A DNA stretch of 64,000 bases from Patescibacteria group bacterium UBA6241. GTDB taxonomy: Bacteria > Patescibacteriota > Minisyncoccia > Phycocordibacterales > Phycocordibacteraceae. This document shows positions 1-64,000 of this stretch, one piece after another. Location of the stretch: the NCBI GenBank assembly GCA_002441425.1, contig DJWB01000001.1:298712-362711 (forward strand), read 5' to 3'. The notes under the pieces were generated by a model. That model made no database searches. It worked only from the letters and a program-made list of their open reading frames with translations, and was not told where the DNA came from. Positions within the stretch are counted from its first letter, which is position 1. The number at the start of each line of letters is the position of its first letter. Both the position numbers and the translations under genes were made by a program.

Positions 1-459
1 CAGGTTCACCCAGATGAAAAGTTTGTGGTCGTTATCGATGAGCCAGAGAACCACCTTCATCCTGAGATGCAGAGAACTCTATTAAGAGATTTTATTAATG
101 CATTTCCTCATGTTCAGTTTATAGTCTCTACTCACAACCCATTCATAGTTACCTCTTTATCGAATTCGAATGTCTTTGCACTGAAATATAACGAGGAGAA
201 TAAAGTAGAAAGTGAGAGACTAGATTTATTTGAAAAAGCAGGCTCTTCCAACGAAATTCTACGAGATGTACTTGGTCTCGATACTGCTCTTCCTCTATGG
301 GTAGAGCAACAGCTCGAGGAGGTTATTTCAAGATACTCAGCAATGAAGTTTGAGGATGAGACCTTCGTGCAGCTCAGGAAGGAACTTAAGGAGTCGGGTC
401 TAGACAGAATGGTGCCAGAAACTATCGCGCGGATAGCTGAAAAGAATACCGATGATTAA
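1..459 (+). CDS. ptuA: Septu PtuA-like AAA ATPase, C-terminal part (5' truncated by window edge)
   Basis: Frame is open from nt 1 (QVHPDEKFVVVIDEPENHLHPEMQ...). The Walker-B/D-loop-like motif 'VVIDEPENHLHP' followed by 'VSTHNP' is typical of AAA_15/AAA_21 (OLD/ABC-like) abortive-infection ATPases. An HNH partner gene follows immediately with a 4-nt overlap. Confidence 0.6.
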   Translation, partial: QVHPDEKFVVVIDEPENHLHPEMQRTLLRDFINAFPHVQFIVSTHNPFIVTSLSNSNVFALKYNEENKVESERLDLFEKAGSSNEILRDVLGLDTALPLWVEQQLEEVISRYSAMKFEDETFVQLRKELKESGLDRMVPETIARIAEKNTDD

Positions 460-1096
460 ATTAAACAAAACCGGCGAGCCAGACGTTCTGTTACGCAATA
501 AGGCTTCTTGGACGGCTGAGTACCTGAGACAAGTCGCAGCGGGCCGAGGAGTCTCTCCAACAGTAGCTGGGCGGTATCGCCACGAAGATATCAAGTCGCA
601 GCTCGTTACAGAAACCTCAGGCAAGTGCGCATATTGCGAAAGTAAGATGCTGCACGTTGCATTTGGAGACATAGAGCATATCCGGCCAAAATCCGTGAAC
701 CCTGACCTAACGTTTGAATGGGAAAACCTGACGTTAGTATGTTCAGTCTGCAATAACAACAAGCGAGACTACGATTCTCCTACTGAGCCGCTAATAAATC
801 CTTACATTGATAACCCATCTGACCATTTACGTGCTTACGGGCCGATGGTTTGGCCTAAAACGGATAGCATCCGGGGCGATTTAACAGAAAAACTCTTAGG
901 TCTAAATCGAAAAGAACTTTTCGAACGAAGGAAGGAGCGCTTGGAAAGTCTGATGCATCTTATTGAGAACTGGACACGAGAAACGAATCAAACTCGGAAG
1001 GACATCCTACAAAGACAGATTCTTGAAGAATCTAAGGAGGATAAAGAGTTCAGTCTAGTGATTAAGACGTTTCTTGAAGACTCTAAAATCATTTAG
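452..1096 (+). CDS. ptuB: Septu PtuB-like HNH endonuclease
   Basis: HNH motif CAYCE...HVAFGDIEHIRPKS...NLTLVCSVCNNNK (Cys-pair, His, Asn, second Cys-pair). It is translationally coupled to the upstream ATPase. ATPase plus HNH is the Septu architecture. Confidence 0.65.
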   Translation: MIKLNKTGEPDVLLRNKASWTAEYLRQVAAGRGVSPTVAGRYRHEDIKSQLVTETSGKCAYCESKMLHVAFGDIEHIRPKSVNPDLTFEWENLTLVCSVCNNNKRDYDSPTEPLINPYIDNPSDHLRAYGPMVWPKTDSIRGDLTEKLLGLNRKELFERRKERLESLMHLIENWTRETNQTRKDILQRQILEESKEDKEFSLVIKTFLEDSKII

Positions 1097-1107
1097 CCTT
1101 CTTACGA

Positions 1108-2643
1108 ATGGACGAGAAGGAAAAGAAAGACGAGCTATATAGGGCTTACAAGCCTCTCCGCAACCATCTGAGGAAGCTCAGTGTACCCGAGTCACTCCTA
1201 GTTCTTTGGCATTACCTACGCCATCTCCATTCAGGAAATACGGAATTTCCTGACATAGACGTAAGCCAAGAGTTTTTGGAAGCCGACCATATACAGAAGC
1301 GACGTGGCATATCCGAATGGGATTTAGAAATACTAATCCGAGAAGTCATCATTCATGGCTGGTCTTGGGATGAGGACCAGAAAACGCTTCGCAAAGGCAA
1401 CTATCTGGCTGGAGCAGTCAATAAATTAAAGGACATTAATGGGAGCATCTCAAAGCTATATATCAATAAGGACAATGTGCTAAAGGAGATGGCACGTCTT
1501 TCGCACCAGCAGTTCATGTGGGTCATAAAGAAACCGACCATGAACTCTTTTACGAGGTATTACAAGATTTTTAGTGCACCTGGCCTAGATACATTACTTG
1601 AAAGCCATTTTGAACTGACCATACAGGAGATATTTATTTTTGCTTCTGCTGTATGGGGCTATTTCCAGAACAAGGCAGCACTCGACAATCCACCAAAGAT
1701 TCAAATTCTAAATCTTACGCCAGAAGATTTTGAGAAGTTCGTATCTAAGTTCACCAAAGATTGCGAATCTCTGCGTGAAGACATGCTCGCCTCGAGAAAA
1801 ATTGACGACCGTTTCTTTTACGACTTCAATCCTTTGCGCCGATACCCCCTGATAAGCATGAGGTACTTTGGAAAGGATAGTATCGTGTGTCCCGACCCAA
1901 CTATTTTATACTGGCGGCTTACCGACGGCATTTACTACGAATTGTTCGATAAACCCGGTTTCAGTGAACCTTTTGGAACTTCATTTGAGAATTATGTTGG
2001 TGAGGTCTTAGAGAAAACTTGTGGCGCCTTCAGTATTCTAAAAGAGGAAGAATATGGACCTAAACGAGACCGAAAGAAATCTATTGACTGGATAGTGGAT
2101 GCAGGTCGAGATGCACTTTTTATTGAGTGTAAGACCAAGCGAATGCGCCACAACGCAAAAGCGGAACTTCTTTCTAATGAAGTACAGGAAGCGGACTTGG
2201 AAAAGATGGCCGACTTTGTCGTACAAGCTTATAAAAGTATCCGAGACTACAAAGCCAGAAAGTATCCTCATTTGGCTTACAGATGGAGACGACGTGTGTA
2301 CCCGATGATAGTTACCTTGGAAGACTGGATGATATTCGGTGACTATCTTATGGGACAACTCGACAGCATGATAAGGACAAAGATGCAGACAGAAAATCTA
2401 CCGCTTTGGTATCTCGAGGCTATGCCCTATTCGATATGCCCCATTCAGACTTTTGAGAACCTAATTCAGGTAATAGCTGAGAAAGGTATCCATGATGTAG
2501 TTGCTGATAAGTGCAGAGATGACGACAAGAAGCTCTGGGATTATTCCGCCTATGCACCCGACAAGTATCCGGAAGAGTGGAAGAAGTGCTCTTTCCTCTT
2601 CGAAGAAGATTTTGAAAAGATACTACCTCCCGAGTTCTACTAA
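1108..2643 (+). CDS. Uncharacterised 511-aa protein with putative PD-(D/E)xK-like nuclease motif in C-terminal half
   Basis: Long clean ORF with no family I recognise. The segment '...ENYVGEVLEK...IDWIVDAGRDALFIECKTKR' fits an E...D...ExK restriction-endonuclease-fold pattern. It sits 12 nt after ptuB and ahead of the R-M module, inside the low-GC island. Confidence 0.55.
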   Translation: MDEKEKKDELYRAYKPLRNHLRKLSVPESLLVLWHYLRHLHSGNTEFPDIDVSQEFLEADHIQKRRGISEWDLEILIREVIIHGWSWDEDQKTLRKGNYLAGAVNKLKDINGSISKLYINKDNVLKEMARLSHQQFMWVIKKPTMNSFTRYYKIFSAPGLDTLLESHFELTIQEIFIFASAVWGYFQNKAALDNPPKIQILNLTPEDFEKFVSKFTKDCESLREDMLASRKIDDRFFYDFNPLRRYPLISMRYFGKDSIVCPDPTILYWRLTDGIYYELFDKPGFSEPFGTSFENYVGEVLEKTCGAFSILKEEEYGPKRDRKKSIDWIVDAGRDALFIECKTKRMRHNAKAELLSNEVQEADLEKMADFVVQAYKSIRDYKARKYPHLAYRWRRRVYPMIVTLEDWMIFGDYLMGQLDSMIRTKMQTENLPLWYLEAMPYSICPIQTFENLIQVIAEKGIHDVVADKCRDDDKKLWDYSAYAPDKYPEEWKKCSFLFEEDFEKILPPEFY

Positions 2644-2981
2644 TTACTTACCCTCAGATATTTGTAATGACCGTATAGAGCAGGTGTGTAGTAGTGGGCA
2701 AAGAAAAAGAATTGTCCTACAAATGCTCCACACTCCTTACAGACGTTTGCCAAGTAGGTCTCTTCTGAAGTCTTGCTAAATATAGTCTTAAGAAGGACAC
2801 CGTGCTCCTCTGCCAACGATACTTCTTCATTGGAAAAGCCTTCCGGTCCTCCATATAGATTTCCTGCGTTATCTCCAATCAGCGCAATAAGCATTGGTTT
2901 ATCGCACTGCCAACACTCGGCACTGATTATCATCATTTGTCCTTCTGGTTCGTCCATTCCGGCTATTATACAGAATTCCAA
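2640..2981 (-). CDS. Small hypothetical protein (113 aa), Cys-containing
   Basis: ORF convergent with the 511-aa gene. Contains CWQC...CKEC pairs that could bind zinc. No homology recognised. Confidence 0.3.
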   Translation of the reverse strand: MEFCIIAGMDEPEGQMMIISAECWQCDKPMLIALIGDNAGNLYGGPEGFSNEEVSLAEEHGVLLKTIFSKTSEETYLANVCKECGAFVGQFFFFAHYYTPALYGHYKYLRVSN

Positions 2982-3395
2982 TAAACCGATATCCCTTCAA
3001 AACCAAGGAAATTCTCCTCTAATATTGGGCATCCTCCCGCGCGTACAAATTGCTCCATTAAAACACCCACCACCTATTCGGACTTGTGTTCGGATTTGCG
3101 ATAAGTTAAGAACCTCGAAGCACGGCTTACCCACTCTTGAGGCTGCTCTTGTCTACTCTCTCCTAAGGCTCTCTGTAGCCAGCAGTCGGTCAACGGGTAG
3201 AGGAATACGAGAATACAGATAGAAAGCCTCGTATCTCGCGAAGTGACTCCGTAGGATATGGGAATACGTCTTCCCAAGGAATAGTTCGTAAGTTCTCCCT
3301 CCAAGCGAGCCAGACATAATAAGAAATAGAGGCTCGACAAGAATCTGAGAAGAACTCGCGAAGCGAAAAGTGTCTCAGGTGATGTTATTTTCACT

Positions 3396-3515
3396 ATGGA
3401 CTATAGTAGCCTTAGAAGTACCAACGATACAGAGAACCGAATAGCACCCCCTCTTGAGACAATTTCTAAACTTGCCAAGGTGCTCGATTTAAGTACCGCA
3501 GAACTGCTAAAATAG
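3396..3515 (+). pseudogene. Remnant of XRE-family HTH (controller-protein-like) gene, C-terminal fragment only
   Basis: 39-codon ORF MDYSSLRSTNDTENRIAPPLETISKLAKVLDLSTAELLK* matches the recognition-helix and C-terminal half of Cro/C1-type HTH domains (...RIENGKRNPSLETLIKIAKALDVSLDELL). All three upstream frames are closed by stops. It ends 5 nt before the methyltransferase ATG. Confidence 0.35.
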
Positions 3516-3519
3516 AGTT

Positions 3520-4476
3520 ATGACTACGCAACAAGCAATCATAAAACTCGCAAATGAGTTGAATATCAATAGTATCTACGCACGCCATGTTTTCCATACT
3601 GCAGATAAGACACGATTGTTTGAAGATGCAACACGAATTGTCAACGAGAAACCAAAGCCGTTCGTGAAATGGGTGGGCGGCAAAAGACAGTTACTCCGCC
3701 AATTTCGTGATATGGGATTATATCCGCCTGATGATTTTGATCCTGTCACAAATACTTACTTTGAGCCATTTGTCGGGGGTGGAGCCGTCTTTTTCGACCT
3801 ACTCCCAAAAAAGGCAGAACTTTCTGATTTAAATAATGAACTTGTAACAACATACAATGTCATCAAAAATGACGTTGATGAACTAATCAAATCACTCAAA
3901 AAGCATAAGTACGAAAAAGAATACTATCTTAAAGTACGCGCAAAAAATCCAAAAAGTTTGTCAGATCTTAATGTTGCATCTCGGTTCATCTACCTAAATC
4001 GTACTTGTTTCAATGGTATGTACCGGGTGAACAGCAAAGGTGGTTTCAATGTGCCCTTTGGCAAATATACAAATCCTATAATTTGCGACGAAGAAAACTT
4101 AATCAAAGCGTCAAAAGCACTACAAAAAGTAACTATCAAAAATCAGGATTATAAAAAAGTCCTTGAAAAGGCAGGGAAAGGTGACTTTGTGTATTTTGAT
4201 CCACCTTATTATCCAGTAAGCAAAACTGCCTCGTTCACTTCGTACACAGCAGACACATTCTTGGAAAAAGAGCAGTTGGAATTACGAGATGTATTTATAG
4301 AATTACACAAGCGTGACTGTTTTGTCATGCTTTCAAATTCCGATACTCCTTTAATCAATGAACTTTACTCAAATATCAAAGGAGTGAAAGTATCAAAAGT
4401 AGCCGCTGGGCGTGCGATAAACTCAAACGCAGCAAAGCGTGGAAAAATTAGCGAGGTATTAGTAACTAACTACTGA
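3520..4476 (+). CDS. Dam-family N6-adenine DNA methyltransferase (M.MboIA/DpnM-like, GATC-type)
   Basis: Motifs 'KWVGGKRQLL' and 'FEPFVGGGAVFFD' (AdoMet binding) plus 'DPPY' catalytic motif. This is the D12-class Dam signature. Confidence 0.85.
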   Translation: MTTQQAIIKLANELNINSIYARHVFHTADKTRLFEDATRIVNEKPKPFVKWVGGKRQLLRQFRDMGLYPPDDFDPVTNTYFEPFVGGGAVFFDLLPKKAELSDLNNELVTTYNVIKNDVDELIKSLKKHKYEKEYYLKVRAKNPKSLSDLNVASRFIYLNRTCFNGMYRVNSKGGFNVPFGKYTNPIICDEENLIKASKALQKVTIKNQDYKKVLEKAGKGDFVYFDPPYYPVSKTASFTSYTADTFLEKEQLELRDVFIELHKRDCFVMLSNSDTPLINELYSNIKGVKVSKVAAGRAINSNAAKRGKISEVLVTNY

Positions 4477-4481
4477 ACGAC

Positions 4482-5342
4482 ATGAATAAAACATTTACAG
4501 AACTGATAGATGGTTTCAAAAGCTCCATAAAAACGTGGGATTATTTTGTAAATTGGGACAAAGTGCAAGCAAACTCTGCCGATCTTGAAATTTCGCTCAA
4601 TAAACTGAATTACTTACTTGGTAAAGAGAATCTCAAAGATGAATTTGCTAAACTTTACGAATCAAATCCCGATATTGTAAAAGCATTACCTGTTTTGCTT
4701 GCGGTACGAGAGAACAAGTTAGAAATTTTTGATAAAACTACAAAGGAATCAGAGTTTTTTGATTTTTCCATAGGCAAAGATGACGCAGAAAAGTATTCTG
4801 AGTTTATTGAAAAGTCTGGACTAGCTCGTTTGTTTCAAAAGGACGGGATCAAAAATCTTGTTGATTATGTTATTGGGGTTGAAGTTGGTTTAGATAGCAA
4901 TGGACGTAAAAACCGTGGCGGTACGCTTATGGAGAAAATTGTTGGAACGTATATCAAAGATTTTGCCGAAGAACACGGTTTTGAATATCTTGCACAAGCA
5001 CGCGCTACAGAGATAAAGACAAGGTGGGGTTATGATGTTGAGGTTGATAAATCAGAACGAAGTTTTGATTTTGCCGTATACAATCCGCAAGCAAAGAAGC
5101 TTAAACTGTTTGAGGTAAACTTCTATAACGGAGGTGGCTCAAAACTAAAAGCAGTCTGCGGTGAATTCCGTAGTTTGTATAGCGAACTAACGAAACAAGG
5201 AATTGATTTTGTTTGGGTTACTGACGGTCTTGGTTGGAAAACAGCAAAACGACCGTTAGAAGAAACCTTTAATCACAACAACGGAGAAATCTTTAATCTT
5301 AATATGCTTGAAGATAGGGTCTTGGAGGAGCTAACTTGGTAA
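4482..5342 (+). CDS. Type II restriction endonuclease, DpnII/MboI family (inferred from position and size)
   Basis: 286 aa (DpnII is ~288 aa). It is sandwiched between two methyltransferases with 5-nt and 4-nt spacers. This matches the mboIAM-mboIR-mboICM gene order. Confidence 0.55.
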   Translation: MNKTFTELIDGFKSSIKTWDYFVNWDKVQANSADLEISLNKLNYLLGKENLKDEFAKLYESNPDIVKALPVLLAVRENKLEIFDKTTKESEFFDFSIGKDDAEKYSEFIEKSGLARLFQKDGIKNLVDYVIGVEVGLDSNGRKNRGGTLMEKIVGTYIKDFAEEHGFEYLAQARATEIKTRWGYDVEVDKSERSFDFAVYNPQAKKLKLFEVNFYNGGGSKLKAVCGEFRSLYSELTKQGIDFVWVTDGLGWKTAKRPLEETFNHNNGEIFNLNMLEDRVLEELTW

Positions 5343-5346
5343 ACAA

Positions 5347-6093
5347 ATGGCAAGGGAAATAAAACTACACCCCGAAGAATTCGATCTTGAATGCACAACG
5401 GTGTGGGCTTTTCCAAGGCGTGGAAATTGGGCAACTCACAAATCTGATTGGCGCGGAAATTGGTCGCCAGAAGTTGCACGTAATCTTATTCTCCGATATT
5501 CCAACGAGGGCGATATTTTACTCGATCCGATGATTGGTGGTGGGACAACAGCGATTGAAGCAAAGATACTCAATCGCAATATTATCTGTTCTGATGTGAA
5601 TGATATTGCGCTAGAACGAACGAAAGAAAGTTTGAGATTTGAGGTTGAAAACAAAGCGTGGCAAAAGATTGTCAAGCGCGATGCTCGCAACCTTAACAAA
5701 GCTGAAAATGAAAGTATTGATTTTATTCTCACACACCCACCCTATGCCGACATTATCAAATACAGTGAAGGAGAAATTGACGAGGACCTTTCAAATATAC
5801 ATGAAATAGAGGAGTTTGCTGACGAAATGGAGAAAGTCGCAAATGAATTGTATCGAGTTCTTAAGCCTGGTAAATTTTGTGCAATTTTAATTGGCGATAC
5901 ACGCCGACAAAAGATGTATCAGCCACTTGCATATCGGGTTATGGACCGATTCCTAAATGCAGGATTTAACCTCAAGGAGGACATAATAAAGCGCCAATTT
6001 AACTGCAAAGCAACTGGCTTTTGGGTCGAGAAATCTAAACAAGGCAATTTTTTGTTAATAATGCATGAGCATCTGTTTGTGTTTCAAAAATAA
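5347..6093 (+). CDS. Second DNA methyltransferase (N4/N6 MTase family, DpnA/M.MboIC-like)
   Basis: Motif I 'DPMIGGGTT' and motif IV 'THPPY'. Small (248 aa) ParB-type N6/N4 methylase, as in the DpnII/MboI cassettes. Confidence 0.75.
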   Translation: MAREIKLHPEEFDLECTTVWAFPRRGNWATHKSDWRGNWSPEVARNLILRYSNEGDILLDPMIGGGTTAIEAKILNRNIICSDVNDIALERTKESLRFEVENKAWQKIVKRDARNLNKAENESIDFILTHPPYADIIKYSEGEIDEDLSNIHEIEEFADEMEKVANELYRVLKPGKFCAILIGDTRRQKMYQPLAYRVMDRFLNAGFNLKEDIIKRQFNCKATGFWVEKSKQGNFLLIMHEHLFVFQK

Positions 6094-6210
6094 TTATTTT
6101 GCAGAAAGAATTCACCAAACAATAATTTTGAATAGAATTAATGCGAAGTCTGTTGCGAAACTCCAAGAAGTTCGGATTTCATCAATACAGATAGAGCCCA
6201 AAAGTCTGGT

Positions 6211-7509
6211 CTACAACAATACCAGCGAAGCAAGTCCAAGAAACGCAAAGAATCCAAGCACGTCAGTTGCTGTAGTAATGAAAATTGTTGCTGACGTGGC
6301 CGGGTCTTTCCCCATTGCTTTCATAACGAGCGGGATAAGTGCCCCAAAGAATCCAGCAACAACTAGGTTAAAGACCATAGCAAACGCAAGTACGAGACCG
6401 AGCATCGGGTCTCCATTCCAGAAAGTAGCGACAACGGCAACGAGTACTCCGGTTATAACTCCATTAATAAACCCTGCACCAACTTCTCTGGAAATAGCAG
6501 GTAGTCCATTCTTGAGATTGATCTCTCCAATGGTGATACCCCGCACAATAACAGCGAGTGTTTGTGTCGCTGCATTTCCTCCCATACCCGCAACAATAGG
6601 CATGTACATAGCAAGCACTACAAGCTGACTAAGTGTGTCTTCAAATAAACCAACAACTGCAGCAGCAAGGAAGGCTGTTGCAAGGTTAATGATGAGCCAC
6701 TTATATCTGCTCTTTACCTTGCTCCCCACAGTGTCAAAAGATCGCTCAGCATCTGCCACACCCGCAAAGTTATAGAGCGCAGCAGCGGGCTCTCTACTAA
6801 AGAGTGCGAGCGCATCGTCTGAATACACAATGCCAATAACGCTGCCGTCTCTATCAAGCACTGCTATCTTGCTATGCTTCGTAGCACCAAATGAACTCAC
6901 AACTTCATGAATGTCAGCTTCATATGTTACTGACCGCACAGGAACTACGAAATGCTTCAGTGTCTTATGGTTGCTTTCTCGCACCAATACAGAAAGCGGA
7001 GCCTCTCCAATAAGCTCCCCGTTTTCATGCACAAGTATCTCAGGAAGTTTGCCGAGTTCCCGGTAATGCTCATCAATAGCGTCTGCAGTATCTCCAATAG
7101 TTGAATCGCTAGATACAAGAAGATAATTAAAATTAAGAAGCGAAAGAGCAGCCTTTGGATGGAAACGTAAGAAATAGCTCGCCTTATCTTTAAGCTCACT
7201 TTTTACTCTCGCGATGATTCTCTCACGTCGCTTTTGATTCTTAACAAGCGCGAGTGCATTCTCTGCATGCTGCATATCCATCTGATCAAGAAGATTGACC
7301 ATCTCTTCGTCCTTCAAACTATCAAGGATGCTTTTCCTGACGTGAGGAGAAAGATTGTCAAACAGTGCTGCCTGTTCAGAGACTGAAAGATCTCGGAACA
7401 ACTCCATCCTTTTCTTTGGGTGGTATGTAAGATCGTGCGCCAAAATACTTGGAGTCCTAATGGAGGATGTGTTCGGGTGTACAGCTGAATGGTCTATACC
7501 TTTAGACAT
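6211..7509 (-). CDS. mgtE: Magnesium transporter MgtE
   Basis: N-terminal MgtE_N domain, tandem CBS region, and a C-terminal 5-TM domain ending ...GNAATQTLAVIVRG...TDVLGFFAFLG. Confidence 0.85.
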   Translation of the reverse strand: MSKGIDHSAVHPNTSSIRTPSILAHDLTYHPKKRMELFRDLSVSEQAALFDNLSPHVRKSILDSLKDEEMVNLLDQMDMQHAENALALVKNQKRRERIIARVKSELKDKASYFLRFHPKAALSLLNFNYLLVSSDSTIGDTADAIDEHYRELGKLPEILVHENGELIGEAPLSVLVRESNHKTLKHFVVPVRSVTYEADIHEVVSSFGATKHSKIAVLDRDGSVIGIVYSDDALALFSREPAAALYNFAGVADAERSFDTVGSKVKSRYKWLIINLATAFLAAAVVGLFEDTLSQLVVLAMYMPIVAGMGGNAATQTLAVIVRGITIGEINLKNGLPAISREVGAGFINGVITGVLVAVVATFWNGDPMLGLVLAFAMVFNLVVAGFFGALIPLVMKAMGKDPATSATIFITTATDVLGFFAFLGLASLVLL

Positions 7510-7690
7510 ACGGATTTAACTTAGTATAGCCTCAGTACGAGCATACACATAGACAGAGCGCTCGCAGCAGGATTCACTGCCCACCTCACAAAGCCTGTTG
7601 GAGTTGAGGAGTTAAAGAGTGCTCTTGAGGCACATCTCTAAACCCGAGCATTTTATTCAAATGCGTAGTATCGTATAGGCATCATTATTA
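7510..7690 (-). promoter_or_regulatory. mgtE 5' leader; possible divergent M-box (Mg2+) riboswitch
   Basis: The leader RNA (minus strand) contains ...CUUUGUGAGGUGGGCAGUGAAUCCUGCUGCGAGCGCUC.... GUGAGGU and CUGCUGC occur at about the spacing of the M-box core GGUGAGGC...CGCUGCUGCCC. This is a partial match only. Confidence 0.2.
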
Positions 7691-7885
7691 GTACGTACCA
7701 CTTATGGCAGCAAACAGTCACGGCGTGAGTCCGAAGAAACCTCGGAAGCACCCACAAAAGACGGCAAAACGTCTTGCAATCAAGAAAGCGAGAAAAGAGG
7801 CCGGAAAATAAGAAGCCATTGGCACCACACAGTCTTTGTGTGGTGTTCTTGCAATATGGTCTAATTTATTGTACTATAGCGTGTA

Positions 7886-8128
7886 ATGAGATCTCCTGAT
7901 GTTGATCGTATTCGCTGTGAAAAACAGCTCAATCTTCCTGCCTTTGTGAAGGCATATAACGAGGATCTGCCTGAGCAGTTTCCCCAGGCAACACTTGAGC
8001 TTCTGCAAGAATTTAAGAAGCAGAATAGTTCCCTCTTCAAGCAATCTCGTACGTGGTCTTTAGACCAGCACCGCAAGAAAGTTATGGACTGGCTTCCTGC
8101 ACACACTCGCGCGCTAGAGAGTAACTGA
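7886..8128 (+). CDS. Hypothetical protein (80 aa)
   Basis: Plausible composition. The overlapping minus-strand ORF is Cys/Ser-rich and looks spurious. Confidence 0.35.
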   Translation: MRSPDVDRIRCEKQLNLPAFVKAYNEDLPEQFPQATLELLQEFKKQNSSLFKQSRTWSLDQHRKKVMDWLPAHTRALESN

Positions 8129-8335
8129 AAGTAGTTTAGAGGGGCTGTGATGCCCATTCACAATACGCACTTGAGCTACAGACACCTGTAGCTCTTTTGC
8201 AATAATTTCACAGACTCGTGTATTGGCTTGATTCCGCTCTGCCTTTTCGCGAACGGCTATTACAAAGTGATCTGCAGACTTTTGTTTGCAGTCTTCCTTC
8301 TTAGCGCCCGCAGTAACGCGAACGTGAATATACAC
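8114..8335 (-). CDS. yggU: DUF167/YggU family protein
   Basis: 'IHVRVTAGAKKED...HFVIAV...' matches the UPF0235 (YggU) pattern hvrVxPgAkk. YggT is nearby. Confidence 0.6.
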   Translation of the reverse strand: MYIHVRVTAGAKKEDCKQKSADHFVIAVREKAERNQANTRVCEIIAKELQVSVAQVRIVNGHHSPSKLLSVTL

Positions 8336-8844
8336 TATGGAGTTTTCTGCACAACACGCACTATCTCCCCACTTTGAAGCGTAACAATAAAGACCGGGTC
8401 AGTATCTTCAAGAAGCTCTTTCAAGACTTCAATGGAATTCCCAGATTCTTCTAGGAATGAGAATGTTACTTCTTTAATAAGAGCTACATCAAACCCTGGT
8501 GCTCCACTTGGGCGCACATAGTAGCCGTCTTCAAGCGTAGGTACGCATGTTTCAATCTCAGCACCACAGACAACTTCAGCTTCTGCAGATGTGCGTGCTG
8601 CTTCTCCTTCAAAGTACGTAACGTGTTCCATTGCCAGATTTGTTTCCTCTGGAGACTCTGTAACTGATGAAATCGTTACATAGTATTCTCCATCAACAAC
8701 ACCAACGGGTGCAGCGGGAACTTCCTCAGTGAGAACAACTTCCTTCTCAGGCGCCAGCACAACAAGGAAATAATAGAGACCTGCGGCAAGGAGCACGAAG
8801 AACAACGCTACGAGAATCAGGAAGTGGCTTGAGCGGATTAACAT
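8335..8844 (-). CDS. Membrane-anchored hypothetical protein
   Basis: N-terminal TM helix, then an acidic Glu/Val-rich extracytoplasmic domain. Start and stop are coupled with the flanking yggT/yggU genes. Confidence 0.5.
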   Translation of the reverse strand: MLIRSSHFLILVALFFVLLAAGLYYFLVVLAPEKEVVLTEEVPAAPVGVVDGEYYVTISSVTESPEETNLAMEHVTYFEGEAARTSAEAEVVCGAEIETCVPTLEDGYYVRPSGAPGFDVALIKEVTFSFLEESGNSIEVLKELLEDTDPVFIVTLQSGEIVRVVQKTP

Positions 8845-8887
8845 ACCCTCAGTATACCTAAGTTCCCTGATGCGTGCCTATTCCGGC

Positions 8888-9241
8888 TTATTCGGATGCT
8901 TCTAGCTTTGCTGCGGCCTCAGGAGTTGAAACTGCCTTGCCCATAAGCAAGAGTTTAAGCAGCCCGATCGCCACCAACCAGTACACAACCATAGCAAGGA
9001 GCGTGGTCCACTCAAACACGCTCCCTGCAACCTGAGATGTGCCAAAGACCGTTGAGAATGGCAGAGTGAACGGGTACGTAACAGAGTAAATAAAGTTAGT
9101 GAATCCCGCTCCTGGGTTCGCTCCAAGGAGTTTAAGTACAAACCGAAACGCAAGGAGTGCTTCCAATAGTCCGAGAAGATACCACACTACTTGAGTCCCT
9201 CTATACAAAGGTTTGGTGCTAGGTGCAACGTATGAATCCAT
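8888..9241 (-). CDS. yggT: YggT family membrane protein
   Basis: ~115 aa with two TM helices. 'FRFVLKLLGANP...F' is YggT/Ycf19-like. It is co-located with yggU. Confidence 0.6.
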   Translation of the reverse strand: MDSYVAPSTKPLYRGTQVVWYLLGLLEALLAFRFVLKLLGANPGAGFTNFIYSVTYPFTLPFSTVFGTSQVAGSVFEWTTLLAMVVYWLVAIGLLKLLLMGKAVSTPEAAAKLEASE

Positions 9242-9318
9242 AAAATTGAGTTAGTGAATATACACTCATACTCGCAGAAAGGGTGTGAAGACCTCATGAA
9301 TGGCTGTATGCTTCATGT

Positions 9319-9819
9319 ATGAATACGCTCTCACTCTTCTATCCAGTTGCCCCGCATGTGGTAACCCGCCCATGGGGTGTTGCGGATGAATTGTATAAAG
9401 AGTTCGGCTTTAAGAAGCACAACGGAGTGGACCTCGCACTTGGCGAAGGACAAGAAATAAGAGCTCCGTTTGATTGCACTGTTACCTTAGTTGGAAACCA
9501 GCCAAAGGGATCTGGTCTATTTGTCTGTCTTCTTTCAACAGCTACGTATGACTTCCCAGACGGGGTACGTGCCCGCGTTGAGCTTTCTTGCATGCACCTT
9601 TCCCGCGTATCTGTTACACCTGGCACCAGACTTGGAGTTGGTATGGTGTTTGCATACGGAGGACACACCGGAAGAGCCACTGGCCCTCACGTACATATTG
9701 CACCTAAACGAGTGCGTCGCGGACTTATTGGATATCGTGATATAGATCGCAACGATGCGAACAACACGTTTGATCCTGAGCCGTATTGGAACCAGGAGTA
9801 TGCGAGAACCGCTTCTTAA
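9319..9819 (+). CDS. M23 family metallopeptidase (LytM domain)
   Basis: HxxxD...HxH pattern: 'HNGVDLA' and 'GPHVHI'. Confidence 0.75.
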   Translation: MNTLSLFYPVAPHVVTRPWGVADELYKEFGFKKHNGVDLALGEGQEIRAPFDCTVTLVGNQPKGSGLFVCLLSTATYDFPDGVRARVELSCMHLSRVSVTPGTRLGVGMVFAYGGHTGRATGPHVHIAPKRVRRGLIGYRDIDRNDANNTFDPEPYWNQEYARTAS

Positions 9820-10229
9820 CGCTTCTTTTTAAGACACGAATCACACTTGCAACCAAGCGGCTTAATGAACTCATCTACGTATTCCTTTCCGTAGTCGTAG
9901 GTTAGCTGCTCTCCAGCCTTAATGGTGCGCAAAGTGAGTACAAATACCCTTCCCTTGTGTATCTCTGTCTCGCAGTTTGGTTTGCAGGCGTGGTTAATGT
10001 ATCCCGCCTTATTGTCTTTCGGCTTTCCGTCTATGGTCTTGTTCTTACTTATCTCAAACAAGTACCTACTCTTGCTCGTGAGTGTCTCCTCTTTGGAGAC
10101 AACTCTTCCCACATACTCAATAACACACGCTCCCTTAGGAATAGACTCGCCGGCAAAAAGCCCTAGACCGGTGCTAGAGCGTTTAACGAGGAGCTTCCAG
10201 TTTCCTGGAACAAACTTCTTATAAGCCAT
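9816..10229 (-). CDS. SET domain protein (putative protein-lysine methyltransferase)
   Basis: 'GYINHACKPNCE' (the NHSCxPNC SET motif), 'YDYG', and a post-SET Cys cluster 'GCKCDSC'. Confidence 0.7.
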   Translation of the reverse strand: MAYKKFVPGNWKLLVKRSSTGLGLFAGESIPKGACVIEYVGRVVSKEETLTSKSRYLFEISKNKTIDGKPKDNKAGYINHACKPNCETEIHKGRVFVLTLRTIKAGEQLTYDYGKEYVDEFIKPLGCKCDSCLKKKR

Positions 10230-10306
10230 ACGTCTCCGTATCGTACTGCATTCCTAACTTCCATCAAGTCGCCTCATTCTGCGGGATATGCAACAATGAG
10301 ATATAT

Positions 10307-11182
10307 ATGGGACGTACGGGCATACTTGTAAGCGCACTTCTGGGCATTCTCGTTCTCGCAGGCGCTATAGGCGGAGCGTATCTATACTCCAGACTCTCTG
10401 CTTCGCTCGCGGACACAGAGACCTCTCTACAGGCCTCTGAGGAGCAGTCTGCGCGCCTTTCAGGAGAGCTCAAAGAAGCTAAAGACTACATTGCACGTCT
10501 TGAGACGGCGCTTTCAAGCGAGCGAAACAAAAACAGTGTGTTTGAGAACCAGATATCTAAAATATCAGGAACTGTTGGAGTTCTAGAGAAGCTCGCAAAG
10601 ACTGATCCTGAACTGCTCGCAAAGTATTCAAAGGTATTCTTCCTGAACGAAAATTACTCTCCTCCTGCCCTCTCTCCAATTCCTGACGAATATCTCTACC
10701 AAAAGGATCGCATTCTAACGCTGCATAAAAGCGTTGAGCCACATCTTGAAGATATGTTGAGTGCGGCAAAGGAAGACGGTATTACTCTACAAATTATTTC
10801 AGCGTACAGATCTTTTGATACACAGGAGGCACTAAAAAATAACTATCGTGTTACGTATGGCTCTGGAGCAAATGCTTTCTCTGCAGACCAAGGGTACTCA
10901 GAGCACCAACTTGGAACTACCGTTGATATAACAACTCCAGAAGTTGGTGCAACATTTTCTGGCTTTGATACTACAGATGCGTACAAGTGGCTTACCGAAA
11001 ACGCCTGGAGATACGGCTTCGTGCTCTCCTATCCTAAGAACAATGCGTACTATCAGTATGAGCCGTGGCACTGGCGCTTTGTTGGAGAGGAACTTGCCCG
11101 CGATCTTCATAGAGAAGAAAAGTACTTCTATGACCTAGACCAGCGAGAGATTGATGAGTATTTGGCTGATATTTTTGATTAA
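10307..11182 (+). CDS. D-alanyl-D-alanine carboxypeptidase, VanY/peptidase M15B family
   Basis: N-terminal TM plus coiled coil. 'SEHQLGTTVDI' and 'EPWHWRF' are zinc-ligand motifs of VanY/M15. Confidence 0.8.
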   Translation: MGRTGILVSALLGILVLAGAIGGAYLYSRLSASLADTETSLQASEEQSARLSGELKEAKDYIARLETALSSERNKNSVFENQISKISGTVGVLEKLAKTDPELLAKYSKVFFLNENYSPPALSPIPDEYLYQKDRILTLHKSVEPHLEDMLSAAKEDGITLQIISAYRSFDTQEALKNNYRVTYGSGANAFSADQGYSEHQLGTTVDITTPEVGATFSGFDTTDAYKWLTENAWRYGFVLSYPKNNAYYQYEPWHWRFVGEELARDLHREEKYFYDLDQREIDEYLADIFD

Positions 11183-11209
11183 AAGCGTGTTGTTATATAG
11201 TTAGCGTAT

Positions 11210-11539
11210 ATGTTTGAAACACCGCCAAAGGCTGCCAACGATAATGAAGGTCCTGACACAAGATCTCTTATTCAGGAGAAAGAAGGGGGTCTAGACTTAG
11301 CTAAGGAGCGCGCGCTCAGAAGCGTTCTGGACGAGATTGCGCGCTCAGGAAACACAGAATTGCTCAATGACATAACCTTGGCTGAGGCTAGGAAATTGGT
11401 GAGTGGATTTGCTCCCAAGCATGCGATCAATGGAATCAACGTGAGCACAGAGGAAAACTGGCGCAAGATGCCCGCTCTCTATGTCGCCTACCTGGACAAA
11501 GTTGATGAAGAGAGAAATCAAATCACTCCAGGCAACTAA
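11210..11539 (+). CDS. Hypothetical protein (109 aa)
   Basis: ORF followed by a strong terminator. No family recognised. Confidence 0.35.
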   Translation: MFETPPKAANDNEGPDTRSLIQEKEGGLDLAKERALRSVLDEIARSGNTELLNDITLAEARKLVSGFAPKHAINGINVSTEENWRKMPALYVAYLDKVDEERNQITPGN

Positions 11540-11540
11540 C

Positions 11541-11570
11541 AAAAGACCCGCTCTCGCGGGTCTTTTGTTA
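11541..11570. terminator. Bidirectional rho-independent terminator
   Basis: AAAAGACCCGC-tctc-GCGGGTCTTTTG hairpin between convergent genes. Confidence 0.7.
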
Positions 11571-11577
11571 TCTTCTG

Positions 11578-12825
11578 CTACTTAAGCACGTCCCACATCT
11601 TTGGGTCTGATCCTCCGTCTATCTTAAAGACAGCAACTCCCTTAACACCGAGCTTTCGTGCAAGTGCTACTTTGTCTCCAATAGCAGACGCGTCACTCCA
11701 CCACAGCATTTGCACCGGTGCCTGACGGTTCTTAGACTTCGCGAGAGCTAGTGCCCCAGCTGCTGCGAGGTTCGCAGATGTTGTGCCCCGAGGAGCAAGA
11801 GCTGCAAGCGCAGACTGGCTTGGAAGCAGTGTGGTCTGCTCCTTAGGAACGTACGTGAAGGAGAGCTCCCCTGCACGGTTACGTGTTGGCGTTATGCCGT
11901 ACTGCTTAGCAAGTTCAACTGCATAGGCTGGGTTAAAGGCCTCAAGCTTGTCATACGAATATCCTGAGCCATCTGAATACGGCATGAGCTGATAGATGTA
12001 GCCGTAGGTAGCAACACCGATAACCATCTTCTTCTTATCAATATCCTTAGCCATGTACTCAACTACCCATTCAACCCACTTAGTATCAGCAACAGGTGCA
12101 TAGAATTCCTTTGCACTCCTTGCCTCCTTGTTGAGTCTTATGTCCGCAGTCTGCTGGTCATACGTCATGATACGGACACGGTCGCAATACTTATTAACCT
12201 CTAAAAGATCATTTGCATACTCAATGTTTGGAGGAGGAGTCCCCGCGTAGCGAGACTCAAGTGGCATGCGCGCTTCAATCGTACACATGAGCCACTTGTT
12301 TGCCTTCTTCTTGCTGAGTTCAGCTGAAAGTTCCTTTAGGAACAAGGAGTAGTATGGTCTGGTCTCTGCGAGCTTGCCCTCGTAATCAATATCAACGCCA
12401 TCAAAGCCATTATCCTTGATCATCTTTACGATGCCGGCTACGTGCGCTCTCCGCTTCTTAGGGTCTGAAAGTACTGCATGGATGGAGTTTGTATCGCTCC
12501 ACATAATGGTAGGAACAACGCGTACTTTCTTTTTCTTTGCTTCTTTAAACAGACTCTGCCAATCGCTTCCAGATACCTTCATGGCATCGTTCAACGAGCC
12601 ATCCATCTTAACGGTGTACCCAAATGGGTTAACCTCAGTTAACTGAGAGATGTGTGCCTTCGCATCCTTAGTCCCTGCCTCAGTTCTCCAGTACGGAATC
12701 CAGCCTGAAATCTCAAGCGGTGTTGTAGTTGCCTTCTTTGTTGCTGCAAGCGTTGTTGCAGGAAGCACTGCTCCAGACACAAAAGTGAGAAGAAGTGCTG
12801 CAGTGATAAAAGTTTTTGTGTTCAT
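11578..12825 (-). CDS. Secreted glycoside hydrolase family 18 (chitinase-like / peptidoglycan hydrolase)
   Basis: Signal peptide. 'GWIPYW' and the catalytic 'DGVDIDYE' (DxxDxDxE GH18 motif). Confidence 0.8.
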   Translation of the reverse strand: MNTKTFITAALLLTFVSGAVLPATTLAATKKATTTPLEISGWIPYWRTEAGTKDAKAHISQLTEVNPFGYTVKMDGSLNDAMKVSGSDWQSLFKEAKKKKVRVVPTIMWSDTNSIHAVLSDPKKRRAHVAGIVKMIKDNGFDGVDIDYEGKLAETRPYYSLFLKELSAELSKKKANKWLMCTIEARMPLESRYAGTPPPNIEYANDLLEVNKYCDRVRIMTYDQQTADIRLNKEARSAKEFYAPVADTKWVEWVVEYMAKDIDKKKMVIGVATYGYIYQLMPYSDGSGYSYDKLEAFNPAYAVELAKQYGITPTRNRAGELSFTYVPKEQTTLLPSQSALAALAPRGTTSANLAAAGALALAKSKNRQAPVQMLWWSDASAIGDKVALARKLGVKGVAVFKIDGGSDPKMWDVLK

Positions 12826-12912
12826 AGGTGTGTAGGTACTATATCAAACGTACGAAGACCCGAGTCCTTACGGATCCTCGGGTCTTCATGAAAACTGTGG
12901 AGAAACTCTAGT

Positions 12913-13590
12913 CTACTTTAGTGCAAGTGAAGGAGCGCTGAACATTGCTGCTAGCTCTGCCTGAGTTTCAGGAACATCCTTAAGATCAAGGCGTCCTACA
13001 ACAGTTGCGGTTACCTGCCCACATATGCCAAGCGCAATAGCAGGGTTAACATCTCTTCCGTTAACTGCAACGGTATCGTGTGTAGGGAGCAACACATCAA
13101 TCTTATGAGTCCATCGCTGATGCATGGTATCTGCAACAACACGATACCCAATAAGATGTTCAACTTCACTGAATCTACACGAAGGAGTGTCCTTCGTTGA
13201 GCGTTCTAGGAGAATCACTGTACCGAACGGGAGTTCGGCAGCCATGTCGCGTGAACGAGCAACCACCACCTCTGGGTTAGAGGTTAAGCCGCTGGCGGTC
13301 ACGAATGGGTTGGCATCCGTTTGCGCCGGGACGGCATTATAAGCGGTCATACTTACCGTGTAGGTCTGGGCAACCTCCTCAGAGGTTGCCAGGCGTTTAG
13401 AAGGCTCTTCAGCCTCCCCGCTAGCGACTACCGGCGCAGAAATCGTCTCTGCATGTGCCGGCGCGTCAGCGCTACCCGGTAAAAACAAGAAGCCCATAAG
13501 GGCTACTACTGCAATTACTGGCATAAATGAAAGCCGACCCGAAGGACGGCCTAACAGGGCCATAGTAGCAGACTTGACATAGCTTGTCAA
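12913..13590 (-). CDS. 3D-domain (MltA-like/YuiC-like) cell-wall protein
   Basis: TM/signal sequence, then 'TAYNAVPAQTDANPFVTASG...' and conserved Asp residues of the 3D domain. Confidence 0.65.
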   Translation of the reverse strand: MTSYVKSATMALLGRPSGRLSFMPVIAVVALMGFLFLPGSADAPAHAETISAPVVASGEAEEPSKRLATSEEVAQTYTVSMTAYNAVPAQTDANPFVTASGLTSNPEVVVARSRDMAAELPFGTVILLERSTKDTPSCRFSEVEHLIGYRVVADTMHQRWTHKIDVLLPTHDTVAVNGRDVNPAIALGICGQVTATVVGRLDLKDVPETQAELAAMFSAPSLALK

Positions 13591-13690
13591 GAGCTGTGAA
13601 GCAATTTCTTCATATTCGGGTGCCCCTCATTTTAGGAAGTCAAGGGTCTGAAACGCTGGAAATATGGCTTAAATACTGTATAATCAGACC

Positions 13691-13993
13691 ATGAGTAAAG
13701 CTACTAGAAAAGAGCGCGTTCTCTGGTTTAAGGCTAAAAACTACGGATGGGGTTGGTACCCTGTTACCTGGCAGGGATGGCTTATAACAGCCGGATACGC
13801 AGCAGGATTTACAATTACGTCCCTTGTCTTTGGAGCATGGGCTGGAGCCGCCACAGAGGCAGGTGCAGACCTAAGAGAGACCATATTTGGGGTCTTGGAG
13901 TTCGTTGTAGTTATTGGACTCTTGTCCTATTCCCTCTTTAGAGTCTGCTCCCGCTTTGGAGAGAAGCCGGAGTGGCGCTGGGGGAAGAAGTAA
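13691..13993 (+). CDS. Small membrane protein (100 aa)
   Basis: Trp-rich N-terminus and two hydrophobic helices, followed by a terminator. Confidence 0.45.
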   Translation: MSKATRKERVLWFKAKNYGWGWYPVTWQGWLITAGYAAGFTITSLVFGAWAGAATEAGADLRETIFGVLEFVVVIGLLSYSLFRVCSRFGEKPEWRWGKK

Positions 13994-14028
13994 AAAACCG
14001 CCCGGGAAGTATCCCGGGCGGTTTTTTA
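13993..14028. terminator. Bidirectional rho-independent terminator
   Basis: AAAAAACCGCCCGGGA-agt-ATCCCGGGCGGTTTTTT. Confidence 0.75.
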
Positions 14029-14033
14029 GTACC

Positions 14034-15068
14034 CTACCAACTCAACTGTCCTCCTGTCTTGTACTCCGTAACACGAGTCTCAAAGAAGTTCTTCTCTTTG
14101 TTGAGGTCTACTGCCTCTCCCATCCATGGGAATGGGTTCTCTACGTTGTACTGGGCTGGGAGTCCAACGGTTGCAAGTCTGCGATCTGCGATGTGCTCAA
14201 TGTACTGCTTGAAGCCTGCCGCGTTCATTCCGAAGATTCCCTTCGGGAACACTTCTGTTGCAAAAGTGTACTCAAGCACCACTGCGCGCTTCACAAGGTC
14301 TACAATACGCTGCTGGAACTCAGGGGTCCACAACTCAGGCTGCTCCTGCTTGATGGCATTAATCATGTTAATACCAAAGTTAAGGTGCTGGCTCTCGTCT
14401 CGCATGATGTACTGAATCTGTTCAGCTGAACCGGTGAGCTTGTTCTGGCGCTGGAAGCCGAACATAACTGCAAAGGAGCTATAGAAGAAGATTCCTTCAA
14501 GGATGAGTGAGAACACACAGAGATTCTCCAAGAAGAGTTGATCGTTCTCAAACGTTCCGGTCTTGAAGTTAGGATCAAAGATTCCTTCGTTGAGATTCAG
14601 AACAAGGTTGTCCTTGTTGTAGATAGACTCAACCTCGCGATACATGTTGAAGATCTTGCTCTCATCCATACCGAGAGACTCAACGATGTACTGGTACGCA
14701 TGCGTGTGAATAGCCTCCTCATATCCTTGGCGAAGCAAGTACATACGGCACTCAGGACTCGTGATGTGCTTATACAGTGCGAGCACTACGTTGTTTGCAG
14801 CAATAGAGTCTGCAGTTGTGAAGAATCCAAGCACCGTCTCAAATGCTTTGCGCTCGTCAGCAGTAAGAGCGGTAGTGCTCTTCCACTGCTCAATATCGCG
14901 CTGCATAGATATCTCTGTCGGAAGCCAGTGATTGCTGTTCCCCACCATATACGCATCCCATGCAAAGGTATGACGCATCGGATAGAGCTGCATCACATCA
15001 GCATCTCCTCCGTTAATAATCTTGCGGTTATTAATGTCTACTGGTGCGGCACCTCGGTTGATTGGCAT
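14034..15068 (-). CDS. nrdB: Ribonucleotide reductase class I beta subunit
   Basis: Di-iron ligand helices (E..H, 'EGIFFYSSF') of the R2 family. Lies directly downstream of nrdA. Confidence 0.85.
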   Translation of the reverse strand: MPINRGAAPVDINNRKIINGGDADVMQLYPMRHTFAWDAYMVGNSNHWLPTEISMQRDIEQWKSTTALTADERKAFETVLGFFTTADSIAANNVVLALYKHITSPECRMYLLRQGYEEAIHTHAYQYIVESLGMDESKIFNMYREVESIYNKDNLVLNLNEGIFDPNFKTGTFENDQLFLENLCVFSLILEGIFFYSSFAVMFGFQRQNKLTGSAEQIQYIMRDESQHLNFGINMINAIKQEQPELWTPEFQQRIVDLVKRAVVLEYTFATEVFPKGIFGMNAAGFKQYIEHIADRRLATVGLPAQYNVENPFPWMGEAVDLNKEKNFFETRVTEYKTGGQLSW

Positions 15069-15112
15069 AGGATGATATAGGTTAGTTCCTCTAATTCGGA
15101 CAAAGCCGGTAA

Positions 15113-17971
15113 CTAGCTCTCACAAGATTCGCACACTCCCGCTTCTTCTCCTGCAGCAACACGAGCCATCTTTGCCTGCCACTCTTCCGGAGTAAATCCA
15201 GATGGCACACTTGGCTCAGCGATTACCTCTGCTACTTCAACTGCTACAGCCTGAGCAGTTACAACGCCTGCTTTGCGATTGTGGGTTGATCCATATTCCG
15301 CTGTTGATACGGTTGCCTTCTCTACCTGAGACGCTCCAAGCGTACGGAGGTAATAGGTGGTCTTAAGACCCATTTCCCACGCAAGGAAATAAATATCTGA
15401 GAGATCACGTCCAGACGTACCGTTGTAGAAGATATTGAGTGACTGAGACTGGTCAATCCACTTTCCACGACGGGCAGCTGCTTCAACAAGCCACTTGCCA
15501 TCAATTTCAAACACTTCCTTGTACTTCTCCTTAAGTGCAAGCGGCACTTCATCAATGTCCTGAATGCTTCCGTCTGCATACTTAATGCGGTTCAACATGC
15601 CAGCACTCCAAAGTCCTGCCTTCTTAAGATCTTCAACAAGATACTTATTCACCACCACAAACTCTCCTTCCTTATTACTCTTTACGTAGATGTTCTTGTA
15701 GATAGGTTCTACACAAGGAATACATCCTACGAGATTTGCAGTTGAAGCAGTTGGCGCAATAGCCATGGTGTTTGAGTTGCGCATACCGTGCTCTTTCACG
15801 TGCTCGCGTACTGGAGCCCAATCAAGCTTGCCTCCTCGCTTCACCTTAATCTCCTCTCCGCGCTCCTTCTCCAAAAGATCAACGGTGTCCTGCGGCAAGA
15901 TACCGCGATCCCACTTAGATCCTTTGTATGAGGAGTACGTGCCACGCTCCTTCGCAAGTTCTGAAGAACCGAGGATTGCGTAGTACGCAACAACTTCCAT
16001 ACTCTCATCCGCAAAGCCAAGCGCCTCCGGAGAATCAAACTGAATGTTCAACATGTAGAGTGCGTCATGGTATCCGCGCACTCCAAGTCCAACTGGGCGG
16101 TGCCGTGTGTTTCCGTTGTAGGAATCAACCGTTGGGTAGAAGTTGAGATCAATAACGTTGTCTAGCATGCGGATTGCAGTGCGGGTCACGCTTGCAACGA
16201 GCTCATGATCAAAACGAAGTGTTCCGTTCTCGTCAGGAGTTACGAACTTCGCAAAGTTGAGGGACCCGAGCGTACATACTGCAGTCTCATCATCTGAAGT
16301 GTTGAGTGTGATCTCGGTGCAGAGGTTTGAGTTATGCACCACTCCCGCATGATCCTGAGGAGAGCGAACGTTTGAAGGATCCTTCCACGTAATCCATGGG
16401 TGTCCGGTCTCAAAGAGCATACCGATCATCTTCTTCCAAAGATCAGCAGCTGAAACACGTTTAAAGAGTTCAATCTCTCCGTTATCAACTTTCGCCTCGT
16501 ACTCAATGTAGGCTTTCTCAAATGCAGCACCATAGGTCTCATGGAGATCAGGCACATCGTTTGGAGAGAAGAGTGTCCACTGCCCTCCGTCACGCACACG
16601 CTTCATGAACAAGTCTGGAATCCAGTTCGCAGTGTTAATGTCATGCGTACGGCGTCGCTCGTCTCCGGTGTTCTTACGGAGCTCTAAGAAGTCCTCTACG
16701 TCTAGGTGCCAGGTCTCAAGGTACACACATCCTGCACCACGGCGCTTACCTGAGCGGTTAATAGCAATATTTACATCGTTTGCAATCTTAAGGAATGGCA
16801 CGATTCCCTGAGATCCAACTCCTGTTCCCTTAATAAAAGAACCGGTTGCGCGAACCTTCGTCCAGTCTGTTCCAGTTCCTCCAGACCACTTCAGATACTG
16901 TGCGTTGTCTGCAATTGACTTAAAGATTCCGTCCAATGAATCAGGCACGCTATTGAGGAAACAGTTACTCATCTGAGCCTTCTTGAATCCAGACTGGAAG
17001 AGCGTGCGACCTCCTGGTGTGTAATAGAAATTTGAAAGCACATCATAGAACTCAAGCGCTACACGCTCACGATCTTCTGGCTTTTCAGCAATAGCGAGAC
17101 CCATAGCGATGCGCATCCAGAGCATCTGTGGAGTTTCAAGCTGCTTCTTTGTCTTTGGATCTTCCATGCAGTACCGGCTGGACATGATTTCCAGACCCAT
17201 GTACTCAAACAAATAATCATTCTCCACCTTCATAGCGCGAGCCATCTTTGCAAGATCAAACTCTCCCATGCGCTCATCCAGGTCTCCGCGAGAAACAAGA
17301 TCATTCATGTTACGAACGAATACTCTCTCATGAGCCGCTAGTGGATCCTTGCTATCAAACTCAGGACCAAAGACTTCTGCGTACATGCGGTTGAGCAAGA
17401 GTCTTGCTGCGAGCTTTGAGTATGCAGGATCGCGCTCAATCATAGAGCGCACTACCATGATGAGTGCCTTGCCAACTTCAGCAGTAGTCATGCCCTCATA
17501 CAACTCGTACTTGAGCTGACTCATGATGGCATCAATATCAAAGGTCACTCCCCCTTCTGCAAAATGCGCCAACGTCTGGCGCAATTTAGTTTCATTAAAC
17601 CGCTCCTGCTTTCCTGAAGCAGTAGTAATAAGAAGTCCCTGCTCCTCAATCTTCTCAAGAGTCTCTTGCTTCTTTTCTTCGCGAATCTTTGTGTGCTCGT
17701 AGCGATACACAATGTAGTGCTTGGCTACGGTCATATGCCCTGCCTCCATGAGGGCGAGCTCTACCAGGTCTTGAACATTTTCAACGGAAGGAGTGTGATC
17801 GTCAGAATATTTCTGAGAGAGATCCTCTAGAACTCCGGTAGTAAGTGCGGCAAGCGCATCTTCCTCTATTGGAGTATCGCAACTTGCGAATGCTTTACGT
17901 AATGCGTCAGTAATCTTTACGTCTTCAAACTCAACAATGCTCCCGTTCCGCTTTTTGACCTGTTTCATCAT
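15113..17971 (-). CDS. nrdA: Ribonucleotide reductase class I alpha subunit with ATP-cone
   Basis: N-terminal ATP-cone (VKKRNGSIVEF). Catalytic region 'NSNLCTEITL' and 'GLGVRGYHDALY'. 952 aa. Confidence 0.9.
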   Translation of the reverse strand: MMKQVKKRNGSIVEFEDVKITDALRKAFASCDTPIEEDALAALTTGVLEDLSQKYSDDHTPSVENVQDLVELALMEAGHMTVAKHYIVYRYEHTKIREEKKQETLEKIEEQGLLITTASGKQERFNETKLRQTLAHFAEGGVTFDIDAIMSQLKYELYEGMTTAEVGKALIMVVRSMIERDPAYSKLAARLLLNRMYAEVFGPEFDSKDPLAAHERVFVRNMNDLVSRGDLDERMGEFDLAKMARAMKVENDYLFEYMGLEIMSSRYCMEDPKTKKQLETPQMLWMRIAMGLAIAEKPEDRERVALEFYDVLSNFYYTPGGRTLFQSGFKKAQMSNCFLNSVPDSLDGIFKSIADNAQYLKWSGGTGTDWTKVRATGSFIKGTGVGSQGIVPFLKIANDVNIAINRSGKRRGAGCVYLETWHLDVEDFLELRKNTGDERRRTHDINTANWIPDLFMKRVRDGGQWTLFSPNDVPDLHETYGAAFEKAYIEYEAKVDNGEIELFKRVSAADLWKKMIGMLFETGHPWITWKDPSNVRSPQDHAGVVHNSNLCTEITLNTSDDETAVCTLGSLNFAKFVTPDENGTLRFDHELVASVTRTAIRMLDNVIDLNFYPTVDSYNGNTRHRPVGLGVRGYHDALYMLNIQFDSPEALGFADESMEVVAYYAILGSSELAKERGTYSSYKGSKWDRGILPQDTVDLLEKERGEEIKVKRGGKLDWAPVREHVKEHGMRNSNTMAIAPTASTANLVGCIPCVEPIYKNIYVKSNKEGEFVVVNKYLVEDLKKAGLWSAGMLNRIKYADGSIQDIDEVPLALKEKYKEVFEIDGKWLVEAAARRGKWIDQSQSLNIFYNGTSGRDLSDIYFLAWEMGLKTTYYLRTLGASQVEKATVSTAEYGSTHNRKAGVVTAQAVAVEVAEVIAEPSVPSGFTPEEWQAKMARVAAGEEAGVCESCES

Positions 17972-18209
17972 AGGTAATCCCGTAGGTTACTCCGCACAGT
18001 AATAATCAGCCTTGGCGTGACGCCAGCAGGGATTTCGCTCCACTAGAGAACGCACCGTAGTGCATTTGTCCTCTCTGCATTCGGCTGTCTTTGCCTATGA
18101 ATAGTACCTCTCTTCATCTAATTTTGCGTGTGGACAAAGGAGCAGAAAACGTTCTGAAATACTTTCAACCCCGCGCCCGTACGAGCCTGTACCTACAGGC
18201 TAAAAATAG

Positions 18210-18569
18210 CTACCGATATCCATTTTTATACTGGTCCCAGAACCCCCACACAGAAAGAAAGAGCATGAAGAAAAATAGGAGGAGCAAAAGCCATTCTGGG
18301 AGCGATTGTCCACGGAAAAAGTATAGATAGAGAGCACCTCCAGCACCCAGAGCGCCCAATACAATGTCTGTAGCTACGTTATATGGTGTTTCTAAAATAC
18401 CTAATAGCCATTCATATATTTCCCACAGGATCAGTGCGGCGAGCGTGCAAAGCATAGTTAGCAACACCGAGAATCCAATCGTATAAAAAAGAAGTGCGAT
18501 AAAAAATCCTGAAAGGAAGTGCACTACAGACCACGCGTCCACCCACCTACCATGTTTCCAAATATCCAT
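18210..18569 (-). CDS. Small polytopic membrane protein (119 aa)
   Basis: Three or four hydrophobic helices. No family recognised. Confidence 0.45.
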   Translation of the reverse strand: MDIWKHGRWVDAWSVVHFLSGFFIALLFYTIGFSVLLTMLCTLAALILWEIYEWLLGILETPYNVATDIVLGALGAGGALYLYFFRGQSLPEWLLLLLFFFMLFLSVWGFWDQYKNGYR

Positions 18570-18659
18570 GCGTATACCATACCAGAACCTCCTTCATGAA
18601 GGCTTCATGCATAATGGTATATAAGTAAGTACATAGTTTTATCCCTAAATCACTCACCT

Positions 18660-19334
18660 ATGCGCATACTTATCGTTGAAGACGAAGCAAAGCTTGCAGA
18701 GGCACTGAAGCGAGGGCTTGAATCCAAAGGATTCGCTGTTGACTGGATTGCGGAGAGCGAGAAAGCAAAGACTCGCATTATGCTGTATCGCGATGAGTAT
18801 GACCTGATCCTCATGGATCTTATGCTTCCAGGTATTGATGGCGCGACCATCACGAGAGAAGCACGCGCAGCGGGAGTGACTACTCCAATCATCGTACTTA
18901 CCGCAAGAGATGAAACTGAGTACAAAGTTGAGCTCCTCAATACCGGAGCAGACGACTATCTTGCAAAACCATTCTCCTTTGAAGAGTTGGTGGCACGCAT
19001 CAATGCCGTCTTGCGCCGTCCAGAACAATCTATTCAGACAACTTTGGAAGCGAGAGATATCGCGCTTGACCCAGGAAGCAGAACGGTAACAAAGGATGGC
19101 GAACCTATCGCGCTAACACTCAAAGAATATTCTTTGCTTGAATACTTCATGCGACATCCTGACGAGGCACTCACGAGAGAGAGTATTCTTGATCATGTGT
19201 GGAGCTTTGACTTCCCTGGCTTCTCTAACGTTCTTGATGTACATATGAAGAATCTTCGTAAGAAGCTAGATACCTATGCAGATACACCCCTCTTTGAAAC
19301 CGTCCGCGGCGTGGGCTACCGACTTAATAGATAA
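18660..19334 (+). CDS. OmpR-family response regulator
   Basis: 'MRILIVEDE' and 'LILMDLMLPGIDG' receiver motifs. C-terminal winged-helix '...VRGVGYRL'. Confidence 0.9.
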   Translation: MRILIVEDEAKLAEALKRGLESKGFAVDWIAESEKAKTRIMLYRDEYDLILMDLMLPGIDGATITREARAAGVTTPIIVLTARDETEYKVELLNTGADDYLAKPFSFEELVARINAVLRRPEQSIQTTLEARDIALDPGSRTVTKDGEPIALTLKEYSLLEYFMRHPDEALTRESILDHVWSFDFPGFSNVLDVHMKNLRKKLDTYADTPLFETVRGVGYRLNR

Positions 19335-20406
19335 GTACCGGTTTAATCCGTTCTATAAGACTGCAACGAATGTCGTATTCCTGCAGGTCTTATTGGCATG
19401 TATCTCTATAGTGTTATTCCTGGTTGGCATAAAGTATGTCCAGGAAACAACACTTGAATCAATAACATTTCAGATTCAAACCGCTCTTATAAATGGAGCG
19501 ACCACCACCGACGCTACACTCCCTCAGTCTATTGAAGATGTGCGGGACCAGACATTCTTGTATGCATTTATAGGCATTCTCTTGATGCATGCATTCTTTG
19601 GCTTTCTTATTGCGCGCTTTGCGCTGTGGCCTACACGCAATTCTCTTCAGTTCCAAAAGCGCTTCATTGGGAACGTGGCCCATGAGATACGTACGCCACT
19701 AGCTATTATTAAAACCAATACGGAAGTTGCGCTCTTTGATCCAACTCTTCCGAAAGCAACAAGAGAAACCTTTGAACAAATTGTAGTTGAGCTGGATCGT
19801 ATCTCAGAGACCATTAATAATCTTTTATCCTTTGATACACTCACCCGCCCGCGCCGCATGCTGCGCGCACCAGTTGATATAGCGCAGATTGCAGAGATTG
19901 TTGCAGACAGACATCGCGCACTAGCTGATTCTCGTGGCATAACACTGTCCGTTATCTCTGGCGAAGTACGACATGCACATGGAAACGCTGTCGCGCTTGA
20001 TCAAGTCATAACAAACCTCGTTAAGAATGCAGTTAACTACACGCCTGAGAATAAGGACGGTTCTGTAACTGTGCATATAGAACCCGAAAGCGGAAACAAA
20101 ATAGCAATACGAGTTCTTGATACTGGTATTGGTATTAACCAGAAAGATCTCTTTCATATCTTTGAACCCTTCTATAGAGGAGATCTTTCTCGTGCACGCG
20201 GCATAGGCACTGGAACTTCAGGTTTGGGGCTCGCTATCGTGAACGAGATTGTGCGTATCCATAGAGGTGCTATTAGTATCCGTAGTACTCCAGGAGTTGG
20301 TACAGAAATACGCGTTATCCTTCCTGCTGCCGGCAAGCAATACATTCCTGATCCGTTAGAAGACGGAGAGACAAAGACAAACGAAGTATCCGTAGACTTT
20401 TCATGA
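19276..20406 (+). CDS. Sensor histidine kinase (true start probably internal or non-ATG near 19330-19400)
   Basis: Two TM helices, H-box 'HEIRTPLAIIKTN', N box 'NLVKNAVNYT', and G boxes 'DTGIGI' and 'GTGLGLAIV'. The ATG-initiated ORF overlaps the RR gene by 59 nt. Confidence 0.8.
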   Translation: MQIHPSLKPSAAWATDLIDKYRFNPFYKTATNVVFLQVLLACISIVLFLVGIKYVQETTLESITFQIQTALINGATTTDATLPQSIEDVRDQTFLYAFIGILLMHAFFGFLIARFALWPTRNSLQFQKRFIGNVAHEIRTPLAIIKTNTEVALFDPTLPKATRETFEQIVVELDRISETINNLLSFDTLTRPRRMLRAPVDIAQIAEIVADRHRALADSRGITLSVISGEVRHAHGNAVALDQVITNLVKNAVNYTPENKDGSVTVHIEPESGNKIAIRVLDTGIGINQKDLFHIFEPFYRGDLSRARGIGTGTSGLGLAIVNEIVRIHRGAISIRSTPGVGTEIRVILPAAGKQYIPDPLEDGETKTNEVSVDFS

Positions 20407-20599
20407 AGTCGTTCACTTCGTATTCATAGCCTTTTAGGTACTGTGCACACATGAGGATGGTATTCGCCGAGACCTCATAAGTTCTTTCTTCCTTTTTCGC
20501 CGCGGCATCTTTAGGGAAAAGATGTGCGGCATACGGGCCAGAGAAAGACGCTCATAACCAAAAGCGCCAGTATGATACAGAAACTAAGAGACTACTAGT

Positions 20600-20637
20600 T
20601 GCCGGGGCCGCACCTGTAAAACAGGGAGCGGCCCCGG
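20600..20637. repeat. GC-rich inverted repeat / stem-loop between convergent genes
   Basis: GCCGGGGCCGC-acctgtaaaacaggga-GCGGCCCCGGC, an 11-bp perfect stem. There is no U-tract on either side. Confidence 0.4.
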
Positions 20638-20677
20638 CACTATATAAAAAGCCGACAGAATTTCTTCTGCCAGCCAT

Positions 20678-21532
20678 TTAACGAAGTCTGTACTTAGGTA
20701 CCCAGAGACCCATGTTGGCCTGAAATTCATCAGGATCAGACATTTTCACCCCATGTTTCCGGTGCACAGCATTTGCAAGCCTGCGCACCTGGAGTACCGT
20801 CTTTTCGGACAAGGCATTGAAGTCTGCCCTGCGCGTGAGCACTATCTCAACCCCCTCGCTATACCGGCCAAACGCTTCCGGATAAAAGGGGCACCTTACT
20901 ATAGATATAGTGCTCCTGTTTGCGTACGGATTAGAAGGATACAGAAGCTTATCCAAGAGGAAATCAATCCCCGATGGAGAAATACTCAGCAAGTCTAAAA
21001 CTGCAGATGTCACCTTAAGGGGAGTGTACGCTCCCCTAACAATCAGGCTGGGATTTTTAAATCCTCTTTCTTGACCTGCTCGTATTCCCTCCTCTACCCA
21101 ATTAATTAGGGAGTCAAGATCCCTTGGCACTTCCATGCCACTCCGCACAACTGCTTCAACTAAAGCATACGCAAGGGCGAGGCGGGACGGGTCTTTTCTA
21201 TGCACCGCATCAGTTACTTCTTTTGGTGCATGATTGATCTGATACGGAAGAAAAGGATCAAGCCTAAGCTCAAGTTCGGTACCCAGTATTTCGGACTGAA
21301 AAGGAACAAGGGCCTTTCTGAGCGCAAAGAATGTTTTGCACCCATACGTAAGCGAGGGATCAAGTCGGAATCTAATCCCAGGGCTTTGGGGAGACTCTGC
21401 AAACACAGAAAGCGCTTGCTTAATAGCCTCCAGCCTGTCTGAGCGATAAAAGCCCAAATCAACGTCTAGTATCGTTCCTTCCTGTTCCCCTTTCACCTCA
21501 AAGGGACAGCGGAACACTTGCTGGGTGGTCAT
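20678..21532 (-). CDS. Hypothetical protein (284 aa)
   Basis: Clean ORF with no recognised motifs. Confidence 0.45.
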   Translation of the reverse strand: MTTQQVFRCPFEVKGEQEGTILDVDLGFYRSDRLEAIKQALSVFAESPQSPGIRFRLDPSLTYGCKTFFALRKALVPFQSEILGTELELRLDPFLPYQINHAPKEVTDAVHRKDPSRLALAYALVEAVVRSGMEVPRDLDSLINWVEEGIRAGQERGFKNPSLIVRGAYTPLKVTSAVLDLLSISPSGIDFLLDKLLYPSNPYANRSTISIVRCPFYPEAFGRYSEGVEIVLTRRADFNALSEKTVLQVRRLANAVHRKHGVKMSDPDEFQANMGLWVPKYRLR

Positions 21533-21651
21533 GCCTATCTCCTTATGAGGCTATACAATTAAGAGCATGCAACAAATAGAATCATTTGTCTAGTTATTGT
21601 TTCAGCAGTGTCTGCTCCCTATATAGAAAGTCACCCTCTTGCGAGAGCGAC

Positions 21652-22251
21652 TTATTTAGACGCATGTTTCAACAGAAGCCACGTTATATCGTCAGACCAT
21701 TCAATCTGATACGAACTTGGAACCTGTAGGGTGAAAGTCTCTGGTTGAAAAAACCTGCGGACTCCCTGGGGCTTATTTGCTTTGCAAAAGCGCTCCATTC
21801 CAACTTCAATAACGCCCGCTCTTTTCCCTGCGGCGTGTATGACTGTTCCGTCTCCGGTTACGAGTCCTACATGACCAACTCCTTCCTCTGGGTCATGCCC
21901 ATACAGATTCAGCACGCCCTTTGTATATAGGACATCTCCAGGAAGAGCCTCGTCTGGAGTTACTGAATCTTTGTACTGGTACTGCTGGACACACAGACGT
22001 GGCAGCCAAATACCCTTTTGGGCAAAGAGCCACTTTATGAAGGATGAGCAGTCTACGATGTGGGGAGCCTCCTGAAAGGACACGCCCCGCGTATAGACTG
22101 CTCGCCCAACTTGCTCTCTTGCGAGAGAAACAACGTCTACGTCCAGCACCCCAAATCCGAGGCTCGCAAGAATTTGTGTACCTTCGCCTTGAGCAACTCC
22201 TATCTCCGAAAGATCAAATGCGCATCTATTTGCAACTGCGCGATATTGCAT
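21652..22251 (-). CDS. NlpC/P60 (C40) family peptidase
   Basis: Catalytic Cys in 'DCSSFIKWLF' and His in 'GHVGLVTGDG...IHA'. Confidence 0.7.
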   Translation of the reverse strand: MQYRAVANRCAFDLSEIGVAQGEGTQILASLGFGVLDVDVVSLAREQVGRAVYTRGVSFQEAPHIVDCSSFIKWLFAQKGIWLPRLCVQQYQYKDSVTPDEALPGDVLYTKGVLNLYGHDPEEGVGHVGLVTGDGTVIHAAGKRAGVIEVGMERFCKANKPQGVRRFFQPETFTLQVPSSYQIEWSDDITWLLLKHASK

Positions 22252-22354
22252 GTGTATACTCCCAGAATGTTTATTCTTTGAGCCTGAAATCTACTTAAGA
22301 AAAGTTATACGAAACTAGACCAGGAACGTGTACTTGCTGTGTGAATCATAAGCC

Positions 22355-23146
22355 TTATTGTTTGAGTCCTGCGCCCTTATGGAAGAGCCAGATAGTTGTT
22401 ACGAAGGCAATAACCGACAGAGTTCCCATAACGGCAAAGGCGTGCGAAAGCGGTACATCAGATACTCCGAGGAAGCCATAACGGAATGCGTTAACCATGT
22501 ACAGAATTGGATTGAAGTACGAGAGGTTTCTGAAGAACTCAGGGAGCTGCTCTACTGAATAGAACACTCCTCCTAGGTACGTTAGTGGTGTAAGGACGAA
22601 AGTTGGTACGATGCTAATTGCATCAAAAGACTTCGCAAAGATTCCGTTAATGAGTCCTAAGAATGAGAACAGGAGTGCCGTTAAGAGTGCTGCAGCGAAG
22701 ATGATCCCCACAGAAAAGAGGGACAACTTAGTAAAGAAGAGCGACACCGCAACCACGATAACTCCCACAAGTCCTGCGCGGATAAGTCCTCCTGAAACAA
22801 ATCCCGCAATAACAACCCAGCTTGGCATAGGAGACACAAGCAACTCATCAATAGTCCGTGTCCACTTCGCGAAATAAAAGGTAGATACCGTATTCATATA
22901 CGCACTCGTAATAACTGACATCATGATGAGGCCGGGCACGATGAACTGAATGTACGGGAATCCATGAACGGCTGCTACTTGGCTTCCGATGAAGGTGCCG
23001 AAGATAGCGAAGTAGAGTGCCATCGTTATGGCTGGAGGAAGTAGGGTCTGAGACCAAATGCGTACAATACGCATGAAGTCCTTGCGAACCATGGTGTAGT
23101 ACCCGACGAGAATTGGTGCGCGATTCATAGGCTTAATCTTTTTCAA
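22355..23146 (-). CDS. ABC-2 type transporter permease
   Basis: Six TM helices. Overlaps the upstream ATPase gene by 14 nt. Confidence 0.75.
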   Translation of the reverse strand: MKKIKPMNRAPILVGYYTMVRKDFMRIVRIWSQTLLPPAITMALYFAIFGTFIGSQVAAVHGFPYIQFIVPGLIMMSVITSAYMNTVSTFYFAKWTRTIDELLVSPMPSWVVIAGFVSGGLIRAGLVGVIVVAVSLFFTKLSLFSVGIIFAAALLTALLFSFLGLINGIFAKSFDAISIVPTFVLTPLTYLGGVFYSVEQLPEFFRNLSYFNPILYMVNAFRYGFLGVSDVPLSHAFAVMGTLSVIAFVTTIWLFHKGAGLKQ

Positions 23147-24149
23147 TAAGGTTTACAAACACCTCTTCAAGGCGACTTCCTGTGTTACGAATATTCGCTA
23201 TTTGAATACCGGTTGCACCAATCTTGCGAATTGCTTCGTTAACTGTCTGTCCTGGATTTAGCGTTAATTTGAGTGTTGATTCATCAACACGCTCAAGTTG
23301 TAGATCTCGCAACAGAACCAGTGCCGCATCAGTAACTGGCTCAGCAGCATCCAAAAGCAGCGTTACGAAATTAAGCTTGGTAAGAAGTTCCTTTACACTT
23401 CCCTGCTCAATAATCTGTCCTTTGTTAATAATAGCTGCGCGCTTGCAGAGCATCTCTGCTTCCTCCAAATAGTGTGTGGTGAGAATAATCGTGGTTCCGT
23501 TCTGATTGAGCTCTCGCAAGAAATCCCACATACCGCGACGCAGCTCAACATCAACTCCAGCCGTTGGCTCGTCTAGCAATAGAATTTCTGGCTCATGCAC
23601 AAGGGCGCGCGCAATCATGAGTCTTCGCTTCATACCTCCTGAGAGAGCTTGAGCCTTTGCTCCTCGCTTCTCCCAAAGACCGAGATCCTTAAGGACCTTC
23701 TCTGTACGTGGAATAGCTTCTGCACGCGTGAGTCCGTAGTATCCAGCCTGATCAATCACAATATCTTCAACCTTCTCAAAGATGTTGAAGTTAAACTCCT
23801 GAGGTACAAGACCAATGTGTGCTTTTGCCTGTGCTGGGTGTGCACTGATATCAATTCCCGCAACTTCAGCAACTCCTGATGTCTTTAGAACGAGTCCTGA
23901 AAGGATACCGATAAGTGTTGATTTTCCTGCACCGTTTGGCCCAAGGAGTGCAAAGAACTCTCCTTTTTCTATTGAAAGTGATACTCCCTTGAGGGCTTCT
24001 GTGCCCTTTTCCTTCCCGTCTTTCGCGTACACCTTCTTAACGTCCTCAACTTTAAGTGCGATTGTAGCCATAGTCAGGAGGAGTATAGCACCGAAGGTAC
24101 TTTGGAGGCTATTATGTGGATATGCAGCGCCTCTGGACCCCCTCAACAC
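23133..24149 (-). CDS. ABC transporter ATP-binding protein
   Basis: Walker A 'GPNGAGKST', signature 'LSGGMKRRL', Walker B 'ILLLDEPTAGVD'. Confidence 0.9.
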   Translation of the reverse strand: MLRGSRGAAYPHNSLQSTFGAILLLTMATIALKVEDVKKVYAKDGKEKGTEALKGVSLSIEKGEFFALLGPNGAGKSTLIGILSGLVLKTSGVAEVAGIDISAHPAQAKAHIGLVPQEFNFNIFEKVEDIVIDQAGYYGLTRAEAIPRTEKVLKDLGLWEKRGAKAQALSGGMKRRLMIARALVHEPEILLLDEPTAGVDVELRRGMWDFLRELNQNGTTIILTTHYLEEAEMLCKRAAIINKGQIIEQGSVKELLTKLNFVTLLLDAAEPVTDAALVLLRDLQLERVDESTLKLTLNPGQTVNEAIRKIGATGIQIANIRNTGSRLEEVFVNLIEKD

Positions 24150-24532
24150 GAAGATTTATTCGCTATGCCGTTATTGGCGTGTCTACACTTCTGTTTGATT
24201 TAATGCTCCTTGCAGGCCTTACTGAGCTTGTGGGTGTCCCCTACTACATAGCAACTCCGTTTGCATTCCTTATCGCTGTTTCAATTAACTATGCTCTCTC
24301 TCGTATGCATGTCTTTCGCGGAACTATGCGTACCGTGCATCACGGATACCTGTACTTCATTGCGCTCGCTTGCCTTGGAGCATTCGTAACAACATCAGGT
24401 GTTGCGGCACTCGTTTCTTTCTTTGGACTGTACTACTTATTCGCACGAGTACTTATTGCAGGGTTCGTTGGAGTTGCAAACTATCTCCTGAACCTCCACT
24501 TCAATTTTAGAGTTGCAGGGCATCATCCGTAG
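24116..24532 (+). CDS. GtrA family membrane protein
   Basis: ~130 aa with four TM helices and 'RFIRYAVIGVSTLLFDLMLL' (GtrA-like). Confidence 0.55.
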   Translation: MDMQRLWTPSTRRFIRYAVIGVSTLLFDLMLLAGLTELVGVPYYIATPFAFLIAVSINYALSRMHVFRGTMRTVHHGYLYFIALACLGAFVTTSGVAALVSFFGLYYLFARVLIAGFVGVANYLLNLHFNFRVAGHHP

Positions 24533-24535
24533 CAG

Positions 24536-25552
24536 GTGCTACAATCTGCTCTTATGAAATTCTTCCTGTTGCCCGTCTCTATTTCTGTGCTCATTCTTAT
24601 TGGCTTGTGGATCGGGCTTGGCTTTGCCGCATTCGTTACAGCAGTGCTTTTGGTTATTCTTGAGGTAACGCTGTCTTTTGATAACGCAGTGGTGAATGCC
24701 AGAGTGCTCACCGGAATGAGTGAGAAGTGGCGAAGACGATTCCTTACCTGGGGCATGCTCATTGCAGTCTTTGGAACTCGCCTCGTACTCCCTATTCTTA
24801 TAGTTTCAGTATCTGTAGCACTTTCTCCTCTTGCTGTTGCGAAGCTAGCAGCATTCTCTCCTGATGAGTACGCACACCTCCTAGAGGGAGCACGTTATGG
24901 GATTTATGCTTTTGGTGGAGCATTCTTGCTCATGGTTTCTCTTAAGTATTTCCTGGACGATGCTAAGGAAGTGCATTGGATACACATCATTGAGAGCGCA
25001 CTCTCTCGTTGGGGACGTATTGCAGCAGTTGAGATTGGCATCGCACTTATCGCTATTGTGAGCATCTCATTCTTTGTGCCTGCAGCCGCGCAAGCAACGG
25101 TACTTGTTGCAGGTATCACCGGTATCGTTCTCTTCATCATCATGCAGGGACTGGCGCATGCGTTCTCTGTTGAAGCGGGTGACGTAACTAGAAGCGGACT
25201 CGCACTCTTTATTTATCTGAACATTCTAGACTCGGCCTTCTCACTTGATAGCGTTGTTGGTGCATTCGCACTTACGACTGCAATTCCTATTATCGTAGCG
25301 GGTCTTGGTATTGGTGCCTGGTTCGTTCGCTCTCTTACGATCTATCTCGTACAGAGAAAGACGCTTGATACACTCACGTACTTGGAACACGGTGCACACT
25401 GGGCAATCCTTGGACTCGCCGGCAGCATGTTTGCTGACCTTCTCTTCCATGTACCTGAAGTGATTACAGGGACAATCGGTCTTGCCTTTGTGCTTGCAGC
25501 GTACTGGTCAAGTCTTCGTGCACGAAAACTTCTTTCTGCTACAACTATATAG
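24536..25552 (+). CDS. TerC/DUF475-like integral membrane protein
   Basis: Multi-TM protein with a repeated 'LSFDNAVVNA'/'SLDSVVGAFA' motif pair, as in TerC/DUF475 proteins. Confidence 0.5.
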   Translation: MLQSALMKFFLLPVSISVLILIGLWIGLGFAAFVTAVLLVILEVTLSFDNAVVNARVLTGMSEKWRRRFLTWGMLIAVFGTRLVLPILIVSVSVALSPLAVAKLAAFSPDEYAHLLEGARYGIYAFGGAFLLMVSLKYFLDDAKEVHWIHIIESALSRWGRIAAVEIGIALIAIVSISFFVPAAAQATVLVAGITGIVLFIIMQGLAHAFSVEAGDVTRSGLALFIYLNILDSAFSLDSVVGAFALTTAIPIIVAGLGIGAWFVRSLTIYLVQRKTLDTLTYLEHGAHWAILGLAGSMFADLLFHVPEVITGTIGLAFVLAAYWSSLRARKLLSATTI

Positions 25553-26302
25553 ATGAAGTATCGCGCATACATATTTGATCTAGACGAAACACTCGCAGAA
25601 AGTAAGCAGCCTATTTCAGAGAGAATGGGTGGCGCACTTGCCCTTCTTCTGGCACAAGGTCCTGTTGCCGTTATCTCGGGTGGCAAGCTCTCCATTATTC
25701 TTGCGAATGTAGCCAACAGACTTCCAGAAGGCACTCGCATGGAGAATCTCTACATCCTCCCCACGTGTGGTGCAGCACTGTACCAACACAGAAATGACTC
25801 ATGGCAGAGCGTATACGCAGAGCTCCTCTCTGATATTGATGTGGAAGTTATTGAGCGCGGCATACTGCGCGCAATTGAGAAGACAGGCGTTATAGATCTG
25901 AACGAGCCTTCGCATGGAGAGCGCATTGAGCGCAGAGGATCTCAAATAACACTCTCAGCTCTCGGGCAAGAAGCACCTCTTTCTGAAAAGGTTCTTTGGG
26001 ATCCTGAACGTACGAAAAGAAATATGCTCATGAAGGCACTTGTAGATGAATTGCCTCAGTTCAGCATTAAGATGGGAGGCACAACTTCTTTTGACATAAC
26101 TAAGCCTGGTATTGATAAGGCATACGGCGTACGCAAGTTAAGCGAACATCTTTCAGTTCCTATTTCAGACATGGTGTACGTAGGAGACGCACTCTTTCCA
26201 GGCGGAAATGATGCAGTTGTTAAGGAGACAGGAATTCATACTGAAGCAGTAACAAACCCAGACGAAACACTCACACGTATTGAGGCCTTTCTAAGAACAT
26301 AA
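25553..26302 (+). CDS. HAD superfamily hydrolase (IIB/PMM-like)
   Basis: 'IFDLDETL' motif I, and a C-terminal 'VGDALFPGGND' resembling motif IV. Confidence 0.6.
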   Translation: MKYRAYIFDLDETLAESKQPISERMGGALALLLAQGPVAVISGGKLSIILANVANRLPEGTRMENLYILPTCGAALYQHRNDSWQSVYAELLSDIDVEVIERGILRAIEKTGVIDLNEPSHGERIERRGSQITLSALGQEAPLSEKVLWDPERTKRNMLMKALVDELPQFSIKMGGTTSFDITKPGIDKAYGVRKLSEHLSVPISDMVYVGDALFPGGNDAVVKETGIHTEAVTNPDETLTRIEAFLRT

Positions 26303-26333
26303 CGAGAGTTGCGCGCTATACTGAAAACAACGT

Positions 26334-27989
26334 ATGGCAGATGAAAGACTTAAAGAAAGAATTGCTGCATCAATCAAAGGAGAAGTGCGTAATGACGCAG
26401 TAACTAGAAAACTCTTTTCAAGAGACACGAGTGTGTTTGAAAAAACACCAGAGCTCGTAGTGTACCCAAAGGATGCACAAGACGTGTCTGCAATGGTTAA
26501 GACAATGAACGGCGCTCGCAAGGACGGTATAGAAGCGTCGCTTACTGCCCGCTCTGCTGGAACCGATATGTCTGGCGGCCCGTTAACTGATTCTGTGGTT
26601 GCCGTGTTTACGAAGTACATGAACCACATTGTTGAAGTTGGTGACGGCTACGCTATTGCTGAGCCTGGCGTGTATTATCGCGACTTTGAAAAGGCCACGC
26701 TCGCACATGACCGACAACTCATGCCGTCATATCCAGCATCAAAAGATATTGCTGCTATTGGAGGAATCGTTAATAACGATTCAGGAGGCGAGAGAACGCT
26801 TGAGTATGGGAAGACTCGCGACTATGTTGAGGAGATAGATGTGGTACTTGCTGACGGGAGCCTCATTACATGTAAGCACTACACTAAAGAAGAGGTGGAT
26901 CGTATTGCTTCGTTTGATACGCTTGAAGGCCGCATTTATAAAGAGCTGCGAACACTCATACAAGACAACAAAGAACGTATTGAAAAAGCGCGTCCGCATG
27001 TATCTAAGAACTCTGCAGGATATGCCCTATGGGAAGTTATGGACAAAGACGGCGGGATGAATCTTGCGAAACTGATTTGTGGCGCGCAAGGAACACTCGC
27101 ACTTATGACCCGTACGAAACTCCGCCTGATCAAGGAGCAGCCGTACCGATCTATGCTCGTTGTGTTTTTGAATGATTTAGAAATACTTCCTGAAGTTGTT
27201 CGTCGTGTGCTGCCTTTCAATCCCGAATCTTTTGAATCCTATGACGACCACACCTTTGGACTTGCCATAAAGTTTCTCCCACAAATGCTTTCGCAGATGG
27301 GATTTGGAGAAGCAACTAAACTTGGACTGTCCTTCTTGCCTGAGGTTGGTATGGTATTGCGTGGGGGCGTGCCCAAGCTTGTGCTTATGGCTGAGTTTTC
27401 AGAGGATACACACCAGCAAGCTTTGTTTAAGGCTGGACAAGCACAAGCGGCACTCAAGGAACTTGGTCTTTCAACACGTATCGCGCGAGACGAGCAGGCA
27501 GCTGCAAAATACTGGAAAGTGCGCAGAGAAAGCTTTGCGCTCCTGCGAAAGAATGCACATGGATTATATGCGGCACCCTTTATAGACGATTTCGTAGTAC
27601 CGCCTGATTGCTATCCAGAGTTTCTCCCTAAGCTTAATGCCCTGCTCGCCGAATATGATTTGCTGTACACAATCGCAGGTCACATTGGAAACGGAAACTT
27701 CCATATTATCCCTTTGATGAACCTACAGGATGCAAAAGTGCGACAGGTTATTCTAGATCTTGCGCCACGAGTGTATGAACTTGTTATCTCGTATGGAGGC
27801 ACTACCACTGGCGAGCATAATGACGGGATTATAAGAACTCCGTACCTTCCCCAGCTCTTTGGAAAGGAAATGGTACAGCTCTTTGAAGACACAAAACGTA
27901 TCTTTGATCCTCTTAATCTCTTTAATCCAGGGAAAAAGGTTCATGGCACCTTCTCAGATATTGAACGCGATATGCTCAGGAGCATCTAA
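26334..27989 (+). CDS. FAD-linked oxidase (GlcD/D-lactate dehydrogenase-like)
   Basis: FAD-binding PCMH domain (GGPLTDS..., 'AIGGIVNNDSGGERT') and a C-terminal oxidase domain 'GTTTGEHNDG'. Confidence 0.75.
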   Translation: MADERLKERIAASIKGEVRNDAVTRKLFSRDTSVFEKTPELVVYPKDAQDVSAMVKTMNGARKDGIEASLTARSAGTDMSGGPLTDSVVAVFTKYMNHIVEVGDGYAIAEPGVYYRDFEKATLAHDRQLMPSYPASKDIAAIGGIVNNDSGGERTLEYGKTRDYVEEIDVVLADGSLITCKHYTKEEVDRIASFDTLEGRIYKELRTLIQDNKERIEKARPHVSKNSAGYALWEVMDKDGGMNLAKLICGAQGTLALMTRTKLRLIKEQPYRSMLVVFLNDLEILPEVVRRVLPFNPESFESYDDHTFGLAIKFLPQMLSQMGFGEATKLGLSFLPEVGMVLRGGVPKLVLMAEFSEDTHQQALFKAGQAQAALKELGLSTRIARDEQAAAKYWKVRRESFALLRKNAHGLYAAPFIDDFVVPPDCYPEFLPKLNALLAEYDLLYTIAGHIGNGNFHIIPLMNLQDAKVRQVILDLAPRVYELVISYGGTTTGEHNDGIIRTPYLPQLFGKEMVQLFEDTKRIFDPLNLFNPGKKVHGTFSDIERDMLRSI

Positions 27990-28008
27990 TGCGTGCTAGA
28001 TTATTTCT

Positions 28009-28704
28009 ATGCAAGAAGATTACGACGCGCACGAGGCGCTTGTACGAGAACTAAACGATCCTGCGCTACGTACTGAATACGCGCGCGCTTTTGACAATTA
28101 CCGCACTGGCTTTGTAGCAAATGTGTTTGGATGGCTTCTCGTATCTTCAGGTACTCTGGTATACGGCAAGTACCCCTGCTACGCAAAGTTTAAAGCGATT
28201 GAAGTTATTGCGCGCATTCCATACCAGTCTTGGGAAGTTGCATCCTATACGCTTCTCACAGGATTCTATGCAAACGAGCAGCGCGCAATAGAGCTCACAA
28301 AGACAAGTGCATTCAGCAGACACGCACAGGACAACGAGACCATGCATGTGGTTGTGCTTTCACAGATTGTTAAAAAGCTGCGCTGTGAAGGATTCTTCAG
28401 ACACGTGCTCATTCCCCTCCTATTTGCTTTCTTTTACTTTTGGACTGTATACGTTTTGTACATGCTCTCAAGAAAGTCTGCGCTTGAGTTAAATTATCTA
28501 TTTGAGAACCATGCGTACCATCAATACGAACAATTCTTAATTCAGGATGGAGAGCGGTTGCGAGACACCGCTATTATGTCTGATTTCCTTGTGCATTATG
28601 GAAGGAACCCAAGAAATGAATATGAGTTTTTTGAGTCAGTTCGTAACGACGAACTCATACATAGGAATCGCTCTATTCGCGAACTTCAGGCAAGACTCAA
28701 ATAA
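28009..28704 (+). CDS. Alternative oxidase (AOX/PTOX)-like di-iron carboxylate protein
   Basis: Four motifs in AOX order: 'IEVIARIPY' (LET-like), 'NETMHV' (NERMHL), 'ENHAYHQYE' (LEEEA..H), 'RNDELIHRN' (RADEAHHR). Confidence 0.55.
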   Translation: MQEDYDAHEALVRELNDPALRTEYARAFDNYRTGFVANVFGWLLVSSGTLVYGKYPCYAKFKAIEVIARIPYQSWEVASYTLLTGFYANEQRAIELTKTSAFSRHAQDNETMHVVVLSQIVKKLRCEGFFRHVLIPLLFAFFYFWTVYVLYMLSRKSALELNYLFENHAYHQYEQFLIQDGERLRDTAIMSDFLVHYGRNPRNEYEFFESVRNDELIHRNRSIRELQARLK

Positions 28705-28740
28705 AAAAGCCGCCAGGGTGAGCCGGCGGCTTTGGGATTA
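28702..28740. terminator. Bidirectional terminator
   Basis: AAAAAAGCCGCC-agggtgagcc-GGCGGCTTT between convergent genes. Confidence 0.6.
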
Positions 28741-29481
28741 CTCCCAGACGAATCCAGTTGCTGCTCCGTGGTCATTCATCCACGGTATCCGAGGCGGGAA
28801 GTGCATGAGCATCAGCCTGCCCTGGTTTGTCTTCCCCAGAACGGTTCGGCTATATGCCTTGTCGCCGTCGTAGTCGTACTCTTCTCCCGGAAAACTTATC
28901 CCGAGATCAAAATACTTTCCGAGTCTCTCTGGGTGCGTCGCAAGAATGGAGGCACCCGAAAGGAAGCTCAATCCGAACTCGTTCTTTGCGAGGTTTTGCA
29001 GTGCGTCTGCATCCGATGTTTTCGCATTGCGCAAACCCAACTGAACCTGCATCACGCAGATATCGCTCTCGGGTTGAGTGGCGCACAGATGGTTGAACAT
29101 CTCCTGGGTTCTTTCCGATACACGGAATCTGTCCGCGTGCTCGTCAATCTCCAGAATGCGGTTGTCCATCTCTCTGGACACACCCTCCGCAAGAAGCTCG
29201 CGCGCCGTAAGCGCATCTGGTCGCGAATCAATCAGATTTCTTCGCAACACAACCGCCCAGCCCTCAGCTCCTTCGGAAAGAGGTATATCGGCGATTTTTT
29301 TTGCGAACTCCGGAACGGAGGATATATCAATCTCCATTCCGAGGCGTGCGCAGACGGCCTTGAGCCGCTCCGCTTGAAGTTCAAGTGGCAAGAGCCCCTC
29401 AAACCCCTCAGGGTATCCTGGCTCTTTGCGATTCAGCAGCATGTAAATTCCCTTGTCGTGAACAAAATATCCCAGCCACAA
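28738..29481 (-). CDS. Hypothetical protein (247 aa)
   Basis: Clean ORF. No family recognised. Confidence 0.45.
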   Translation of the reverse strand: MWLGYFVHDKGIYMLLNRKEPGYPEGFEGLLPLELQAERLKAVCARLGMEIDISSVPEFAKKIADIPLSEGAEGWAVVLRRNLIDSRPDALTARELLAEGVSREMDNRILEIDEHADRFRVSERTQEMFNHLCATQPESDICVMQVQLGLRNAKTSDADALQNLAKNEFGLSFLSGASILATHPERLGKYFDLGISFPGEEYDYDGDKAYSRTVLGKTNQGRLMLMHFPPRIPWMNDHGAATGFVWE

Positions 29482-29664
29482 TGCTTAGGATTTCTATCCA
29501 TAGAATAACATAAAAATCCTCTAAGTCAAAAATAGATTTACTTTATCCCCTTCCCATCTTGTTATTCCGTGCTGTTTGTAGCATACTGCAAATAACTCGC
29601 CGAAACTCCAAATTGCCCCTAAGCGTTCGGCATCAGCGAGGTTATTACGTATCTACAAGCCCTC

Positions 29665-30042
29665 ATGGCAACAAGCAAACTATATGTTGGCGGTATCCCA
29701 TACCGCACAACCGAGGACGAGCTCCGCACCGCTTTTGAAGAAGCAGGCGCAGTTGTATCCGCAAGCATTATTAGCGACCGCATGACCGGCCGTTCACGCG
29801 GCTTTGGTTTCGTGGAAATGGCAGACGAGGCTGGTGCCCAGGCTGCTATTGACCGTTGGGACGGAAAGGAATTTGACGGGCGCATGCTCTCAGTTTCTAA
29901 CGCTCGCCCACAGGGAGACCGACCTCCTCGCGAGGGTGGTTTCGGTGGTGGAAACCGCGGCGGAGGCTTTGGTGGCGGTAATCGTGGAGGAAACGGCGGC
30001 TTCGGCGGCGGTGACCGCGGTGGCTACCAGGGCGGCTACTAA
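29665..30042 (+). CDS. RRM-type RNA-binding protein with Gly/Arg-rich tail
   Basis: RNP2 'LYVGGIP' and RNP1 'RGFGFVEM', followed by GGFGGGNRGG repeats. Confidence 0.85.
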   Translation: MATSKLYVGGIPYRTTEDELRTAFEEAGAVVSASIISDRMTGRSRGFGFVEMADEAGAQAAIDRWDGKEFDGRMLSVSNARPQGDRPPREGGFGGGNRGGGFGGGNRGGNGGFGGGDRGGYQGGY

Positions 30043-30057
30043 TCAGTAGTTTCGCAG

Positions 30058-30090
30058 GTAAAAGCCCCTCCATTAAGGAGGGGCTTTTAC
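30058..30090 (+). terminator. Rho-independent terminator
   Basis: AAAGCCCCTCC-attaa-GGAGGGGCTTTT. Confidence 0.75.
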
Positions 30091-30119
30091 GTTACTTCCT
30101 TCTCACGTATGCTCATCTT

Positions 30120-30875
30120 ATGGATTCGCATCGTTCACTAGAGATTGGCCAGCTTCTTAGAGATAAGTATGGGGGAGATCCGAAAGCAGACCTTACACAA
30201 GATATTGCCCGGCTTGATGCCGGGGAACCTTTAGCGTATGTGATTGGATGGATTCCCTTTCTAGGACTCACCATTCGTCTTGATTCACATCCTCTTATTC
30301 CCCGCCCTGAGACTGAGTGGTGGACTGAAGAGTTGATTGCGCATCTTAAAGACTTGTTTGGAGATACTCCATTTAGACTGCTTGATATGTGTGCGGGGTC
30401 TGGAGCTATTGGATTAAGTGTTTTAAAGCACCTACCTCACTCGCATGTTTCCTTCGGAGAACTTGTTCCAGAGCATGCAGCACTTATTGGAGCGAACCTA
30501 AAAGAGAATCATATTGGTCCTGCACGCGCTGACATTCGTTCTGGAGATCTTTTTGCCCCGTTTGCAGGAGAGAGGTTTTCAATTATCGTATCCAATCCCC
30601 CCTACGTCCCGAGCGAAAGAACTCTTGAGAAGAGTGTGACTTTTTATGAACCAGCGTCAGCACTCTACGCAGGCACAGAGGGACTTGAAATTATTGAGAG
30701 AATTGCGAGAGAGGCTCCGTCGTATATACAGACTCCTGGAGAACTTTGGGTAGAGGCCGATATATCAAATGTTGCACAGACAGGCATATTGCTTAAGGAG
30801 CATGGGGCTACGCGCCTTGATCTACGCAACGATCAGTATGGCAGACCACGGCTCGTCGTGGGATACTACGAGTAA
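30120..30875 (+). CDS. prmC: Release-factor glutamine N5-methyltransferase PrmC/HemK
   Basis: 'LDMCAGSGAIG' motif I and 'SNPPY' catalytic motif. Confidence 0.8.
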   Translation: MDSHRSLEIGQLLRDKYGGDPKADLTQDIARLDAGEPLAYVIGWIPFLGLTIRLDSHPLIPRPETEWWTEELIAHLKDLFGDTPFRLLDMCAGSGAIGLSVLKHLPHSHVSFGELVPEHAALIGANLKENHIGPARADIRSGDLFAPFAGERFSIIVSNPPYVPSERTLEKSVTFYEPASALYAGTEGLEIIERIAREAPSYIQTPGELWVEADISNVAQTGILLKEHGATRLDLRNDQYGRPRLVVGYYE

Positions 30876-31111
30876 TGCAGCCCATTGAGCCGCTCGTTCT
30901 CCCACCCTTTCTAAGTCAGATTGACCCCTCTAAGGTTGTCTCACTGTTTTTTGTAGTGCTCTTTATTATCTGGGTTATCTATACGATCGTAACGAGCTAT
31001 CACTGGCTACGCTATGGACATAGAAGTTCTGTAGCAATTCCTGCGCTCATTACTCACGTGCTCGTATCAGGCTTTCTAGCGCTATACGCCATTAGCGGCT
31101 TTACGTATTAA
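30875..31111 (+). CDS. Small membrane protein (78 aa)
   Basis: Two TM helices. Start overlaps the prmC stop. Confidence 0.4.
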   Translation: MQPIEPLVLPPFLSQIDPSKVVSLFFVVLFIIWVIYTIVTSYHWLRYGHRSSVAIPALITHVLVSGFLALYAISGFTY

Positions 31112-31114
31112 TGT

Positions 31115-31672
31115 ATGGAGGAATTTGAACTAGAACCAGATGAGCGCGTGATTCGCACGGTACGCAAGCATTGGTTTGTCTTGCTTGTAACAGCAATTCC
31201 CTTTGCGCTCCTCGCCTGGCTCCCAACACTTATCCCGGGGATCCTTGCACGTATGTCTGAGTCTGCCTTCCCGCTTCTGCCGTTACTTACTGCAGAGAGT
31301 CCTTGGTTTCGTCTATTCTTGGGACTCTGGTGGCTCCTTATATGGATCGGAGCGTTTAATGCATTTACGCAGTACTACTTAAATCATTGGGTTATCACGA
31401 GTCTTCGTATTGTGCGCATCCGTCAACATGGATTCTTTAGCAGGGATGTTTCTAGCTTCTTGCTCTCTCATGTCCAGGACGTAACAACAAACGTGCATGG
31501 TATTTTTGCAGACTTACTTGGATACGGATCTGTTCAGGTTGAAACTGCAGGAACAGCGTCCAAGAACTTCATAATGGACGGTATTGAGGATCCGCAAGGT
31601 ATGCGCGATCTTATTATGCGAGAAATTGCTGAGCTGTATAAGAGAAGAAACTCTACACATATTGGTCTCTAG
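31115..31672 (+). CDS. Membrane protein with bacterial PH (bPH_2, YdbS/YdbT-like) domain
   Basis: Two N-terminal TM helices followed by a ~90-aa PH-like region (VITSLRIVRIRQHG...VQVETAG). Confidence 0.4.
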   Translation: MEEFELEPDERVIRTVRKHWFVLLVTAIPFALLAWLPTLIPGILARMSESAFPLLPLLTAESPWFRLFLGLWWLLIWIGAFNAFTQYYLNHWVITSLRIVRIRQHGFFSRDVSSFLLSHVQDVTTNVHGIFADLLGYGSVQVETAGTASKNFIMDGIEDPQGMRDLIMREIAELYKRRNSTHIGL

Positions 31673-31717
31673 GCAGATAGGCTCCCTATCCCTCGCTTCA
31701 TCTGTTAAAATCACTCT

Positions 31718-32995
31718 ATGAGCGGCAAGCCGTCCCTAACAACTGATTCATACAAAGGCGTACGCGACTTCTACCCAGGCGATTGGGCACGATTGTCCGC
31801 TGCTTTTGCCCAAGTACGAGAGGTTCTCTCTTCTTGGGGGTATGAGGAATACCAGGCCTCTCCTCTTGAGCGCTCTGAATTGTATGAGAGCAAAGGAAAC
31901 GAGGAGATTATACGAGACCAGACTTATAGCTTTGAGGATCGCGGCGGACGTCGGGTTACGCTTCGTCCCGAGATGACACCAACGCTCGCACGAATGGTTG
32001 CAGGAAAAAGGCGTGAGCTTGCCTTTCCACTTCGCTGGTTTTCAATTGGAAACAGGTTTAGGTATGAACGTCCACAAAAAGGACGACTGCGAGAATTCTT
32101 CCAGACTGATGTTGATTTAGTAGGCCTTCCCGAAGGCGAAGCTGATTTGGAGATAGTGCAGCTCGCACATGCCATCTTCCGATCCTTTGGAGCTACAGAG
32201 AAGGACTTTGTTATACGGGTTAATTCCCGTGCGCTCTTGTCTGCTGCATGTAAGGCTACTGGCTACACGGACGAGGAAGGAGTGCGTGAATACTGGCAGC
32301 TCCTAGACCGCAAAGCGAAAATGTCTCCTGAGGAATTTGCACTAGCTCGGGGATCACGACCAGATCCACTAAGCGCAGTTGAAGAAGCATCGGATCCTTC
32401 TGTTAAGGAGGAGAAAGAGAAACTGCTTGCATGTATTGAGACACTTAAGTCTAGAGGTATTTCAAATATTAAATTTGAGCCTGAGATAGTACGCGGATTT
32501 GATTACTACACCGGAATCGTATTTGAGATTCAGGATACTTCCCCTGAAAATCCAAGAGCTTTGCTTGGAGGCGGCAGGTATGACGGACTCGTATCTCTGT
32601 TTGGAGGAGATCCACTCCCTGCAGTTGGGTTTGCATTTGGAGATGTAGGACTTATGGACTTCCTAACTACCCATAACTTGCTCCCTGAGAGCGCAAATGT
32701 TCCTCATCTATATATTGGAACTCCAACACCTGCTGATATTCCTGGTGCACAGGCATATGCCGCAACACTTAGAGAGAAAACAATGTTCCGTACTTTCGTT
32801 AACTTAACGGAGAAGTCTTTGGGAGACCAGATTAAAGATGCCGTTAAAAGAAAGATTCCTTACTTTATTGCATACGGCTCTGAGGAAGCTGCGAAGAAAT
32901 CAGTTCGTCTTAAAGAACTAGCAACAGGAAAGGAAGAGGAGCTTTTGCAAGATATTGTTATGCAGCATATATACGCTAAGGAACAGAACTCATAA
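31718..32995 (+). CDS. hisS: Histidyl-tRNA synthetase
   Basis: Class II aaRS motifs ('TLRPEMTP', 'FQTDVD', 'GGGRYDGL') plus a C-terminal anticodon-binding domain. Confidence 0.8.
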   Translation: MSGKPSLTTDSYKGVRDFYPGDWARLSAAFAQVREVLSSWGYEEYQASPLERSELYESKGNEEIIRDQTYSFEDRGGRRVTLRPEMTPTLARMVAGKRRELAFPLRWFSIGNRFRYERPQKGRLREFFQTDVDLVGLPEGEADLEIVQLAHAIFRSFGATEKDFVIRVNSRALLSAACKATGYTDEEGVREYWQLLDRKAKMSPEEFALARGSRPDPLSAVEEASDPSVKEEKEKLLACIETLKSRGISNIKFEPEIVRGFDYYTGIVFEIQDTSPENPRALLGGGRYDGLVSLFGGDPLPAVGFAFGDVGLMDFLTTHNLLPESANVPHLYIGTPTPADIPGAQAYAATLREKTMFRTFVNLTEKSLGDQIKDAVKRKIPYFIAYGSEEAAKKSVRLKELATGKEEELLQDIVMQHIYAKEQNS

Positions 32996-32997
32996 CT

Positions 32998-33576
32998 ATG
33001 CGGGAGATAACGTTTGATATTGAAACTGCGAATATACTTCCCTCTCTAGCCAGGCAAGATGTTACTCGTCTTGAGCTTGCGGTTGTTGCAATTCACGATT
33101 CTGAGACTGGAGAATTTTCCTCATATGCAAAGGAGGAACTTCCAAAACTTTGGCCCATTCTTGAAAAGGCAGATACGCTCATTGGATACAACTCCAACTC
33201 TTTTGATATTCCCCTTCTTAATCACTACTACCCCGGAGATCTAACCCAGATACACTCAGTTGATCTTATGGTTGAGGTTCAGCAAGTGCTTGGACGCAGA
33301 CTCAGGCTTCAGTCTATTGCGGAAGCTACACTAAAAGTTGGGAAATCTGGAGACGGGTTGCAGTCTGTGCGCTGGTGGCAAGAAGGGTTATACGACAAAG
33401 TACGTGAGTACTGCATTCAGGATGTACGTATTACACGTCAGCTATATGACTACGCCCTTGAGAAGGGTGTTCTGAAGTACAAGGACCTTAAAGATATACG
33501 AGACGTGAAGATAAATACTTCTTCATGGCAGGAGCCGAAAGCTCCTCCTGCATTTACGCATACACTTGAGCTGTAG
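32998..33576 (+). CDS. DEDD-family 3'-5' exonuclease
   Basis: Exo I 'ITFDIETAN', Exo II 'LIGYNSNSFDIPLL', Exo III 'YCIQDVRITRQLY'. Confidence 0.6.
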   Translation: MREITFDIETANILPSLARQDVTRLELAVVAIHDSETGEFSSYAKEELPKLWPILEKADTLIGYNSNSFDIPLLNHYYPGDLTQIHSVDLMVEVQQVLGRRLRLQSIAEATLKVGKSGDGLQSVRWWQEGLYDKVREYCIQDVRITRQLYDYALEKGVLKYKDLKDIRDVKINTSSWQEPKAPPAFTHTLEL

Positions 33577-33621
33577 CTTGAGTTTTTTGAATAGTGTGTT
33601 ATTTTACTTCCATAGTACCTT

Positions 33622-34035
33622 TTGGCTGCTTTGGAGGACCACATGCGTACATATATCCACGTTGTTGGGCCCATAAATCCCGATGACGCAATCGCCGAGC
33701 TCTATGTGAGGAAGGAGCTGCCGGGAGACTTCCGCGTCCAGTTTATTGATCACGATTCGGACGTCACTCAGGTCACTGCTACAGTCGGCGGAATGACCCG
33801 TGAAGAACAAGACGCAAACCAGCAAGCCAAGGTAAGCGTTCTTGAACTGATCGGGCTTGGCCTCGTACAGATCATTCCCAATGCCACTGTGGTCGTAAAG
33901 CACGACCGAGGCATCTTCACCGAGTTCAGGAGCGAATACACCCCCAGGACGCCGCCGCCTAAATCCCCTGCTCTACGCACCCCGCGCGTAGAGCAGTTTC
34001 ATTTCCATACATGCTATGATTTTTGTATATGGTAG
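33622..34035 (+). CDS. Hypothetical protein (137 aa)
   Basis: ORF. No family recognised. Confidence 0.35.
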   Translation: MAALEDHMRTYIHVVGPINPDDAIAELYVRKELPGDFRVQFIDHDSDVTQVTATVGGMTREEQDANQQAKVSVLELIGLGLVQIIPNATVVVKHDRGIFTEFRSEYTPRTPPPKSPALRTPRVEQFHFHTCYDFCIW

Positions 34036-34727
34036 ACACAGAGCGAATCCGTCGTGAGTACTTTCTTCCGGGCGCCATTGTTATAGCGGGACTTATACTC
34101 GCAACAGCGGTATACGTTGTACGTAGCGACACTTCTCCTAAACTAACTGGAGGCAATCCTGAAGCTGTTCGTCCAGTAACTCCAGCAGATCATATTATTG
34201 GAAACCCTGAAGCGAAGGTAAAGATTGTTGAGTACGCCGATATTGATTCTGAGTACAGCAAGCAGTTCCAAGCAACCATGCAGCAGATTATGAGTGAGTA
34301 TGCTGCAGGCGGGCAGGTTGCATGGGTGTACAGACACTTCCCACTTCTGGATAGACACGCCGCGGCAGGCTCTCATGCTGAGGCAGCCGAATGTGCTGCT
34401 TTCCTTGGAGACAATGATGCGTTCTGGCGCTTTATTGACGCTGTTCAGGCTGCCGCTCCTCGAGAAAACCAGTTCTCTCCTTCAGGATATCCAGCTATTG
34501 TTTCTCAACTTGCACTACCTCCAGGCGAGTTTAATCTCTGTCTTACCAACGGACGTTTTACTAAGAAGGTCTATGACGATATAGCTAACGCTCTTGCGTC
34601 TGGTGCAGAAGGTGCCCCTTATACTGTTCTCGTAATTGAAGGCCAGAAGCCTATAGCGATTAACGGTGCGCTCACATATGAGAACATGAAGCAGGTTATA
34701 GAGGATGCTCTTGTGAAGGCACAGTAG
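34023..34727 (+). CDS. DsbA-like thioredoxin-fold protein lacking the CxxC active site
   Basis: TM anchor plus DsbA/BdbD-like fold ('VKIVEYADIDSEYSKQF', 'YRHFPL', 'AAECAAFLG'). The expected C-P-x-C position reads S-E-Y-S. Confidence 0.5.
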   Translation: MYMVDTERIRREYFLPGAIVIAGLILATAVYVVRSDTSPKLTGGNPEAVRPVTPADHIIGNPEAKVKIVEYADIDSEYSKQFQATMQQIMSEYAAGGQVAWVYRHFPLLDRHAAAGSHAEAAECAAFLGDNDAFWRFIDAVQAAAPRENQFSPSGYPAIVSQLALPPGEFNLCLTNGRFTKKVYDDIANALASGAEGAPYTVLVIEGQKPIAINGALTYENMKQVIEDALVKAQ

Positions 34728-34790
34728 TATTTGACAGTCAGTTCTCACGTGTGAAAATTAAGGTATTGTCACTCACTAGCATATAGATCT

Positions 34791-34976
34791 ATGTTTGAAA
34801 AAATGTTTAAGAATCCGGAAGCAAAGAAACCTGAGCCATCTAATGTAGTTGAGCTTAAGGCTCCTGGCGTTATTGTTCATCCAGGAACAGGCGAAGTACT
34901 TGGGAGCGCCTCCACACCTGAGGAAGCAGCGGATCTAATTCGCCAAGCATCAGAGGATAGACGCGAAGCAGCGTAA
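34791..34976 (+). CDS. Small hypothetical protein (61 aa)
   Basis: Short ORF followed by a terminator. Confidence 0.3.
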   Translation: MFEKMFKNPEAKKPEPSNVVELKAPGVIVHPGTGEVLGSASTPEEAADLIRQASEDRREAA

Positions 34977-35006
34977 CAAAAGAGCCCCTCGCGGGGCTCT
35001 TTTGTT
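34977..35006. terminator. Bidirectional rho-independent terminator
   Basis: AAAAGAGCCCC-tcgc-GGGGCTCTTTTG. Confidence 0.75.
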
Positions 35007-37959
35007 ATCCAAACCGTACACTACACCACTCGCAATCTGGGTTCTTGCAGGGCTCATTCCAAAAGGATAGAGAAAGTATTTCAGAAGCAACCTGTTTGAT
35101 CTGCTCCTCTAGCGCAGTGACTTCTTCCTCGGATATTTCAAATGCCTCAGTTCTTATACGATCCTTCTCATCAGGCTCTACAAATTCAATAACTCCTTCA
35201 TGCATGTGCTGCGGAGTTTCTGCACGAGAGAGAATCATTTTATAGAAAGACAGCTGGCGATAGTAGTTTCCGTTGCTCTCCTTTGTTTCTCCTTGTATAT
35301 CGTTCCTACTCTTTGACTTCCCCGTCTTGTAGTCAACAACACGGAATCCTTGTGGTGTCGTATCCATACGATCCAGTGCTCCTCGGACCAAGAGACTTTC
35401 ATCCCCAGACAAAGGCAAGTACGCCTCAATAGGCTGCTCTGCCTGAGTCTGTTCTGGCCATGAACCACTTCTTTCCTTATGCCAAAGGGTGAGCGAACGC
35501 TTTCCCTTTGCTTGTAGATCAAGCAGTTCTCGCTCAGTTAATGGAGAACGCTCAAGTGCCCGCTCAAAGACTGCATACAACCCCTCTGGGCCTATGTCTG
35601 TATTCTGGCTTCTCTCATCAGCATATCTCTTTAAAGCAGCATGTACTGCTGTTCCGTACAGCATGAACTTATTCTCAGCCTCTGGTATTCGTAACAGGTT
35701 TACGTAGAAGTAGTGCCACGGACACTCCAGATAGTTATTGAGTGCAGTAGGAGAAAGTCCCTGTGCGAAGAATGCAGCACGTAGTGTTGCGCGCTCGTCT
35801 TCGGAAGGACCATCCTTTTGTATACCCCTTTCTTGCAAAAGGAAGTCGTCAGCTTCGGGTGCTGTCTCCTGGACCACAATCTCTTGTGCAAGATCTTCAA
35901 GAAGTACTGATGGCTCATCAGCGCGTCCCTCTCCACGAGTTTCTGAGTAAGACAAAACCACATGCTCCTTGGCTCGCGTAATAGCTACATAGAAAAGTCT
36001 TCGCTCGTCCTCAAGTCCTGCACTTCCTGAAAGAATGTCTGGTAGGTGGAAATGCTCTGCGCGTGCTCGGGTAGACCATACACTTTCTGTCACACGAGGA
36101 ATAAATACTCTTCTAAATTCTCTCCCCTTTGCACCATGCACGGTCATAATCTTTACGCGAGTTTCGTCAGAAAAGACCCGTCCTGAAAGACTCATTTCTC
36201 GCTCTTCATACAACGTAACAAGCTCAAGTGCGCGTGGAAGCTGAGCAGTGTGTTCGCGTCTAACTAAGTCTTCAAATAGAGATAAGAGTGAGCGGACAGC
36301 TCCAAGACCCTCAGCCCGATCAGAACTTCCAAGGAGCGCCTTTAAAATTCCCGAGCGAATGAGTGCATGCTCCGCAACAACAGCAGGGCGTTCAATGGAG
36401 GCTTCCCGCGCCAATTCTTCAATAAGAGTTCCAAGAGCAATTGCATTCTCGGGAGAGTTTACCTTTGCATGCGTCAGGTCATCAAGAGAGCGAAGAACTT
36501 CAACTGCAGGCTTCCTCTCCTTCTTTGCATACTGCATGACACGCCATACGTCTGCTGCTGAGAGTGGGAATGCAGGGAGCGTGAGCACACCTGACAAATA
36601 CTCATCTCTTGGCTCTGCTACTACAACAAGTAAGCGAAGAAGCGCGAGCACATATCGGTTATGGAGTGCATTACCCTCGCCCTTTGCTGATACTGCAATG
36701 TCGTTCCTAATAAGTGCCTCTGCGATATCAGATACGTCTCTGTTACGCCGGACTAACACTGCGATATCGCCAGGAGGAATTCCCTCTTCTATGGTTTCCT
36801 TAATCCGGTCAACGAGCATCGCTATTTCCGCCTCAGGTGATGGGCACGTAACGAGTAAAACTGGCTTAGGCGTATGATCTGTCCTAGATACTAACGCTGC
36901 ACGAGAAAGTCTGGTATCAGGAGACTTTTCAATAAGAGACAGTGCTGAATCTAGGATGGTCTGTGTAGAGCGATAGTTTTCAACTAAGGCAACAATTTTA
37001 GTATCTTCATATCTCTGCCTGAAGTAGTGCACATTGTCCAAATCTGCTCCTTGGAATCTATAGATCGCCTGCTTCTCATCTCCCACAATGAAGATATTGG
37101 GGCGCTCATGATAGTCACTAATAAGTTCAAGTAAGGCGTTCTGTGAACGGTTTGCATCCTGATGTTCGTCAGCAAGCACATACAAGAGTGACTCCTGAAC
37201 TTGCCTGAGGAAGGATTCGTCTTCCTTGAGCGCGCGCACTACTTCAAGAATAAGGTCGTCAAAATCATAGCGCTTCTTCCTTGTAAGTTGCTCTTCGTAC
37301 GCCCGATATACTAAAAGCAAATCTCCTGTTTTTTCAATCTTCTTTTGTAGCTTCTCGTACTCTCCTTTCATCTTGCCCTGGTACTTTCCCTTCTCATGTA
37401 CCTTGTCAGGGATTGCATCAAATATTTTCTGTTCTTCATCTACTCGCTCCTCAAGCACGTCTAGTGTTATGTGCTCTCGCTTCATAACAGAGATAGCCCG
37501 TGCTACTGCTCCGTGGTAGTACAGAGGATCTCCATATGGCCTTAGGTGCTTAACTTCACTTGTGAGAATGGCTTCGTCTAGTATCTCGGCCCGCTCAGCA
37601 TCTGAAGCAATTTCTGAACCAACAATCTTTGGGAATTGGTCCGGGTACTGCGCAATGAGTGTTTCCGCAAAGCCATGGAATGTATGTATACGCACTTTCC
37701 ATGCAGTACTTCCAATTATCTTTGCAAGGCGACTTCGCATTTCTGCTGCCGCAGCATCTGTAAATGTGAGGGCGAGAATAGCGTCCGGAGGCGTGTCAGT
37801 CTTCTGGAGAATATTCGCAATACGGAGCGTGAGTACCTGAGTCTTTCCTGTTCCAGGTCCCGCTATCACAAAGACAGGTCCTTCAATAGAATCTACGGCA
37901 AGTCTCTGGCCTTCATTGAGTGATTCGTATGCGTCTTTAAAGGCCACGGGGTCTTTCAT
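35005..37959 (-). CDS. UvrD/PcrA-family helicase fused to C-terminal PD-(D/E)xK nuclease with Cys cluster (AddA/AddB-like)
   Basis: Walker A 'AGPGTGKTQVL', UvrD motifs ('LADEHQDAN', 'TVHGAKGREF'), a RecB-like nuclease region, and a C-terminal 'CKNPDCEWC'. Confidence 0.8.
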   Translation of the reverse strand: MKDPVAFKDAYESLNEGQRLAVDSIEGPVFVIAGPGTGKTQVLTLRIANILQKTDTPPDAILALTFTDAAAAEMRSRLAKIIGSTAWKVRIHTFHGFAETLIAQYPDQFPKIVGSEIASDAERAEILDEAILTSEVKHLRPYGDPLYYHGAVARAISVMKREHITLDVLEERVDEEQKIFDAIPDKVHEKGKYQGKMKGEYEKLQKKIEKTGDLLLVYRAYEEQLTRKKRYDFDDLILEVVRALKEDESFLRQVQESLLYVLADEHQDANRSQNALLELISDYHERPNIFIVGDEKQAIYRFQGADLDNVHYFRQRYEDTKIVALVENYRSTQTILDSALSLIEKSPDTRLSRAALVSRTDHTPKPVLLVTCPSPEAEIAMLVDRIKETIEEGIPPGDIAVLVRRNRDVSDIAEALIRNDIAVSAKGEGNALHNRYVLALLRLLVVVAEPRDEYLSGVLTLPAFPLSAADVWRVMQYAKKERKPAVEVLRSLDDLTHAKVNSPENAIALGTLIEELAREASIERPAVVAEHALIRSGILKALLGSSDRAEGLGAVRSLLSLFEDLVRREHTAQLPRALELVTLYEEREMSLSGRVFSDETRVKIMTVHGAKGREFRRVFIPRVTESVWSTRARAEHFHLPDILSGSAGLEDERRLFYVAITRAKEHVVLSYSETRGEGRADEPSVLLEDLAQEIVVQETAPEADDFLLQERGIQKDGPSEDERATLRAAFFAQGLSPTALNNYLECPWHYFYVNLLRIPEAENKFMLYGTAVHAALKRYADERSQNTDIGPEGLYAVFERALERSPLTERELLDLQAKGKRSLTLWHKERSGSWPEQTQAEQPIEAYLPLSGDESLLVRGALDRMDTTPQGFRVVDYKTGKSKSRNDIQGETKESNGNYYRQLSFYKMILSRAETPQHMHEGVIEFVEPDEKDRIRTEAFEISEEEVTALEEQIKQVASEILSLSFWNEPCKNPDCEWCSVRFG

Positions 37960-38029
37960 AGAGATAGTGTACCTGACTTAAGGCAGTCTAAGAAAGGCAC
38001 AACAAAAGCCCGCATATACGGGCTTTTAT

Positions 38030-39313
38030 TTAGTAACTCTTCAGTCTCCTACTCTTGTCATGCGTTCTAATCTTTTCAAGAGCTTTAGCCTCAATCTGGC
38101 GAATACGCTCGCGCGTAACTCCAAACTCTTTTCCTACCTCTTCAAGGGTGTGATAGACCCCATCAAGAAGTCCGTGACGCATCTCAAGAATCTTTCGCTC
38201 CTTAGGGCTAAGATCTTCAAGGATATCGCGAACTTGTTCACCAAGAATACGTTCTGAAGACTCCTGTACTGGAGATGGTATCTTATCGTCCGCAATAAAG
38301 TCTCCAAGAGTTGAACGATCATCATCATCTGATCCAATAGGATTCTCAAGTGATAGTGTATCCTGATTAATCTTCTCAATCTGATAGATTTTATCTACCT
38401 CAACACCCATCTCAACTGCAATCTCTTCAGGCTGTGCATCACGTCCAAGTACCTGAGAAAGTCGTCTTGAAACTTGCTTGTACTTAGCAATGGTCTCAAC
38501 CATGTGCACAGGGATACGAATGGTACGAGACTGGTCTGCAAGTGCGCGAGTTATAGCCTGGCGAATCCACCACGTCGCATACGTTGAGAACTTGAATCCC
38601 TTATTCCAATCAAACTTATCAACGGCTTTGAACAAGCCAAGATTTCCTTCCTGAATAAGGTCTAGGAGTGTGAGGTCTGGAGAGCGACCTACATACTTCT
38701 TTGCGATAGATACAACGAGACGAAGGTTGGAACGCGCAAGAATATTGCGTGCTTCGTCATCCCCGCGCTCAATACGCTGAGCAAGCTCACGCTCTTCAGC
38801 TGCAGTTAGAAGTGGGTACTGTCCAATCTCACGCAGATAAATCTGTATAGAATCATACGCAGCTGAATCTCTTCCTTTAATGTTGCGAGTTGCGAGGTAC
38901 TGATCTGTAGCATCCTCAAGCATACCTCCCTCCAAAATATCAATGCCTGCAATAGTGAAGCGCTCGTATAGCTCATCCAAGAACATGATGTCGTCCTCAA
39001 CATGAGGAAACTCCTTGAGGATCTCACTGTAGGTGATGTACCCGCGCTCCTTACCTTTCTTAATAAGCATTTCTGCCTTATCAAGCTTCTGTGCAGCAGC
39101 TTTTGCTTTAGCACCCTTAGCTGCAGCGCGTACTACATTCTTAATCTGTTCCTTCTTTACAGGCTTCTTTGCTGGAGTCTTTTTTGCAGCAACTTTCTTA
39201 ACAGTCTTTTTAGCAACTGGTTTCTTTGCAACCTTTTTAGGTGCAGTCTTCTTTACTGCCTTTTTAGCAGCAACTTTCTTAACTACCTTCTTTGCAGGTT
39301 TCTTTGGGGCCAT
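38030..39313 (-). CDS. rpoD: RNA polymerase sigma-70 factor RpoD with Lys/Ala-rich N-terminal extension
   Basis: Regions 2-4 are conserved ('[13 protein letters not shown]', '[20 protein letters not shown]'). The N-terminal ~80 aa are [15 protein letters not shown] repeats. Confidence 0.9.
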
Positions 39314-39346
39314 GGAATTGTGAAGAAAAGTGAATAATGGAAAACA

Positions 39347-41020
39347 CTATGTAAAAGTGGCAAGCGCCTGTGCGAGAGAGCGGCATTCTTCACTCGCTTC
39401 TTGTATTTCTTTCTTGTTTTGAGAGGCTTCCGCTACGCGAAGACGCACGGTTGCGTCACCAAGACGCTCCGTGAGGATTGTTTTCTCAAACACTGTTATG
39501 AGGTCGTCCGCCGCCAATTCTTCCGGTGCCTCGCCATAAGCGATCCCTGCCTCGAATATAACCTGTTCGGGAGGAGGCTCGTCCGGAAACGGTGCGCCGA
39601 TAATACGAGCGTACGCGTCCTTGAGCCGTTTTGCAAGTGCTGTTTCAGGATAACAAGCAACTAGGGCACGCATTGAGAGGTCCAAACTCACACTTGTGCG
39701 TGAGGCCTCCTTCTTTGGGGCTACTACAGCGGGTATGGGCTTTTTCTCCTCCCCTTCCTTAGGCAGGCGCGCAAGTGCCTGGCGGAGCGCTTCTGGTGTA
39801 GATCCAAGACGCTGTGCAGCAATACCAACGAAGTGCTCTCGCTCCATGGGGCTTTGAATTGCAGCTATCAAGGGGAGTACCACTTGCTCCGCCTTAATAA
39901 TAAGACGGTGTGAGTCCTTTTCGCTTTCAGAGAGTACAGAAAGGAAGAACTCAATAATAGGAAGCGCCTCAGACACACGCTTAGTAAACTCCTTCGGATC
40001 TTCCGTTGCTAAATCTGCCGGATCCTTTCCTTCAGGCAAGCGCACTGCCTTTACGCGAAGTCCTGCCTTAAGCGCAACAAGTGCACTCTTCATAGAAGCG
40101 TTCAGTCCTGCCCTATCGCTATCAAGCGCAAGCATAAGATTGTCTGCGTACCGCTTAATAAGACTCAGATGGGTTGGGGTGAGAGCCGTTCCTGAAAGCG
40201 CAACGGTATTTGTAAATCCAATCTGATGCAGTATAAGGAGATCCATCTGTCCCTCAACAAGCAGTGCAAACCCTCTCGTACGTATCGCATCCTTTGCTTT
40301 GTGCATGCCAAAAAGAATCTCAGACTTCCTGTATAGTTCTGTCTCCGGAGAATTGAGATACTTTGCCTGATCGTTTGGATCAAGTGCTCTGCCCGTAAAC
40401 GCAACCGTACGGCCTGCAGTATCCTGTATCGGAAACATAAGTCTGTTCCTAAAGCGGTCGTACCATGTTCCCTTCTTCTCATCAGCTTCTTTTATGAGTC
40501 CCGCAGCAACTAATTCCTCCGTGCTGAACCCAGATGCACTCAAAGATTCAAGCACAGTACGCCACGCATCCGGAGCGAATCCTAAATTCCAATCTTTAAT
40601 GCTCTTCTCGGACAACCCTCTAGACCGCGCGTATGTATATGCATCTCCTTTTGAATCAAGCAAAGAAGTATACAAAGCCTGTGCGCGTGACATTGCTTCA
40701 TACAGCCGGTCCTGTTTTCCCTTGTCTTGTTTGCTTCCGGTATACACCATTTCAACCCCTGCTTTCTCAGCAAGAATCTTGAGCGCCCCCTTAAAATCAA
40801 CACCTTCCATCTTCTGCACGAACTCAAACTGGTCTCCGCCTTGTCCTGAAGAGAAACAATAGTACGTTCCGCGTTCAGGATTTACATAGAATGAAGGGGT
40901 CTTCTCCTTGTTAAAAGGAGAGAGGCCTTTATAGTTGCGGCCCGATTTTGTGAGCTTTACGTAGGGTGCAACAACCTCAAGAATGGAGAGTTTTTCCTTT
41001 ATTTTCTGGACAGTATCCAT
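39347..41020 (-). CDS. dnaG: DNA primase
   Basis: CHC2 zinc finger ('SPFNKEKTPSFYVNPERGTYYCFSSGQGGD') and TOPRIM domain. Start assigned to the internal MDTVQK Met. Confidence 0.85.
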   Translation of the reverse strand: MDTVQKIKEKLSILEVVAPYVKLTKSGRNYKGLSPFNKEKTPSFYVNPERGTYYCFSSGQGGDQFEFVQKMEGVDFKGALKILAEKAGVEMVYTGSKQDKGKQDRLYEAMSRAQALYTSLLDSKGDAYTYARSRGLSEKSIKDWNLGFAPDAWRTVLESLSASGFSTEELVAAGLIKEADEKKGTWYDRFRNRLMFPIQDTAGRTVAFTGRALDPNDQAKYLNSPETELYRKSEILFGMHKAKDAIRTRGFALLVEGQMDLLILHQIGFTNTVALSGTALTPTHLSLIKRYADNLMLALDSDRAGLNASMKSALVALKAGLRVKAVRLPEGKDPADLATEDPKEFTKRVSEALPIIEFFLSVLSESEKDSHRLIIKAEQVVLPLIAAIQSPMEREHFVGIAAQRLGSTPEALRQALARLPKEGEEKKPIPAVVAPKKEASRTSVSLDLSMRALVACYPETALAKRLKDAYARIIGAPFPDEPPPEQVIFEAGIAYGEAPEELAADDLITVFEKTILTERLGDATVRLRVAEASQNKKEIQEASEECRSLAQALATFT

Positions 41021-41144
41021 GGATAGCTCTAGTGTACCGTATCTTAGATTCCTTAGCCTTACGCACGGGAAGTTTGCTAATTCCATAAAAGTGAAGTACA
41101 AAAGTTCATACGTTCCTTCTATCTGTCCTTAGAGAGGCCTTGAA

Positions 41145-41594
41145 ATGGCAAACTTTGTCCATGTCTATAGGCCTTGCGGGATTCTTATATATCTTCGCGG
41201 CCTACAAGAAGACAGCGAGTGCTGCGTGATACCGTACCAGCACTCTCTGCAGCTTGCGATCGCCGATAGCATCGTACAGCAAAGAAGGCGGATGCTTCCT
41301 CAGGAGCTTACATTCCTGAGAATGCATCTGAATCTCACCAGAAAGGAGTTTGCTTCCCTCTTTGGAGTTACGAAAGCTGAAGTTGTTGAGTGGGAGCTTG
41401 GATCAAAAACTCCAAGAATATCCCACGAGGCGGGCCTCCGGCGCTACATCTTCACTTCTCGCTTCAGAAAGGCACCAGACGCAAGCGAACTTCTCAGTTG
41501 GAATGCGCAGGTGAAGAATCCAGAAGATCTCTACTATATCTTTGACGCTTCATCTCCACCAAGTTACAGATTAATCAGGACCCCTACCGTATAA
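41145..41594 (+). CDS. Hypothetical protein with XRE-like HTH
   Basis: 'LTRKEFASLFGVTKAEVVEWELG' HTH segment. The true start may be internal. Confidence 0.35.
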   Translation: MANFVHVYRPCGILIYLRGLQEDSECCVIPYQHSLQLAIADSIVQQRRRMLPQELTFLRMHLNLTRKEFASLFGVTKAEVVEWELGSKTPRISHEAGLRRYIFTSRFRKAPDASELLSWNAQVKNPEDLYYIFDASSPPSYRLIRTPTV

Positions 41595-41614
41595 GTGGGG
41601 TCCTTTTTATATGC

Positions 41615-41648
41615 AAAATCCCTCTCATTTCTGAGAGGGATTTTGCAA
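41615..41648. terminator. Bidirectional rho-independent terminator
   Basis: AAAATCCCTCTCA-tttc-TGAGAGGGATTTTG downstream of rpoC (minus strand) and the HTH ORF (plus strand). Confidence 0.75.
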
Positions 41649-41665
41649 CCTGAACGGTCTTTAGA

Positions 41666-44600
41666 TTATGCAGCGGGTTCCTCTGCAAGACGCTCTACCT
41701 CAAGGGCACGCATCTGTGCAGCTCGTCTTTGCTGCATTCCATCAATCGCAGCGTGCTTCTTAGAGCCGTTGAATCCAGTTCCTGCTGGAATAAGGCGTCC
41801 AAGAATAACGTTCTCCTTAAGACCGCGAAGTGTATCAACCGATCCCTTTAGAGATGCGTTGATAAGAATCTTCGTAGTCTGCTCAAAGGACGCAGCTGAG
41901 AGGAATGAGCGACGAGAAAGTGCAGACTCCTTGATACCAAGCACCATTTCGCGTGCCTTTGGTGCAATCTTGCCCTCTCCCTCCATCTCCTTAACCTCTT
42001 CCTCAAACTCCCACTGCTCAACTACATCTCCAACAGAGTAATCTGAATCACCTGTCTCTGTAATCTTTGCACGTGAGAACATCTGCTTCACCACAACTTC
42101 CAAGTGCTTGCGGGATACAGATGCACCCTGTAGCTCATAGATCTTGCTGGTCTCAGCAATGATGTACTCCTGAACTGCGGCGCGGCCGGCGCGCTCAAAC
42201 AATTCATCAAGGTCTGCAGAACCATCAGAAAGGAATTGTCCCTTCACTACAGTCTGGCCCTCCTTAACAAGTGCCTGACGAGGATAGGTAAGTACGTACT
42301 CAGTGTTAGAGCCATCCTTCTTACCCTGTCCAGCCTCTGGAGTTACCACAACAACCTTGTCTCTGCCTTGCTCGCGGATCTCCGCAATCAAGCCATCAAA
42401 CTTAGATATTGCTGCGGCATTCTTTGGAGAGCGCTTCTCAAACACTTCCTCAATACGAGGAAGACCTGAGGTAATGTCTCCACCCACAGATGCAGTTCCT
42501 CCAGCGTGGAAGGTACGCATAGTGAGCTGCGTTCCTGGCTCACCAATAGCCTGTGCTGCAATGGTTCCTACTGCCTCTCCAAGATCAACTGGGAGCTGCG
42601 TAGAGAGATCCATTCCGTAACACGTGCCACAGATACCATAGCGAGTCTCACATGCCATTGGAGAACGAACAGACACGCTTGATACAGATTCGTCTGCAGC
42701 AATAGTCTGCGCATCCTCAGCTGAAAGATAGGTTCCCTTCTTAAAGCCTGCAACCTCAAGCGCAAGCGTGCGTCCGCGAATCGCTTCAGCGAAATCAATC
42801 TTGATTCCTGATGCTGATACGCGATTGATTGCAACGCCACGCTTCGTACCACAATCCTTCTCAGTGATGATTGAGTCCTGTGCTACGTCAAACAAGCGAC
42901 GAGTAAGGTATCCTGCGCGTGCAGTTCCAAGCGCGGTGTCAGTAAGACCCTTACGTGCACCGTGTGTGGACATGAAGTACTCAACTGGGTTAAGTCCCTC
43001 AGTCATTGAAGACACAATCGGCACTTCAATGGTCTCTCCCGCAGTGTTCTGGATCAGACCCTTCATACCAGCCATCTGGGTTAGGTTTCCGATAGAACCA
43101 CGAGCACCGGAGCGTACCATGTCATGCACAGATCCTGTTGGATCAAGCGCGTCTTCAACAAGCTTCTCTACCTCAGTCTTAGCACCGTGCCAGACTTCAA
43201 TAACCATGCGGCGCTTCTCTTCCTCAGAGAGAAGTCCGTCCTGGAAGTCTCCCTCAATACGCTCAACCTTAGTACGTGCTGCGGTTACAATTGCCCCCTT
43301 TCCTTCAGGAACAGACACGTCATCAAGAGACCATGAGACACCAGACTTAGTGGCGTACTCAAAGCCGAAACGCTTCACCTTGTTTACGATTCCCGGTACT
43401 GCATCAATGCCGTATTTATCAATACAGTCATTCATGATGCCAGTGATCACCTTCTTGCTGATTGCGTCATTCACGAACGGGTAGTCAGCAGGAAGCACGG
43501 TGTTGAACAAGAGACGTCCTACGGTTGTCTCAAAGATTCCGTCACCCATAACTGAGTACTTAGCCTTTCCTGCAACCGGAAGAACGTTAATTACAGCTCG
43601 TAGATCAACTGCCCCGTACTCATGTGCGAGAATCGCAGCGTTTGGAGACTGGAAGTAGTTTCCTTCTCCCTTAGATCCTGGCATAGCCTTTGTAAGCCAG
43701 TAGGTTCCAAGCACGATATCAAGCGGCTTCTGCGTCATAACAATCATTTCGCCAGAACCTGGCTTGAGAATGTTCTTGTTTGCAGACATAACGTTTGCAG
43801 CCTCCCACTGTGCTTCTTCTGAAAGCGGTACGTGGATCGCCATCTGGTCTCCGTCAAAGTCCGCGTTGAACGCAGGACATACGAGCGGGTGAAGCTGGAT
43901 CGCATCACCTTCAATAAGACGAGGACGGAATGCCTGAATACCCTGACGGTGCAGTGTTGGCGCGCGGTTAAGCAATACGTGCTTGCCCTGAATCGCCTCT
44001 TCAAGAATCTCCCATACCTCAGCAACTCCATCTTCAATCAAGCGACCCGCACCACGGATGTTGAACGCAAGCTCGCGCTGCAAGAGTCCTGCAATAACGA
44101 ATGGGCGGAAAAGCTCAAGTGCCATGTGCTTTGGAAGACCACACTCATCAAGCTCCAAATCAGGTCCCACTACAATTACTGAGCGGCCTGAGTAGTCCAC
44201 ACGCTTTCCAAGCAAGTTCTGTCGGAAGTATCCCTGCTTACCCTTAAGGTAGTCAGCGAGTGACTTAAGCGGACGGCGCTGTGATGGCGTGAGTGCTCCT
44301 GCTGACGCTCCTCCCTTGCGGATTGAGTTGTCTAGCAATGCATCAACTGCCTCCTGAAGAATACGCTTCTCGTTGCGGAGAATAACTTCAGGTGCATGAA
44401 TATCAAGCAACTTCTTAAGACGGTTGTTGCGGTTGATAACACGGCGATACAGATCGTTAACGTCTGAGGTTGCGTGTCGTCCTCCTTCAAGTGCCACCAT
44501 CGGGCGAAGTGCCGGAGGAATAACTGGGATCTTCGTGAGGAACATCCATTCAGGACGTACCTTTGATGCAATCATTGAAGAGATGAGCGAGATACGCTTT

Positions 44601-45382
44601 GCAAGCTTCTCACGCTCAGCTGCTGCTGCCTTTGGATAACGCTCCTCAAGCGTTGCCTTGAGGTCCTCAAGCTTAAGAGTGCGGAAGATATCGTAGATAG
44701 CCTCAGCTCCAATCTTTGCCTCAAAGAGAGTTCCGTAACGAACTGAGAAGCGGTGGTACTGCACTTCATCAAATACCTTTCCAACAACCACGCTCTCAAT
44801 CTCGTTCTTCGCTACAGTCATCTTCTCCTTAAGCGTGTCGCGCTCTTGGTCAGTTGCTGCTGCCTTGTGCTTAGTCTTGTACTCGTTCTCAAGCTCAGCA
44901 AGGATGCGCTTCTTCACGTCTTCAGCGACTTTCGTCACAATGTACCCCGCAAAGTACACAACCTTCTCCAAGTCTGCAGAAGGAATACCAAGAATAAGTG
45001 CCATGCGGCTTGGCATGGAGCGAAGGAACCAGATGTGCGCTACAGGTGTAACGAGCTCAATGTGGCCCATACGCTCACGACGCACAATTGAACGGGTGAT
45101 TTCAACACCACACTTGTCACACACAATACCCTTGTAACGGATACCTTTGTACTTTCCGCAGTAACACTCGTAATCACGCTCAGGACCAAAGATCTTTTCG
45201 TCAAAGAGTCCGTGCTTCTCAGAGCGCTGGGTGCGGTAGTTAATTGTCTCTGGTTTCGTGATTTCTCCACGAGACCACGACAGGATGCGCTCAGGTGAAG
45301 CGAGCGATAGGCGAAGCGCGTTCCAATCTAGGGAACGTGGTGCCATCGGACGCTTTCCGGAGGAATTCATGGGAGTTGCCAT
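41666..45382 (-). CDS. rpoC: DNA-directed RNA polymerase subunit beta'
   Basis: Zn-binding CX2C motifs, 'NADFDGDQM' catalytic loop, 1238 aa. Confidence 0.95.
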   Translation of the reverse strand: MATPMNSSGKRPMAPRSLDWNALRLSLASPERILSWSRGEITKPETINYRTQRSEKHGLFDEKIFGPERDYECYCGKYKGIRYKGIVCDKCGVEITRSIVRRERMGHIELVTPVAHIWFLRSMPSRMALILGIPSADLEKVVYFAGYIVTKVAEDVKKRILAELENEYKTKHKAAATDQERDTLKEKMTVAKNEIESVVVGKVFDEVQYHRFSVRYGTLFEAKIGAEAIYDIFRTLKLEDLKATLEERYPKAAAAEREKLAKRISLISSMIASKVRPEWMFLTKIPVIPPALRPMVALEGGRHATSDVNDLYRRVINRNNRLKKLLDIHAPEVILRNEKRILQEAVDALLDNSIRKGGASAGALTPSQRRPLKSLADYLKGKQGYFRQNLLGKRVDYSGRSVIVVGPDLELDECGLPKHMALELFRPFVIAGLLQRELAFNIRGAGRLIEDGVAEVWEILEEAIQGKHVLLNRAPTLHRQGIQAFRPRLIEGDAIQLHPLVCPAFNADFDGDQMAIHVPLSEEAQWEAANVMSANKNILKPGSGEMIVMTQKPLDIVLGTYWLTKAMPGSKGEGNYFQSPNAAILAHEYGAVDLRAVINVLPVAGKAKYSVMGDGIFETTVGRLLFNTVLPADYPFVNDAISKKVITGIMNDCIDKYGIDAVPGIVNKVKRFGFEYATKSGVSWSLDDVSVPEGKGAIVTAARTKVERIEGDFQDGLLSEEEKRRMVIEVWHGAKTEVEKLVEDALDPTGSVHDMVRSGARGSIGNLTQMAGMKGLIQNTAGETIEVPIVSSMTEGLNPVEYFMSTHGARKGLTDTALGTARAGYLTRRLFDVAQDSIITEKDCGTKRGVAINRVSASGIKIDFAEAIRGRTLALEVAGFKKGTYLSAEDAQTIAADESVSSVSVRSPMACETRYGICGTCYGMDLSTQLPVDLGEAVGTIAAQAIGEPGTQLTMRTFHAGGTASVGGDITSGLPRIEEVFEKRSPKNAAAISKFDGLIAEIREQGRDKVVVVTPEAGQGKKDGSNTEYVLTYPRQALVKEGQTVVKGQFLSDGSADLDELFERAGRAAVQEYIIAETSKIYELQGASVSRKHLEVVVKQMFSRAKITETGDSDYSVGDVVEQWEFEEEVKEMEGEGKIAPKAREMVLGIKESALSRRSFLSAASFEQTTKILINASLKGSVDTLRGLKENVILGRLIPAGTGFNGSKKHAAIDGMQQRRAAQMRALEVERLAEEPAA

Positions 45383-45397
45383 ATTAGTTCAAGAGGA

Positions 45398-48300
45398 TTA
45401 GACGTCCGATCGGCCTTCCATAGGCTCTATATCAAGAGCAAGACCGCGGATCTGATTAGTAAGTACTGCGAACGATGCAGGAGTTCCCGCATGCGATACA
45501 GGCTCACCCTTCACGATGGCATCAAAGGTCGCAGAGCGTCCCTGAATATCATCAGACTTAATGGTGAGCATCTCACGGAGTGTGTAGGCAGCTCCATATC
45601 CAAGGAGCGCCCACACTTCCATTTCTCCAAAGCGCTGTCCTCCGTTCTGTGCCTTTCCTCCAAGCGGCTGCTGGGTGATAAGGCTGTACGGACCGATTGA
45701 GCGCATGTGGATCTTGTCCTCCACCATGTGATGCAGCTTGAGCACATACATGTAGCCCACTGATATTGGCTGCGCAAAGGCTTCTCCAGTGCGGCCATCA
45801 AAGAGCTTCATCTTGCCTGAGCGATCAAACCCTGCTGCCTCAAGCTCTCCACGAATCTCGTCAGCAGTTGCTCCTGCAAACGGAGGAACAATAGCCTGAT
45901 AGTTAAGGGTGTGTGCTGCAAGACCAAGGTGAAGCTCAAGAATCTGTCCAAGGTTCATACGTGAAGGCACACCAAGTGGAGTCAAAATGATGTCCACTGG
46001 ATTTCCGTCCTTGTCGTATGGCATGTCCTCAACAGGAAGCACGCGAGAGATAACTCCCTTGTTTCCGTGACGTCCTGCGAGCTTGTCTCCCACTGATACG
46101 TTACGAACCTGCGCTACCGTTACGACAATCTTCTTGATGATGCCGCTCTCAAGCTGGTCTCCCTGCTCGCGACTGAAGACGCGTACGCCGATAACACGGC
46201 CACGCTTTCCTCCCTCCATACGAAGTGAGGTGTCTTTCACGTCTTTCGCCTTATCTCCGAAGATAGAACGAAGGAGTCGCTCTTCAGGAGTGAGCTGCGT
46301 CTCTCCCTTAGGAGTTACCTTTCCAACGAGAATGTCTCCAGGACGTACTTCAGCTCCAATGCGCACTACTCCTTCCTCATCAAGGTTCTTCAAACGAAGT
46401 TCTCCAACGTTAGGAATGTCGTGTGTGGTTACCTCAGCACCAAGCTTGGTGTCACGCACTGCACACTCAAAGTCCTCAATGTGAACGGTGGTGAACTTAG
46501 ACTCTTCAACAAGACGCTCAGACACGATAATCGCGTCCTCATAGTTAGCGCCGCTCCAGCTCATGAATGCAACACGAACGTTCTGTCCGAGTGCCATCTG
46601 TCCCTGGTCTGATGAAGAAGCGTCTCCAAGTACGTCTCCCTTCTTAACCTTGTCTCCTGTCTTTACGATAGGACGCTGCATGAATGCAGAGTTCTGGTTG
46701 GTCTGAGTAAGACCCTGAAGCTTATACTCATGATCCTTTCCACTTGCAGGAGTAACAATAATGCGACGTGCATCTGCATATGACACAGTACCCGCTTCCT
46801 CAGCAATAATGAGACGACCTGTGTTACGTGCTGCATGTCCTTCAATACCCGTAGCAACGAGCGGTGCCTCTGGAATGAGAACCGGTGTTGCCTGCTTCTG
46901 CATGTTTGAACCCATGAGTGCACGGTTCGCATCATCATGATCCACGAAAGGAATCATCGCTGTTGCAGCTGAGAACATCTGATACGTAGACGCATCAATG
47001 TAATCAATCTCATCGCGATGAACCACAGCTGGCTCTCCTCCCTTACGAGCTTCAATAGTGTCAGGGATAATTCGTCCCTTAGCGTCAACAGGAGTTGCTG
47101 CGTGCGCTATTACATGTGACTCCTCATCAAGCGCGTTGAGGTACTCAATTTCTTCAGTAACAGTTCCCTTGGTTACCTTTGCATACGGAGTTTCAATAAC
47201 ACCGAACTCGTTCGTACGCGCATGGAGTGCGAGACGAAGGATAAGACCAATGTTTGCTCCTTCAGGAGTGTGAATTGGGCAGAGACGTCCGTAGTGCGAT
47301 GGGTGCACGTCGCGCACCTCAAAGCCTGCACGCTCGCGAGTTAGACCTCCCGGTCCAAGCGCTGAAAGCGTACGCATGTTCTCAAGCTCAGCAAGAATGT
47401 TCTGCTGATCCATGAACTGTGAGAGCTGGTTAGCAGTGAAGAACTCACGCACTGAAGCAGATAGTGGACGGGGGTTCACAAATGCCATTGGCAATGAAGT
47501 CTCAGACTCAATCGTAGACATGCGGTCCTGGATGTTTCGCTTCATGCGAGACATACCAACGCGCATACGTGCCTGGAGCAATTCTCCAACGAAACGCACA
47601 CGGCGGAAGCCGAGGTGATCAATATCGTCAGGAACAGCGTTCGGGTCCTGGTTCATGCGTGCGATCTCTCCAACGATGCGAAGAAGATCGTCCAGAGTTA
47701 GTGCGCGCTGCTCAAGTGACTTCTTGTCTGTAGGAAGAGAGAAACGAGCGTTCAAGCGATGGCGTCCAACCTTTGAGAGGTCATAGCGATCAGCAGCAAA
47801 GAGTGCGTTCACATACTGCTTTGCGTTGTCTGGGGTCGCCAAATCACCGTCGCGCATGCGGCGGTGTATTTCAACATATGCGTCCTCAACACTCTGTGCG
47901 GTGTCGTGCGCGAGTGTTGCTGTAAGTGCATTGGTTCCTACTTCGTCCCCAATGAACTTCTTTAGAATGTCTTCGCGGGTTCCAGCGCCAAATACGCTAA
48001 GAAGGTGCGTAACAGGGAATTTACGTTTGCGATCAATCTTAACGAAGATTGCACCGTCTGAATCTGATTCAATCTCAATCCATACACCACGTGCAGGAAT
48101 AATCTTCGCTCCAAAGAAGTTGCGTCCCTTAGTCTCCTCCGCAACAAAGAATGCACCGAATGAACGAGCAAGCTGAGGCACGATAGCGCGCTCAACTCCA
48201 GATACGATGAAGCTACCGTGTGGCGTCATCATCGGAATATCAGAGAGGAAAATCTCCTGAGTCTTCTCTGAACCAAAGGTCTTGTTTACGAGTGTAACTG

Positions 48301-48571
48301 AAGCCTTAAGTGGAGCTTCGTAGGTACGCATGTTCTCGCGCGCTTCCTCTTCAGTTCCTTTAGGATCACCCACCTCAAATCCGTCAAAGCGGAGTTCAAA
48401 TTTCTTTCCTGAATAATCTTGGACTGGAGAGAACTCCTTAAAGAGCTCCTTGATTCCATCGGCCAAAAGCCAATTGAAAGATTCCCGCTGGTGGCCTACC
48501 AGGTCAGGAAACTCAACACGCGGAGCGCGGTATGCGCCGAATGTCTTTGGCACGAGCTTTTTTTGCTGCAT
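45398..48571 (-). CDS. rpoB: DNA-directed RNA polymerase subunit beta
   Basis: Conserved rpoB blocks ('GEMEVWAL', 'FGEMEV'). 1057 aa. Lies immediately upstream of rpoC. Confidence 0.95.
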   Translation of the reverse strand: MQQKKLVPKTFGAYRAPRVEFPDLVGHQRESFNWLLADGIKELFKEFSPVQDYSGKKFELRFDGFEVGDPKGTEEEARENMRTYEAPLKASVTLVNKTFGSEKTQEIFLSDIPMMTPHGSFIVSGVERAIVPQLARSFGAFFVAEETKGRNFFGAKIIPARGVWIEIESDSDGAIFVKIDRKRKFPVTHLLSVFGAGTREDILKKFIGDEVGTNALTATLAHDTAQSVEDAYVEIHRRMRDGDLATPDNAKQYVNALFAADRYDLSKVGRHRLNARFSLPTDKKSLEQRALTLDDLLRIVGEIARMNQDPNAVPDDIDHLGFRRVRFVGELLQARMRVGMSRMKRNIQDRMSTIESETSLPMAFVNPRPLSASVREFFTANQLSQFMDQQNILAELENMRTLSALGPGGLTRERAGFEVRDVHPSHYGRLCPIHTPEGANIGLILRLALHARTNEFGVIETPYAKVTKGTVTEEIEYLNALDEESHVIAHAATPVDAKGRIIPDTIEARKGGEPAVVHRDEIDYIDASTYQMFSAATAMIPFVDHDDANRALMGSNMQKQATPVLIPEAPLVATGIEGHAARNTGRLIIAEEAGTVSYADARRIIVTPASGKDHEYKLQGLTQTNQNSAFMQRPIVKTGDKVKKGDVLGDASSSDQGQMALGQNVRVAFMSWSGANYEDAIIVSERLVEESKFTTVHIEDFECAVRDTKLGAEVTTHDIPNVGELRLKNLDEEGVVRIGAEVRPGDILVGKVTPKGETQLTPEERLLRSIFGDKAKDVKDTSLRMEGGKRGRVIGVRVFSREQGDQLESGIIKKIVVTVAQVRNVSVGDKLAGRHGNKGVISRVLPVEDMPYDKDGNPVDIILTPLGVPSRMNLGQILELHLGLAAHTLNYQAIVPPFAGATADEIRGELEAAGFDRSGKMKLFDGRTGEAFAQPISVGYMYVLKLHHMVEDKIHMRSIGPYSLITQQPLGGKAQNGGQRFGEMEVWALLGYGAAYTLREMLTIKSDDIQGRSATFDAIVKGEPVSHAGTPASFAVLTNQIRGLALDIEPMEGRSDV

Positions 48572-48807
48572 GTCAGGTCTGTATTATCTGGCCCCAAACG
48601 CCAAACGGGCTCATGTATGCATGAGCCGCGTCCCTCGTTATGGAGACGCTGTTTTTAAAATCGCACTTGGTTTTCTCTTCCCCTCTATCCCCCGTTACTC
48701 AATCTCGTTCCCTAAATATACCGTGAAGACACAGAAGCGGTCAAGGTGGCTGTGGAAAGGAAAAAGCGACCCTCCGAAGAGAGCCGCTTGGGGATTGCGA
48801 GATGCAA

Positions 48808-49347
48808 TCAAGATGCGGTTCGCATGGTCCAGCGCGCGGGCAGCCGAACGAAGGGTCCCCGCGGAGCGGTCTTCATCGCGAGCCAGGTGAGGCCGGCGAT
48901 GACGACGCACCCCGAGGCCACACTGCGATCGGTGGCGACCAGATAGTGCACCAGGACCATGCCGATGATCGGCAGGCCGAGCGTGCGATAGATCCGGCCC
49001 ACGTCGCGCCAGCCGATGCGCTCGCAGGTGCACGCACCTTGCGCATAAATGGCGACCGCAGTTGCCAGCATCAGGCCGAGCGAAACCGCGAAGGTGAACA
49101 TCCCCATCCACAGACTTCCGTCGGTGGGCATGGACGCCACGCTCATGGTCAGGAACGAGAAGGCGTAGGGCGTCGGCCCCTTGCCCATATCCGTCCAGCT
49201 GCTGGCCGTGTCGGTCTGAAGGAAGAAGCACAGGAAGAGCGCCGCAATCGCGATGCCCGTCAGGATAATTCCGCTCAGATCGTCCTGGCCGATGAGAAGC
49301 GCAGCAAAGATGCCGCACGCTCCCAGAAACAGTGCATGTAGTCGCAT
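48808..49347 (-). CDS. Small polytopic membrane protein encoded in a ~65% GC island
   Basis: Hydrophobic six-helix ORF. Assigned start is the second Met (MRLHALF), which is preceded by GGGGGA. The +1 and +2 frames give Arg/His-rich nonsense, so this frame is the real one. Confidence 0.5.
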   Translation of the reverse strand: MRLHALFLGACGIFAALLIGQDDLSGIILTGIAIAALFLCFFLQTDTASSWTDMGKGPTPYAFSFLTMSVASMPTDGSLWMGMFTFAVSLGLMLATAVAIYAQGACTCERIGWRDVGRIYRTLGLPIIGMVLVHYLVATDRSVASGCVVIAGLTWLAMKTAPRGPFVRLPARWTMRTAS

Positions 49348-49456
49348 TCTTAGATCCCCCAGGAACAATTTTGACATCCTGGCACAACGCCAGGTTCCCT
49401 TAAACTATAACAAATATAGGGATATTGTCAATCTTAACTCTCTGTTGTGCAATGAA

Positions 49457-49482
49457 AAAGGACGGAGAGATTCCGTCCTTTA
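49457..49482 (-). terminator. Rho-independent terminator of the 49480..49830 gene
   Basis: AAAGGACGGA-gagatt-CCGTCCTTT with an A-run upstream on the plus strand, which is a U-tract on the minus strand. Confidence 0.55.
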
Positions 49483-49830
49483 GGCATAGCCGCTTGGGTC
49501 CTCGGGTCTCCCGAGATCGTCCCTGCGTATCTGCACTGGGCCTGTCTTCATTTGTCCCCTGAGGGTAAGCGAGTACTCCAGGTTCCCAGAGACACGTTCG
49601 CGGCAGGCAACCCACGTCTTGCGATTGAAGTCCTGAAGAACAAGCTGCACAGCAAGCTCAGTGGGTGTCTCAAACATATCCGCAAAGGCCGGGAGTATTC
49701 TCCGGAAAAGCGAGACAGGCTTGTGGATCCGTTTCAGATAGCGCTGCGTTCGCACCGCTTCCTGAATTTCTGAGACACTGCTCCAGGATTTCCCAGAGAG
49801 CGTGTCGTAGACTTCGTCAAATAAGGACAT
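49480..49830 (-). CDS. Hypothetical protein (116 aa)
   Basis: ORF at ~55% GC between trmD and the GC-rich membrane gene. No family recognised. Confidence 0.4.
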   Translation of the reverse strand: MSLFDEVYDTLSGKSWSSVSEIQEAVRTQRYLKRIHKPVSLFRRILPAFADMFETPTELAVQLVLQDFNRKTWVACRERVSGNLEYSLTLRGQMKTGPVQIRRDDLGRPEDPSGYA

Positions 49831-49877
49831 GGCGCCCCCCTTTCCGAGCCGATTAAACTATATAAAACGCTTTTTGA

Positions 49878-50534
49878 CTACTTCTTTCGTTTCGCTCTGA
49901 ATTCATCAATCTTGGCATGATTTCCTGTCTGTAGAACTTTAGGGACACGATAGTTCTTTCCTTCCCACTCAATATTCTCAGGACGTGTGTACACCGCAGG
50001 CGAAGCCACGCGTCTCTCCTCAACCGATTCGTCTTTCCCGAGTACTCCCGGAAGTCTACGAGTTATCGCATCAACCATCGCAAGCGCAGGAACTTCTCCT
50101 CCTGTGTACACTGCCTCACCTACGGCAAATGTCTTAACGGGTGCCATAGTCTTAAGCATCTTGAGCGCACGATCATCAATACCCTCATAACGCCCACAAA
50201 CAAATGCAACTTCGTCATAAGTGGCGAGCTGATCTGCATCTTTGTTCGTGAACTGTTTTCCAGAAGGACTGAACCAGACGATAAGCTTTGTTCCCTTTCT
50301 CCTCCCAAAGGCTTTCTTAACTGCCTTCACTACAGGGAGTGCCGTCATAACCATACCTGGACCTCCCCCGTACGGTCGCTCGTCAACTTTTCCCCATTTG
50401 TTTGTTACGAAATCTCTCGGGCTTTGATACGAGACGGAGATCTTTTTGTTTGTGCGTGCTCTGCCCAATATTGATGCAGAGAGATATGCATCACATGCTT
50501 CTGGGAAAAGTGTTATGAGATGAAATTTCAACAT
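49878..50534 (-). CDS. trmD: tRNA (guanine37-N1)-methyltransferase
   Basis: 'ITLFPE', 'DERPYGGGPGMVM', 'FVCGRYEGIDDR', 'TGGEVPALAMVDAITR', 'GNHAKIDEFR'. Confidence 0.9.
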   Translation of the reverse strand: MLKFHLITLFPEACDAYLSASILGRARTNKKISVSYQSPRDFVTNKWGKVDERPYGGGPGMVMTALPVVKAVKKAFGRRKGTKLIVWFSPSGKQFTNKDADQLATYDEVAFVCGRYEGIDDRALKMLKTMAPVKTFAVGEAVYTGGEVPALAMVDAITRRLPGVLGKDESVEERRVASPAVYTRPENIEWEGKNYRVPKVLQTGNHAKIDEFRAKRKK

Positions 50535-50561
50535 AAGCCAAAAAGCGGCAGAGATGCCGCT

Positions 50562-50867
50562 TTATTGTATGCCCTCAAGTGCGTCTTCAAGAGTTTTAGT
50601 ATCTTCTTGGAAGCGCTTTCCTCCTGAAGGCTCATTTATCTTTAAGTTCACGCGCGCGTTGTGCTTCATTCCTACCACACGCAATAGGGTGCGGAGTGCT
50701 TTAGCTATGTTGCCATCACGTCCAATTATCTTACCCATGTCCTCAGGAGCAACCGTGAGAGTAAGAAGTACTCCCATCTCGTCTACTGAACGGGTAATGA
50801 CTACTGCCTCCTGGTTATCAACCAGAGCTTTAATCGTGAAGTCTAGAAATGCGTGATCTTGTTCCAT
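50562..50867 (-). CDS. KH-domain RNA-binding protein (YlqC/UPF0109)
   Basis: 'KIIGRDGNIAKALRTLL' KH GXXG motif. Sits between rpsP and trmD. Confidence 0.75.
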   Translation of the reverse strand: MEQDHAFLDFTIKALVDNQEAVVITRSVDEMGVLLTLTVAPEDMGKIIGRDGNIAKALRTLLRVVGMKHNARVNLKINEPSGGKRFQEDTKTLEDALEGIQ

Positions 50868-50937
50868 AGGTCGTGTCGTTACTGAAATCGGAATATATGT
50901 GGAATGGTAATCAAGGCGCTCGTGCGCCTATACTGCA

Positions 50938-51399
50938 CTACGCAGCAACCTCTTCTTCCTTTGGCTCTTCTGGAGCCGCCTCTTCTACTGGAGTCTCCTC
51001 AGGAGTAGCTTCCTCTGCAGGTGCTTCTACAGCCTCAGCTGCTTTTGCAGCTTCAGCCTTTGCTGCCTCTTCTGCGGCTGCCTTTGCAGCTGCTTCTTCC
51101 TCAGCCTTCTTAGCTACGTTCTTCTCCAAGTTCTTCTTTGAGATAACAGCAACTTTCTCTCCTGAAAGAACACCGTTCTTGATAAGAAGGTTCTTTAGAG
51201 ATGGAGATACCTGAGCTCCCTTTGCAATCCATTCCTGGATGCGCTCTGCCTTGTAGGTAATCTGCTTAGTCTTTGGGTTGTAGGTACCCACAAGATCAAC
51301 GTACTTTCCGGCCTTAGGGCCAGCAGTCTTTTCAAGGACTGCCATACGGAAAGAGGCGTCGTTCTTACGACCAATGCGCTGGAATCGGATCATCAACAT
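50938..51399 (-). CDS. rpsP: 30S ribosomal protein S16 with Ala/Glu/Pro-rich C-terminal extension
   Basis: 'MLMIRFQRIGRKNDASFRMAV...GTYNP' is the S16 core. The ~60-aa AAKAEEAA... tail is low-complexity. Start assigned to the internal Met. Confidence 0.85.
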   Translation of the reverse strand: MLMIRFQRIGRKNDASFRMAVLEKTAGPKAGKYVDLVGTYNPKTKQITYKAERIQEWIAKGAQVSPSLKNLLIKNGVLSGEKVAVISKKNLEKNVAKKAEEEAAAKAAAEEAAKAEAAKAAEAVEAPAEEATPEETPVEEAAPEEPKEEEVAA

Positions 51400-51505
51400 A
51401 TGTAGGCGGAAGAGTACCAAAGGAATGCCTTGCCGTCAAAGAATTCCCTAATAGCTCAGTACCCTGCATAGCATAAACGTCTCAATCTGCTACAGTTCAG
51501 AGAAC

Positions 51506-53470
51506 ATGCCGATACAGAAAGACACTATCTACGAGGGCCCGATTACCATTATTAAGACCGGAAAGGGTTTCTTTTCATACGACCCAAACGAGGACGATCT
51601 CTTTATTCCTGGAGAGGGACTCGGAGGTGCCTTCCCTGGAGACACCGTTAAAGTTCAGTTTACAGGCTATGAGCTAGACCGCCGCACAGGCAAGAAGCGC
51701 CCTTCAGGACGCGTTGTTGAGGTTATAGAGCGCAACCGCGAGACCTTTGTTGGAAAGCTTTTTGAGAACAAGGAGGAGAACCTCACTATGCTCGCTCCAG
51801 ACTGGAAGAAGATGTACGTACCTTTTGTTGTTAAGGGAGAGTCGCTTCCTATTGGACATAAAGTTGTGATTCGCTTTAAGGGATGGAACAAGCATCAGCC
51901 ATACCCTTGGGGAGAACTTGAGGAGATTATCGGTCCTGCTGGAGAGCACGAGACTGAGATGCGCGCACTCGCCCTGTCTCAGGGATTCCGTTCTGACTTC
52001 CCGCCTGGCGTACAAAAGGAAGCACAGTATTTGGAAGAGCACGGCAAGCAGATGCTCAAGGATGGTGCCGATGAAGGTATCGCTGCCGGAACTCGCAAGG
52101 ATTTCCGTGATGTAACCACCTTCACCATTGACCCCTTTGACGCAAAGGATTTTGACGACGCACTCTCTGTACGCACGCTTCCAAATGGAAACGTAGAGGT
52201 AGGAGTCCACATTGCAGACGTCTCACACTTTGTACGTCCCGGTACTTCAATTGATCAGGAGGCTAGAAAGCGATCAACATCGGTATATCTCGTAGACCGC
52301 ACCATTCCGATGCTTCCTCATGTTCTCTCAACGAATCTCTGTTCCCTAAATCCAAACGAAGACCGTCTTGCAATGTCGGCCGTCTTTGAACTAGACCAGG
52401 AAGCTGGAATAGTTTCTCGTTGGTTTGGTCCCACGGTTATTCACTCAGACAAGCGCTTCACGTACGAAGATGCGCAATCTGTACTTGATCAGCAAGCAGG
52501 AGAATTACTTGAGGAGTTAAATATTCTCAAGGCGTACGCAGACAAGATTCGCGCACGCAGAACACGGAAAGGGGCTATTGCCTTTGATACTCCTGAGGTA
52601 AAGATTCTTCTTGATGAGACAGGTAAGCCAATAGAGATAGTGCTTAAGGAGCGTAGAGATACGAACCTTCTTATTGAGGACTTCATGCTTCTAGCAAATG
52701 AGGCAGTTGCGGAGTTTCTTACCTCTGAAATGAAGAAGGCGCATATTACGGGAGGGACTATATACCGTGTACATGATTCTCCAGACGCAGACCGTATAGA
52801 GAATCTCGCTCAGTTCCTTCAGGTTATGGGATACAACCTGCCTGTTGCTGCAGGAAAAGTTAAGGGAGACGATGTGAATACGCTTCTCAAGCAGGTTGAG
52901 GGAAAGCCAGAGGAATACCTCATTAAAATGGCGACACTTCGCTCTATGGCAAAGGCGGTGTACAGCACCAAGAACCTTGGACACTTTAGCCTTGCCTTTG
53001 AAGCCTACACGCACTTCACTTCCCCTATCCGCCGCTACCCCGATCTTCTTATTCACCGACTCGCCAAGCACTACACTATTAGCGCTGCATTTGGAAAGAA
53101 CGAGTACGCAGAGCTAGATCAGCTTGCTACACATGCTTCTGAGAGAGAAACTGCTGCTGTTGAGGCAGAGCGAGACTCTATAAAGATGAAGCAGGTTGAG
53201 TACATGAGCGAACACATTGGAGAAGAGTTTGCTGCAGTTATCTCAGGAGTTTCTGACAGAGGTATCTTTGTTGAACTCACAGAGAGCCGTGCTGAAGGTA
53301 TGATTCGCATTCGTGACCTTGGAGACGACTACTTCGTATATGACGAAAAGAGATATCGTATTGTTGGCGAGAAGACACAAACCGTATACGCACTTGGCGA
53401 CCCGGTTCGTGTAAAGCTGCTTGCGGCACGACTCGCTGAACGGGAACTAGATTTTGCACTCGTTGTCTAG
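51506..53470 (+). CDS. rnr: Ribonuclease R (RNB-family exoribonuclease with S1 domain)
   Basis: RNB catalytic motifs ('DAKDFDDALS', 'YRVHDSP', 'FTSPIRRYPDLLIHR') and C-terminal S1 ('GMIRIRDLGDDYF'). Confidence 0.9.
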   Translation: MPIQKDTIYEGPITIIKTGKGFFSYDPNEDDLFIPGEGLGGAFPGDTVKVQFTGYELDRRTGKKRPSGRVVEVIERNRETFVGKLFENKEENLTMLAPDWKKMYVPFVVKGESLPIGHKVVIRFKGWNKHQPYPWGELEEIIGPAGEHETEMRALALSQGFRSDFPPGVQKEAQYLEEHGKQMLKDGADEGIAAGTRKDFRDVTTFTIDPFDAKDFDDALSVRTLPNGNVEVGVHIADVSHFVRPGTSIDQEARKRSTSVYLVDRTIPMLPHVLSTNLCSLNPNEDRLAMSAVFELDQEAGIVSRWFGPTVIHSDKRFTYEDAQSVLDQQAGELLEELNILKAYADKIRARRTRKGAIAFDTPEVKILLDETGKPIEIVLKERRDTNLLIEDFMLLANEAVAEFLTSEMKKAHITGGTIYRVHDSPDADRIENLAQFLQVMGYNLPVAAGKVKGDDVNTLLKQVEGKPEEYLIKMATLRSMAKAVYSTKNLGHFSLAFEAYTHFTSPIRRYPDLLIHRLAKHYTISAAFGKNEYAELDQLATHASERETAAVEAERDSIKMKQVEYMSEHIGEEFAAVISGVSDRGIFVELTESRAEGMIRIRDLGDDYFVYDEKRYRIVGEKTQTVYALGDPVRVKLLAARLAERELDFALVV

Positions 53471-53525
53471 CAAAAGCCCAAGGAAACCCTTGGGCTTTTT
53501 GCTTATACTCTGGAGTAATCCCCTG

Positions 53526-53780
53526 CTAATTTATATTCTTCCGTATCCACCACCTCTTAATAGCAGGAATTGTAAGTGTTGAAAGAAGAAATCCTAAAGT
53601 TGGAATGATAGCTCCAAGATAGAAATCGGACACACCAATCACGTAGAGAGCTAAAGACGCAACTATATAAGTAATTGCCGAGACTAAAAGCTTTCTAAAA
53701 AGACTGGTCTCCCAAGCTTTGTCCGCTTCTACGCGAGCATTCCTTTCCTGTATTGCTTCAAGTTCCTTTTCAAAATCCAT
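53526..53780 (-). CDS. Small membrane protein (84 aa)
   Basis: Two TM helices. Start and stop are coupled with gdhA. Confidence 0.4.
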   Translation of the reverse strand: MDFEKELEAIQERNARVEADKAWETSLFRKLLVSAITYIVASLALYVIGVSDFYLGAIIPTLGFLLSTLTIPAIKRWWIRKNIN

Positions 53781-53789
53781 ACCAGCTTC

Positions 53790-55037
53790 CTAAAGCAGCC
53801 CTCTCCCTCGCATCGCCTCTGCAATCCGTTCCAGTGCAACTGCGTATGACGCGTCTCTGAGAGAAATGCCTCGCTCAGCAGCAAAGTCTGCAACACTCTT
53901 ATATGCCTTTCGCATTGTTGTCTGCATTCCCTCCCGCACAATATCAGCGCTCCAGTAATATCCAGAACGATTCTGCACCCATTCAAAATATGAGACGGTA
54001 ACCCCGCCAGCGTTCGCAAGCACGTCCGGAATAACCACCACACCTTGTGCCGCAAGTGCTGCGTCTGCTTCTGGTGTTATAGGTCCGTTAGCTACTTCAA
54101 GAATAATGCCCGCCTGTATGCTTTCAACATTCTCTTTAGTTATTTGCTCTTCAAGCGCAGCAGGTACCAAGACATCAGCAGCAACAGACAATACTTCTTC
54201 AACAGTTCCTACCGTTACACCCTCCATGTGCGCTCCTGCATCAGGTATGTGATTCCCTGCCTCTTTAAAGGCAAGCACTTTATCCATATCAAGTCCGTCT
54301 ACTGAGGAAAGCGTCCCTTTGCTGTCTGCGATTGAAACAACGCTCATACCCATTGAGTACAGGAGATGCGCAGCCTGCCCGCCAGCGTTCCCTGCTCCTT
54401 GAACTGCTGCTGTGAGAACATCTGCCTCCAGGTGTCTGTCTTCAAGAAGTGCCTTCAGTACTTCTACTGCGCCATCTGCAGTTGCAGTGTCTCTTCCCAA
54501 AGAACCTCCCAGAGAAAGAGGCTTGCCAGTAATCATTGCTGGCTGGCTCTTGCCCGTAATACGCTCATACTCGTCTAGCATCACTCCCATAATCTCTGAG
54601 TTGGTATACACATCAGGAGCAGGAATATCTTGATCAGGACCAATGTGATCAGAGAATGCCTTTACATATTCACGCGCTAGCAAGTGAAGATCCTTTTGAG
54701 AAAGTTTCTTTGGATCAACTGCAACACCTCCCTTTGCTCCTCCAAGCGGGATACCCACAACCGCACACTTAATTGCCATCATGGCAGCGAGCGCTGACAC
54801 TTCGTCTTCATCCGCCTCAGGATGAAAGCGAATGCCTCCCTTGTAGGGTCCTCTCGCATTATTAAACTGCACGCGATATGCGGGGAATGTTCCTGTACCT
54901 CCCGCCTCAAGCGGGATAGTAAGTTCTGCTCGCAATACCCGATTAGGGGTCATGAGCTTTTTCTGAACTTCCTCCGAGAACCCAAGAAGCGTACTTGCTT
55001 TGCCTACGTTCTGTTTAAAGTATTCAAATGCTGCCAT
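53790..55037 (-). CDS. gdhA: Glutamate dehydrogenase (Glu/Leu/Phe/Val dehydrogenase family)
   Basis: 'KGGIRFHP' lysine motif and the NAD(P)-binding 'GAGNAGG'. Confidence 0.85.
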   Translation of the reverse strand: MAAFEYFKQNVGKASTLLGFSEEVQKKLMTPNRVLRAELTIPLEAGGTGTFPAYRVQFNNARGPYKGGIRFHPEADEDEVSALAAMMAIKCAVVGIPLGGAKGGVAVDPKKLSQKDLHLLAREYVKAFSDHIGPDQDIPAPDVYTNSEIMGVMLDEYERITGKSQPAMITGKPLSLGGSLGRDTATADGAVEVLKALLEDRHLEADVLTAAVQGAGNAGGQAAHLLYSMGMSVVSIADSKGTLSSVDGLDMDKVLAFKEAGNHIPDAGAHMEGVTVGTVEEVLSVAADVLVPAALEEQITKENVESIQAGIILEVANGPITPEADAALAAQGVVVIPDVLANAGGVTVSYFEWVQNRSGYYWSADIVREGMQTTMRKAYKSVADFAAERGISLRDASYAVALERIAEAMRGRGLL

Positions 55038-55098
55038 AGATATTTGGATTAGTACCTAAAGCATACGCCTCAAATTGCAGGCGTCCATGTGGAGAAGA

Positions 55099-57315
55099 TT
55101 ACTTCGCAACTGCCTGTGCCTCCTCAAATTTAACTGAAAGAAGCTTGGAAATACCGTCTGCACCCATAGTTACACCGTATAGGATGCTTGCCCTGCTCAT
55201 GGTTTCTCTATTGTGTGTAATAACAATGAGCTGAGACTTATGAGAGAGATTCTCAATCATGTCCCCGTACCTGCGGCTATTAGCCTCGTCCAGCGCCGCA
55301 TCAGTCTCGTCCAGAATAAGGAACGGAGGCGGGTTCACCTGACTCATAGCAAAGATAAGTGCAATTGATGTAAGTGCTCGCTCTCCTCCTGAAAGCTGCA
55401 TCAAAGACTGCACGCGCTTCTTTGGCAGATGCACTGAGATTTCAATACCTGGTTTCTGGTTTGGCTTTCGCTTCACCTCTGTCTCGTACTCATCCTCCTC
55501 GTCCTCGCTTCCAGGTTGCGCAAACTCTTCAAGCACGAGCTTTGCGCCTCCTCCTCCGAACATAAGTCCGAAGAACTCTCCAAAGGATGCGTTTACCTTT
55601 GCAAGCCCCTCTGCGAAGCTCTTCTGGAGTTCTCCATCAAGCTCTGCAATTAACGAACGAAGACCTGCAGCGGATGCGGCCAAGTCCTCAAGCTCTGTTG
55701 CAAGGAAGGACTCACGTTCTGTTGCCTCCTTGTATTCGCTGCGGACATCTTCTCCAGAGCCCCCTGCCTCTTCAACACGAATCTTAAGTCTCTCCATCGC
55801 GCGCTTGCGATCCTCCTGCACTCTGCGGTCTTCATGCGGAAGCTCAGATACAGCTTCATACGAAAGTGCATTCACACCCACAAGTGCAACTGCTTCCCTG
55901 CGATTCTGCTCAAGTTCTTCAGCGAGATAATCAAGTTGACCCAAATGTGCTGAGTGTCGTGCAAGCTCAGACTCAACCTTTGCTTTGCTCTCAGCCAAAT
56001 CTAGGAGACGGCGATTCTGCTCTCTCCCTGTTTCTTCATGCGCCATCATTCGCTCGCGTGCATTAGCAAGTTCTGAGCGTGCGCGTTCAGTTTCTTCCGT
56101 TAGCTCCGCATCCTTTCGCACCATGTCTTCTCGCTTCCCTTCAAGCTCCTTTGCCATGAGCTCCTCATCTGCCATGAAATCATCAGCGGGTCCCGCGTAT
56201 CGCTCAAAGAATGCAGCCATAGCGTTCCGCAAGCTCTGTATTGCGGCGTGAATTGCACCAGGCTCAGCGCCCTCAACAAGCGCTACTTGAGTATCTACCT
56301 CTTCCTTAAGAGCAGACAGATCCTCTCTCGGTATTTTTACGTACGGGTCTCTTGCAACCGCAACACTGCGCTTCTTTGCTTCGTTAAGTGCGCCTTCAAT
56401 ACGGCCCAAATCTCTCGCAAGTACTGAGCGCTCTGCAGTTATACGGTCTAGATTGCGCTCCGCCTGACGCACCGCTTCTGAGCGCTTCATTCCTTCGCTA
56501 TCTGTTGTTGCTCGCTCTTCAAACAAGGCAAGCTCTGCCTCAACTGCACGTAAGCGACCCGTTGCTTCTTGTGTTGCCGCTTCTGTTCTCTCCCGCTCAA
56601 TACGAATGTATGCCTCCTCAATTGCAAAATATGTTTGCGAAGCTGCTCTCAACTCCTTAGCTAGCTCCTCTGCTCGTTCAAGTTTTTCTACTTGCTTCTG
56701 CAGAAAACGAATATGTGGCGCAATCTCTCTGCGAAGAGCTTCTACCTGCGCAACATTCTCTTCAGTTCGCTCAAGTTTACGTTCTGCTTCTTGTTTCTTA
56801 AACTCAAATACTTTTAGACCAAGTGCATCCTCCAGCATCGCACGTCGCTCCCGCGGTTGCGCGGTTAGGATACGATCTGCCTCTCCTTGAGAAATAATAT
56901 GGTGTCCGGTCTCTCCAATGTTTGCTGATGCCAATAACTCCTGTACATCACGCAGACGCACCTTTGACCCATTAATTGCATATTCGCTGGCGCCATCTCT
57001 AAATACTGCACGTTCTATTGAAACTTCATCAAACTCAAGCTTTGGGAATATGCGCGCACGATTATCAAATACGATTGTTACCGCAGCGCGATTGGCACGA
57101 GGCGTTATGTTTGAACCAGACCAAATAAGATCCTCGCTGCGTTTTCCGCGCATTGATTTCATGGACTGCTCACCAAGTGCAAAACGGAACGCCTCTGCAA
57201 CGTTTGATTTTCCTGACCCGTTTGGTCCAACCACTGACGTTACAGAACTAGAAAAATCCAAGACCGTTTTCTTTGCAAACGATTTGAATCCCGCGATCTC
57301 TAGTCGCTTTAGCAT
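55099..57315 (-). CDS. SMC-like ATPase, short form without recognisable hinge
   Basis: SMC N-terminus 'LEIAGFKSFAKKTVLDF...GPNGSGKSNVAEAFRFALGEQS' and SMC C-terminus 'FFGLMFGGGGAKL', 'LSGGERALTSIALIFA', 'LILDETDAALD'. Only 738 aa, with a continuous coiled coil between the heads. Confidence 0.7.
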   Translation of the reverse strand: MLKRLEIAGFKSFAKKTVLDFSSSVTSVVGPNGSGKSNVAEAFRFALGEQSMKSMRGKRSEDLIWSGSNITPRANRAAVTIVFDNRARIFPKLEFDEVSIERAVFRDGASEYAINGSKVRLRDVQELLASANIGETGHHIISQGEADRILTAQPRERRAMLEDALGLKVFEFKKQEAERKLERTEENVAQVEALRREIAPHIRFLQKQVEKLERAEELAKELRAASQTYFAIEEAYIRIERERTEAATQEATGRLRAVEAELALFEERATTDSEGMKRSEAVRQAERNLDRITAERSVLARDLGRIEGALNEAKKRSVAVARDPYVKIPREDLSALKEEVDTQVALVEGAEPGAIHAAIQSLRNAMAAFFERYAGPADDFMADEELMAKELEGKREDMVRKDAELTEETERARSELANARERMMAHEETGREQNRRLLDLAESKAKVESELARHSAHLGQLDYLAEELEQNRREAVALVGVNALSYEAVSELPHEDRRVQEDRKRAMERLKIRVEEAGGSGEDVRSEYKEATERESFLATELEDLAASAAGLRSLIAELDGELQKSFAEGLAKVNASFGEFFGLMFGGGGAKLVLEEFAQPGSEDEEDEYETEVKRKPNQKPGIEISVHLPKKRVQSLMQLSGGERALTSIALIFAMSQVNPPPFLILDETDAALDEANSRRYGDMIENLSHKSQLIVITHNRETMSRASILYGVTMGADGISKLLSVKFEEAQAVAK

Positions 57316-57417
57316 TGTGATTTAGTATACCGTGCGATTGATTGAGAACGGAGCAGGATATGTAGAGAAAACCGCCCGCAGCCTGGATAGGCTGGGGCGA
57401 TTGAATTGCAACTTGGT

Positions 57418-57849
57418 TCAGGTGGAGTTTTGAAACCCACCCTGTCTGTCCACGCCAAGCCTGACGAGAAACCAGAGCAGAGCGCAGAGAACGAGCACCA
57501 GATCCAGCGTTCCGGCCATGAAGTATGCGTCTCCGAGCGACGCACGCGCAGCCATGAAGATCGTGGAGGACACGAGCGCCGTCACGAGGACTGAAATGCC
57601 GGCTCCAAGCAGGACGGGGCCGCGCTCCTCCAATGGCTTGAGGAATTCCCCGAGGACTCCGGTTCCGTACAGCAGGAACAAGAGCATGGTGGCCGGCATG
57701 GCCCACGCGATGATGAGCGACGCGTGCTCAGGCAGATTGCCTGCCATGTGCTGGATAAAGCCGAACTGGCCCGCACCCATCCCCAGAAAGAAGACAGCTC
57801 CGATGCAGAGCATCAGGAGCAACATTCCAAGAAACTTAACCGTATTCAT
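57418..57849 (-). CDS. Small polytopic membrane protein encoded in a ~63% GC island
   Basis: Start MNTVKFL with a perfect SD (GGAGGG-6nt-ATG). Four or five TM helices. Located between rnc and the smc-like gene. Confidence 0.55.
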   Translation of the reverse strand: MNTVKFLGMLLLMLCIGAVFFLGMGAGQFGFIQHMAGNLPEHASLIIAWAMPATMLLFLLYGTGVLGEFLKPLEERGPVLLGAGISVLVTALVSSTIFMAARASLGDAYFMAGTLDLVLVLCALLWFLVRLGVDRQGGFQNST

Positions 57850-57912
57850 CTTCTTCCCTCCAAGGGCACTCCACAGCGGAGTGGGATCAATCCACGTATA
57901 CAATACGCTACT

Positions 57913-58596
57913 TTATGACATTTTGTCAAGCGCTCCTTGCGCCGCAATCTGTTCTGCTTCTTGTTTGCTTGGACCTTCGCCTCGTGCAATTTCTTTGTCT
58001 CCCAAAAATACACCTATGGTAAATCGCTTGTCGTGGTCTGGACCCTCTTCTGCGAGCGTCTTGTATGTAGGAGTAATTCCCTTCTTCTCCTGAGCAACTT
58101 CCTGGAAGTGGCTCTTCGCATCCTGCCAGGTTCGCTTTGCTATAACCTCCTCAATCTTTGGATTCAGGTTCTTAGCTATGAATGCTTCTGCTGCTTCGTA
58201 TCCTTGATCCAAATAAATAGCGCCAAGAATTGCCTCAAACGCATTCGCAAGAATAATCTGGCGGGCTCTCCCCGTGTCCTTTCGCTCTCCTTTAGAGAGA
58301 AGGAGCATATCGTTAACACCAAGACGCTCTGCTTCTTCAGCCAGCGAATAGGTATTAACCAGCGCCGCTCTGTACGCAGTTAACTCTCCCTCAGGCTTGT
58401 GTGGGAAGCGGGTGTACAGGAAATGAGTAACTGCAAGCTCAAGGACAGCGTCTCCGAGAAACTCCAGACGCTCGTTATGATTCCCGGCAGTACGGTGCTC
58501 GTTTAGGTAGGACCTATGCGTAAGAGCCTCAATCAATAGATCAAGGTTCTTAAACTGGACTCCGAGGAGTGCTGCATGTGCGGCAAAATCAGACAT
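57913..58596 (-). CDS. rnc: Ribonuclease III
   Basis: 'ERLEFLGDAVLELAVT' signature and a C-terminal dsRBD. Confidence 0.9.
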   Translation of the reverse strand: MSDFAAHAALLGVQFKNLDLLIEALTHRSYLNEHRTAGNHNERLEFLGDAVLELAVTHFLYTRFPHKPEGELTAYRAALVNTYSLAEEAERLGVNDMLLLSKGERKDTGRARQIILANAFEAILGAIYLDQGYEAAEAFIAKNLNPKIEEVIAKRTWQDAKSHFQEVAQEKKGITPTYKTLAEEGPDHDKRFTIGVFLGDKEIARGEGPSKQEAEQIAAQGALDKMS

Positions 58597-58631
58597 AAGT
58601 CCGTTATACCAGAAAAGTGCGTAATAGGAAC

Positions 58632-59576
58632 CTAGGCACGAGTGCGAGCAGTGTCTAGGAGTTTCTGTACTGCTTCAGTAACAATAGGGAGCATATCGTC
58701 ATAAAAGTTAAGATCCAGGATGTCTGTGAGTCTGAACCAGCGCGCATCGTCCAGTCCTCCCTTCTTTTCTAGCTTGATCTCCTCATATTCAGACTCTGCG
58801 AGGAAATAGGATACATGCTTGCGCATCTTTCCGTGTTCAGGATGTGAAGCAATGTACTCATTCTCTCCAATCTTGCTGCGTATGGTTACATCAAGACCGA
58901 GTTCCTCTTTAATTTCTCTAACGGTTCCCTCCTCAACATTCTCTCCTTCCTCAATCTTTCCCTTAGAAAGGGTCCAGTGCCCAAAGACATCGTGTACGAG
59001 TGCAAGATAGTACTGGCCTTCATGATGCGCATACACAATAGCGCCTCCAAGCTGCTGCAAGGGCAGGTCTTCCCTACGTACTCGTTCTTTCTTTCCTGTC
59101 TCTTCCTTCCCTGGCTCTCCGAGTTCTTTGTACACGGCTCCAAGTACTCCGTTTACAAAACGCCCTGAGGAATCTCCTCCAAATACTTTGGCAAGTTCAA
59201 TTGCTTCGTTAATAGCAACCTTTGCAGGAACCTGAGAACGATCTGAGAACAGAAGCTCATACAAACCAATACGAAGAATGTTTCTATCAACAGGAGCAAT
59301 ACGGTCTAGCGGCCAATCTGGTGCAGCCTTTGTTATTACCAAATCAAGATCAGGGCGTTTTGCGAGCACTCCCTGAAGGAGCAGTTCCATAAATGGCTTG
59401 TCCGTATCATCTCCTCCAAACTCTTCAACGTTTCTCTGAAGCGCAGTCTCTGCCTCCTCAATAGACGCATTAGACGTGTCCCACTCAAAGAGGGTTTGCA
59501 GAACAACGGAACGAGCAAGATGCCGATTAGCCATAATGAAAAGAGCGTTATAGACAGGATACCCTAAAAACAACAC
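58632..59576 (-). CDS. nusB: NusB antitermination factor fused to C-terminal NUDIX hydrolase (likely start at internal Met, coordinate 59534)
   Basis: NusB: 'ARSVVLQTLFEWD...INEAIELAKVFGGDSSGRFVNGVLGAV'. Nudix box 'GKIEEGENVEEGTVREIKEELGL' (GX5EX7REUXEEXGU) in the C-terminal ~150 aa. Confidence 0.7.
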   Translation of the reverse strand: MLFLGYPVYNALFIMANRHLARSVVLQTLFEWDTSNASIEEAETALQRNVEEFGGDDTDKPFMELLLQGVLAKRPDLDLVITKAAPDWPLDRIAPVDRNILRIGLYELLFSDRSQVPAKVAINEAIELAKVFGGDSSGRFVNGVLGAVYKELGEPGKEETGKKERVRREDLPLQQLGGAIVYAHHEGQYYLALVHDVFGHWTLSKGKIEEGENVEEGTVREIKEELGLDVTIRSKIGENEYIASHPEHGKMRKHVSYFLAESEYEEIKLEKKGGLDDARWFRLTDILDLNFYDDMLPIVTEAVQKLLDTARTRA

Positions 59577-59600
59577 TACGCGCCAGGGGCGCGTAGTGTG
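59563..59600 (-). terminator. Rho-independent terminator downstream of rpmF
   Basis: Minus-strand RNA ACACUACGCGCC-ccu-GGCGCGUAGUGU followed by UGUUUUU. Confidence 0.6.
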
Positions 59601-59624
59601 TATAAGTATTTTGAGTTGCTTGGT

Positions 59625-59966
59625 TTACGCTCCTCCTCCAAATCCTGAACGTGTGTTTGAACGAGCCTTCGTTACCTTTCCAAGGAGAGATGGTTTCTTC
59701 TGCTCCTTCTTTGTACCCTCTGGAGTAGTGTCTGCAATCTCAACTGCAGAGCGCTCTGCACGTCCTTCCTTCTTACCCTTCTTCTCAGCCTTCACCTTAG
59801 GAGTGATGATCTGCTTGCCACGGTACATACCAGTAGCCTCATCAATACGGTGAGGCTGGCGTACATTTCCTGACTCCTTATCAACAACAAGAGCCCCGTC
59901 CGTAAGCGCATGGTGGCTTCGGCGGTTGCGGGTATGAGAACGGGTGTGGCGCATTCGTACAGACAT
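59625..59966 (-). CDS. rpmF: 50S ribosomal protein L32 (non-zinc form) with Lys-rich C-terminal extension
   Basis: 'MSVRMRHTRSHTRNRRSHHALT' matches the L32 N-terminus. No Cys pairs. The extension is a Lys/Glu-rich tail. Confidence 0.7.
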   Translation of the reverse strand: MSVRMRHTRSHTRNRRSHHALTDGALVVDKESGNVRQPHRIDEATGMYRGKQIITPKVKAEKKGKKEGRAERSAVEIADTTPEGTKKEQKKPSLLGKVTKARSNTRSGFGGGA

Positions 59967-60022
59967 AGTGGGCACACCATACCACAGCCTGGTTTCTTGC
60001 GGAAGGGGCTACCCACCTACTC

Positions 60023-60598
60023 CTATAAATGTATGAATGTAGAGCGGTGTTCTGGGGAAAGCCCATGAATACGAAGTGCCTCATAGTGCGCTTTGGTCCC
60101 ATATCCCTTATGCGTTTCAAGCCCATACTGCGGGTATTCCAATGCTTTCTTTTTCATGAGCCGGTCCCTGGTTACTTTAGCTGCAACTGAGGCAAGCATG
60201 ATTACAGGAATACTCCCGTCTCCCCCAATTACGGTTTCCTGCTCATATTCTTTGGGTGCATGGAGAGACCCGTCCAAAAAGACCTTTCCTTTCGTAGGGT
60301 CTGGGAGGAGTTTTTGCACTCCACGCGAAAGCGCATGACGCACTGCAAACGCAATTCCCTGCTCGTCAATTATCTTTGCTGAAGACAGACACACGGTTGC
60401 CGAGATGTTTCCTTTGCGGATTTCTTCTTGAAGAAGAAGAAAGAGCGCTTCCCTTTTCTTCTCTGAAAGTTTCTTTGAATCATTAAGCCCTGGGAAGATA
60501 TCCAGAATTGGATACTGCTCAGGTATACACACTACTCCAACCGCTACGGGCCCTGCGACGGGGCCGCGGCCCGCTTCATCAACACCAACTACCAACAT
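60023..60598 (-). CDS. rnhB: Ribonuclease HII
   Basis: 'VGVDEAGRGPVAGPV' active-site motif, 'DDSKKL', and 'YPQYGLETHKGYGT'. Confidence 0.85.
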   Translation of the reverse strand: MLVVGVDEAGRGPVAGPVAVGVVCIPEQYPILDIFPGLNDSKKLSEKKREALFLLLQEEIRKGNISATVCLSSAKIIDEQGIAFAVRHALSRGVQKLLPDPTKGKVFLDGSLHAPKEYEQETVIGGDGSIPVIMLASVAAKVTRDRLMKKKALEYPQYGLETHKGYGTKAHYEALRIHGLSPEHRSTFIHL

Positions 60599-61083
60599 GT
60601 TGCACCGGGCGTATATACCGCGTATGAGTTCTCTGAAGTCCCACATCCCCCTGCAGGATATCGAGCAAATGCAGCGCCAGGCGCTACACTGCCACCCTCC
60701 ACTGTTCCATACGCAAGCACTTTATAGTCCACACCGTTAGAAGTGTAGAGATAGCAATAACTTGGAAGAACTGGTTTTGGATCTTTCGGCATACTAGATA
60801 TGTAATTCGGTACGAGACCAGGGATAGCAGTATTACCATCTGAACCCGTGCTGTAGCAATTGGGCGTCGTGCCCCTCCAGTTTGTTTGAACTGGATAAGA
60901 ATTATTGCTGCTGTAATACAGTTCAAGCGCAGTACGGATTTGTTGCAGGTCTGCAACACGGCGAGTGTTATTTGCTTTTGCGCGCGCAGTGCTCAAACTT
61001 GCGAGCACCACCGAAGACAGAAGGCCTATGATGGCGATAACGACGAGGAGTTCTATGAGGGTAAAACCACGTTTATCCTCCAT
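60589..61083 (-). CDS. Type IV pilin / pseudopilin (prepilin N-terminal methylation domain)
   Basis: Leader 'MEDKR' then 'GFTLIELLVVIAIIGLLSS', with the Glu at position +5 relative to the cleavage site. Confidence 0.85.
   Translation of the reverse strand: MEDKRGFTLIELLVVIAIIGLLSSVVLASLSTARAKANNTRRVADLQQIRTALELYYSSNNSYPVQTNWRGTTPNCYSTGSDGNTAIPGLVPNYISSMPKDPKPVLPSYCYLYTSNGVDYKVLAYGTVEGGSVAPGAAFARYPAGGCGTSENSYAVYTPGATCW
60989..61066. repeat. 78-bp near-identical segment shared by the two pilin genes (copy 1)
   Basis: GTGCTCAAACTTGCGAGCACCACCGAAGACAGAAGGCCTATGATGGCGATAACGACGAGGAGTTCTATGAGGGTAAA has one mismatch to 61735..61812. Confidence 0.85.
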
Positions 61084-61327
61084 AGGGAACTGCCGGATTC
61101 ATTGGCACTACCTGTGGCGGGGGTCTGTCCACACCACCCGTCATTAACGGAATAGCAATAGCGAGCACTGCTGCAATAATTGCGACGCTTATGAGCACTA
61201 TCTCGGCTCCTTTCTGATCCTTAGCGAGTCCCCAACGAATCACTAATTTAACGAGCGCGGGCTGTTGAGTTGCAAGTGGAGCCGCGCGTACCGACGTATT
61301 CTCTTCGTCAAATGAAATGTCGCTCAT
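61073..61327 (-). CDS. Small membrane protein between the two pilin genes
   Basis: 84-aa ORF with one TM helix (EIVLISVAIIAAVLAIAIPLM). Weak start context. Confidence 0.3.
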   Translation of the reverse strand: MSDISFDEENTSVRAAPLATQQPALVKLVIRWGLAKDQKGAEIVLISVAIIAAVLAIAIPLMTGGVDRPPPQVVPMNPAVPYGG

Positions 61328-61346
61328 ATAACTATAAATATAGCAC

Positions 61347-61838
61347 CTACTCCCAAACGCCAGTTGAAGAATTGTACATGGTGCAGCTGAAATCTTTTGA
61401 ACCGCGGCATAACCCTGGCGTAGAGGCAGAGGAACAATAGCTTGAGGGCCATTGAGGATAGTAGCCGCAGTACATTCTATTTCCGTTATATGTACTGATG
61501 ACATAAATCATGTTCTGGTCCCCACCCACCCACACAGTCTGAGACCAGACCCATCCATTAGGAGCCTTCGGCCACATACCGTAACTAGAGCCGAGCGTGC
61601 AGAGCGCGTTCGTGGGAACGGTTGTGGAGTTCGGCGCAACCACTTTTCCACCCGCAATATCACATGCGAGGATGCTCGTAAGAAGACCCTTCCCGCTAGA
61701 AAGTGCAGCAGTATTCATAGCCCTAGTTCTTGCCGTGCTCAAGCTTGCGAGCACCACCGAAGACAGAAGGCCTATGATGGCGATAACGACGAGGAGTTCT
61801 ATGAGGGTAAACCCTCGTATAGTTGACTCACTTTGCAT
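61347..61838 (-). CDS. Type IV pilin paralog
   Basis: Leader 'MQSESTIR' then 'GFTLIELLVVIAIIGLLSS'. The Cys-rich C-terminal domain is unrelated to pilin 1. Confidence 0.8.
   Translation of the reverse strand: MQSESTIRGFTLIELLVVIAIIGLLSSVVLASLSTARTRAMNTAALSSGKGLLTSILACDIAGGKVVAPNSTTVPTNALCTLGSSYGMWPKAPNGWVWSQTVWVGGDQNMIYVISTYNGNRMYCGYYPQWPSSYCSSASTPGLCRGSKDFSCTMYNSSTGVWE
61735..61812. repeat. 78-bp near-identical segment shared by the two pilin genes (copy 2)
   Basis: Same sequence as 60989..61066. Encodes the prepilin N-terminal helix. Confidence 0.85.
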
Positions 61839-61898
61839 ATATATATGATACCTTACTCTCCCCTGTATTGAGCTCTCTGAAACAGATATACTGTCTAT

Positions 61899-64000
61899 AT
61901 GGGACGCTACGTACATCTCCACACGCACAGCCATTACAGCTTCTTGCAGGCGCTTCCAAAGATAAAAGAGCTCGTCCAGGAGGCTAAGAAACAAGGCATG
62001 TCAGCCCTTGGACTTACTGATGCGGGAAATATGCACGGTGCAATTTCTTTCTACCAGGCTGCTACCAAAGCAGACATTAAGCCAATTATTGGCGTAGACG
62101 CATACCTCGCGCCTCATTCTCGTTTTGATAAGGAGCGGCTTGATACAACTCGTACTCGCGTAGTCTTACTTGCTGAAAATAATGCAGGATACCAGAACCT
62201 TATGGCTCTTGTATCTAAATCCTTCTTGGAAGGCTTCTTGGAGCGTCCACGCATGGACAAGGAACTTCTGCGAGAGCATCGCGAAGGACTTATTGCCATC
62301 CTGCCTTCCTTTGCAGGCGATGTAGCAACTGCATTCAAGGCTGGCGACCAAGACGGCGCTGCTGCAGTACTCGCTGAATACGTAAGCATCTTTGGGAAAG
62401 ACAATGTATTCCTTGAGGTTACACACCATCCAAAAGTTGAGGGCCACACAGAGCGCATGCGACTCATCCAAGCACTTGGAGAAAAAGAAGGAGTACGTTT
62501 GGTTGCGCAGCATGATGTGTACTATCTAAAACCTGAAGACCGAGAAGCAACTGAAGTACTGCGTCGTATTGGACAAGGAGAGCGCGGAAGAAATGAGGAA
62601 GAGGACTTCTCTTTTGTTACAGAAGCTCAGATGCGTGAATGGTTCAAAGATATTCCTGAGGCAGTAGATGCTTCAGGAGAAATTGCGGACCGCTGCAGCG
62701 TAACTATGAAGCTTGGAAGTTGGAACTTCCCTCATGTTGAGGTACCTGAAGGCTCAAGCCATGAGGAGGAGCTCCGTAAGAAAACCTATGCGGGACTTTC
62801 CATGCGCGGCATGGAAAAGACGGAAGAAGTTGAAAAGCGTATTGAGTATGAACTTGATGTCATCATCTCTAAGGGCTTCGCCCCTTACTTTCTTGCAGTA
62901 TCTGATCTCCTTACGTTTGCAAAGTCTGCAGGCATTATGTCCACAACTCGTGGTTCAGCAGCCGGATCACTCGTATCGTATTTATGCGGTATCACCAACG
63001 TAGACCCGTTGTTCTACAAACTCCCTTTTGAACGCTTCCTAAACCCTGAGCGCCCGAAAGCACCGGATATTGATATGGACTTCGCTGACAATCGTCGTGA
63101 CGAGATGATTGCGTATGCACGCGAAAAGTATGGAGAGGATAAGGTTGCGCAGATTGGTACATTCGGAACACTCATGGCGCGTGCAGCTGTGCGCGATGTG
63201 TCCCGCGCACTTGGACACGCATATAGAACTGGAGATCGCATCGCAAAACTAATCCCTATGGGAAGCCAGGGTTTCCCCATGACCATCACGCGTGCACTTG
63301 AGCTTGAGCCAGAGCTAAAACAACTCTATGACGAAGACGAAGACGTAAAAGAAATTGTGGACCTTGCAAAGCGTATTGAAGGCTGTGTACGCCACACGGG
63401 AGTGCACGCTGCTGGTGTGGTTATTGCACCAACTCCGCTTCAAGAATGGACTCCGGTGCAGTTTGATCCCAAGCATCCTGAGAAGCGCATCACGCAGTTT
63501 GATATGCATGCAGTTGAAGATGCGGGTCTCCTTAAATTTGATTTCCTAGGTATTAAGAACCTGGCAATTCTCTCAGACGCTGTTGAGCGTGTGCGTGAGA
63601 CGAGAGACACATGGATTGATATTGAGAATGTTCCTATTGATGATCAGAAGACTTTTGCGATGCTCGCCCGCGGAGAAACTGAGGGAACATTCCAGCTAAA
63701 CGGTTCAGGAATGACGCGCTACCTAAAGGAACTGCAGCCAACATCTATCCATGACATTAACGCCATGGTTGCTCTATACCGCCCGGGTCCAATGGAAACT
63801 ATTCCTCAGTATATTGAGCGCAAAAAGAATCCTCGTTTGATTGCGTATCTAGACGAACGCATGAAGGAATACTTGGACGCTTCGTACGGTCTTCTGGTGT
63901 ACCAGGACGACGTGCTTCTTACGGCTATAACCCTTGGAGGATACTCATGGCTTGAAGCTGACATGTTGCGCAAGGCTATGGGAAAGAAAATCCCTGCAGA
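61899..64000 (+). CDS. dnaE: DNA polymerase III alpha subunit, N-terminal part (runs off window end)
   Basis: The open frame from ATG 61899 translates to MGRYVHLHTHSHYSFLQAL... (PHP domain HxHxxxS), then the Pol IIIa fingers 'DIDMDF', 'GVHAAGVVI', 'LLKFDFLG'. It is absent from the supplied ORF track because there is no stop within the window. Confidence 0.85.
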   Translation, partial: MGRYVHLHTHSHYSFLQALPKIKELVQEAKKQGMSALGLTDAGNMHGAISFYQAATKADIKPIIGVDAYLAPHSRFDKERLDTTRTRVVLLAENNAGYQNLMALVSKSFLEGFLERPRMDKELLREHREGLIAILPSFAGDVATAFKAGDQDGAAAVLAEYVSIFGKDNVFLEVTHHPKVEGHTERMRLIQALGEKEGVRLVAQHDVYYLKPEDREATEVLRRIGQGERGRNEEEDFSFVTEAQMREWFKDIPEAVDASGEIADRCSVTMKLGSWNFPHVEVPEGSSHEEELRKKTYAGLSMRGMEKTEEVEKRIEYELDVIISKGFAPYFLAVSDLLTFAKSAGIMSTTRGSAAGSLVSYLCGITNVDPLFYKLPFERFLNPERPKAPDIDMDFADNRRDEMIAYAREKYGEDKVAQIGTFGTLMARAAVRDVSRALGHAYRTGDRIAKLIPMGSQGFPMTITRALELEPELKQLYDEDEDVKEIVDLAKRIEGCVRHTGVHAAGVVIAPTPLQEWTPVQFDPKHPEKRITQFDMHAVEDAGLLKFDFLGIKNLAILSDAVERVRETRDTWIDIENVPIDDQKTFAMLARGETEGTFQLNGSGMTRYLKELQPTSIHDINAMVALYRPGPMETIPQYIERKKNPRLIAYLDERMKEYLDASYGLLVYQDDVLLTAITLGGYSWLEADMLRKAMGKKIPA

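What the first reader, a model, noticed from the sequence alone, without database searches (positions are those of the whole stretch)
1..1096. Septu (PtuA/PtuB) system cut by the window edge; possible retron association upstream
The PtuA-type ATPase C-terminus (VVIDEPENHLHP...STHNP) overlaps an HNH nuclease (CAYCE...H...N...CSVCN) by 4 nt, which is the Septu operon arrangement. PtuAB pairs also occur as effectors of type I-A retrons. The upstream, unseen sequence may therefore hold an RT and msr/msd.
Basis: partly seen in the sequence, partly recalled or inferred. Interest (0 to 1): 0.5.

Follow-up and report, generated by a model that had tools for sequence, protein, structure and literature searches.

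The report
Stand-alone Septu defence pair, no retron
The window opens inside an ordinary two-gene Septu anti-phage system (PtuA ATPase plus PtuB HNH nuclease) on a small mobile defence island of a Paceibacterota (CPR) bacterium, and the unseen upstream DNA, recovered from identical public contigs, holds no reverse transcriptase or retron RNA.

Summary
Window 1-459 encodes the last 152 residues of a 415-aa PtuA ABC-type ATPase. Window 452-1096 encodes a complete 214-aa PtuB HNH nuclease. The two genes overlap by 8 nt (ATGATTAA), not 4. Both proteins match Septu type I profiles end to end (PtuA 2.6e-158, PtuB 4.5e-81) and match retron I-A profiles far more weakly.

Two public contigs identical to the window supply 9.5 kb of upstream sequence. 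PtuA has an intact Walker A motif and starts 789 nt before the window. Upstream of it lie a 703-nt non-coding gap, two small genes, a large serine recombinase and tRNA-Asn. There is no RT, no room for one, and no retron RNA. PtuA also lacks the N-terminal extension that retron-type PtuA uses to bind the RT.

About 83 relatives across many phyla show the same PtuA-PtuB pair, and no RT was found beside it.

The next gene (1108-2643) is an independent GAPS1-like PD-(D/E)xK nuclease. A DpnII-type restriction-modification system follows. All three sit on a ~10-kb low-GC island at tRNA-Asn in a Candidatus Paceibacterota genome.

Verdict: an ordinary stand-alone Septu, a new member of a known kind. 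The retron idea is refuted. Interest is low.

The parts
1..459 (+). ptuA, 3' part only: residues 264-415 of a 415-aa ABC-type ATPase. It includes Walker B D276/E277 (nt 37-42), H-loop H308 (nt 133-135) and the C-terminal helical extension that binds PtuB in solved complexes. The gene starts 789 nt upstream of the window (L001 8761).
   Evidence: Full-length protein from the identical contig L001 8761-10008. PADLOC PtuA1 PDLC00290 2.6e-158, 1-413 against 2-413 of 414. AlphaFold model pLDDT 83; the 50 best PDB fold matches listed are all PtuA chains.
452..1096 (+). ptuB, complete: a 214-aa HNH (ββα-Me) nuclease with C59xxC62, H76, N92, C97xxC100 and a helical C-terminal domain.
   Evidence: PADLOC PtuB1 PDLC00337 4.5e-81 full length; Pfam HNH 2e-08. 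A homologue lies directly downstream of PtuA in 83 of 84 related loci.
452..459 (+). 8-nt ptuA stop / ptuB start overlap (ATGATTAA), implying translational coupling.
   Evidence: Sequence. A start/stop overlap is seen in 63 of 76 scorable relatives.
1108..2643 (+). Neighbouring, separate defence gene: a 511-aa GAPS1-like single-protein PD-(D/E)xK nuclease with invariant D327, E340, K342. It lies 11 nt after ptuB and is not part of Septu.
   Evidence: NCBIfam GapS1 3.6e-26, below the curated cut-off. Family alignment. Model pLDDT 91.7 with PD-(D/E)xK fold matches. Homologues at 75, 58 and 46% identity are not next to PtuAB. 0 of 84 PtuA relatives have it.
2640..2981 (-). 113-aa ORF with CxxC...CxxC, convergent with the GAPS1-like gene. 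No family match; function unknown.
3520..4476 (+). Dam-like (D12 class) N6-adenine DNA methyltransferase, the first gene of a DpnII-type type II R-M system.
   Evidence: Pfam MethyltransfD12 6.1e-63; PADLOC MTase_II 1.4e-98.
4482..5342 (+). DpnII-family restriction endonuclease.
   Evidence: Pfam DpnII 3.1e-93; PADLOC REase_II 1.6e-96.
5347..6093 (+). Second methyltransferase (N6_N4_Mtase) of the DpnII-type system. It is the last gene before the core gene mgtE (6211-7509, -), so the inferred right end of the island lies between 6094 and 6210.
   Evidence: Pfam N6_N4_Mtase 6.6e-26; PADLOC MTase_II 2.3e-91; synteny and GC.

Best explanation
This is a stand-alone (type I) Septu anti-phage system. 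It is a two-gene, translationally coupled operon encoding PtuA, an ABC-type ATPase of 415 aa, and PtuB, an HNH nuclease of 214 aa.

The mechanism below is inferred by homology from characterised E. coli Septu systems; none of it was shown here. PtuA oligomerises and holds PtuB through its C-terminal helical extension. Cellular ATP keeps the nuclease quiet. Phage infection releases the nuclease activity. PtuB then nicks DNA and/or cleaves a host tRNA, which stops phage replication at some cost to the cell.

The pair is cargo on a ~10-kb low-GC island next to tRNA-Asn in a Candidatus Paceibacterota (CPR) genome. A large serine recombinase lies at the island's tRNA end. The island also carries two independent defence modules: a GAPS1-like PD-(D/E)xK nuclease and a DpnII-type restriction-modification system. 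No retron is involved.
For: Identity of the pair: full-length PtuA matches the PADLOC Septu PtuA1 model end to end (2.6e-158, 526 bits), against 119 bits and only partial coverage for the retron I-A ATPase model. PtuB scores 4.5e-81 against PtuB1 and 1.4e-23 against HNH_I-A. The NCBIfam retron-Ec78 PtuA and PtuB equivalog models score 113 bits (cut-off 500) and 57 bits (cut-off 150).

Catalytic motifs: Walker A K35, signature S246-G247-G248, Walker B D276/E277 and H308 are present and invariant across 35 homologues. PtuB H76 and N92 correspond to H75 and N91, which are essential in Septu EcB88 (PMC13096335).

Fold: the 50 best PDB matches listed for the PtuA model are all PtuA chains, including E. 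coli Septu 8eea, 8ee4 and 8sux.

Upstream sequence from 100%-identical contigs: the order is tRNA-Asn, serine recombinase, DUF805 protein, 84-aa ORF, then a 703-nt gap. There is no ORF able to encode a 300-aa RT. There is no retron or msr match in Rfam. The only notable structure is one 19-bp hairpin.

PtuA residue 3 aligns with residue 67 of Ec78 PtuA. The N-terminal extension that binds the RT and ncRNA is therefore absent (PMC12819146).

Relatives: 83 of 84 related loci have PtuB directly downstream of PtuA. No RT recurs among 104 neighbouring ORFs. None of 10 of the 13 retron-sized (230-650 aa) [YF]xDD-containing neighbour ORFs is an RT; the other 3 were left out as short or overlapped ORFs.

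Island: GC is 0.36-0.43 against 0.45-0.53 in the flanks. In related Paceibacterota contigs the left-flank genes lie about 1.1 kb from mgtE, whereas here about 10 kb intervenes.

Host: RpoB is 92% identical to Candidatus Paceibacterota MAGs.
Against: There is no functional evidence. Anti-phage activity, oligomeric state, ATP control and substrate are all inferred.

This PtuA is only about 14-20% identical to every solved PtuA. The fold search does not separate stand-alone from retron PtuA, since both score about 1e-16. Subtype assignment therefore rests on profiles, protein length and gene context.

The trigger and substrate differ among characterised PtuAB systems: plasmid nicking, ssDNA cleavage or tRNA-Tyr cleavage (PMC12640716). 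They cannot be predicted here.

The upstream sequence comes from other assemblies of what is evidently the same strain, not from the window's own record.

The right boundary of the island is inferred. No att repeat was found.
Confidence: 0.88

Rival explanations
1. Type I-A retron (also called 'Septu type II'). An RT and an msr/msd ncRNA upstream of the window would sequester PtuAB until a phage nuclease degrades the msDNA.
For: PtuAB pairs do serve as retron Ec78/Eco7 and Ec83/Eco4 effectors, and about 7.6% of Septu systems are retron-linked (PMC12640716). The retron I-A profiles give significant but weaker hits. A 19-bp hairpin lies 368 nt upstream of ptuA.
Against: The identical upstream sequence has no RT ORF and only a 703-nt gap. 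Rfam finds no retron RNA. Structure in the gap is confined to one hairpin, with no flanking a1/a2-type repeats of note. PtuA lacks the N-terminal extension and is 135 aa shorter than Ec78 PtuA. No RT was found next to about 83 relatives.
Confidence: 0.01
2. A three-gene system. PtuA, PtuB and the 511-aa PD-(D/E)xK protein, which starts 11 nt downstream on the same strand, would act together as a new Septu variant with a second nuclease.
For: The three genes are tightly packed and co-directional, and no terminator was predicted between ptuB and the 511-aa gene.
Against: Homologues of the 511-aa protein at 75, 58 and 46% identity sit alone in unrelated contexts. None of 84 PtuA-related loci encodes such a protein. 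The protein belongs to the GAPS1 family, which works as a single protein (bioRxiv 10.1101/2023.03.28.534373).
Confidence: 0.04
3. A different AAA_15/AAA_21 ATPase system (Gabija GajA, PARIS AriA, OLD, MADS MAD3 or AbiEii-like) mislabelled as Septu.
For: The ATPase shares Pfam AAA_15/AAA_21 with those families and gives weak hits to AriA, GajA, MAD3 and OLD.
Against: The Septu PtuA1 model scores 526 bits end to end, against 85 bits or less for AriA and mad3. There is no TOPRIM domain. The partner is an HNH protein that matches PtuB end to end, not GajB, AriB or a MADS component. All 50 listed fold matches are PtuA chains.
Confidence: 0.01
4. PtuAB acts mainly as an addiction or stabilisation module for the serine-recombinase island, or as a DNA-repair ATPase-nuclease, rather than as phage defence.
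For: PtuAB is toxic when released (PMC12640716). The pair sits on a mobile island here and in the 72%-identical relative L008.
Against: It is co-located with two other defence modules, the GAPS1-like gene and a DpnII-type R-M system. Every characterised family member is an anti-phage system. No antitoxin-like partner is present.
Confidence: 0.06

Closest known systems
Stand-alone Septu (type I) PtuA/PtuB, e.g. E. coli Septu (PDB 8EE4/8EEA/8SUX) and Septu EcB88
   Same: Both are a two-gene operon of an ABC-type ATPase and an HNH nuclease with no RT. The Walker A/B motifs and the H...N catalytic residues match (H76/N92 here, H75/N91 in EcB88). The PtuA C-terminal helical extension and the PtuB C-terminal helical domain are present. 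The end-to-end PADLOC PtuA1 and PtuB1 matches and the fold match agree.
   Different: PtuA is about 15-18% identical to the solved E. coli PtuA and shorter (415 against 465 aa). The host is a CPR bacterium. The gene overlap is 8 nt. The substrate, trigger and 6:2 stoichiometry are untested.
Retron type I-A (Retron-Eco7/Ec78, Retron-Eco4/Ec83), also called 'Septu type II'
   Same: PtuA and PtuB are homologous, with an equally good fold match.
   Different: There is no RT and no msr/msd. PtuA has no N-terminal extension and is about 135 aa shorter. The retron-specific profiles score far below their cut-offs.
GAPS1 (GMT-island anti-phage system 1, Vibrio parahaemolyticus) - for the neighbouring gene 1108-2643
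   Same: Both are a single protein of about 450-510 aa with a C-terminal PD-(D/E)xK site, and the D-to-K spacing of 15 residues is the same (D327...K342 here, D313...K328 in GAPS1). The NCBIfam GapS1 model is covered at positions 66-443 of 455.
   Different: The score is only 92 bits against a cut-off of 320, so this is a distant branch found mostly in Patescibacteria metagenomes. The best structural match is the dual-nuclease defence protein Upx (9wuf, 8e-06).
DpnII-type type II restriction-modification system - for genes 3520-6093
   Same: It has a Dam-like methyltransferase, a DpnII-family endonuclease and a second N6_N4 methyltransferase.
   Different: The gene order is M1-R-M2. The specificity was not tested.

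Membership tests
Septu (type I, stand-alone PtuAB) | PtuA is an ABC/AAA_15-AAA_21 ATPase with Walker A, signature motif, Walker B and H-loop. | tested here: met
   GANGSGK35T, S246-G247-G248, D276-E277 and H308 are all invariant in 35 homologues. Pfam AAA_21 and AAA_15.
Septu (type I, stand-alone PtuAB) | Full-length match to a curated Septu PtuA profile. | tested here: met
   PADLOC PDLC00290 PtuA1: 2.6e-158, residues 1-413 against model 2-413 of 414.
Septu (type I, stand-alone PtuAB) | PtuB is an HNH (ββα-Me) nuclease with a helical C-terminal domain. | tested here: met
   PADLOC PDLC00337 PtuB1 4.5e-81, 1-212 of 216; Pfam HNH 2e-08; C59xxC62, H76, N92, C97xxC100.
Septu (type I, stand-alone PtuAB) | ptuA and ptuB are adjacent and co-directional, in the order A then B. 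| tested here: met
   8-nt overlap at 452-459. The same order is seen in 83 of 84 relatives, mostly with a start/stop overlap.
Septu (type I, stand-alone PtuAB) | PtuA fold matches solved PtuA structures. | tested here: met
   Model pLDDT 83.4. The 50 best Foldseek PDB hits listed are all PtuA chains, E about 1e-16.
Septu (type I, stand-alone PtuAB) | Protects against phage; PtuA6:PtuB2 assembly; ATP-inhibited nuclease. | not testable with these tools
   This needs expression, plaque assays and biochemistry or cryo-EM.
Retron type I-A (Septu type II) | A retron reverse transcriptase gene lies next to ptuA. | tested here: not met
   9.5 kb of identical upstream sequence has no RT. The largest unassigned gap is 703 nt. 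No RVT family appears in the precomputed Pfam tables.
Retron type I-A (Septu type II) | An msr/msd ncRNA lies upstream. | tested here: not met
   No retron match in Rfam at E<=1. Excess structure in the gap is confined to one 19-bp hairpin. Rfam does not cover all retron RNAs, but the question is moot without an RT.
Retron type I-A (Septu type II) | PtuA carries the N-terminal extension and helical flap that bind the RT, ncRNA and msDNA. | tested here: not met
   PtuA residue 3 aligns with Ec78 PtuA residue 67. The protein is 415 aa against 550 aa. The features are defined in PMC12819146.
Retron type I-A (Septu type II) | Reaches the curated NCBIfam equivalog cut-offs for Ec78 PtuA and PtuB. 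| tested here: not met
   113 bits against 500, and 56.6 bits against 150.
GAPS1 (neighbouring gene 1108-2643) | A single protein with a conserved C-terminal PD-(D/E)xK active site. | tested here: met
   D327, E340 and K342 are invariant in 26 homologues. PD-(D/E)xK nucleases dominate the fold matches. Homologues occur alone.
GAPS1 (neighbouring gene 1108-2643) | Reaches the NCBIfam GapS1 curated cut-off. | tested here: not met
   92.1 bits against a cut-off of 320, although E=3.6e-26 over model positions 66-443 of 455. It is therefore 'GAPS1-like', a distant branch.

The most novel reading that the evidence does not exclude
The evidence does not strictly exclude that, in this reduced CPR genome, ptuA-ptuB and the GAPS1-like nuclease gene, packed 11 nt apart in one transcription unit, have become functionally coupled into a dual-nuclease Septu variant. 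It also does not exclude that the island represents an undescribed class of Paceibacterota defence islands. In that reading the large-serine-recombinase gene is completed by antisense tRNA sequence at the integration site, as seen independently in L001 and L008.
Probability: 0.06. Interest if true: 0.4.

Novelty: new member of a known kind. Interest (0 to 1): 0.13.

Why it matters
It matters little for mechanism, because this is a textbook Septu pair.

It has modest value as a documented case of stacked defences in an ultra-small Paceibacterota (CPR) genome. Septu, a GAPS1-like nuclease and a DpnII-type R-M system together occupy about 7 kb of a ~10-kb tRNA-linked serine-recombinase island.

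It is also a worked example showing that a PtuAB pair cut by a window edge should not be presumed retron-linked. Only about 7.6% of Septu systems are (PMC12640716). PtuA length and N-terminus, plus profile scores, already discriminate the two cases.

Tried and rejected
(1) Retron upstream. I recovered the upstream DNA through exact-protein look-ups and verified 100% identity to the window. No RT was present, and Rfam found no retron RNA. Rejected.

(2) A structured ncRNA in the 703-nt gap. The whole-region z-score of -6.8 is due solely to one 19-bp hairpin at L001 8348-8393. The region has no similarity to any related locus. It is left as a probable terminator or insulator and is not a retron RNA.

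(3) The 511-aa gene as a third Septu component. Rejected from the contexts of its homologues and of PtuA relatives.

(4) A fold search to separate stand-alone from retron PtuA. Inconclusive, because both subtypes match equally.

(5) A single-protein scan of genome contigs with PtuA found nothing. The alignment-based scan worked.

(6) An att direct repeat derived from tRNA-Asn at the right end of the island. None was found. This is expected for a serine recombinase, so the right boundary rests on synteny and GC only.

(7) Family searches for the small ORFs (113 aa, 84 aa, 62 aa). No hits in Pfam, NCBIfam, PADLOC or PHROGs.

(8) The Li et al. 2024 Septu structure paper could not be read. Its conclusions are cited second-hand from PMC12819146 and PMC12640716.

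Full report
**Observation.** Frame 1 of window 1-459 is open from the first base. It reads QVHPDEKFVVVIDEPENHLHPEMQRTLL...VQFIVSTHNPFIV...EKNTDD*. Window 452-1096 is a complete 214-aa ORF containing CAYCE...DIEH...N...CSVCNNNK.

The 152-aa fragment matches PADLOC's Septu PtuA1 model PDLC00290 at 1.3e-65 over model positions 267-413 of 414. It also hits Pfam AAA_21 and AAA_15. The 214-aa protein matches PtuB1 model PDLC00337 at 4.5e-81 over 1-212 of 216, and Pfam HNH at 2e-08.

The one error is the overlap, which is 8 nt (ATGATTAA, 452-459), not 4.

**Recovering the unseen upstream sequence.** Exact-sequence look-ups of PtuB and of the next protein returned contigs from an ENA assembly (608 kb) and from two JGI metagenomes. 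BLAST shows window 1-11096 is 100% identical to L001/L002 from position 9550. L001 and L002 are identical to each other over 20.6 kb. This gives 9,549 nt upstream of the window.

PtuA is a 415-aa ORF at L001 8761-10008, so 263 codons lie outside the window. It begins MFKTLTIKNWRQYENIDIEFHPQLTVITGANGSGKTT, which is a canonical Walker A. The full-length protein matches PDLC00290 end to end (2.6e-158, 526 bits).

In an alignment of 35 homologues the following are invariant: Walker A (G29, N31, G32, G34, K35), the ABC signature S246-G247-G248, Walker B D276-E277 and the H-loop H308. PtuB H76 and N92 correspond to H75 and N91, which with PtuA Walker A/B are essential in E. coli Septu EcB88 (PMC13096335).

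An AlphaFold model of PtuA (pLDDT 83.4) finds only PtuA chains among its 50 listed PDB matches.

**Is there a retron?** No. Upstream of ptuA lie, in order:
- a 703-nt gap (L001 8058-8760);
- an 84-aa ORF, a DUF805 membrane protein and a 527-aa large serine recombinase, all on the opposite strand;
- tRNA-Asn (L001 5602-5674);
- then housekeeping genes: glutaredoxin, a ribosome hibernation factor, fmt, def and aroA.

Nothing there can encode a 300-aa RT. Rfam at E<=1 finds only the tRNA and noise. The gap folds unusually well as a whole (z = -6.8). A sliding-window analysis shows this is due entirely to one perfect 19-bp hairpin at L001 8348-8393. It is not an msr/msd-like architecture.

PtuA residue 3 aligns with residue 67 of Ec78 PtuA, and the protein is 135 aa shorter. 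[quoted passage not shown] It probably also lacks the helical flap (PMC12819146).

Retron-specific profiles score far lower. ATPase_I-A gives 119 bits against 526. HNH_I-A gives 1.4e-23 against 4.5e-81. The NCBIfam Ec78 PtuA and PtuB models give 113 of 500 bits and 57 of 150 bits. The fold search could not separate the subtypes.

**Relatives.** PtuA has more than 1,700 homologues of about 410-420 aa. Three looked up individually (72, 50 and 48% identity) are PtuA-PtuB pairs without an RT.

An alignment-seeded scan of species-representative genomes returned 80 loci from many bacterial phyla and one archaeon. Across 84 related loci PtuB lies directly downstream of PtuA in 83. The start/stop overlap is 4 nt in 40, 8 nt in 14 and 14 or 17 nt in 8 of 76 scorable cases.

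A Pfam scan of 104 neighbouring ORFs found no recurrent family beyond phage integrase, in 4 members. Only the top 25 of 144 families were listed, so I also scanned 10 of the 13 retron-sized (230-650 aa) neighbour ORFs with a [YF]xDD motif individually, leaving out 3 that were short or overlapped by longer ORFs. None of the 10 is an RT. This clade is therefore stand-alone Septu.

**Surroundings.** Eleven nucleotides after ptuB begins a 511-aa gene (1108-2643) with no Pfam match. It does hit NCBIfam GapS1 (3.6e-26 over model positions 66-443 of 455, but 92 bits against a cut-off of 320).

GAPS1 is a single-protein defence with a C-terminal PD-(D/E)xK site (D313 and K328 are essential). It is triggered by the T7 capsid protein and causes dormancy (bioRxiv 10.1101/2023.03.28.534373). 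In 26 homologues of the window protein D327, E340 and K342 are invariant, and the D-to-K spacing is the same as in GAPS1.

The model is confident (pLDDT 91.7). It matches the dual-nuclease defence protein Upx and then PD-(D/E)xK nucleases such as the R.BspD6I small subunit, Card1, Can2 and BstEII.

Its homologues at 75, 58 and 46% identity stand alone in unrelated contexts. None of 84 PtuA-related loci has one. It is therefore an independent module, not a third Septu gene.

After a convergent 113-aa CxxC ORF comes a DpnII-type R-M system: a Dam-like MTase, a DpnII endonuclease and an N6_N4 MTase (3520-6093).

**Island and host.** GC drops to 0.36-0.43 between L001 8700 and 15900, against 0.45-0.53 outside. 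In related Paceibacterota contigs (L099, L102, L103) the aroA...glutaredoxin block lies about 1.1 kb from mgtE. Here about 10 kb, from tRNA-Asn to the second methyltransferase, separates them.

The recombinase matches phage and SCC-type large serine integrases. No tRNA-derived repeat marks the right end.

RpoB is 92% identical to Candidatus Paceibacterota MAGs. The rest of the window is housekeeping and has no tRNA or Rfam family.

**Mechanism.** This part is inferred. By homology, PtuA oligomers hold PtuB through the PtuA C-terminal extension and the PtuB C-terminal domain. ATP restrains the nuclease, and infection activates it. The output is DNA nicking and/or tRNA-Tyr cleavage, as reported for E. 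coli Septu systems. Which substrate and trigger apply here cannot be told from sequence.

**Verdict.** This is an ordinary stand-alone Septu system and a new member of a known kind. The retron suggestion is refuted. Interest is low.

Noticed in passing
L001 5602-7218 (upstream of the window); also L008 9745-11475: The large serine recombinase ORF (L001 5635-7218, -) ends inside tRNA-Asn (5602-5674, +). Its last ~28 codons are antisense to the tRNA 3' half and its terminator (...LLRGQDSNLRPID). In L008, the locus of the 72%-identical PtuA relative, a different serine recombinase (24% identical) likewise runs into tRNA-Ser. The recombinase reading frame may be completed across the attachment site in these Paceibacterota islands.
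   Followed up: partly
L001 8348-8393 (1.2 kb upstream of window position 1): A perfect 19-bp hairpin with an 8-nt loop sits in the 703-nt gap between the divergent recombinase-side genes and ptuA. It accounts for all the excess folding energy of the region. No homologue was found in any fetched locus. It may be a terminator, an insulator or a recombination site.
   Followed up: partly
window 1108-2643: A 511-aa GAPS1-like PD-(D/E)xK protein belongs to a branch populated mostly by Patescibacteria and metagenome sequences (334 hits). It scores well below the NCBIfam GapS1 cut-off. The model is high-confidence and its best PDB match is the dual-nuclease defence protein Upx (9wuf).
   Followed up: yes
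window 2640-2981 (-): A 113-aa ORF with two CxxC pairs (a putative zinc ribbon) is convergent with the GAPS1-like gene and overlaps its stop codon by 4 nt. It has no match in Pfam, NCBIfam, PADLOC or PHROGs.
   Followed up: partly
window 3396-3515: A 39-aa ORF ending ...ISKLAKVLDLSTAELLK lies directly upstream of the Dam-like methyltransferase. It looks like a truncated HTH, possibly a remnant of an R-M controller (C) protein.
   Followed up: no
window 3520-6093: A complete DpnII-type type II R-M system with two methyltransferases (D12-class Dam-like and N6_N4) flanks the endonuclease. This is the lowest-GC part of the island (0.35-0.40).
   Followed up: partly
L004 (JGI 3300001592), equivalent to window ~852-873 and ~4137-4161: A sibling assembly carries single-A insertions and N's that split ptuB (133-aa call) and the Dam-like methyltransferase (211 + 95 aa). 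These are most likely assembly or sequencing errors rather than real pseudogenes.
   Followed up: partly
window 6211-8000 versus L099/L102/L103: Relative to related Paceibacterota contigs, mgtE is inverted and the PF1765-like gene lies on the other side of it. A local rearrangement therefore accompanies the island insertion.
   Followed up: no

Follow-up and report, generated by a model that had tools for sequence, protein, structure and literature searches.

A GAPS1-like predicted nuclease gene as candidate anti-phage cargo of a mobile island in a Patescibacteria genome

The window analyzed here, a continuous stretch of 64,000 nucleotides from a Candidatus Paceibacterota (CPR) genome, begins within an island of ~10 kb that is integrated next to a tRNA-Asn gene and carries a gene for a protein of 511 amino acids. 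The initial annotation had placed this reading frame between a Septu system and a restriction-modification (R-M) system, and this arrangement was confirmed, with PtuA and PtuB encoded upstream and a DpnII-family module downstream. The features of the locus are as follows:

25..459, forward strand: 3' part of the Septu gene ptuA, cut by the start of the window (PADLOC PtuA, 2e-63)
452..1096, forward strand: Septu gene ptuB, HNH (PADLOC PtuB, 4.5e-81)
1108..2643, forward strand: GapS1-like gene, an ORF of 511 aa with the stop codon included; candidate single-chain sensor and nuclease
1108..1827, forward strand: N-terminal, nearly all-alpha-helical region, aa 1-240, from the secondary structure of the AlphaFold2 model; putative sensor or regulatory part
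1495..1524, forward strand: most conserved N-terminal motif, R130-x2-H133-x-Q135-F-x-W138-Q/V139, from alignment column counts
1840..2487, forward strand: PD-(D/E)xK (restriction-endonuclease-like) core, ~aa 245-460
2086..2088, forward strand: codon of D327, the predicted catalytic aspartate
2125..2133, forward strand: codons of E340-C341-K342, the predicted active-site (D/E)xK
2640..2981, reverse strand: 113-aa ORF of a small CxxC...CxxC protein; the true gene, according to a gene caller, is likely 2640..2957 (105 aa)
3520..4476, forward strand: D12-class Dam-like methyltransferase (Pfam, PADLOC)
4482..5342, forward strand: DpnII-family restriction endonuclease (Pfam, 3e-93)
5347..6093, forward strand: N6_N4 methyltransferase (Pfam, PADLOC)

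In the wider locus (L001), the left end of the island is formed by the tRNA-Asn gene, which abuts a large serine recombinase of 527 aa, followed by a DUF805 protein and the full-length ptuA (415 aa), and the right end is marked by the housekeeping gene mgtE. The island is compositionally distinct, as had been claimed, with GC contents of 0.36-0.45 in its genes against 0.46-0.53 in the flanks. No convincing long direct repeats were found around it as att sites, as expected for serine-recombinase elements, and an Rfam search at gathering score found no RNA element in the window, including the gap of 540 nt downstream of the gene. The three R-M genes make up a complete M-R-M module of the DpnII type (3520..6093). 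The ATG of the 511-aa gene follows the stop codon of ptuB after 11 nt, one less than the 12 nt first given; no terminator-like site lies between the two genes, and a promoter-like site at 1062-1089, just upstream of the 511-aa gene, constitutes weak evidence. An identical protein (P0001) is encoded by a 608-kb ENA contig, which shows no differences from the window across their overlap, and by an 89-kb JGI contig. In the locus from a second sample (L002), ptuB and the Dam methyltransferase gene seem decayed. This appearance is most likely an assembly error, given that three single-A indels and two Ns account for it and the sequence is identical elsewhere.

Homology searches with the 511-aa protein gave 334 matches, mostly at 35-46% identity and with a query coverage of 96-100%, and none of these matches bears a functional name. 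Conservation was evaluated in an alignment of 62 homologous sequences (A1) and in an alignment of the divergent superfamily (A3). D327, E340 and K342 are present without exception in the 62 sequences, and in the divergent alignment D327 and K342 are invariant and E340 is nearly so. E299, on the helix that precedes D327, is conserved as E or D in 55 of the 62 homologs. The N-terminal part, in which no motif had been recognized over some 300 residues, turned out to contain four residues that are invariant in A1 (E79, E127, R130 and W138) and a conserved motif from which the family pattern R[ILM]xH[RQ]QF[PIV]WQ could be drawn; its Q135 is nearly invariant in A3 as well.

Structure prediction with AlphaFold2 from the 62-sequence alignment yielded a model of high confidence (pLDDT 94.6, pTM 0.92), comprising a nearly all-helical N-terminal part up to ~aa 240, an alpha/beta core and a helical C-terminal tail. 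The core has the alpha-beta-beta-beta-alpha-beta order of PD-(D/E)xK nucleases, in which strand 2 opens with an acidic residue and strand 3 carries a (D/E)xK signature: strand 328-331 begins at D327, and E340-x-K342 ends strand 335-342. Fold searches with this model likewise support a nuclease fold, so the protein is a predicted PD-(D/E)xK nuclease, in agreement with the initial annotation. The catalytic residues had been assigned differently there. The three peptides on which that assignment was built are all present (ENYVGEVLEK at aa 294-303, WIVDAGRD at 328-335 and ALFIECKTK at 336-344), but the spacing read from them, D-x6-E-C-K, is wrong, since the motif is D327-x12-E340-C-K342; the aspartates within WIVDAGRD, D331 and D335, are variable, and it is D327, in the tetrapeptide SIDW, that is invariant in all 62 sequences. 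A fold search of BFVD at E <= 1e-3 returned nothing, and no full-length structural relative came from it; sequence searches of PDB, with the single protein and with the 62-sequence profile, gave no match.

Likeness to GAPS1 was judged through the NCBIfam profile, published residue numbers and homolog length. The NCBIfam model NF047931 (antiphage_GapS1, release 20) matches the protein with an E value of 3.6e-26 and 92.1 bits, and it is the sole significant family match across Pfam, NCBIfam and PADLOC. The alignment runs in one stretch from aa 103 to 474 against profile positions 66-443 of 455, covering 378 of the 455 positions (83%) and leaving the first ~100 residues of the protein outside. 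Among the members of A1, 55 of 62 match this model and nothing else (best E 3.2e-31), and it is also the only model matched, with 42-94 bits, by seven divergent plasmid relatives from Pseudomonas, Thioclava, Nostoc, Rhodococcus, Sinorhizobium, Streptomyces and Geminocystis. Other PD-(D/E)xK models, such as NERD, Shedu and Cap4, do not match. Pfam and PADLOC-DB 2.0.0 (2023) contain nothing significant; PADLOC offers only CARF_PDDEXK, at E 0.0017 over 30 residues. The protein is therefore uncharacterized, as initially stated, as far as Pfam and the 2023 PADLOC release are concerned, whereas NCBIfam in its 2026 state provides a significant match. The curated cutoff of NF047931 is 320 bits, and the 92 bits obtained here are so far below it that PGAP would not call the protein GapS1; it lies outside the curated GapS1 subfamily of NCBI. 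Searches of plasmids and phages by tblastn likewise yielded nothing but more relatives scoring beneath the cutoff. The original study defined homologs by RPS-BLAST with a PSI-BLAST PSSM at E <= 1e-15 and at least 70% coverage (bioRxiv 10.1101/2023.03.28.534373). With the NCBIfam HMM standing in for that PSSM, the corresponding values are 3.6e-26 and 83% of the profile. Judging by these profile alignments, the protein very probably belongs to the GAPS1 superfamily, and the earlier proposal of a new defense gene or system can no longer be upheld in the face of this match, even though the match falls under the curated cutoff.

The genomic settings of homologs were compared at 89 other loci, consisting of nine homologs or plasmid relatives and 80 GTDB species representatives. 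PtuA, PtuB and DpnII were found within 6-8 kb of the homolog at none of these loci. A tblastn search of the island proteins against 92 other loci likewise returned no PtuA, PtuB, Dam methyltransferase or DpnII, and the second methyltransferase of the island was found at one other locus, which had been fetched twice. The large serine recombinase was detected in 11 loci, of which ~10 are distinct and most belong to CPR. Among the 150 immediate neighbors, each Pfam or PADLOC family is represented at most twice; by raw tally these neighbors are a mixture of many housekeeping genes, of integrases, resolvases and transposases, and of defense genes such as type III (REase_III) and type II restriction endonucleases, methyltransferases, SoFic, PD-T4-1 and PDC candidates. 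TIR, WYL and YaaC genes lie near the homolog in Tardiphaga, and Dcm with Vsr, DUF87, a relaxase and ParE in Methylocystis; a fused methyltransferase and a tyrosine integrase were each seen at a single locus, and one plasmid copy adjoins genes for SSB and RecT and another a transposase/ParB block. The nearest homolog (75% identity) stands alone beside mur/PBP genes and the second-nearest (58%) beside the gene for AdoHcy hydrolase. Defense genes and mobile genes accompany homologs at various loci, and many immediate neighbors proved to be housekeeping genes.

Since PtuA, PtuB and DpnII are missing from the other loci and no neighboring family recurs there, the 511-aa gene is a stand-alone gene and not a third component of Septu, and of the options initially considered it is the stand-alone effector that agrees with the 89 other loci, where no conserved partner was seen. 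The gene is a self-contained module that is passed from genome to genome by itself, in keeping with the biology of GAPS1; Septu PtuAB and the DpnII-type R-M module are systems independent of it. The convergent Cys-pair ORF was examined in the same manner. It encodes a genuine conserved small protein, with 16 homologs of 96-106 aa at 55-77% identity. The partnership suggested for it did not hold: it is absent from all other GapS1-like loci, and its own homologs, which are found with a DUF559 protein, with HEPN and unknown large proteins or with assorted small genes, never have a GapS1-like gene beside them. This lack of co-occurrence in either direction indicates that the Cys-pair protein is not a partner of the 511-aa gene.

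A profile search of 1.84 billion representatives recovered 776 clusters (at 50% identity) at E <= 1e-30, 2,068 at E <= 1e-10 and 3,412 at E <= 1e-3. Species representatives with a homolog include many CPR lineages, Nitrospirota, Nitrospina, Methylomirabilota, Akkermansia, Bacteroidota, Alpha-, Beta- and Gammaproteobacteria, Anaerolineaceae and one archaeon, a Woesearchaeote, and plasmid-borne copies were found in Pseudomonas, Cupriavidus, Caballeronia, Sphingobium and others. RpoB from the window, at 92% identity to named MAGs of Candidatus Paceibacterota/Parcubacteria, places the host in this group. It has abundant relatives at 85-92% identity, whereas the nearest relative of the 511-aa protein stands at 75%, the next at 58% and all further ones at 46% or less, a gap that points to an accessory, horizontally acquired gene. 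A phage-borne origin was considered and rejected, given the blank BFVD search and the seven weak-to-moderate relatives among 2.9 million viral contigs of IMG/VR.

Taken as a whole, we consider it probable that the 511-aa protein acts against phages on its own, as a single chain belonging to the GAPS1 superfamily, and that its gene is cargo of a mobile island. The variable neighbors of homologs, which are often defense or mobile genes, were counted in favor of this reading, and a role in defense is likely by homology to GAPS1. In the mechanism that we propose, the alpha-helical N-terminal region (aa 1-240) would serve both as sensor and as auto-inhibitor. Recognition of a phage protein made during infection, which in GAPS1 is the major capsid protein, would relieve this inhibition and license the C-terminal PD-(D/E)xK nuclease with its residues D327, E340, K342 and probably E299; the nuclease would then cut nucleic acid and arrest the growth of the infected cell, so that the phage cycle would not be completed. 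This specific chain from trigger to outcome is advanced tentatively, as somewhat short of probable, and homology alone leads us to infer a role against phages, a protein as trigger, the substrate and dormancy as outcome.

Other explanations of the gene have to be weighed against this one. The protein could represent a new family that has only the PD-(D/E)xK domain in common with GAPS1 and an unrelated biology, which we regard as unlikely. The distance of its score from the curated cutoff and the blank results in Pfam, PADLOC and the sequence search of PDB would suit such a family, and so would part of the fragment analysis: aa 1-240 and 1-285 have no match to the GapS1 model on their own, so that the case for homology in the putative sensor region depends on the envelope of the full-length alignment, and the C-terminal 226 residues (aa 286-511) alone still reach 41 bits. 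Against this stand the single-stretch alignment over 83% of the profile, the agreement with GAPS1 in length and domain order, the lack of a match to any other PD-(D/E)xK model, and the remaining fragments. The stretch of aa 100-300, which lies ahead of the catalytic D/ExK, matches the collinear profile positions 67-271 with 57 bits (E 1.4e-15); the fragment aa 100-511 reaches 92.5 bits, and that of aa 241-511 reaches 60, which in comparison with the 92 bits of the full-length protein means that aa 103-240 contribute ~32 bits. These scores indicate that the match is not confined to the catalytic core, with weaker support for homology on the sensor side. A restriction-type endonuclease, either a solitary enzyme of type II or IV or one acting with the neighboring methyltransferases, that cuts foreign DNA according to sequence or modification status and not in response to a phage protein appears quite unlikely: methyltransferases are not consistently adjacent, the DpnII module is missing from every other locus and is already complete (M-R-M) at this one, at the family level the protein resembles GapS1 alone, and no DNA-recognition or modification-reading domain was recognized in the protein.

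The close spacing to Septu lends itself to a further reading, namely a third, accessory component co-transcribed with ptuAB, as the gene lies on the same strand, 11 nt past the ptuB stop and with no terminator-like site between; the absence of PtuA and PtuB from all 89 other loci, the solitary position of the two nearest homologs among housekeeping genes and, as weak evidence, the promoter-like site just upstream leave this proposal of the initial annotation largely refuted and highly improbable. Very unlikely, too, is a nuclease for recombination, repair or exclusion that serves islands and plasmids instead of the host. Large serine recombinases near ~10 loci and in the present island, as well as the plasmid copies adjoining SSB and RecT or the transposase/ParB block, would be in keeping with it, but most loci are without a recombinase, many copies are inserted singly among housekeeping genes, viral contigs are nearly free of relatives (seven in 2.9 million), and homology to a validated defense protein explains the mobile association equally well.

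Within the preferred reading of a GAPS1-superfamily defense protein, the clade might still constitute a functionally distinct sister family whose own N-terminal sensor would respond to another trigger, such as a CPR-phage protein, though we think this rather unlikely. Many of the 776 clusters at E <= 1e-30 are from CPR/Patescibacteria, and all are unnamed in public sources. If such a sister family were real, it would count among the small number of abortive-infection or dormancy systems predicted so far for ultra-small episymbiotic bacteria, and its juxtaposition with ptuAB at 11 nt could then reflect co-expression and functional layering.

The 511-aa protein is a divergent, CPR-frequent relative of a known defense family. 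That family, published in 2023-24, explains the gene, and it is missing from older resources such as Pfam and PADLOC-DB 2023; its recognition removes a false lead to a new system. The narrowness of the curated GapS1 model leaves a large clade of relatives, many Patescibacteria proteins included, annotated as hypothetical protein. Little is known of the defense repertoires of Patescibacteria. The clade could be annotated with a wider model or with an additional one for a second subfamily, and a representative of it would be a useful comparator for locating the phage-sensing part of GAPS1-type proteins.

Among known systems, Septu is a two-gene system of the PtuA ATPase and the HNH protein PtuB that is complete without the 511-aa protein and has no homology to it. 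The catalytic fold and the D...(D/E)xK motif are common to the 511-aa protein and Card1/Can2, Shedu SduA, McrC, FokI and R.BspD6I. Upx, which a phage protein activates (PMC13099982), is a single-protein dual PD-(D/E)xK defense nuclease. At 1212 aa, with a middle domain besides its two nuclease domains (PDB 9wuf), it is built differently from the 511-aa protein. In the fold search its structural likeness to our model reaches past the nuclease core, at a query-normalized TM-score of 0.35, an identity of 9-13% and no sequence-level match; this likeness fits a logic of phage-protein sensing and is not taken as evidence of homology. GAPS1 itself is a single-protein defense system on Gamma-Mobile-Trio (GMT) islands of Vibrio, with a C-terminal PD-(D/E)xK domain and two essential residues in it, D313 and K328; triggering proceeds via the T7 capsid protein Gp10, with dormancy as the outcome, and E. 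coli homologs are protective at merely 24-29% identity to it (bioRxiv 10.1101/2023.03.28.534373). The present gene differs from GAPS1 in its hosts, which are Patescibacteria/CPR, Nitrospirota, Alpha- and Betaproteobacteria and others as opposed to Vibrio, Klebsiella and E. coli, and in being carried on a tRNA-Asn/serine-recombinase island instead of a GMT island. It resembles GAPS1 in encoding a single protein of ~450-530 aa without a partner gene, with 511 aa here against a profile of 455 positions and a Klebsiella homolog of 532 aa (bioRxiv 10.1101/2023.03.28.534373), in the order of its domains with the PD-(D/E)xK domain in the C-terminal half, in carriage on mobile or defense islands with a patchy, horizontally transferred distribution, and in a D-to-K spacing of 15 residues, which by published numbering separates D313 from K328 in GAPS1 just as it separates D327 from K342 here.

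Septu, the GapS1-like gene and the restriction-modification (R-M) genes share an island whose left end holds a tRNA-Asn gene and, directly adjoining it, a large serine recombinase of 527 aa. In about 10 other loci, mostly from CPR bacteria, a related serine recombinase is found no more than 6 kb from a GapS1-like gene, and this recurrence suggests that Patescibacteria have a class of serine-recombinase islands with defence cargo. The features considered here are given below, where L001 is the wider locus (window position = L001 position - 8893).

L001 4946..6562 (some 2.3-3.9 kb to the left of the window): tRNA-Asn gene and large serine recombinase at the island's left end
L001 7693..7737 (5' of ptuA and not part of the window): inverted repeat with two perfectly matching 18-bp arms, CCTAAGGTGCTTTAGTTC ... 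GAACTAAAGCACCTTAGG, and a loop of 8 nt, found by reading the sequence alone
Window 2640..2981, likely 2640..2957, minus strand: ORF for a small CxxC...CxxC protein (small Zn-ribbon gene)
Window 3396..3515, plus strand: 39-aa ORF with a partial HTH_3 (XRE) match, directly 5' of the Dam-like methylase
Window 3520..6093, plus strand: DpnII-family R-M module in the order MTase (D12), REase, MTase (N6_N4)

The inverted repeat falls within a 700-nt non-coding stretch flanked by a small minus-strand gene and ptuA. A second public copy of the locus (L002) differs from the first solely in having a single A inserted at three places, plus two Ns (L001 coordinates 9744, 13029 and 13053), by which its ptuB and Dam MTase gene calls are split; these differences look like assembly errors and not gene decay.

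The small CxxC...CxxC ORF is convergent with the GapS1-like gene and overlaps the stop codon end of that gene by 4 nt. Its 16 homologs (55-77% identity, 96-106 aa) define a conserved family, for which no Pfam match was found, and elsewhere they adjoin a DUF559/Vsr-like gene, adjoin HEPN_Cthe2314 and large unknown proteins, or occur amid small unknown genes.

Between this gene and the 39-aa ORF lies a stretch of ~410 nt (window 2982..3395) with no convincing ORF, only low-quality overlapping ones being listed, and no Rfam match. The 39-aa ORF matches the HTH_3 model over its final third only (positions 33-55 of 55, E 0.0026), the frame upstream is interrupted by stops, and the ORF appears to be what remains of an R-M controller (C) protein. 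The DpnII-family R-M is also the GC minimum of the island (0.36-0.41, versus 0.42-0.45 in Septu and the GapS1-like gene), and it may therefore be a module acquired separately from the rest.

Regarding the relation to known nucleases, the Pfam NERD model gave no match to the 511-aa GapS1-like protein of the window. Some of its most distant relatives (H54, H64 and H71, located on Streptomyces and Kitasatospora plasmids) are annotated as 'nuclease-related domain-containing protein' (NERD), which hints that NERD is the branch of PD-(D/E)xK enzymes nearest to the GapS1 nuclease domain.

What the first reader, a model, noticed from the sequence alone, without database searches (positions are those of the whole stretch)
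48572..49900. High-GC (~65%) insertion encoding a polytopic membrane protein between rpoB and trmD
The rpoB/rpoC and rpsP-KH-trmD neighbourhoods are ~48-50% GC. The segment 48720..49400 jumps to ~65% GC, so all three frames are open; only the hydrophobic six-helix frame is plausible. A further 116-aa ORF (49480..49830, ~55% GC) with its own terminator lies beside it. This looks like foreign DNA, possibly from a high-GC partner or host organism, or else a chimeric assembly.
Basis: seen in the sequence. Interest (0 to 1): 0.6.

Follow-up and report, generated by a model that had tools for sequence, protein, structure and literature searches.

The report
Swappable membrane-protein gene beside rpoB
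The GC-rich stretch next to the RNA polymerase gene of this tiny candidate-phyla bacterium is a real, separately transcribed gene for a small six-helix membrane protein, apparently brought in by recombination from GC-richer relatives, at a chromosomal slot where related species each carry a different small membrane protein.

Summary
Window 48700-49300 reaches 60-66% GC, +4 SD over the 47.7% window mean, and holds a minus-strand ORF for a six-helix membrane protein next to a 116-aa ORF.

It is not a chimera. The same junctions occur in three independent assemblies and in related species.

It does not look like DNA from an unrelated high-GC organism. The only homologues among 1.84 billion representative proteins are 11, and all seven I located lie in this same trmD-rpoB slot of related Paceibacterota (CPR).

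The slot is a one-gene replacement island:
- 31 of the 32 closest species carry a same-strand small polytopic membrane ORF there, mostly with no detectable homology to one another.
- Near-identical backgrounds carry alleles only 46% identical, or an unrelated gene, inside the same promoter-leader-terminator frame.

The allele here has foreign codon usage (GC3 0.81 against 0.43 expected, z = 11). It lies in a trough of synonymous divergence shared with a sister species, and its substitutions run towards AT. The best reading is recent import by homologous recombination from a GC-richer pool within the clade.

Biochemical function is unknown. A second such gene lies at 57421-57903. Interest is moderate.

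The parts
49878..50534 (-). trmD, the conserved left flank of the slot. Its 3' third (codons from about 126) belongs to the low-divergence tract.
   Evidence: Pfam tRNA_m1G_MT is on record for the identical gene. Against L006, pS falls from 0.6-0.85 to 0.33-0.42 in the 3' third.
49480..49830 (-). ORF116, a soluble 116-aa orphan protein and first gene of the inserted block.
   Evidence: GC3 0.63 against 0.45 expected (z = 4.3). dN/dS is 0.14-0.21 against L005 and L006. Database homologues are only close ones, plus a 25%-identical 125-aa ORF at the same position in L085. No Pfam, NCBIfam, PADLOC or PDB match. The structure model is unusable, pLDDT 46.
49455..49481 (-). Intrinsic terminator of ORF116: AAAGGACGGA-loop-UCCGUCCUUU followed by Us.
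   Evidence: Fold of -15 kcal/mol, z = -5.3. Conserved in L006 and L002, and with changes in L005.
49404..49431 (-). Promoter of the membrane gene: TTGACA, 16 nt, TG-n-TATAGT.
   Evidence: 11 of 12 consensus matches with an extended -10. Identical in L002 and L006 and near-identical in L005, where the downstream CDS is unrelated.
49348..49400 (-). Conserved 5' leader: inverted repeat or hairpin CCTGGC-GTTGT-GCCAGG (49394..49378), then the GGGGGA Shine-Dalgarno (49360..49355).
   Evidence: The same architecture lies upstream of the slot gene in L002, L005, L006, L085-L088 and L009. Predicted folding is no better than shuffled sequence (z -0.1 to -0.8), so an RNA hairpin and a DNA operator cannot be told apart.
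48808..49347 (-). CDS of the 179-aa six-helix membrane protein (an alternative upstream ATG at 49377 gives 189 aa). This is the GC-rich core.
   Evidence: GC3 0.81, z = 11.4. Best synonymous-to-nonsynonymous ratio of six frames. dN/dS 0.20. AF2 pLDDT 87.8, pTM 0.81, six TM helices. Family motifs are MPxDGS, GLPxxG, TDRS and APR. No known family or fold.
48757..48789 (-). Intrinsic terminator of the membrane gene: GCGGCUCUCUUCGGAGGGUCGC followed by Us.
   Evidence: -17.3 kcal/mol, z = -3.2. Identical in L002, L005 and L006. It marks the right end of the segment replaced in L005.
48715..48744 (-). rpoB promoter: TTGACC, 18 nt, TATATT.
   Evidence: The -10 region and start of the leader are conserved in L005-L008, L010 and L016.
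48572..48714 (-). rpoB 5' leader, a conserved structured element. The hairpin GGCTCATG-CATA-CATGAGCC lies at 48627..48608.
   Evidence: The 59-nt core of the leader (about 48666..48608) is 100% identical among the window, L002, L005 and L006, although synonymous sites of the flanking genes are near saturation. In an alignment of 36 species, 6 of 7 hairpin pairs show compensatory changes. No Rfam family matches.
45398..48571 (-). rpoB, the conserved right flank. Its first 50-75 codons belong to the low-divergence tract.
   Evidence: Against L006, pS is 0.18 for codons 1-50 and 0.29 for codons 26-75, then 0.4-0.67.
48390..50160 (.). Approximate extent of the tract shared recently with the L006 lineage. 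Boundaries are approximate, taken from 50-codon windows.
   Evidence: Trough of synonymous divergence and a step in nucleotide identity.
57421..57903 (-). Second gene of the same kind: a small four-helix membrane ORF (about 143 aa from the ATG at 57849), GC3 0.74-0.75, between rnc and smc.
   Evidence: z = 8.2. The slot is empty in L006 (62-bp gap) and holds unrelated small TM ORFs in other species. It is not homologous to the 179-aa protein.

Best explanation
SHOWN. The GC-rich segment is a functional, independently transcribed gene. It has a sigma-70-type promoter, a conserved 5' leader with a Shine-Dalgarno sequence, a 179-aa CDS and an intrinsic terminator. It encodes a six-helix inner-membrane protein of an orphan family restricted to one clade.

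SHOWN. The gene occupies a fixed chromosomal slot between trmD and the rpoB promoter that behaves as a miniature replacement island in a clade of Paceibacterota (Parcubacteria, CPR). Nearly every close relative has one to three small polytopic membrane-protein genes there. The occupants are mostly not detectably homologous. Very similar backgrounds can carry highly divergent alleles, or an unrelated gene, between the same regulatory flanks.

INFERRED, well supported. The allele in this genome reached its present background by homologous recombination. The crossovers fell in the conserved flanks: the 3' part of trmD on one side, and the terminator, rpoB promoter and leader, and 5' rpoB on the other. 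It came from a gene pool shared across the clade, most of whose members are GC-richer. That is why its codon usage (GC3 0.81) matches GC-rich relatives and not its own genome, and why it is now decaying towards AT.

INFERRED, weak. By the positive-inside rule the protein lies N-in, C-in, with the two most conserved motifs (MPxDGS and TDRS) on the outer face. The turnover pattern is the one expected of an envelope component under diversifying or frequency-dependent selection, for example from phage or from the partner cell of an episymbiont. The biochemical function is not known.
For: Real and not chimeric:
- The same arrangement is found in an ENA 608-kb contig, a JGI 89-kb contig (identical over the region) and an ENA 1.2-kb contig (92% identical), spanning both junctions.

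Coding:
- GC3 periodicity, the best synonymous-to-nonsynonymous ratio of six frames, dN/dS 0.20, and a confident six-helix model.
- The antisense 179-aa ORF that one gene caller chose is interrupted in L006 and L002.

Own transcription unit.

The slot:
- trmD and rpoB are collinear in 69 species loci.
- 31 of the 32 closest species have a same-strand TM ORF in the gap; 8 more distant ones have a gap under 300 bp.
- Occupants are mostly singletons by phmmer, and hhalign gives under 1% probability of homology for the closest relatives L005, L007, L008, L010, L012 and L016.

Family confined to the slot:
- 11 representatives among 1.84e9 proteins.
- All seven located members lie between trmD and rpoB, as do the members in L006, L013, L009, L023, L022 and L021.

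Exchange decoupled from the genetic background:
- Window against L006: flanking genes have dS 0.5-2.9, but ORF116 has 0.25 and the membrane gene 0.26. pS declines gradually into 3' trmD and 5' rpoB.
- L087 against L088: flanks have dS 0.29-0.34 and dN 0.005, but the membrane gene has dS 1.8 and dN 0.49. Divergence starts at the ATG and ends at the stop codon.
- L005 (rpoB 98% identical) has an unrelated TM gene between the same promoter-leader and terminator.

Foreign composition:
- z = 11.4 against host codon usage, whereas other membrane proteins in the window have normal GC3 of 0.40-0.53.
- RSCU correlation is -0.02 with its own rpoB and 0.6-0.72 with GC-rich clade members.
- Polarised substitutions on the L006 and L002 branches are 28 GC-to-AT against 6 AT-to-GC. 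My one-sided binomial gives about 1e-4.

Shared pool:
- Slot-gene GC3 stays at about 0.7-0.85 while host GC3 ranges from 0.45 to 0.92 (slope 0.24, r = 0.31).

No mobile-element signature:
- No flanking direct repeats, no tRNA, and no phage, plasmid or viral match.
Against: - No donor allele in a GC-rich genome has been sampled. The nearest relatives outside the window/L002/L006 group are only 40-44% identical.
- The low dS of the cassette could partly reflect constraint on synonymous sites rather than recency. The non-coding parts of the tract are regulatory and would be conserved in any case.
- Slot genes exceed their host's GC3 in most low- and mid-GC hosts, which an intrinsic GC-raising force would also produce.
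- The substitution counts are small, and they assume the tree (window,(L006,L002)).
- Nothing here bears directly on the protein's function. Topology and the selective driver are inference only.
- ORFs in the related loci were called mechanically, with a simple hydropathy rule for TM segments.
Confidence: 0.7

Rival explanations
1. The gene is a long-standing resident, inherited vertically in this slot. Its high GC3 is maintained actively, either by GC-biased gene conversion at a recombination hot spot or by selection on codons or mRNA. On this view the GC does not come from a GC-rich donor.
For: Alleles only 41-44% identical still have GC3 0.76-0.84 in hosts with GC3 0.5-0.57. Slot genes exceed host GC3 in most low- and mid-GC hosts. 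Membrane-protein identity broadly tracks flank identity across species. The locus clearly recombines, which is a precondition for gBGC.
Against: Substitutions on the L006 and L002 branches are strongly AT-ward (28 against 6), the opposite of an ongoing GC drive. Other membrane proteins of the same genome, small ones included, have normal GC3. In GC-rich hosts slot genes lie slightly below the host, as regression to a pool mean predicts. Flank and cassette divergence are decoupled in both directions.
Confidence: 0.2
2. One reading: DNA acquired from an unrelated high-GC organism, for example the host or partner cell of this episymbiont.
For: Codon usage is typical of a GC-rich genome (CTG, GCG/GCC, GGC, ACC, ATC). 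The gene is an orphan with no family assignment.
Against: An exhaustive HMMER search of 1.84e9 representatives found only 11 relatives. All seven I located are in the trmD-rpoB slot of related Paceibacterota. GC-rich members of the same clade exist and match its codon usage. There is no hit in phages, plasmids or viral contigs.
Confidence: 0.05
3. An assembly chimera that joins a high-GC organism's reads into a CPR contig.
For: There is an abrupt GC step confined to about 600 bp. One gene caller mis-called the region on the opposite strand.
Against: Identical junctions in an independent JGI assembly; a 92%-identical version in a third sample spanning ORF116, the membrane gene and the rpoB start; and a 91% (protein identity) version in a GTDB species genome. 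The promoter, leader and terminator around the CDS are shared with relatives.
Confidence: 0.02
4. The GC-rich stretch is not this protein-coding gene but a structured RNA, or the antisense 179-aa ORF.
For: All frames are open. The ENA annotation chose the antisense ORF.
Against: No Rfam family or tRNA. The sense frame has GC3 0.79 and the best synonymous-to-nonsynonymous ratio. The antisense ORF carries stops in L006 and L002. The sense protein is conserved down to about 20-30% identity, with motifs and a confident fold.
Confidence: 0.02

Closest known systems
Replacement flexible genomic islands (Lopez-Perez, Martin-Cuadrado and Rodriguez-Valera 2014, PMC4033161)
   Same: Same chromosomal position between conserved genes in all relatives. 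The occupants belong to the same broad class but are different, often non-homologous, genes. Exchange is by homologous recombination in the flanks, and it leaves anomalies in synonymous divergence at the boundaries. The products are envelope-associated.
   Different: The scale is a single 0.5-0.7 kb gene (at most three) rather than multi-gene clusters of many kb. The cargo is small polytopic membrane proteins of unknown function rather than glycosylation or surface-polysaccharide genes. Replacement can be bounded by the gene's own promoter-leader and terminator. Exchange appears to cross species with very different GC. A link to phage is untested.
Classical compositionally atypical horizontally acquired island, such as the low-GC DpnII-type restriction-modification island in this same window (3520-6093)
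   Same: Codon usage deviates strongly from the host. Presence and absence vary among relatives.
   Different: There are no mobility genes, tRNA target or direct repeats. The gene family is confined to one slot in one clade rather than being promiscuous.
Integron gene cassettes (comparison from general knowledge)
   Same: Short, single-ORF, interchangeable units at a fixed site.
   Different: I saw no attC-like recombination sites. The conserved flanks are an ordinary promoter-leader and terminator, and each unit carries its own promoter. An integrase was not searched for. The divergence gradient into trmD and rpoB points to homologous, not site-specific, recombination.
Polymorphic small membrane proteins such as bacteriocin or effector immunity proteins and phage exclusion proteins (from general knowledge; a lead only)
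   Same: Small, polytopic, highly diverse, horizontally exchanged orphan proteins.
   Different: There is no adjacent toxin or effector gene, the neighbours being trmD, ORF116 and rpoB. There is no PADLOC or PHROG match. Function is untested.

Membership tests
Replacement flexible genomic island | Present at the same position, between the same conserved genes, in all or most related genomes | tested here: met
   trmD and rpoB are collinear in 69 species loci. 31 of the 32 closest have a TM ORF in the gap.
Replacement flexible genomic island | Different, often non-homologous, genes of a similar functional class in different strains or species | tested here: met
   Occupants are mostly singletons by phmmer and score under 1% probability by hhalign. 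L005 against the window, and L087 against L088, differ inside near-identical backgrounds. 'Class' here means only 'small polytopic membrane protein'.
Replacement flexible genomic island | Exchange by homologous recombination, visible as anomalous (mostly synonymous) divergence at or around the boundaries | tested here: met
   There is a dS trough over the cassette, with gradients into 3' trmD and 5' rpoB. The inverse pattern is seen in L087 against L088.
Replacement flexible genomic island | Multi-gene cluster encoding exposed cell-surface structures that are phage targets | tested here: not met
   The slot holds one to three genes of 0.3-0.7 kb each. There are no glycosyltransferase or other known domains. 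Phage involvement cannot be tested here.
Mobile genomic island or transposable element | Integrase or transposase, tRNA or other att site, flanking direct or inverted repeats | tested here: not met
   There is no tRNA in the window. Only short chance repeats flank the block. The neighbours are trmD and rpoB. No phage, plasmid or viral match.
Any curated protein family (Pfam, NCBIfam, PADLOC, PHROGs) or solved fold | Significant profile or structural match for the 179-aa protein | tested here: not met
Structured RNA family (Rfam) | Covariance-model match at the gathering score | tested here: not met
   No matches in the whole window.
Winged-helix or HTH regulator (for ORF116; a lead from reading the sequence) | HTH fold or a family match | tested here: inconclusive
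   No Pfam, NCBIfam or PDB match. The AF2 model is unusable, pLDDT 45.8, from a three-sequence alignment.

The most novel reading that the evidence does not exclude
Paceibacterota of this clade may keep several fixed 'expression sockets' between essential genes, each a conserved promoter, 5' leader and terminator. At least two exist: trmD-rpoB and rnc-smc. Interchangeable small polytopic membrane-protein genes from a GC-rich pool spanning the clade would be swapped in and out of these sockets. This would be a dedicated way of diversifying the envelope of episymbiotic cells, for example against phage or for partner specificity. The conserved inverted repeat in the leader, and the adjacent ORF116, might then be part of a common control.
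Probability: 0.15. Interest if true: 0.7.

Novelty: new variant of a known kind. Interest (0 to 1): 0.4.

Why it matters
- It removes a suspected misassembly or contamination flag from a 608-kb CPR contig.
- It shows that automatic gene callers put the gene on the wrong strand in GC3-rich orphan genes of this kind. That hides the family from protein databases.
- It points to a reproducible, easily located hot spot in which candidate-phyla bacteria exchange small membrane proteins across species whose GC content differs widely. A second such hot spot lies in the same window. These organisms have very small genomes and are thought to live attached to other cells, so rapidly swapped envelope proteins are good candidates for determinants of partner or phage specificity.
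- Because the slot is flanked by universal genes, it could be used as a marker locus for strain-level population studies.
- The finding itself is a modest extension of known island biology, not a new mechanism.

Tried and rejected
- Rfam (gathering threshold) and ARAGORN on the whole window found nothing, so there is no support for an RNA-gene reading.
- Pfam, NCBIfam, PADLOC and PHROGs gave nothing significant for the 179-aa protein, ORF116, the second TM gene or the alternative L005 gene.
- An exact-sequence look-up of the 189-aa ORF failed. The ENA caller had annotated the antisense ORF, and JGI had used the second ATG.
- The two metagenome-contig scans, one with protein patterns and one with the terminator sequence, found nothing. 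The family alignment was too variable to use as a query there.
- The viral contig, phage and plasmid searches were negative.
- A third word-index protein search, using the family alignment, added only two proteins.
- The ORF116 model was too poor to use for a fold search.
- Leader RNA folds were no better than shuffled sequence, so I make no RNA-structure claim for the membrane-gene leader.
- I considered that high GC3 might be a general property of membrane proteins. I rejected this because other TM proteins of the window have GC3 of 0.40-0.53.
- Literature searches found no earlier description of this slot. The Gracilibacteria 'hypervariable gene' paper concerns a repeat protein and is unrelated.
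- The first hhalign script timed out and was re-run successfully.
Full report
OBSERVATION

The GC anomaly is real. In 200-nt windows, GC rises from 0.47-0.52 to 0.60-0.665 between 48700 and 49300 and then drops to 0.465. The interval 48720-49400 is 0.618 GC, +4.1 SD over the 600-nt window distribution of the whole 64 kb (mean 0.477, sd 0.035). It is the strongest peak in the window.

Several overlapping ORFs are open on both strands. All real genes here run on the minus strand, in this order:
- rpsP 51420..50938
- a KH-domain gene 50867..50562
- trmD 50534..49878
- ORF116 49830..49480
- the hydrophobic ORF 49377..48808
- rpoB 48571..45398
- rpoC

The hydrophobic frame has GC3 0.79 against 0.42-0.49 in its neighbours; ORF116 has 0.63. 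No Rfam family and no tRNA lie in the window.

IS IT A GENE, AND WHICH ONE?

Three lines of evidence identify the sense hydrophobic frame as coding.
- Against two diverged alleles (L006 and L002), it has the highest ratio of synonymous to nonsynonymous codon changes of all six frames: 26:17 and 20:21.
- The antisense 179-aa ORF that the ENA gene caller annotated is broken by stops in those alleles.
- dN/dS against L006 is 0.20.

The probable start is the second ATG (49347, giving 179 aa). A GGGGGA Shine-Dalgarno lies 7 nt upstream, distant homologues begin there, and the JGI caller chose it.

The gene is an autonomous transcription unit:
- TTGACA-16-TGnTATAGT promoter at 49431..49404 (11 of 12 consensus matches)
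- a leader of about 50 nt
- a terminator hairpin at 48789..48764 followed by Us

After it come the rpoB promoter at 48744..48715 and the rpoB leader. ORF116 has its own terminator.

AlphaFold2, run on a 12-sequence family alignment, gives a confident six-helix bundle (pLDDT 87.8, pTM 0.81). By the positive-inside rule (my inference), the protein is N-in, C-in. This places the two most conserved motifs, MPxDGS and TDRS, in outside loops.

No curated family, defence-system model, phage family, solved structure or fold matches.

NOT A CHIMERA

The window is part of a 608-kb ENA contig. The ORF116 to rpoB-start region is 100% identical in an 89-kb contig from an unrelated JGI metagenome. A 1.2-kb contig from a third sample spans the 3' end of ORF116, the membrane gene and the rpoB start at 92% identity. 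A GTDB species genome (L006) carries the pair at 91% protein identity.

WHOSE GENOME, AND WHAT DO RELATIVES HAVE?

The rpoB N-terminus retrieves 80 species-level loci, all Patescibacteria / Paceibacterota (Parcubacteria). trmD and rpoB are collinear in 69 of them.
- The gap ranges from about 200 bp to 7.5 kb.
- Among the 32 closest species (rpoB N-terminus at least 83% identical), 31 have one or more same-strand ORFs with hydrophobic segments in the gap, typically 100-220 aa with 3-6 helices.
- Eight more distant species have an essentially empty gap that holds only the rpoB promoter and leader.

The occupants are hypervariable. By phmmer at E < 1e-4 most are singletons. hhalign gives under 1% probability that the occupants in the closest relatives (L005, L007, L008, L010, L012, L016) are related to the family found here.

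That family is tiny, with 11 representatives among 1.84 billion proteins. All seven members I could place lie between trmD and rpoB. So do the copies in L006, L013, L009, L023, L022 and L021. One of them (L085) also has a distant ORF116 homologue in the same position.

EXCHANGE DECOUPLED FROM THE BACKGROUND

1. Window against L006. Core genes around the slot have dS of 0.5-2.9 (trmD 1.2, rpoB 0.65). ORF116 and the membrane gene have 0.25 and 0.26. In 50-codon windows, pS is 0.6-0.85 in the first two-thirds of trmD, 0.33-0.42 in its last third, 0.08-0.25 across the two inserted genes and 0.18-0.29 in the first 75 codons of rpoB. Beyond that it returns to 0.4-0.67. That is a recombination tract of about 1.7 kb, shared after the species diverged.

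2. L087 against L088. The flanks are almost identical (dS 0.29-0.34, dN about 0.005; rpoB and trmD 99% at the protein level). The membrane proteins are only 46% identical (dS 1.8, dN 0.49). Divergence begins at the ATG and ends at the stop codon, while the promoter, leader, terminator and rpoB leader stay nearly identical (about 95% or more).

3. L005 (rpoB 98% identical to the window). It keeps ORF116 and the same promoter, leader hairpin, Shine-Dalgarno and terminator, but has an unrelated roughly 200-aa membrane protein between them.

No direct repeats, tRNA, phage, plasmid or viral similarity accompany the block. The mechanism indicated is therefore homologous recombination through conserved flanks, not a mobile element.

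WHY IS IT GC-RICH?

Given its amino acids and the host's codon usage, the expected GC3 is 0.425. The observed value is 0.81 (z = 11.4). Leu is 13/22 CTG against 8% in the host.

This is not a membrane-protein effect. Other TM proteins of the window have GC3 of 0.40-0.53.

Its RSCU is uncorrelated with its own rpoB (r = -0.02) but correlates at r = 0.6-0.72 with GC-rich members of the same clade. Most relatives are in fact GC-richer, with locus GC of 0.50-0.65.

Across species, slot-gene GC3 stays around 0.7-0.85 while host GC3 runs from 0.45 to 0.92 (slope 0.24, r = 0.31). It sits well above low-GC hosts and slightly below GC-rich ones, as expected for genes drawn from a shared pool and only partly adjusted to the host.

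On the L006 and L002 branches, substitutions in the gene are 28 GC-to-AT against 6 AT-to-GC (my one-sided binomial is about 1e-4). This indicates decay towards the host composition rather than an active GC drive.

The main rival is that GC is held high by biased gene conversion or by selection at this recombining locus. It is not excluded, because alleles that diverged long ago (41-44% identity) are still GC3-rich in mid-GC hosts. I give it about 0.2.

COMPARISON WITH WHAT IS KNOWN

The behaviour matches the 'replacement flexible genomic islands' of Lopez-Perez et al. (PMC4033161): a fixed position, different genes of a similar class, and exchange by homologous recombination with a synonymous-divergence signature.

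It differs in several respects.
- It is miniature: a single gene in its own promoter-terminator frame.
- Its cargo is orphan polytopic membrane proteins.
- It is exchanged among species of very different GC.

It fails the tests for a mobile island or any known protein family. Literature searches found no earlier description of this slot.

VERDICT

It is not a misassembly, and there is no sign of an unrelated high-GC donor.

Function is unknown. My best guess, at low confidence, is an envelope component under diversifying selection.

This is a new variant of a known kind, of moderate interest.

Noticed in passing
window 57421-57903 (-): A second small membrane ORF rich in GC3: four hydrophobic helices, about 143 aa from the ATG at 57849, GC3 0.74-0.75 against 0.44 expected (z = 8.2). 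It lies between rnc (57916-58596) and an SMC-like gene (55102-57315). The sister species L006 has only a 62-bp gap there, and other species carry unrelated small TM ORFs. It is not homologous to the 179-aa protein. The ENA caller again annotated the antisense strand.
   Followed up: partly
window 48572-48714 (-), inside the finding's coordinates: The rpoB 5' leader is a conserved non-coding element. Its 59-nt core (about 48666..48608) is 100% identical in four lineages whose flanking synonymous sites are near saturation. The hairpin at 48627..48608 shows compensatory changes in 6 of 7 pairs across 36 species. A second possible stem, GCGTCTC...GAGGGACGC, lies just upstream. No Rfam family matches. 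It may be an undescribed cis-regulatory leader of rpoBC in this clade.
   Followed up: partly
window 49378-49394 (-), and equivalents in L002, L005, L006, L009, L085-L088: The inverted repeat CCTGGC-loop-GCCAGG, immediately downstream of the -10 box of the slot gene, is conserved even where the downstream CDS is unrelated. The stem sequence does not vary, and predicted folds are no better than shuffles. It could be a stabilising 5' hairpin or an operator, perhaps for ORF116.
   Followed up: partly
window 3520-6093 (+): A low-GC island (GC 0.37-0.40, GC3 0.31-0.37) encoding a DpnII-type restriction-modification system: a D12-class N6-adenine methyltransferase, the DpnII endonuclease and a second N6/N4 methyltransferase. 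This is a conventional foreign island of the opposite compositional sign.
   Followed up: partly
L001 11194-11733 and 2442-3017; window 48802-49341 (+) and about 57518-58093 (+): In the ENA record, the gene caller annotated the antisense ORFs over both GC3-rich membrane genes. The JGI record has them on the sense strand. Miscalls of this kind probably hide these families from protein databases and make them look rarer than they are.
   Followed up: yes
window 41666-51420 and L005-L092: In this clade rpoBC is not preceded by rplKAJL. It follows rpsP, a KH-domain gene and trmD, and has its own promoter. This gene order is conserved in 69 species loci.
   Followed up: partly
L085 1649-2411: One relative has a Fic-domain gene and a 59-aa ORF inserted between the KH-domain gene and trmD. 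L089 has an extra 145-aa ORF at the same place. This suggests that further intergenic positions in this operon neighbourhood accept insertions.
   Followed up: no
window 14034-15068 (-), 28732-29508 (+), 33622-34035 (+), 29665-30042 (+): Other ORFs have mildly raised GC or GC3 (0.59-0.60): a ribonucleotide reductase small subunit, two ORFs without Pfam matches, and an RRM-domain protein (GC 0.60). I did not examine them for foreign origin.
   Followed up: no
window 49853-49867 and 49400-49414: The -10 region of the membrane-gene promoter (TATAGTTTAA) recurs just upstream of ORF116. The rpoB promoter also continues TATATTTAGGGAAC, against TATAGTTTAAGGGAAC for the membrane gene. This may be a common promoter and start-site motif in this genome.
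   Followed up: no

Follow-up and report, generated by a model that had tools for sequence, protein, structure and literature searches.

Foreign DNA in bacteria is usually AT-richer than the genome that receives it. Once horizontally acquired, genes are said to ameliorate, as Lawrence and Ochman reportedly described in 1997, their third-position composition drifting toward that of the host. The CPR bacteria, or Patescibacteria, have tiny genomes with a large proportion of unknown membrane proteins, and their way of life hinges on the cell surface. A search of the literature on GC3 in CPR bacteria and on small membrane proteins of Patescibacteria gave nothing relevant; the closest described systems are found elsewhere. 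Hotspots of horizontal gene transfer that lack mobile elements are known, in which recombination in the core genes on either side drives the transfer (Oliveira, Touchon, Cury and Rocha, 2017; PMC5635113). Species-specific orphan genes of bacteria have been surveyed as well: their GC and GC3s values track those of the host nearly one-to-one (rho 0.96), and they are less often transmembrane (Genome Res 2024; PMC11293555).

The stretch analysed here (the window, 64 kb in length) contains two intervals between housekeeping genes that act as slots for single small membrane-protein genes, gene A between rnc and an smc-like gene and gene B between trmD and rpoB. As in the hotspots of Oliveira et al. 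(2017), syntenic core genes enclose a fixed interval whose gene content varies, no integrase or transposase is present, the cargo has an atypical composition, and recombination in the flanking DNA is seen directly at slot B. The present case departs from those hotspots in its cargo, one tiny gene that has its own candidate promoter and terminator and exceeds the host in GC. It is found in a reduced CPR genome, and the swap at slot B involves essentially the coding sequence only, within a conserved expression frame. Genes A and B also resemble the species-specific orphans in being short and taxonomically restricted, in their non-optimal codons and in being under weak but real purifying selection (PMC11293555). 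They differ from typical orphans in being polytopic and in exceeding the host GC3 by about 0.3, a shift opposite in direction to that of the usual AT-rich foreign DNA. Among known locus types, the rnc|smc locus is a modestly unusual variant.

The mean GC of the window is 47.7%, with a standard deviation of 3.8% in 400-nt sliding windows, and just three peaks in the 64 kb rise more than three standard deviations above it: 29661-30100, 48601-49400 and 57341-57880. The GC excursion that the sequence-only reading reported between rnc and smc therefore holds quantitatively. Its value of about 63% fits only the core, where GC reaches a maximum of 62% (57500-57799); over 57330-57912 it is 57.5%. That reading also proposed a search for further copies with the same GC anomaly. 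The remaining peak in the window (29665-30042) is no third copy: it belongs to an RRM protein whose tail is Gly-rich. Gene A has a GC content of 59%, with 0.61, 0.41 and 0.75 at the three codon positions, against a GC3 of 0.43-0.46 in its neighbours rnc and smc. Island B is more GC3-rich still (0.79-0.81). Nearly all of the excess in gene A lies at third codon positions and survives correction for amino acids, which makes it a codon-usage effect. Given amino-acid content and the codon usage of the window, the observed GC3 is 0.735 against an expected 0.40 for gene A (z 8.1), and 0.775 against 0.38 for gene B (z 10.9), which rules out amino-acid composition as the source. A general membrane-protein effect is also ruled out, since eight further membrane proteins of the window are ordinary in this respect (z between -2.5 and +3.6). 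The codons that A and B prefer are the rarest in the window: CTG is used at 0.43 against 0.09, GTC at 0.45 against 0.07 and ATC at 0.78 against 0.25. Such usage suggests that gene A may be expressed at a low level.

Gene A (57418-57849, minus strand) is the only gene of a unit that spans 57364-57929. Upstream lies rnc, encoding RNase III (57913-58596; Pfam PF14622, PF00636 and PF00035; GC3 0.46), and downstream a short SMC-like ATPase of 738 aa (55099-57315; Pfam SMC_N, 1e-68). All three genes are on the minus strand, and gene A, as had been claimed, interrupts a pair that is tightly adjacent in many relatives. A candidate sigma-70-like promoter (57900-57929, minus strand) matches the consensus at 10 of 12 positions; its -35 element, TTGACA (57924-57929), falls within the last rnc codons and is separated by an 18-nt spacer from the -10 element, TATTGT (57900-57905). 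This promoter-like sequence is kept in the related genomes L001, L003, L085 and L006. Between the rnc stop codon and the Shine-Dalgarno sequence, alignment and folding indicate a leader hairpin, CACUCC-GCUGU-GGAGUG (57867-57883, minus strand). In the equivalent place L001 has CAUCCCG-CGC-CGGGAUG, with both sides of the stem changed; the gene A hairpin alone is not significant against shuffled sequences (z about -1.1). The Shine-Dalgarno sequence GGAGGG (57856-57861, minus strand) stands 6 nt before the ATG, exactly as first read. The unit ends in an intrinsic terminator (57364-57400, minus strand), predicted by folding as a 13-bp G+C-rich hairpin followed by UUUUCUCU, with a dG of -23.5 kcal/mol and a z of -5.6; none of 200 shuffles was as good. 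L001 has this terminator too (z -5.75), and L085 has one with a different stem sequence. Beyond it, the smc-like gene has a -10-like sequence of its own, GGTATACT (57324-57331), conserved among the relatives.

Comparison with its homologs establishes gene A as a genuine coding gene, because third-position substitutions dominate and omega is about 0.2. Relative to the L003 copy, which is 83% identical, the differences per codon position are 18, 15 and 41 and omega is 0.20; for the L001 copy, 56% identical, omega is 0.23. The full range of 0.18-0.23 signifies purifying selection. The product has 143 aa, one fewer than the 144 first given. Hydropathy bears out the proposal of a small polytopic membrane protein, with four hydrophobic helices at about residues 6-32, 43-63, 79-103 and 108-132. 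It is probably an inner-membrane protein with both termini inside. A loop motif, LFL(L/F)(Y/F)GxG(V/I)..(E/N)(F/W)(L/M)KP, is conserved in the family. AlphaFold (AF2) predicts a four-helix bundle from five sequences, with a pLDDT of 71 and a pTM of 0.57 in one of five models only; from three sequences the model is poor (pLDDT 55). A Foldseek comparison of the predicted fold with the PDB returned only generic helical bundles (best E 1.6, TM below 0.46), and the protein has no match in Pfam, NCBIfam, PADLOC or PHROGs at E < 0.005 or curated cut-offs.

The gene A family is a new and very small orphan family. Word-indexed searching of 5.8 billion proteins yielded three clusters; an HMM was run exhaustively against 1.84 billion representatives, and its three matches added two clusters, for five in total. 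A profile built from the five sequences found no new members, and a metagenome scan for further A-family loci returned just a duplicate of L087. All members sit at rnc|smc in related Patescibacteria/Paceibacteria genomes of the Parcubacteria/Kaiserbacteria neighbourhood. Judged by rnc and smc, the genomes compared are related as ((window, L003), L001), then L005, with L085 and L006 forming a GC-rich sister pair. Between the window and L003, dS is 0.55 in gene A and 0.52 in the flanks; between the window and L001 the corresponding values are 1.33 and 1.27-1.39. This agreement implies that gene A has co-diverged with its neighbours since the lineages split. The protein itself evolves 10-15 times faster than theirs (dN 0.30 against 0.02-0.03), and its identity falls to 34% between genomes whose rnc genes are 93% identical. 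In the close relative L005, with an rnc 92% identical, the segment from the rnc stop to the terminator stem and T-run (57373-57919 in the window, from the alignment), about 547 bp of the gene A unit, is replaced by about 6 nt. Gene A is thus dispensable. With A present in the low-GC clade as well as in the GC-rich pair, it is more parsimonious to assume that L005 lost the gene than that it was gained separately. The flanks of slot A show neither a recombination breakpoint nor hitch-hiking of GC3. Island A is more aptly seen as a gene long established in a variable slot and since lost from one relative.

The variability of the slot extends beyond the A family. In 58 of 80 rnc loci taken from species representatives, smc follows downstream in the same orientation; the two genes are separated by at most 170 bp in 28 of these and by 170-2000 bp in 29. 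Among genomes with an rnc at least 70% identical, 11 slots are empty and 16 occupied. The occupied gaps usually hold a same-strand, strongly hydrophobic ORF of 60-150 aa with an SD-like motif and a terminator of its own. By similarity the occupants divide into the A family, a family shared by L007 and L010, and several singletons. Much the same is seen at the trmD|rpoB interval: several genomes have it empty, at 240-320 bp, and L014, L019 and L057 carry GC3-rich hydrophobic ORFs in it. Apart from the A, L007/L010 and B families, neither BLASTP nor hhalign found similarity across occupant groups, slots or lineages. The GC3 of the occupants is 0.60-0.88 against backgrounds of 0.43-0.80, and essentially all of the approximately 21 ORFs examined are at or above background (one at -0.01). 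In both intergenic slots, relatives differ through the gain, loss or exchange of small genes.

At slot B the exchange can be followed more closely. The second island, first noticed at a distance of 8 kb, is real: gene B, at 48808-49347 or 49377, lies on the same strand as gene A and likewise between housekeeping genes. The choice between the two starts falls on ATG 49347 and not ATG 49377 as the probable one, because the leader is conserved up to that codon and a GGGGGA (49355-49360) lies 7 nt upstream. Read from there (48808-49347, minus strand), gene B encodes a polytopic membrane protein of 179 aa with a GC3 of 0.81; substitutions at third positions and an omega of 0.18-0.33 mark it as coding. 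Its 5' frame (49378-49431, minus strand), identified by conservation, comprises a promoter-like TTGACA-16-TATAGT (49404-49431) and a leader hairpin, CCUGGCGUUGUGCCAGG (49378-49394). The terminator, GCGGCUCUC-UUCG-GAGGGUCGC followed by UUUUU (48761-48787, minus strand), is identical in the window, L005 and L001. Adjoining B is o116 (49480-49830, minus strand), a conserved orphan of 116 aa with a GC3 of 0.63 (z 4.2), found by sequence comparison in the four closest genomes only. L001 shares with the window the o116 terminator, the promoter-like site, leader hairpin, SD and downstream terminator of slot B, and the rpoB promoter. Within this frame it carries an unalignable polytopic protein of 203 aa, B', with a GC3 of 0.725, and the replacement runs from the start codon to about 20 nt beyond the stop.

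The copies of gene B in the window, L004 and L005 are 89-93% identical and differ by a dS of 0.21-0.26, against 0.5 to more than 1.2 in the flanking genes of the same lineages. When the window is compared with L005, sliding identity climbs from about 0.80 elsewhere to 0.90-0.95 over about 50100-48740, which delimits a recombination tract of about 1.4 kb (48740-50100) containing the 3' end of trmD, o116 and gene B. The high-identity tract and the low dS indicate that gene B moved among the lineages after their divergence. At slot A, where gene and flanks have the same dS, no recombination reaching into the flanks is seen. The description of the islands as mobile is thus right for B, which spread after the lineages had diverged, and not demonstrably so for A, which co-diverged with its flanks. 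No GC-rich homolog of gene B is known.

The islands have two attributes of genomic islands, atypical composition (GC3 z of 8-11) and variable presence (A is absent from L005, B is replaced in L001). Their neighbours are all housekeeping genes (nusB-NUDIX, rnc, smc-like, gdh, rnr, rpsP, trmD and rpoB), with no integrase, transposase or recombinase in or next to the islands. Neither target-site duplications nor terminal repeats were found at the islands, where repeats are short and at chance level, and a search for tRNA or tmRNA attachment sites was negative, Rfam giving no match across the whole window. The boundaries of A and B share just the -10-like CACGGTATA of the downstream smc and rpoB promoters. 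Against an integron-type cassette speak the lack of a shared attC-like site at these boundaries and the promoter-like sites that A and B each have.

The sequence-only reading held that the two proteins may be paralogs and that one mobile or host-derived gene family had been inserted independently at two housekeeping loci. What speaks for this is the presence, 8 kb apart and on the same strand, of two GC3-rich genes for small membrane proteins, each between housekeeping genes and each variably present among relatives. The paralogy did not survive comparison: the best BLASTP E value is 12, and hhalign of A (five sequences) against B (three) gives a probability of 0.13% and an E of 0.43, in agreement with a repeat of the analysis. 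In architecture, A has 143 aa and four TM helices and B 179 aa and at least four hydrophobic segments with other spacing, as judged by hydropathy. As the proteins are not paralogs, the account of one family inserted twice is wrong. The common boundary sequence, repeats, integrase or tRNA that such insertion might have left are missing from both islands. A host-derived cargo finds no support either, since the searches of 1.84 and 5.8 billion sequences place homologs only in a handful of related Paceibacteria, at a constant locus, where A co-diverges with its flanks. The donor of gene A or B is not identifiable. In practical terms, the description should be corrected: the two islands do not share a gene family and contain no mobile element, and nothing points to a host donor. 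We regard a single inserted family as very improbable. An artefact has almost no probability at all. GC-rich DNA does give long ORFs in several frames, so that a spurious ORF might be suspected, as might an assembly chimera with a GC-rich relative, but the same gene with the same flanks occurs in independent assemblies from JGI, ENA and NCBI, and the codon-position pattern of substitution together with an omega of about 0.2 fits a real coding gene.

How A and B came by their high GC3 is the main question. The explanation we prefer, which we hold about as probable as all other accounts together, is that A and B are accessory cassettes in recombination hotspots, and that A entered from a GC-rich relative and is now ameliorating. 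Cassette A would have been introduced, or re-seeded, into the low-GC lineage from such a relative by homologous recombination across the conserved flanks. The entry would date to before the split of the window and L001, and A would have been slowly losing GC3 since then. Island B, a cassette unrelated to A, occupies the second slot (o116|rpoB), and there such exchange is directly visible. The evidence that favours introgression followed by amelioration includes the codon match to GC-rich sisters and a net excess of S>W changes at background rates. The codon usage (RSCU) of A and B together correlates with that of the housekeeping genes of the GC-rich sister L085, whose GC is 60% (r = 0.77), and not with that of the genes of the window (r = -0.13). 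In the GC-rich sisters the A-family GC3 is 0.88 against a background of 0.77 (L085) and 0.78 against 0.69 (L006). When third-position changes in A are polarised with L001 as outgroup, the branches of the window and L003 show 14 S>W and 6-7 W>S changes, although with only about 20 events 14:6 departs from 1:1 at a p of about 0.1 only; with L085 as outgroup the counts are 29 and 6. The per-site rates in A (about 0.14 for S>W and 0.15-0.18 for W>S) are like those of rnc (about 0.16 each), which together with the excess of S>W changes suggests a net loss of GC from gene A. The GC3 values also fall in the order of apparent residence time: B (0.81), A (0.75), o116 (0.63) and background (0.45). In third positions that are off those of the host, and in a net S>W change at background per-site rates, gene A behaves as amelioration is said to predict. 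It departs from the classical case in that the putative donors are sister lineages of one family-level clade, with one locus shared by donor-like and recipient genomes. Gene A has kept a GC3 of 0.71-0.75 in three lineages over a dS of at least 1.3, a saturated value; on a rough estimate, neutral decay then calls for a GC3 of about 0.84 when the window and L001 split. This is within the range of the GC-rich copies, and is possible but high.

The retention of a high GC3 over such a divergence is one of the reasons to consider that it may be intrinsic to these genes, kept by selection (for instance on the kinetics of translation as the protein enters the membrane, or on the stability of the mRNA) or by GC-biased gene conversion in a recombination-prone slot, with no foreign origin. 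Occupants of the slots have a GC3 of 0.60-0.88 whatever the background, and are at or above it even in GC-rich genomes, where the excess is 0.09-0.10; this hints at an intrinsic cause and goes against introgression. Biased conversion would moreover have its opportunity at slot B, which is actively recombining. Several observations run the other way. Strong synonymous selection would be expected to lower the dS of A relative to its flanks, which is not seen, and the polarised changes, though few, are net S>W at background per-site rates. The eight other membrane proteins of the window are ordinary in GC3, and the 3' end of trmD, although it lies inside the recombination tract, is not GC-enriched. 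We give the intrinsic explanation a lesser but appreciable chance. The slot ORFs could instead have arisen in situ, either de novo from intergenic DNA or by fast divergence, B and B' then being one gene changed beyond recognition. The finding that the same slots contain, from lineage to lineage, small hydrophobic ORFs unrelated to one another would fit such an origin, as would the restriction of the B/B' difference to the coding sequence plus or minus about 20 nt, between a conserved leader and terminator, and the drop of A to 34% identity where rnc is 93% identical. It is hard to reconcile with purifying selection on both genes (omega 0.18-0.33), with a codon usage that fits GC-rich genomes and not the local composition, and with the 89-93% identity of B among lineages more diverged at rnc than the window and L001 are. 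In addition, candidates for de novo origin have elsewhere been found to have a lower GC than other orphan genes (PMC11293555). We consider an origin in situ unlikely. Somewhat less remote, if still speculative, is the idea that Paceibacteria maintain fixed 'expression sockets' between housekeeping genes, into which coding sequences for small membrane proteins are swapped with CDS precision from a GC3-rich pool independent of the host. The socket would consist of promoter, leader hairpin, SD and terminator, and natural transformation might be the source of supply. Were this true, it would be an undescribed integrase-free cassette system that diversifies the envelope of episymbiotic CPR bacteria.

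The GC3 signature offers an inexpensive way to find accessory envelope genes of CPR/Patescibacteria by composition. If the pattern proves to be genome-wide, the implication would be either introgression among sister lineages that differ in GC or a constraint, so far unrecognised, that acts on genes of this kind.

As to function, we infer that the gene A product is an accessory envelope protein. Its turnover suggests a role in conflict or at an interface, for example in immunity or exclusion or in contact with a host; a role in RNA processing or chromosome segregation is not favoured. Small polytopic immunity proteins of membrane-active bacteriocins, such as those of the colicin A/E1 type, are accessory proteins of 110-180 aa with 3-4 TM helices and rapid turnover. 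Gene A may be likened to bacteriocin immunity proteins in size, topology and turnover only; unlike them, it has no adjacent toxin gene, and it has no similarity to them in sequence, profile or fold. An RNA gene or overlapping element at gene A was considered and rejected, there being no Rfam match and no reduction of dS in the gene. The long antisense ORF at 57518-58093 was likewise set aside: it shares third positions with gene A and is explained by the missing Tyr, His and Gln codons of A.

Genes B and B', which occupy the slot between o116 and rpoB in the window and L005 and in the related locus L001, respectively, cannot be aligned with each other (window 48793-49354 versus L001 18238-18875). 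The promoter, leader hairpin and SD sequence are 85-100% conserved between window/L005 and L001 as far as the start codon, and so is the terminator, starting about 20 nt past the stop codon. The replacement is confined essentially to the CDS.

Gene B also belongs to a high-identity tract of about 1.4 kb (48740-50100) that covers the 3' end of trmD, o116 and B. Identity between the window and L005 is 90-95% inside this tract and about 80% around it, and dS is 0.25 in the tract versus 1.2-2.9 in the flanking genes. High identity together with low dS relative to the flanking genes points to recent homologous recombination between lineages. The gene o116 itself (49480-49830, minus strand) encodes a conserved soluble orphan protein of 116 aa that is without a match in Pfam. 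Its GC3 is 0.63 (z 4.2, z being the excess over amino-acid-corrected expectation). It is seen in the four closest genomes only, and is uncalled in the NCBI annotation of L001.

The rnc-smc slot, which holds gene A in the window, can stack cassettes, since in some relatives (L013, 10675-11696, and L014, 10678-11561) it carries two or three small ORFs that each have a terminator of their own. The motif CACGGTATA(C/T)T is common to the sites before smc (57324-57334) and rpoB (48717-48725), and upstream of smc it is kept in dozens of relatives; it is likely the -10 element of housekeeping promoters in this clade. The SMC-like gene (55099-57315, minus strand) encodes 738 aa, with Pfam SMC_N over residues 1-723 and the hinge domain absent among the Pfam matches listed. 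By its length and the lack of a listed hinge match, the product is a short SMC-like ATPase rather than a canonical SMC of about 1,200 aa. Upstream of rnc lies a NusB-NUDIX fusion (58632-59576, minus strand), assigned from precomputed Pfam matches to its counterparts in L001 and L002.

L002, a public contig (JGI 3300001592 Draft_10000238), is 99.9% identical to window positions 47429-59966, but 11 indels in it split smc (182 + 552 aa) and truncate trmD. The window appears either to be a corrected form of this contig or to derive from the other contig with the same protein.

Other compositional outliers are present in the window. A low-GC island (3520-6093, plus strand; GC 37-40%) holds a DpnII-type restriction-modification system, in which the DpnII endonuclease is accompanied by two methylases, one a D12-class N6-adenine methyltransferase and the other an N6/N4 methylase. 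The third GC peak above 3 SD (29665-30042, plus strand) encodes an RNA-binding protein of the RRM type whose tail is rich in Gly and Arg; GGN codons are the source of its GC excess, and its GC3 is ordinary. GC3 is moderately elevated (z 4-5) in three more genes: 28738-29481 (minus), 33622-34035 (plus) and 14034-15068 (minus). Two encode hypothetical proteins without a Pfam match and one the ribonucleotide reductase small chain. All three could be older acquisitions in which amelioration, the proposed slow drift toward host composition, is partly complete.
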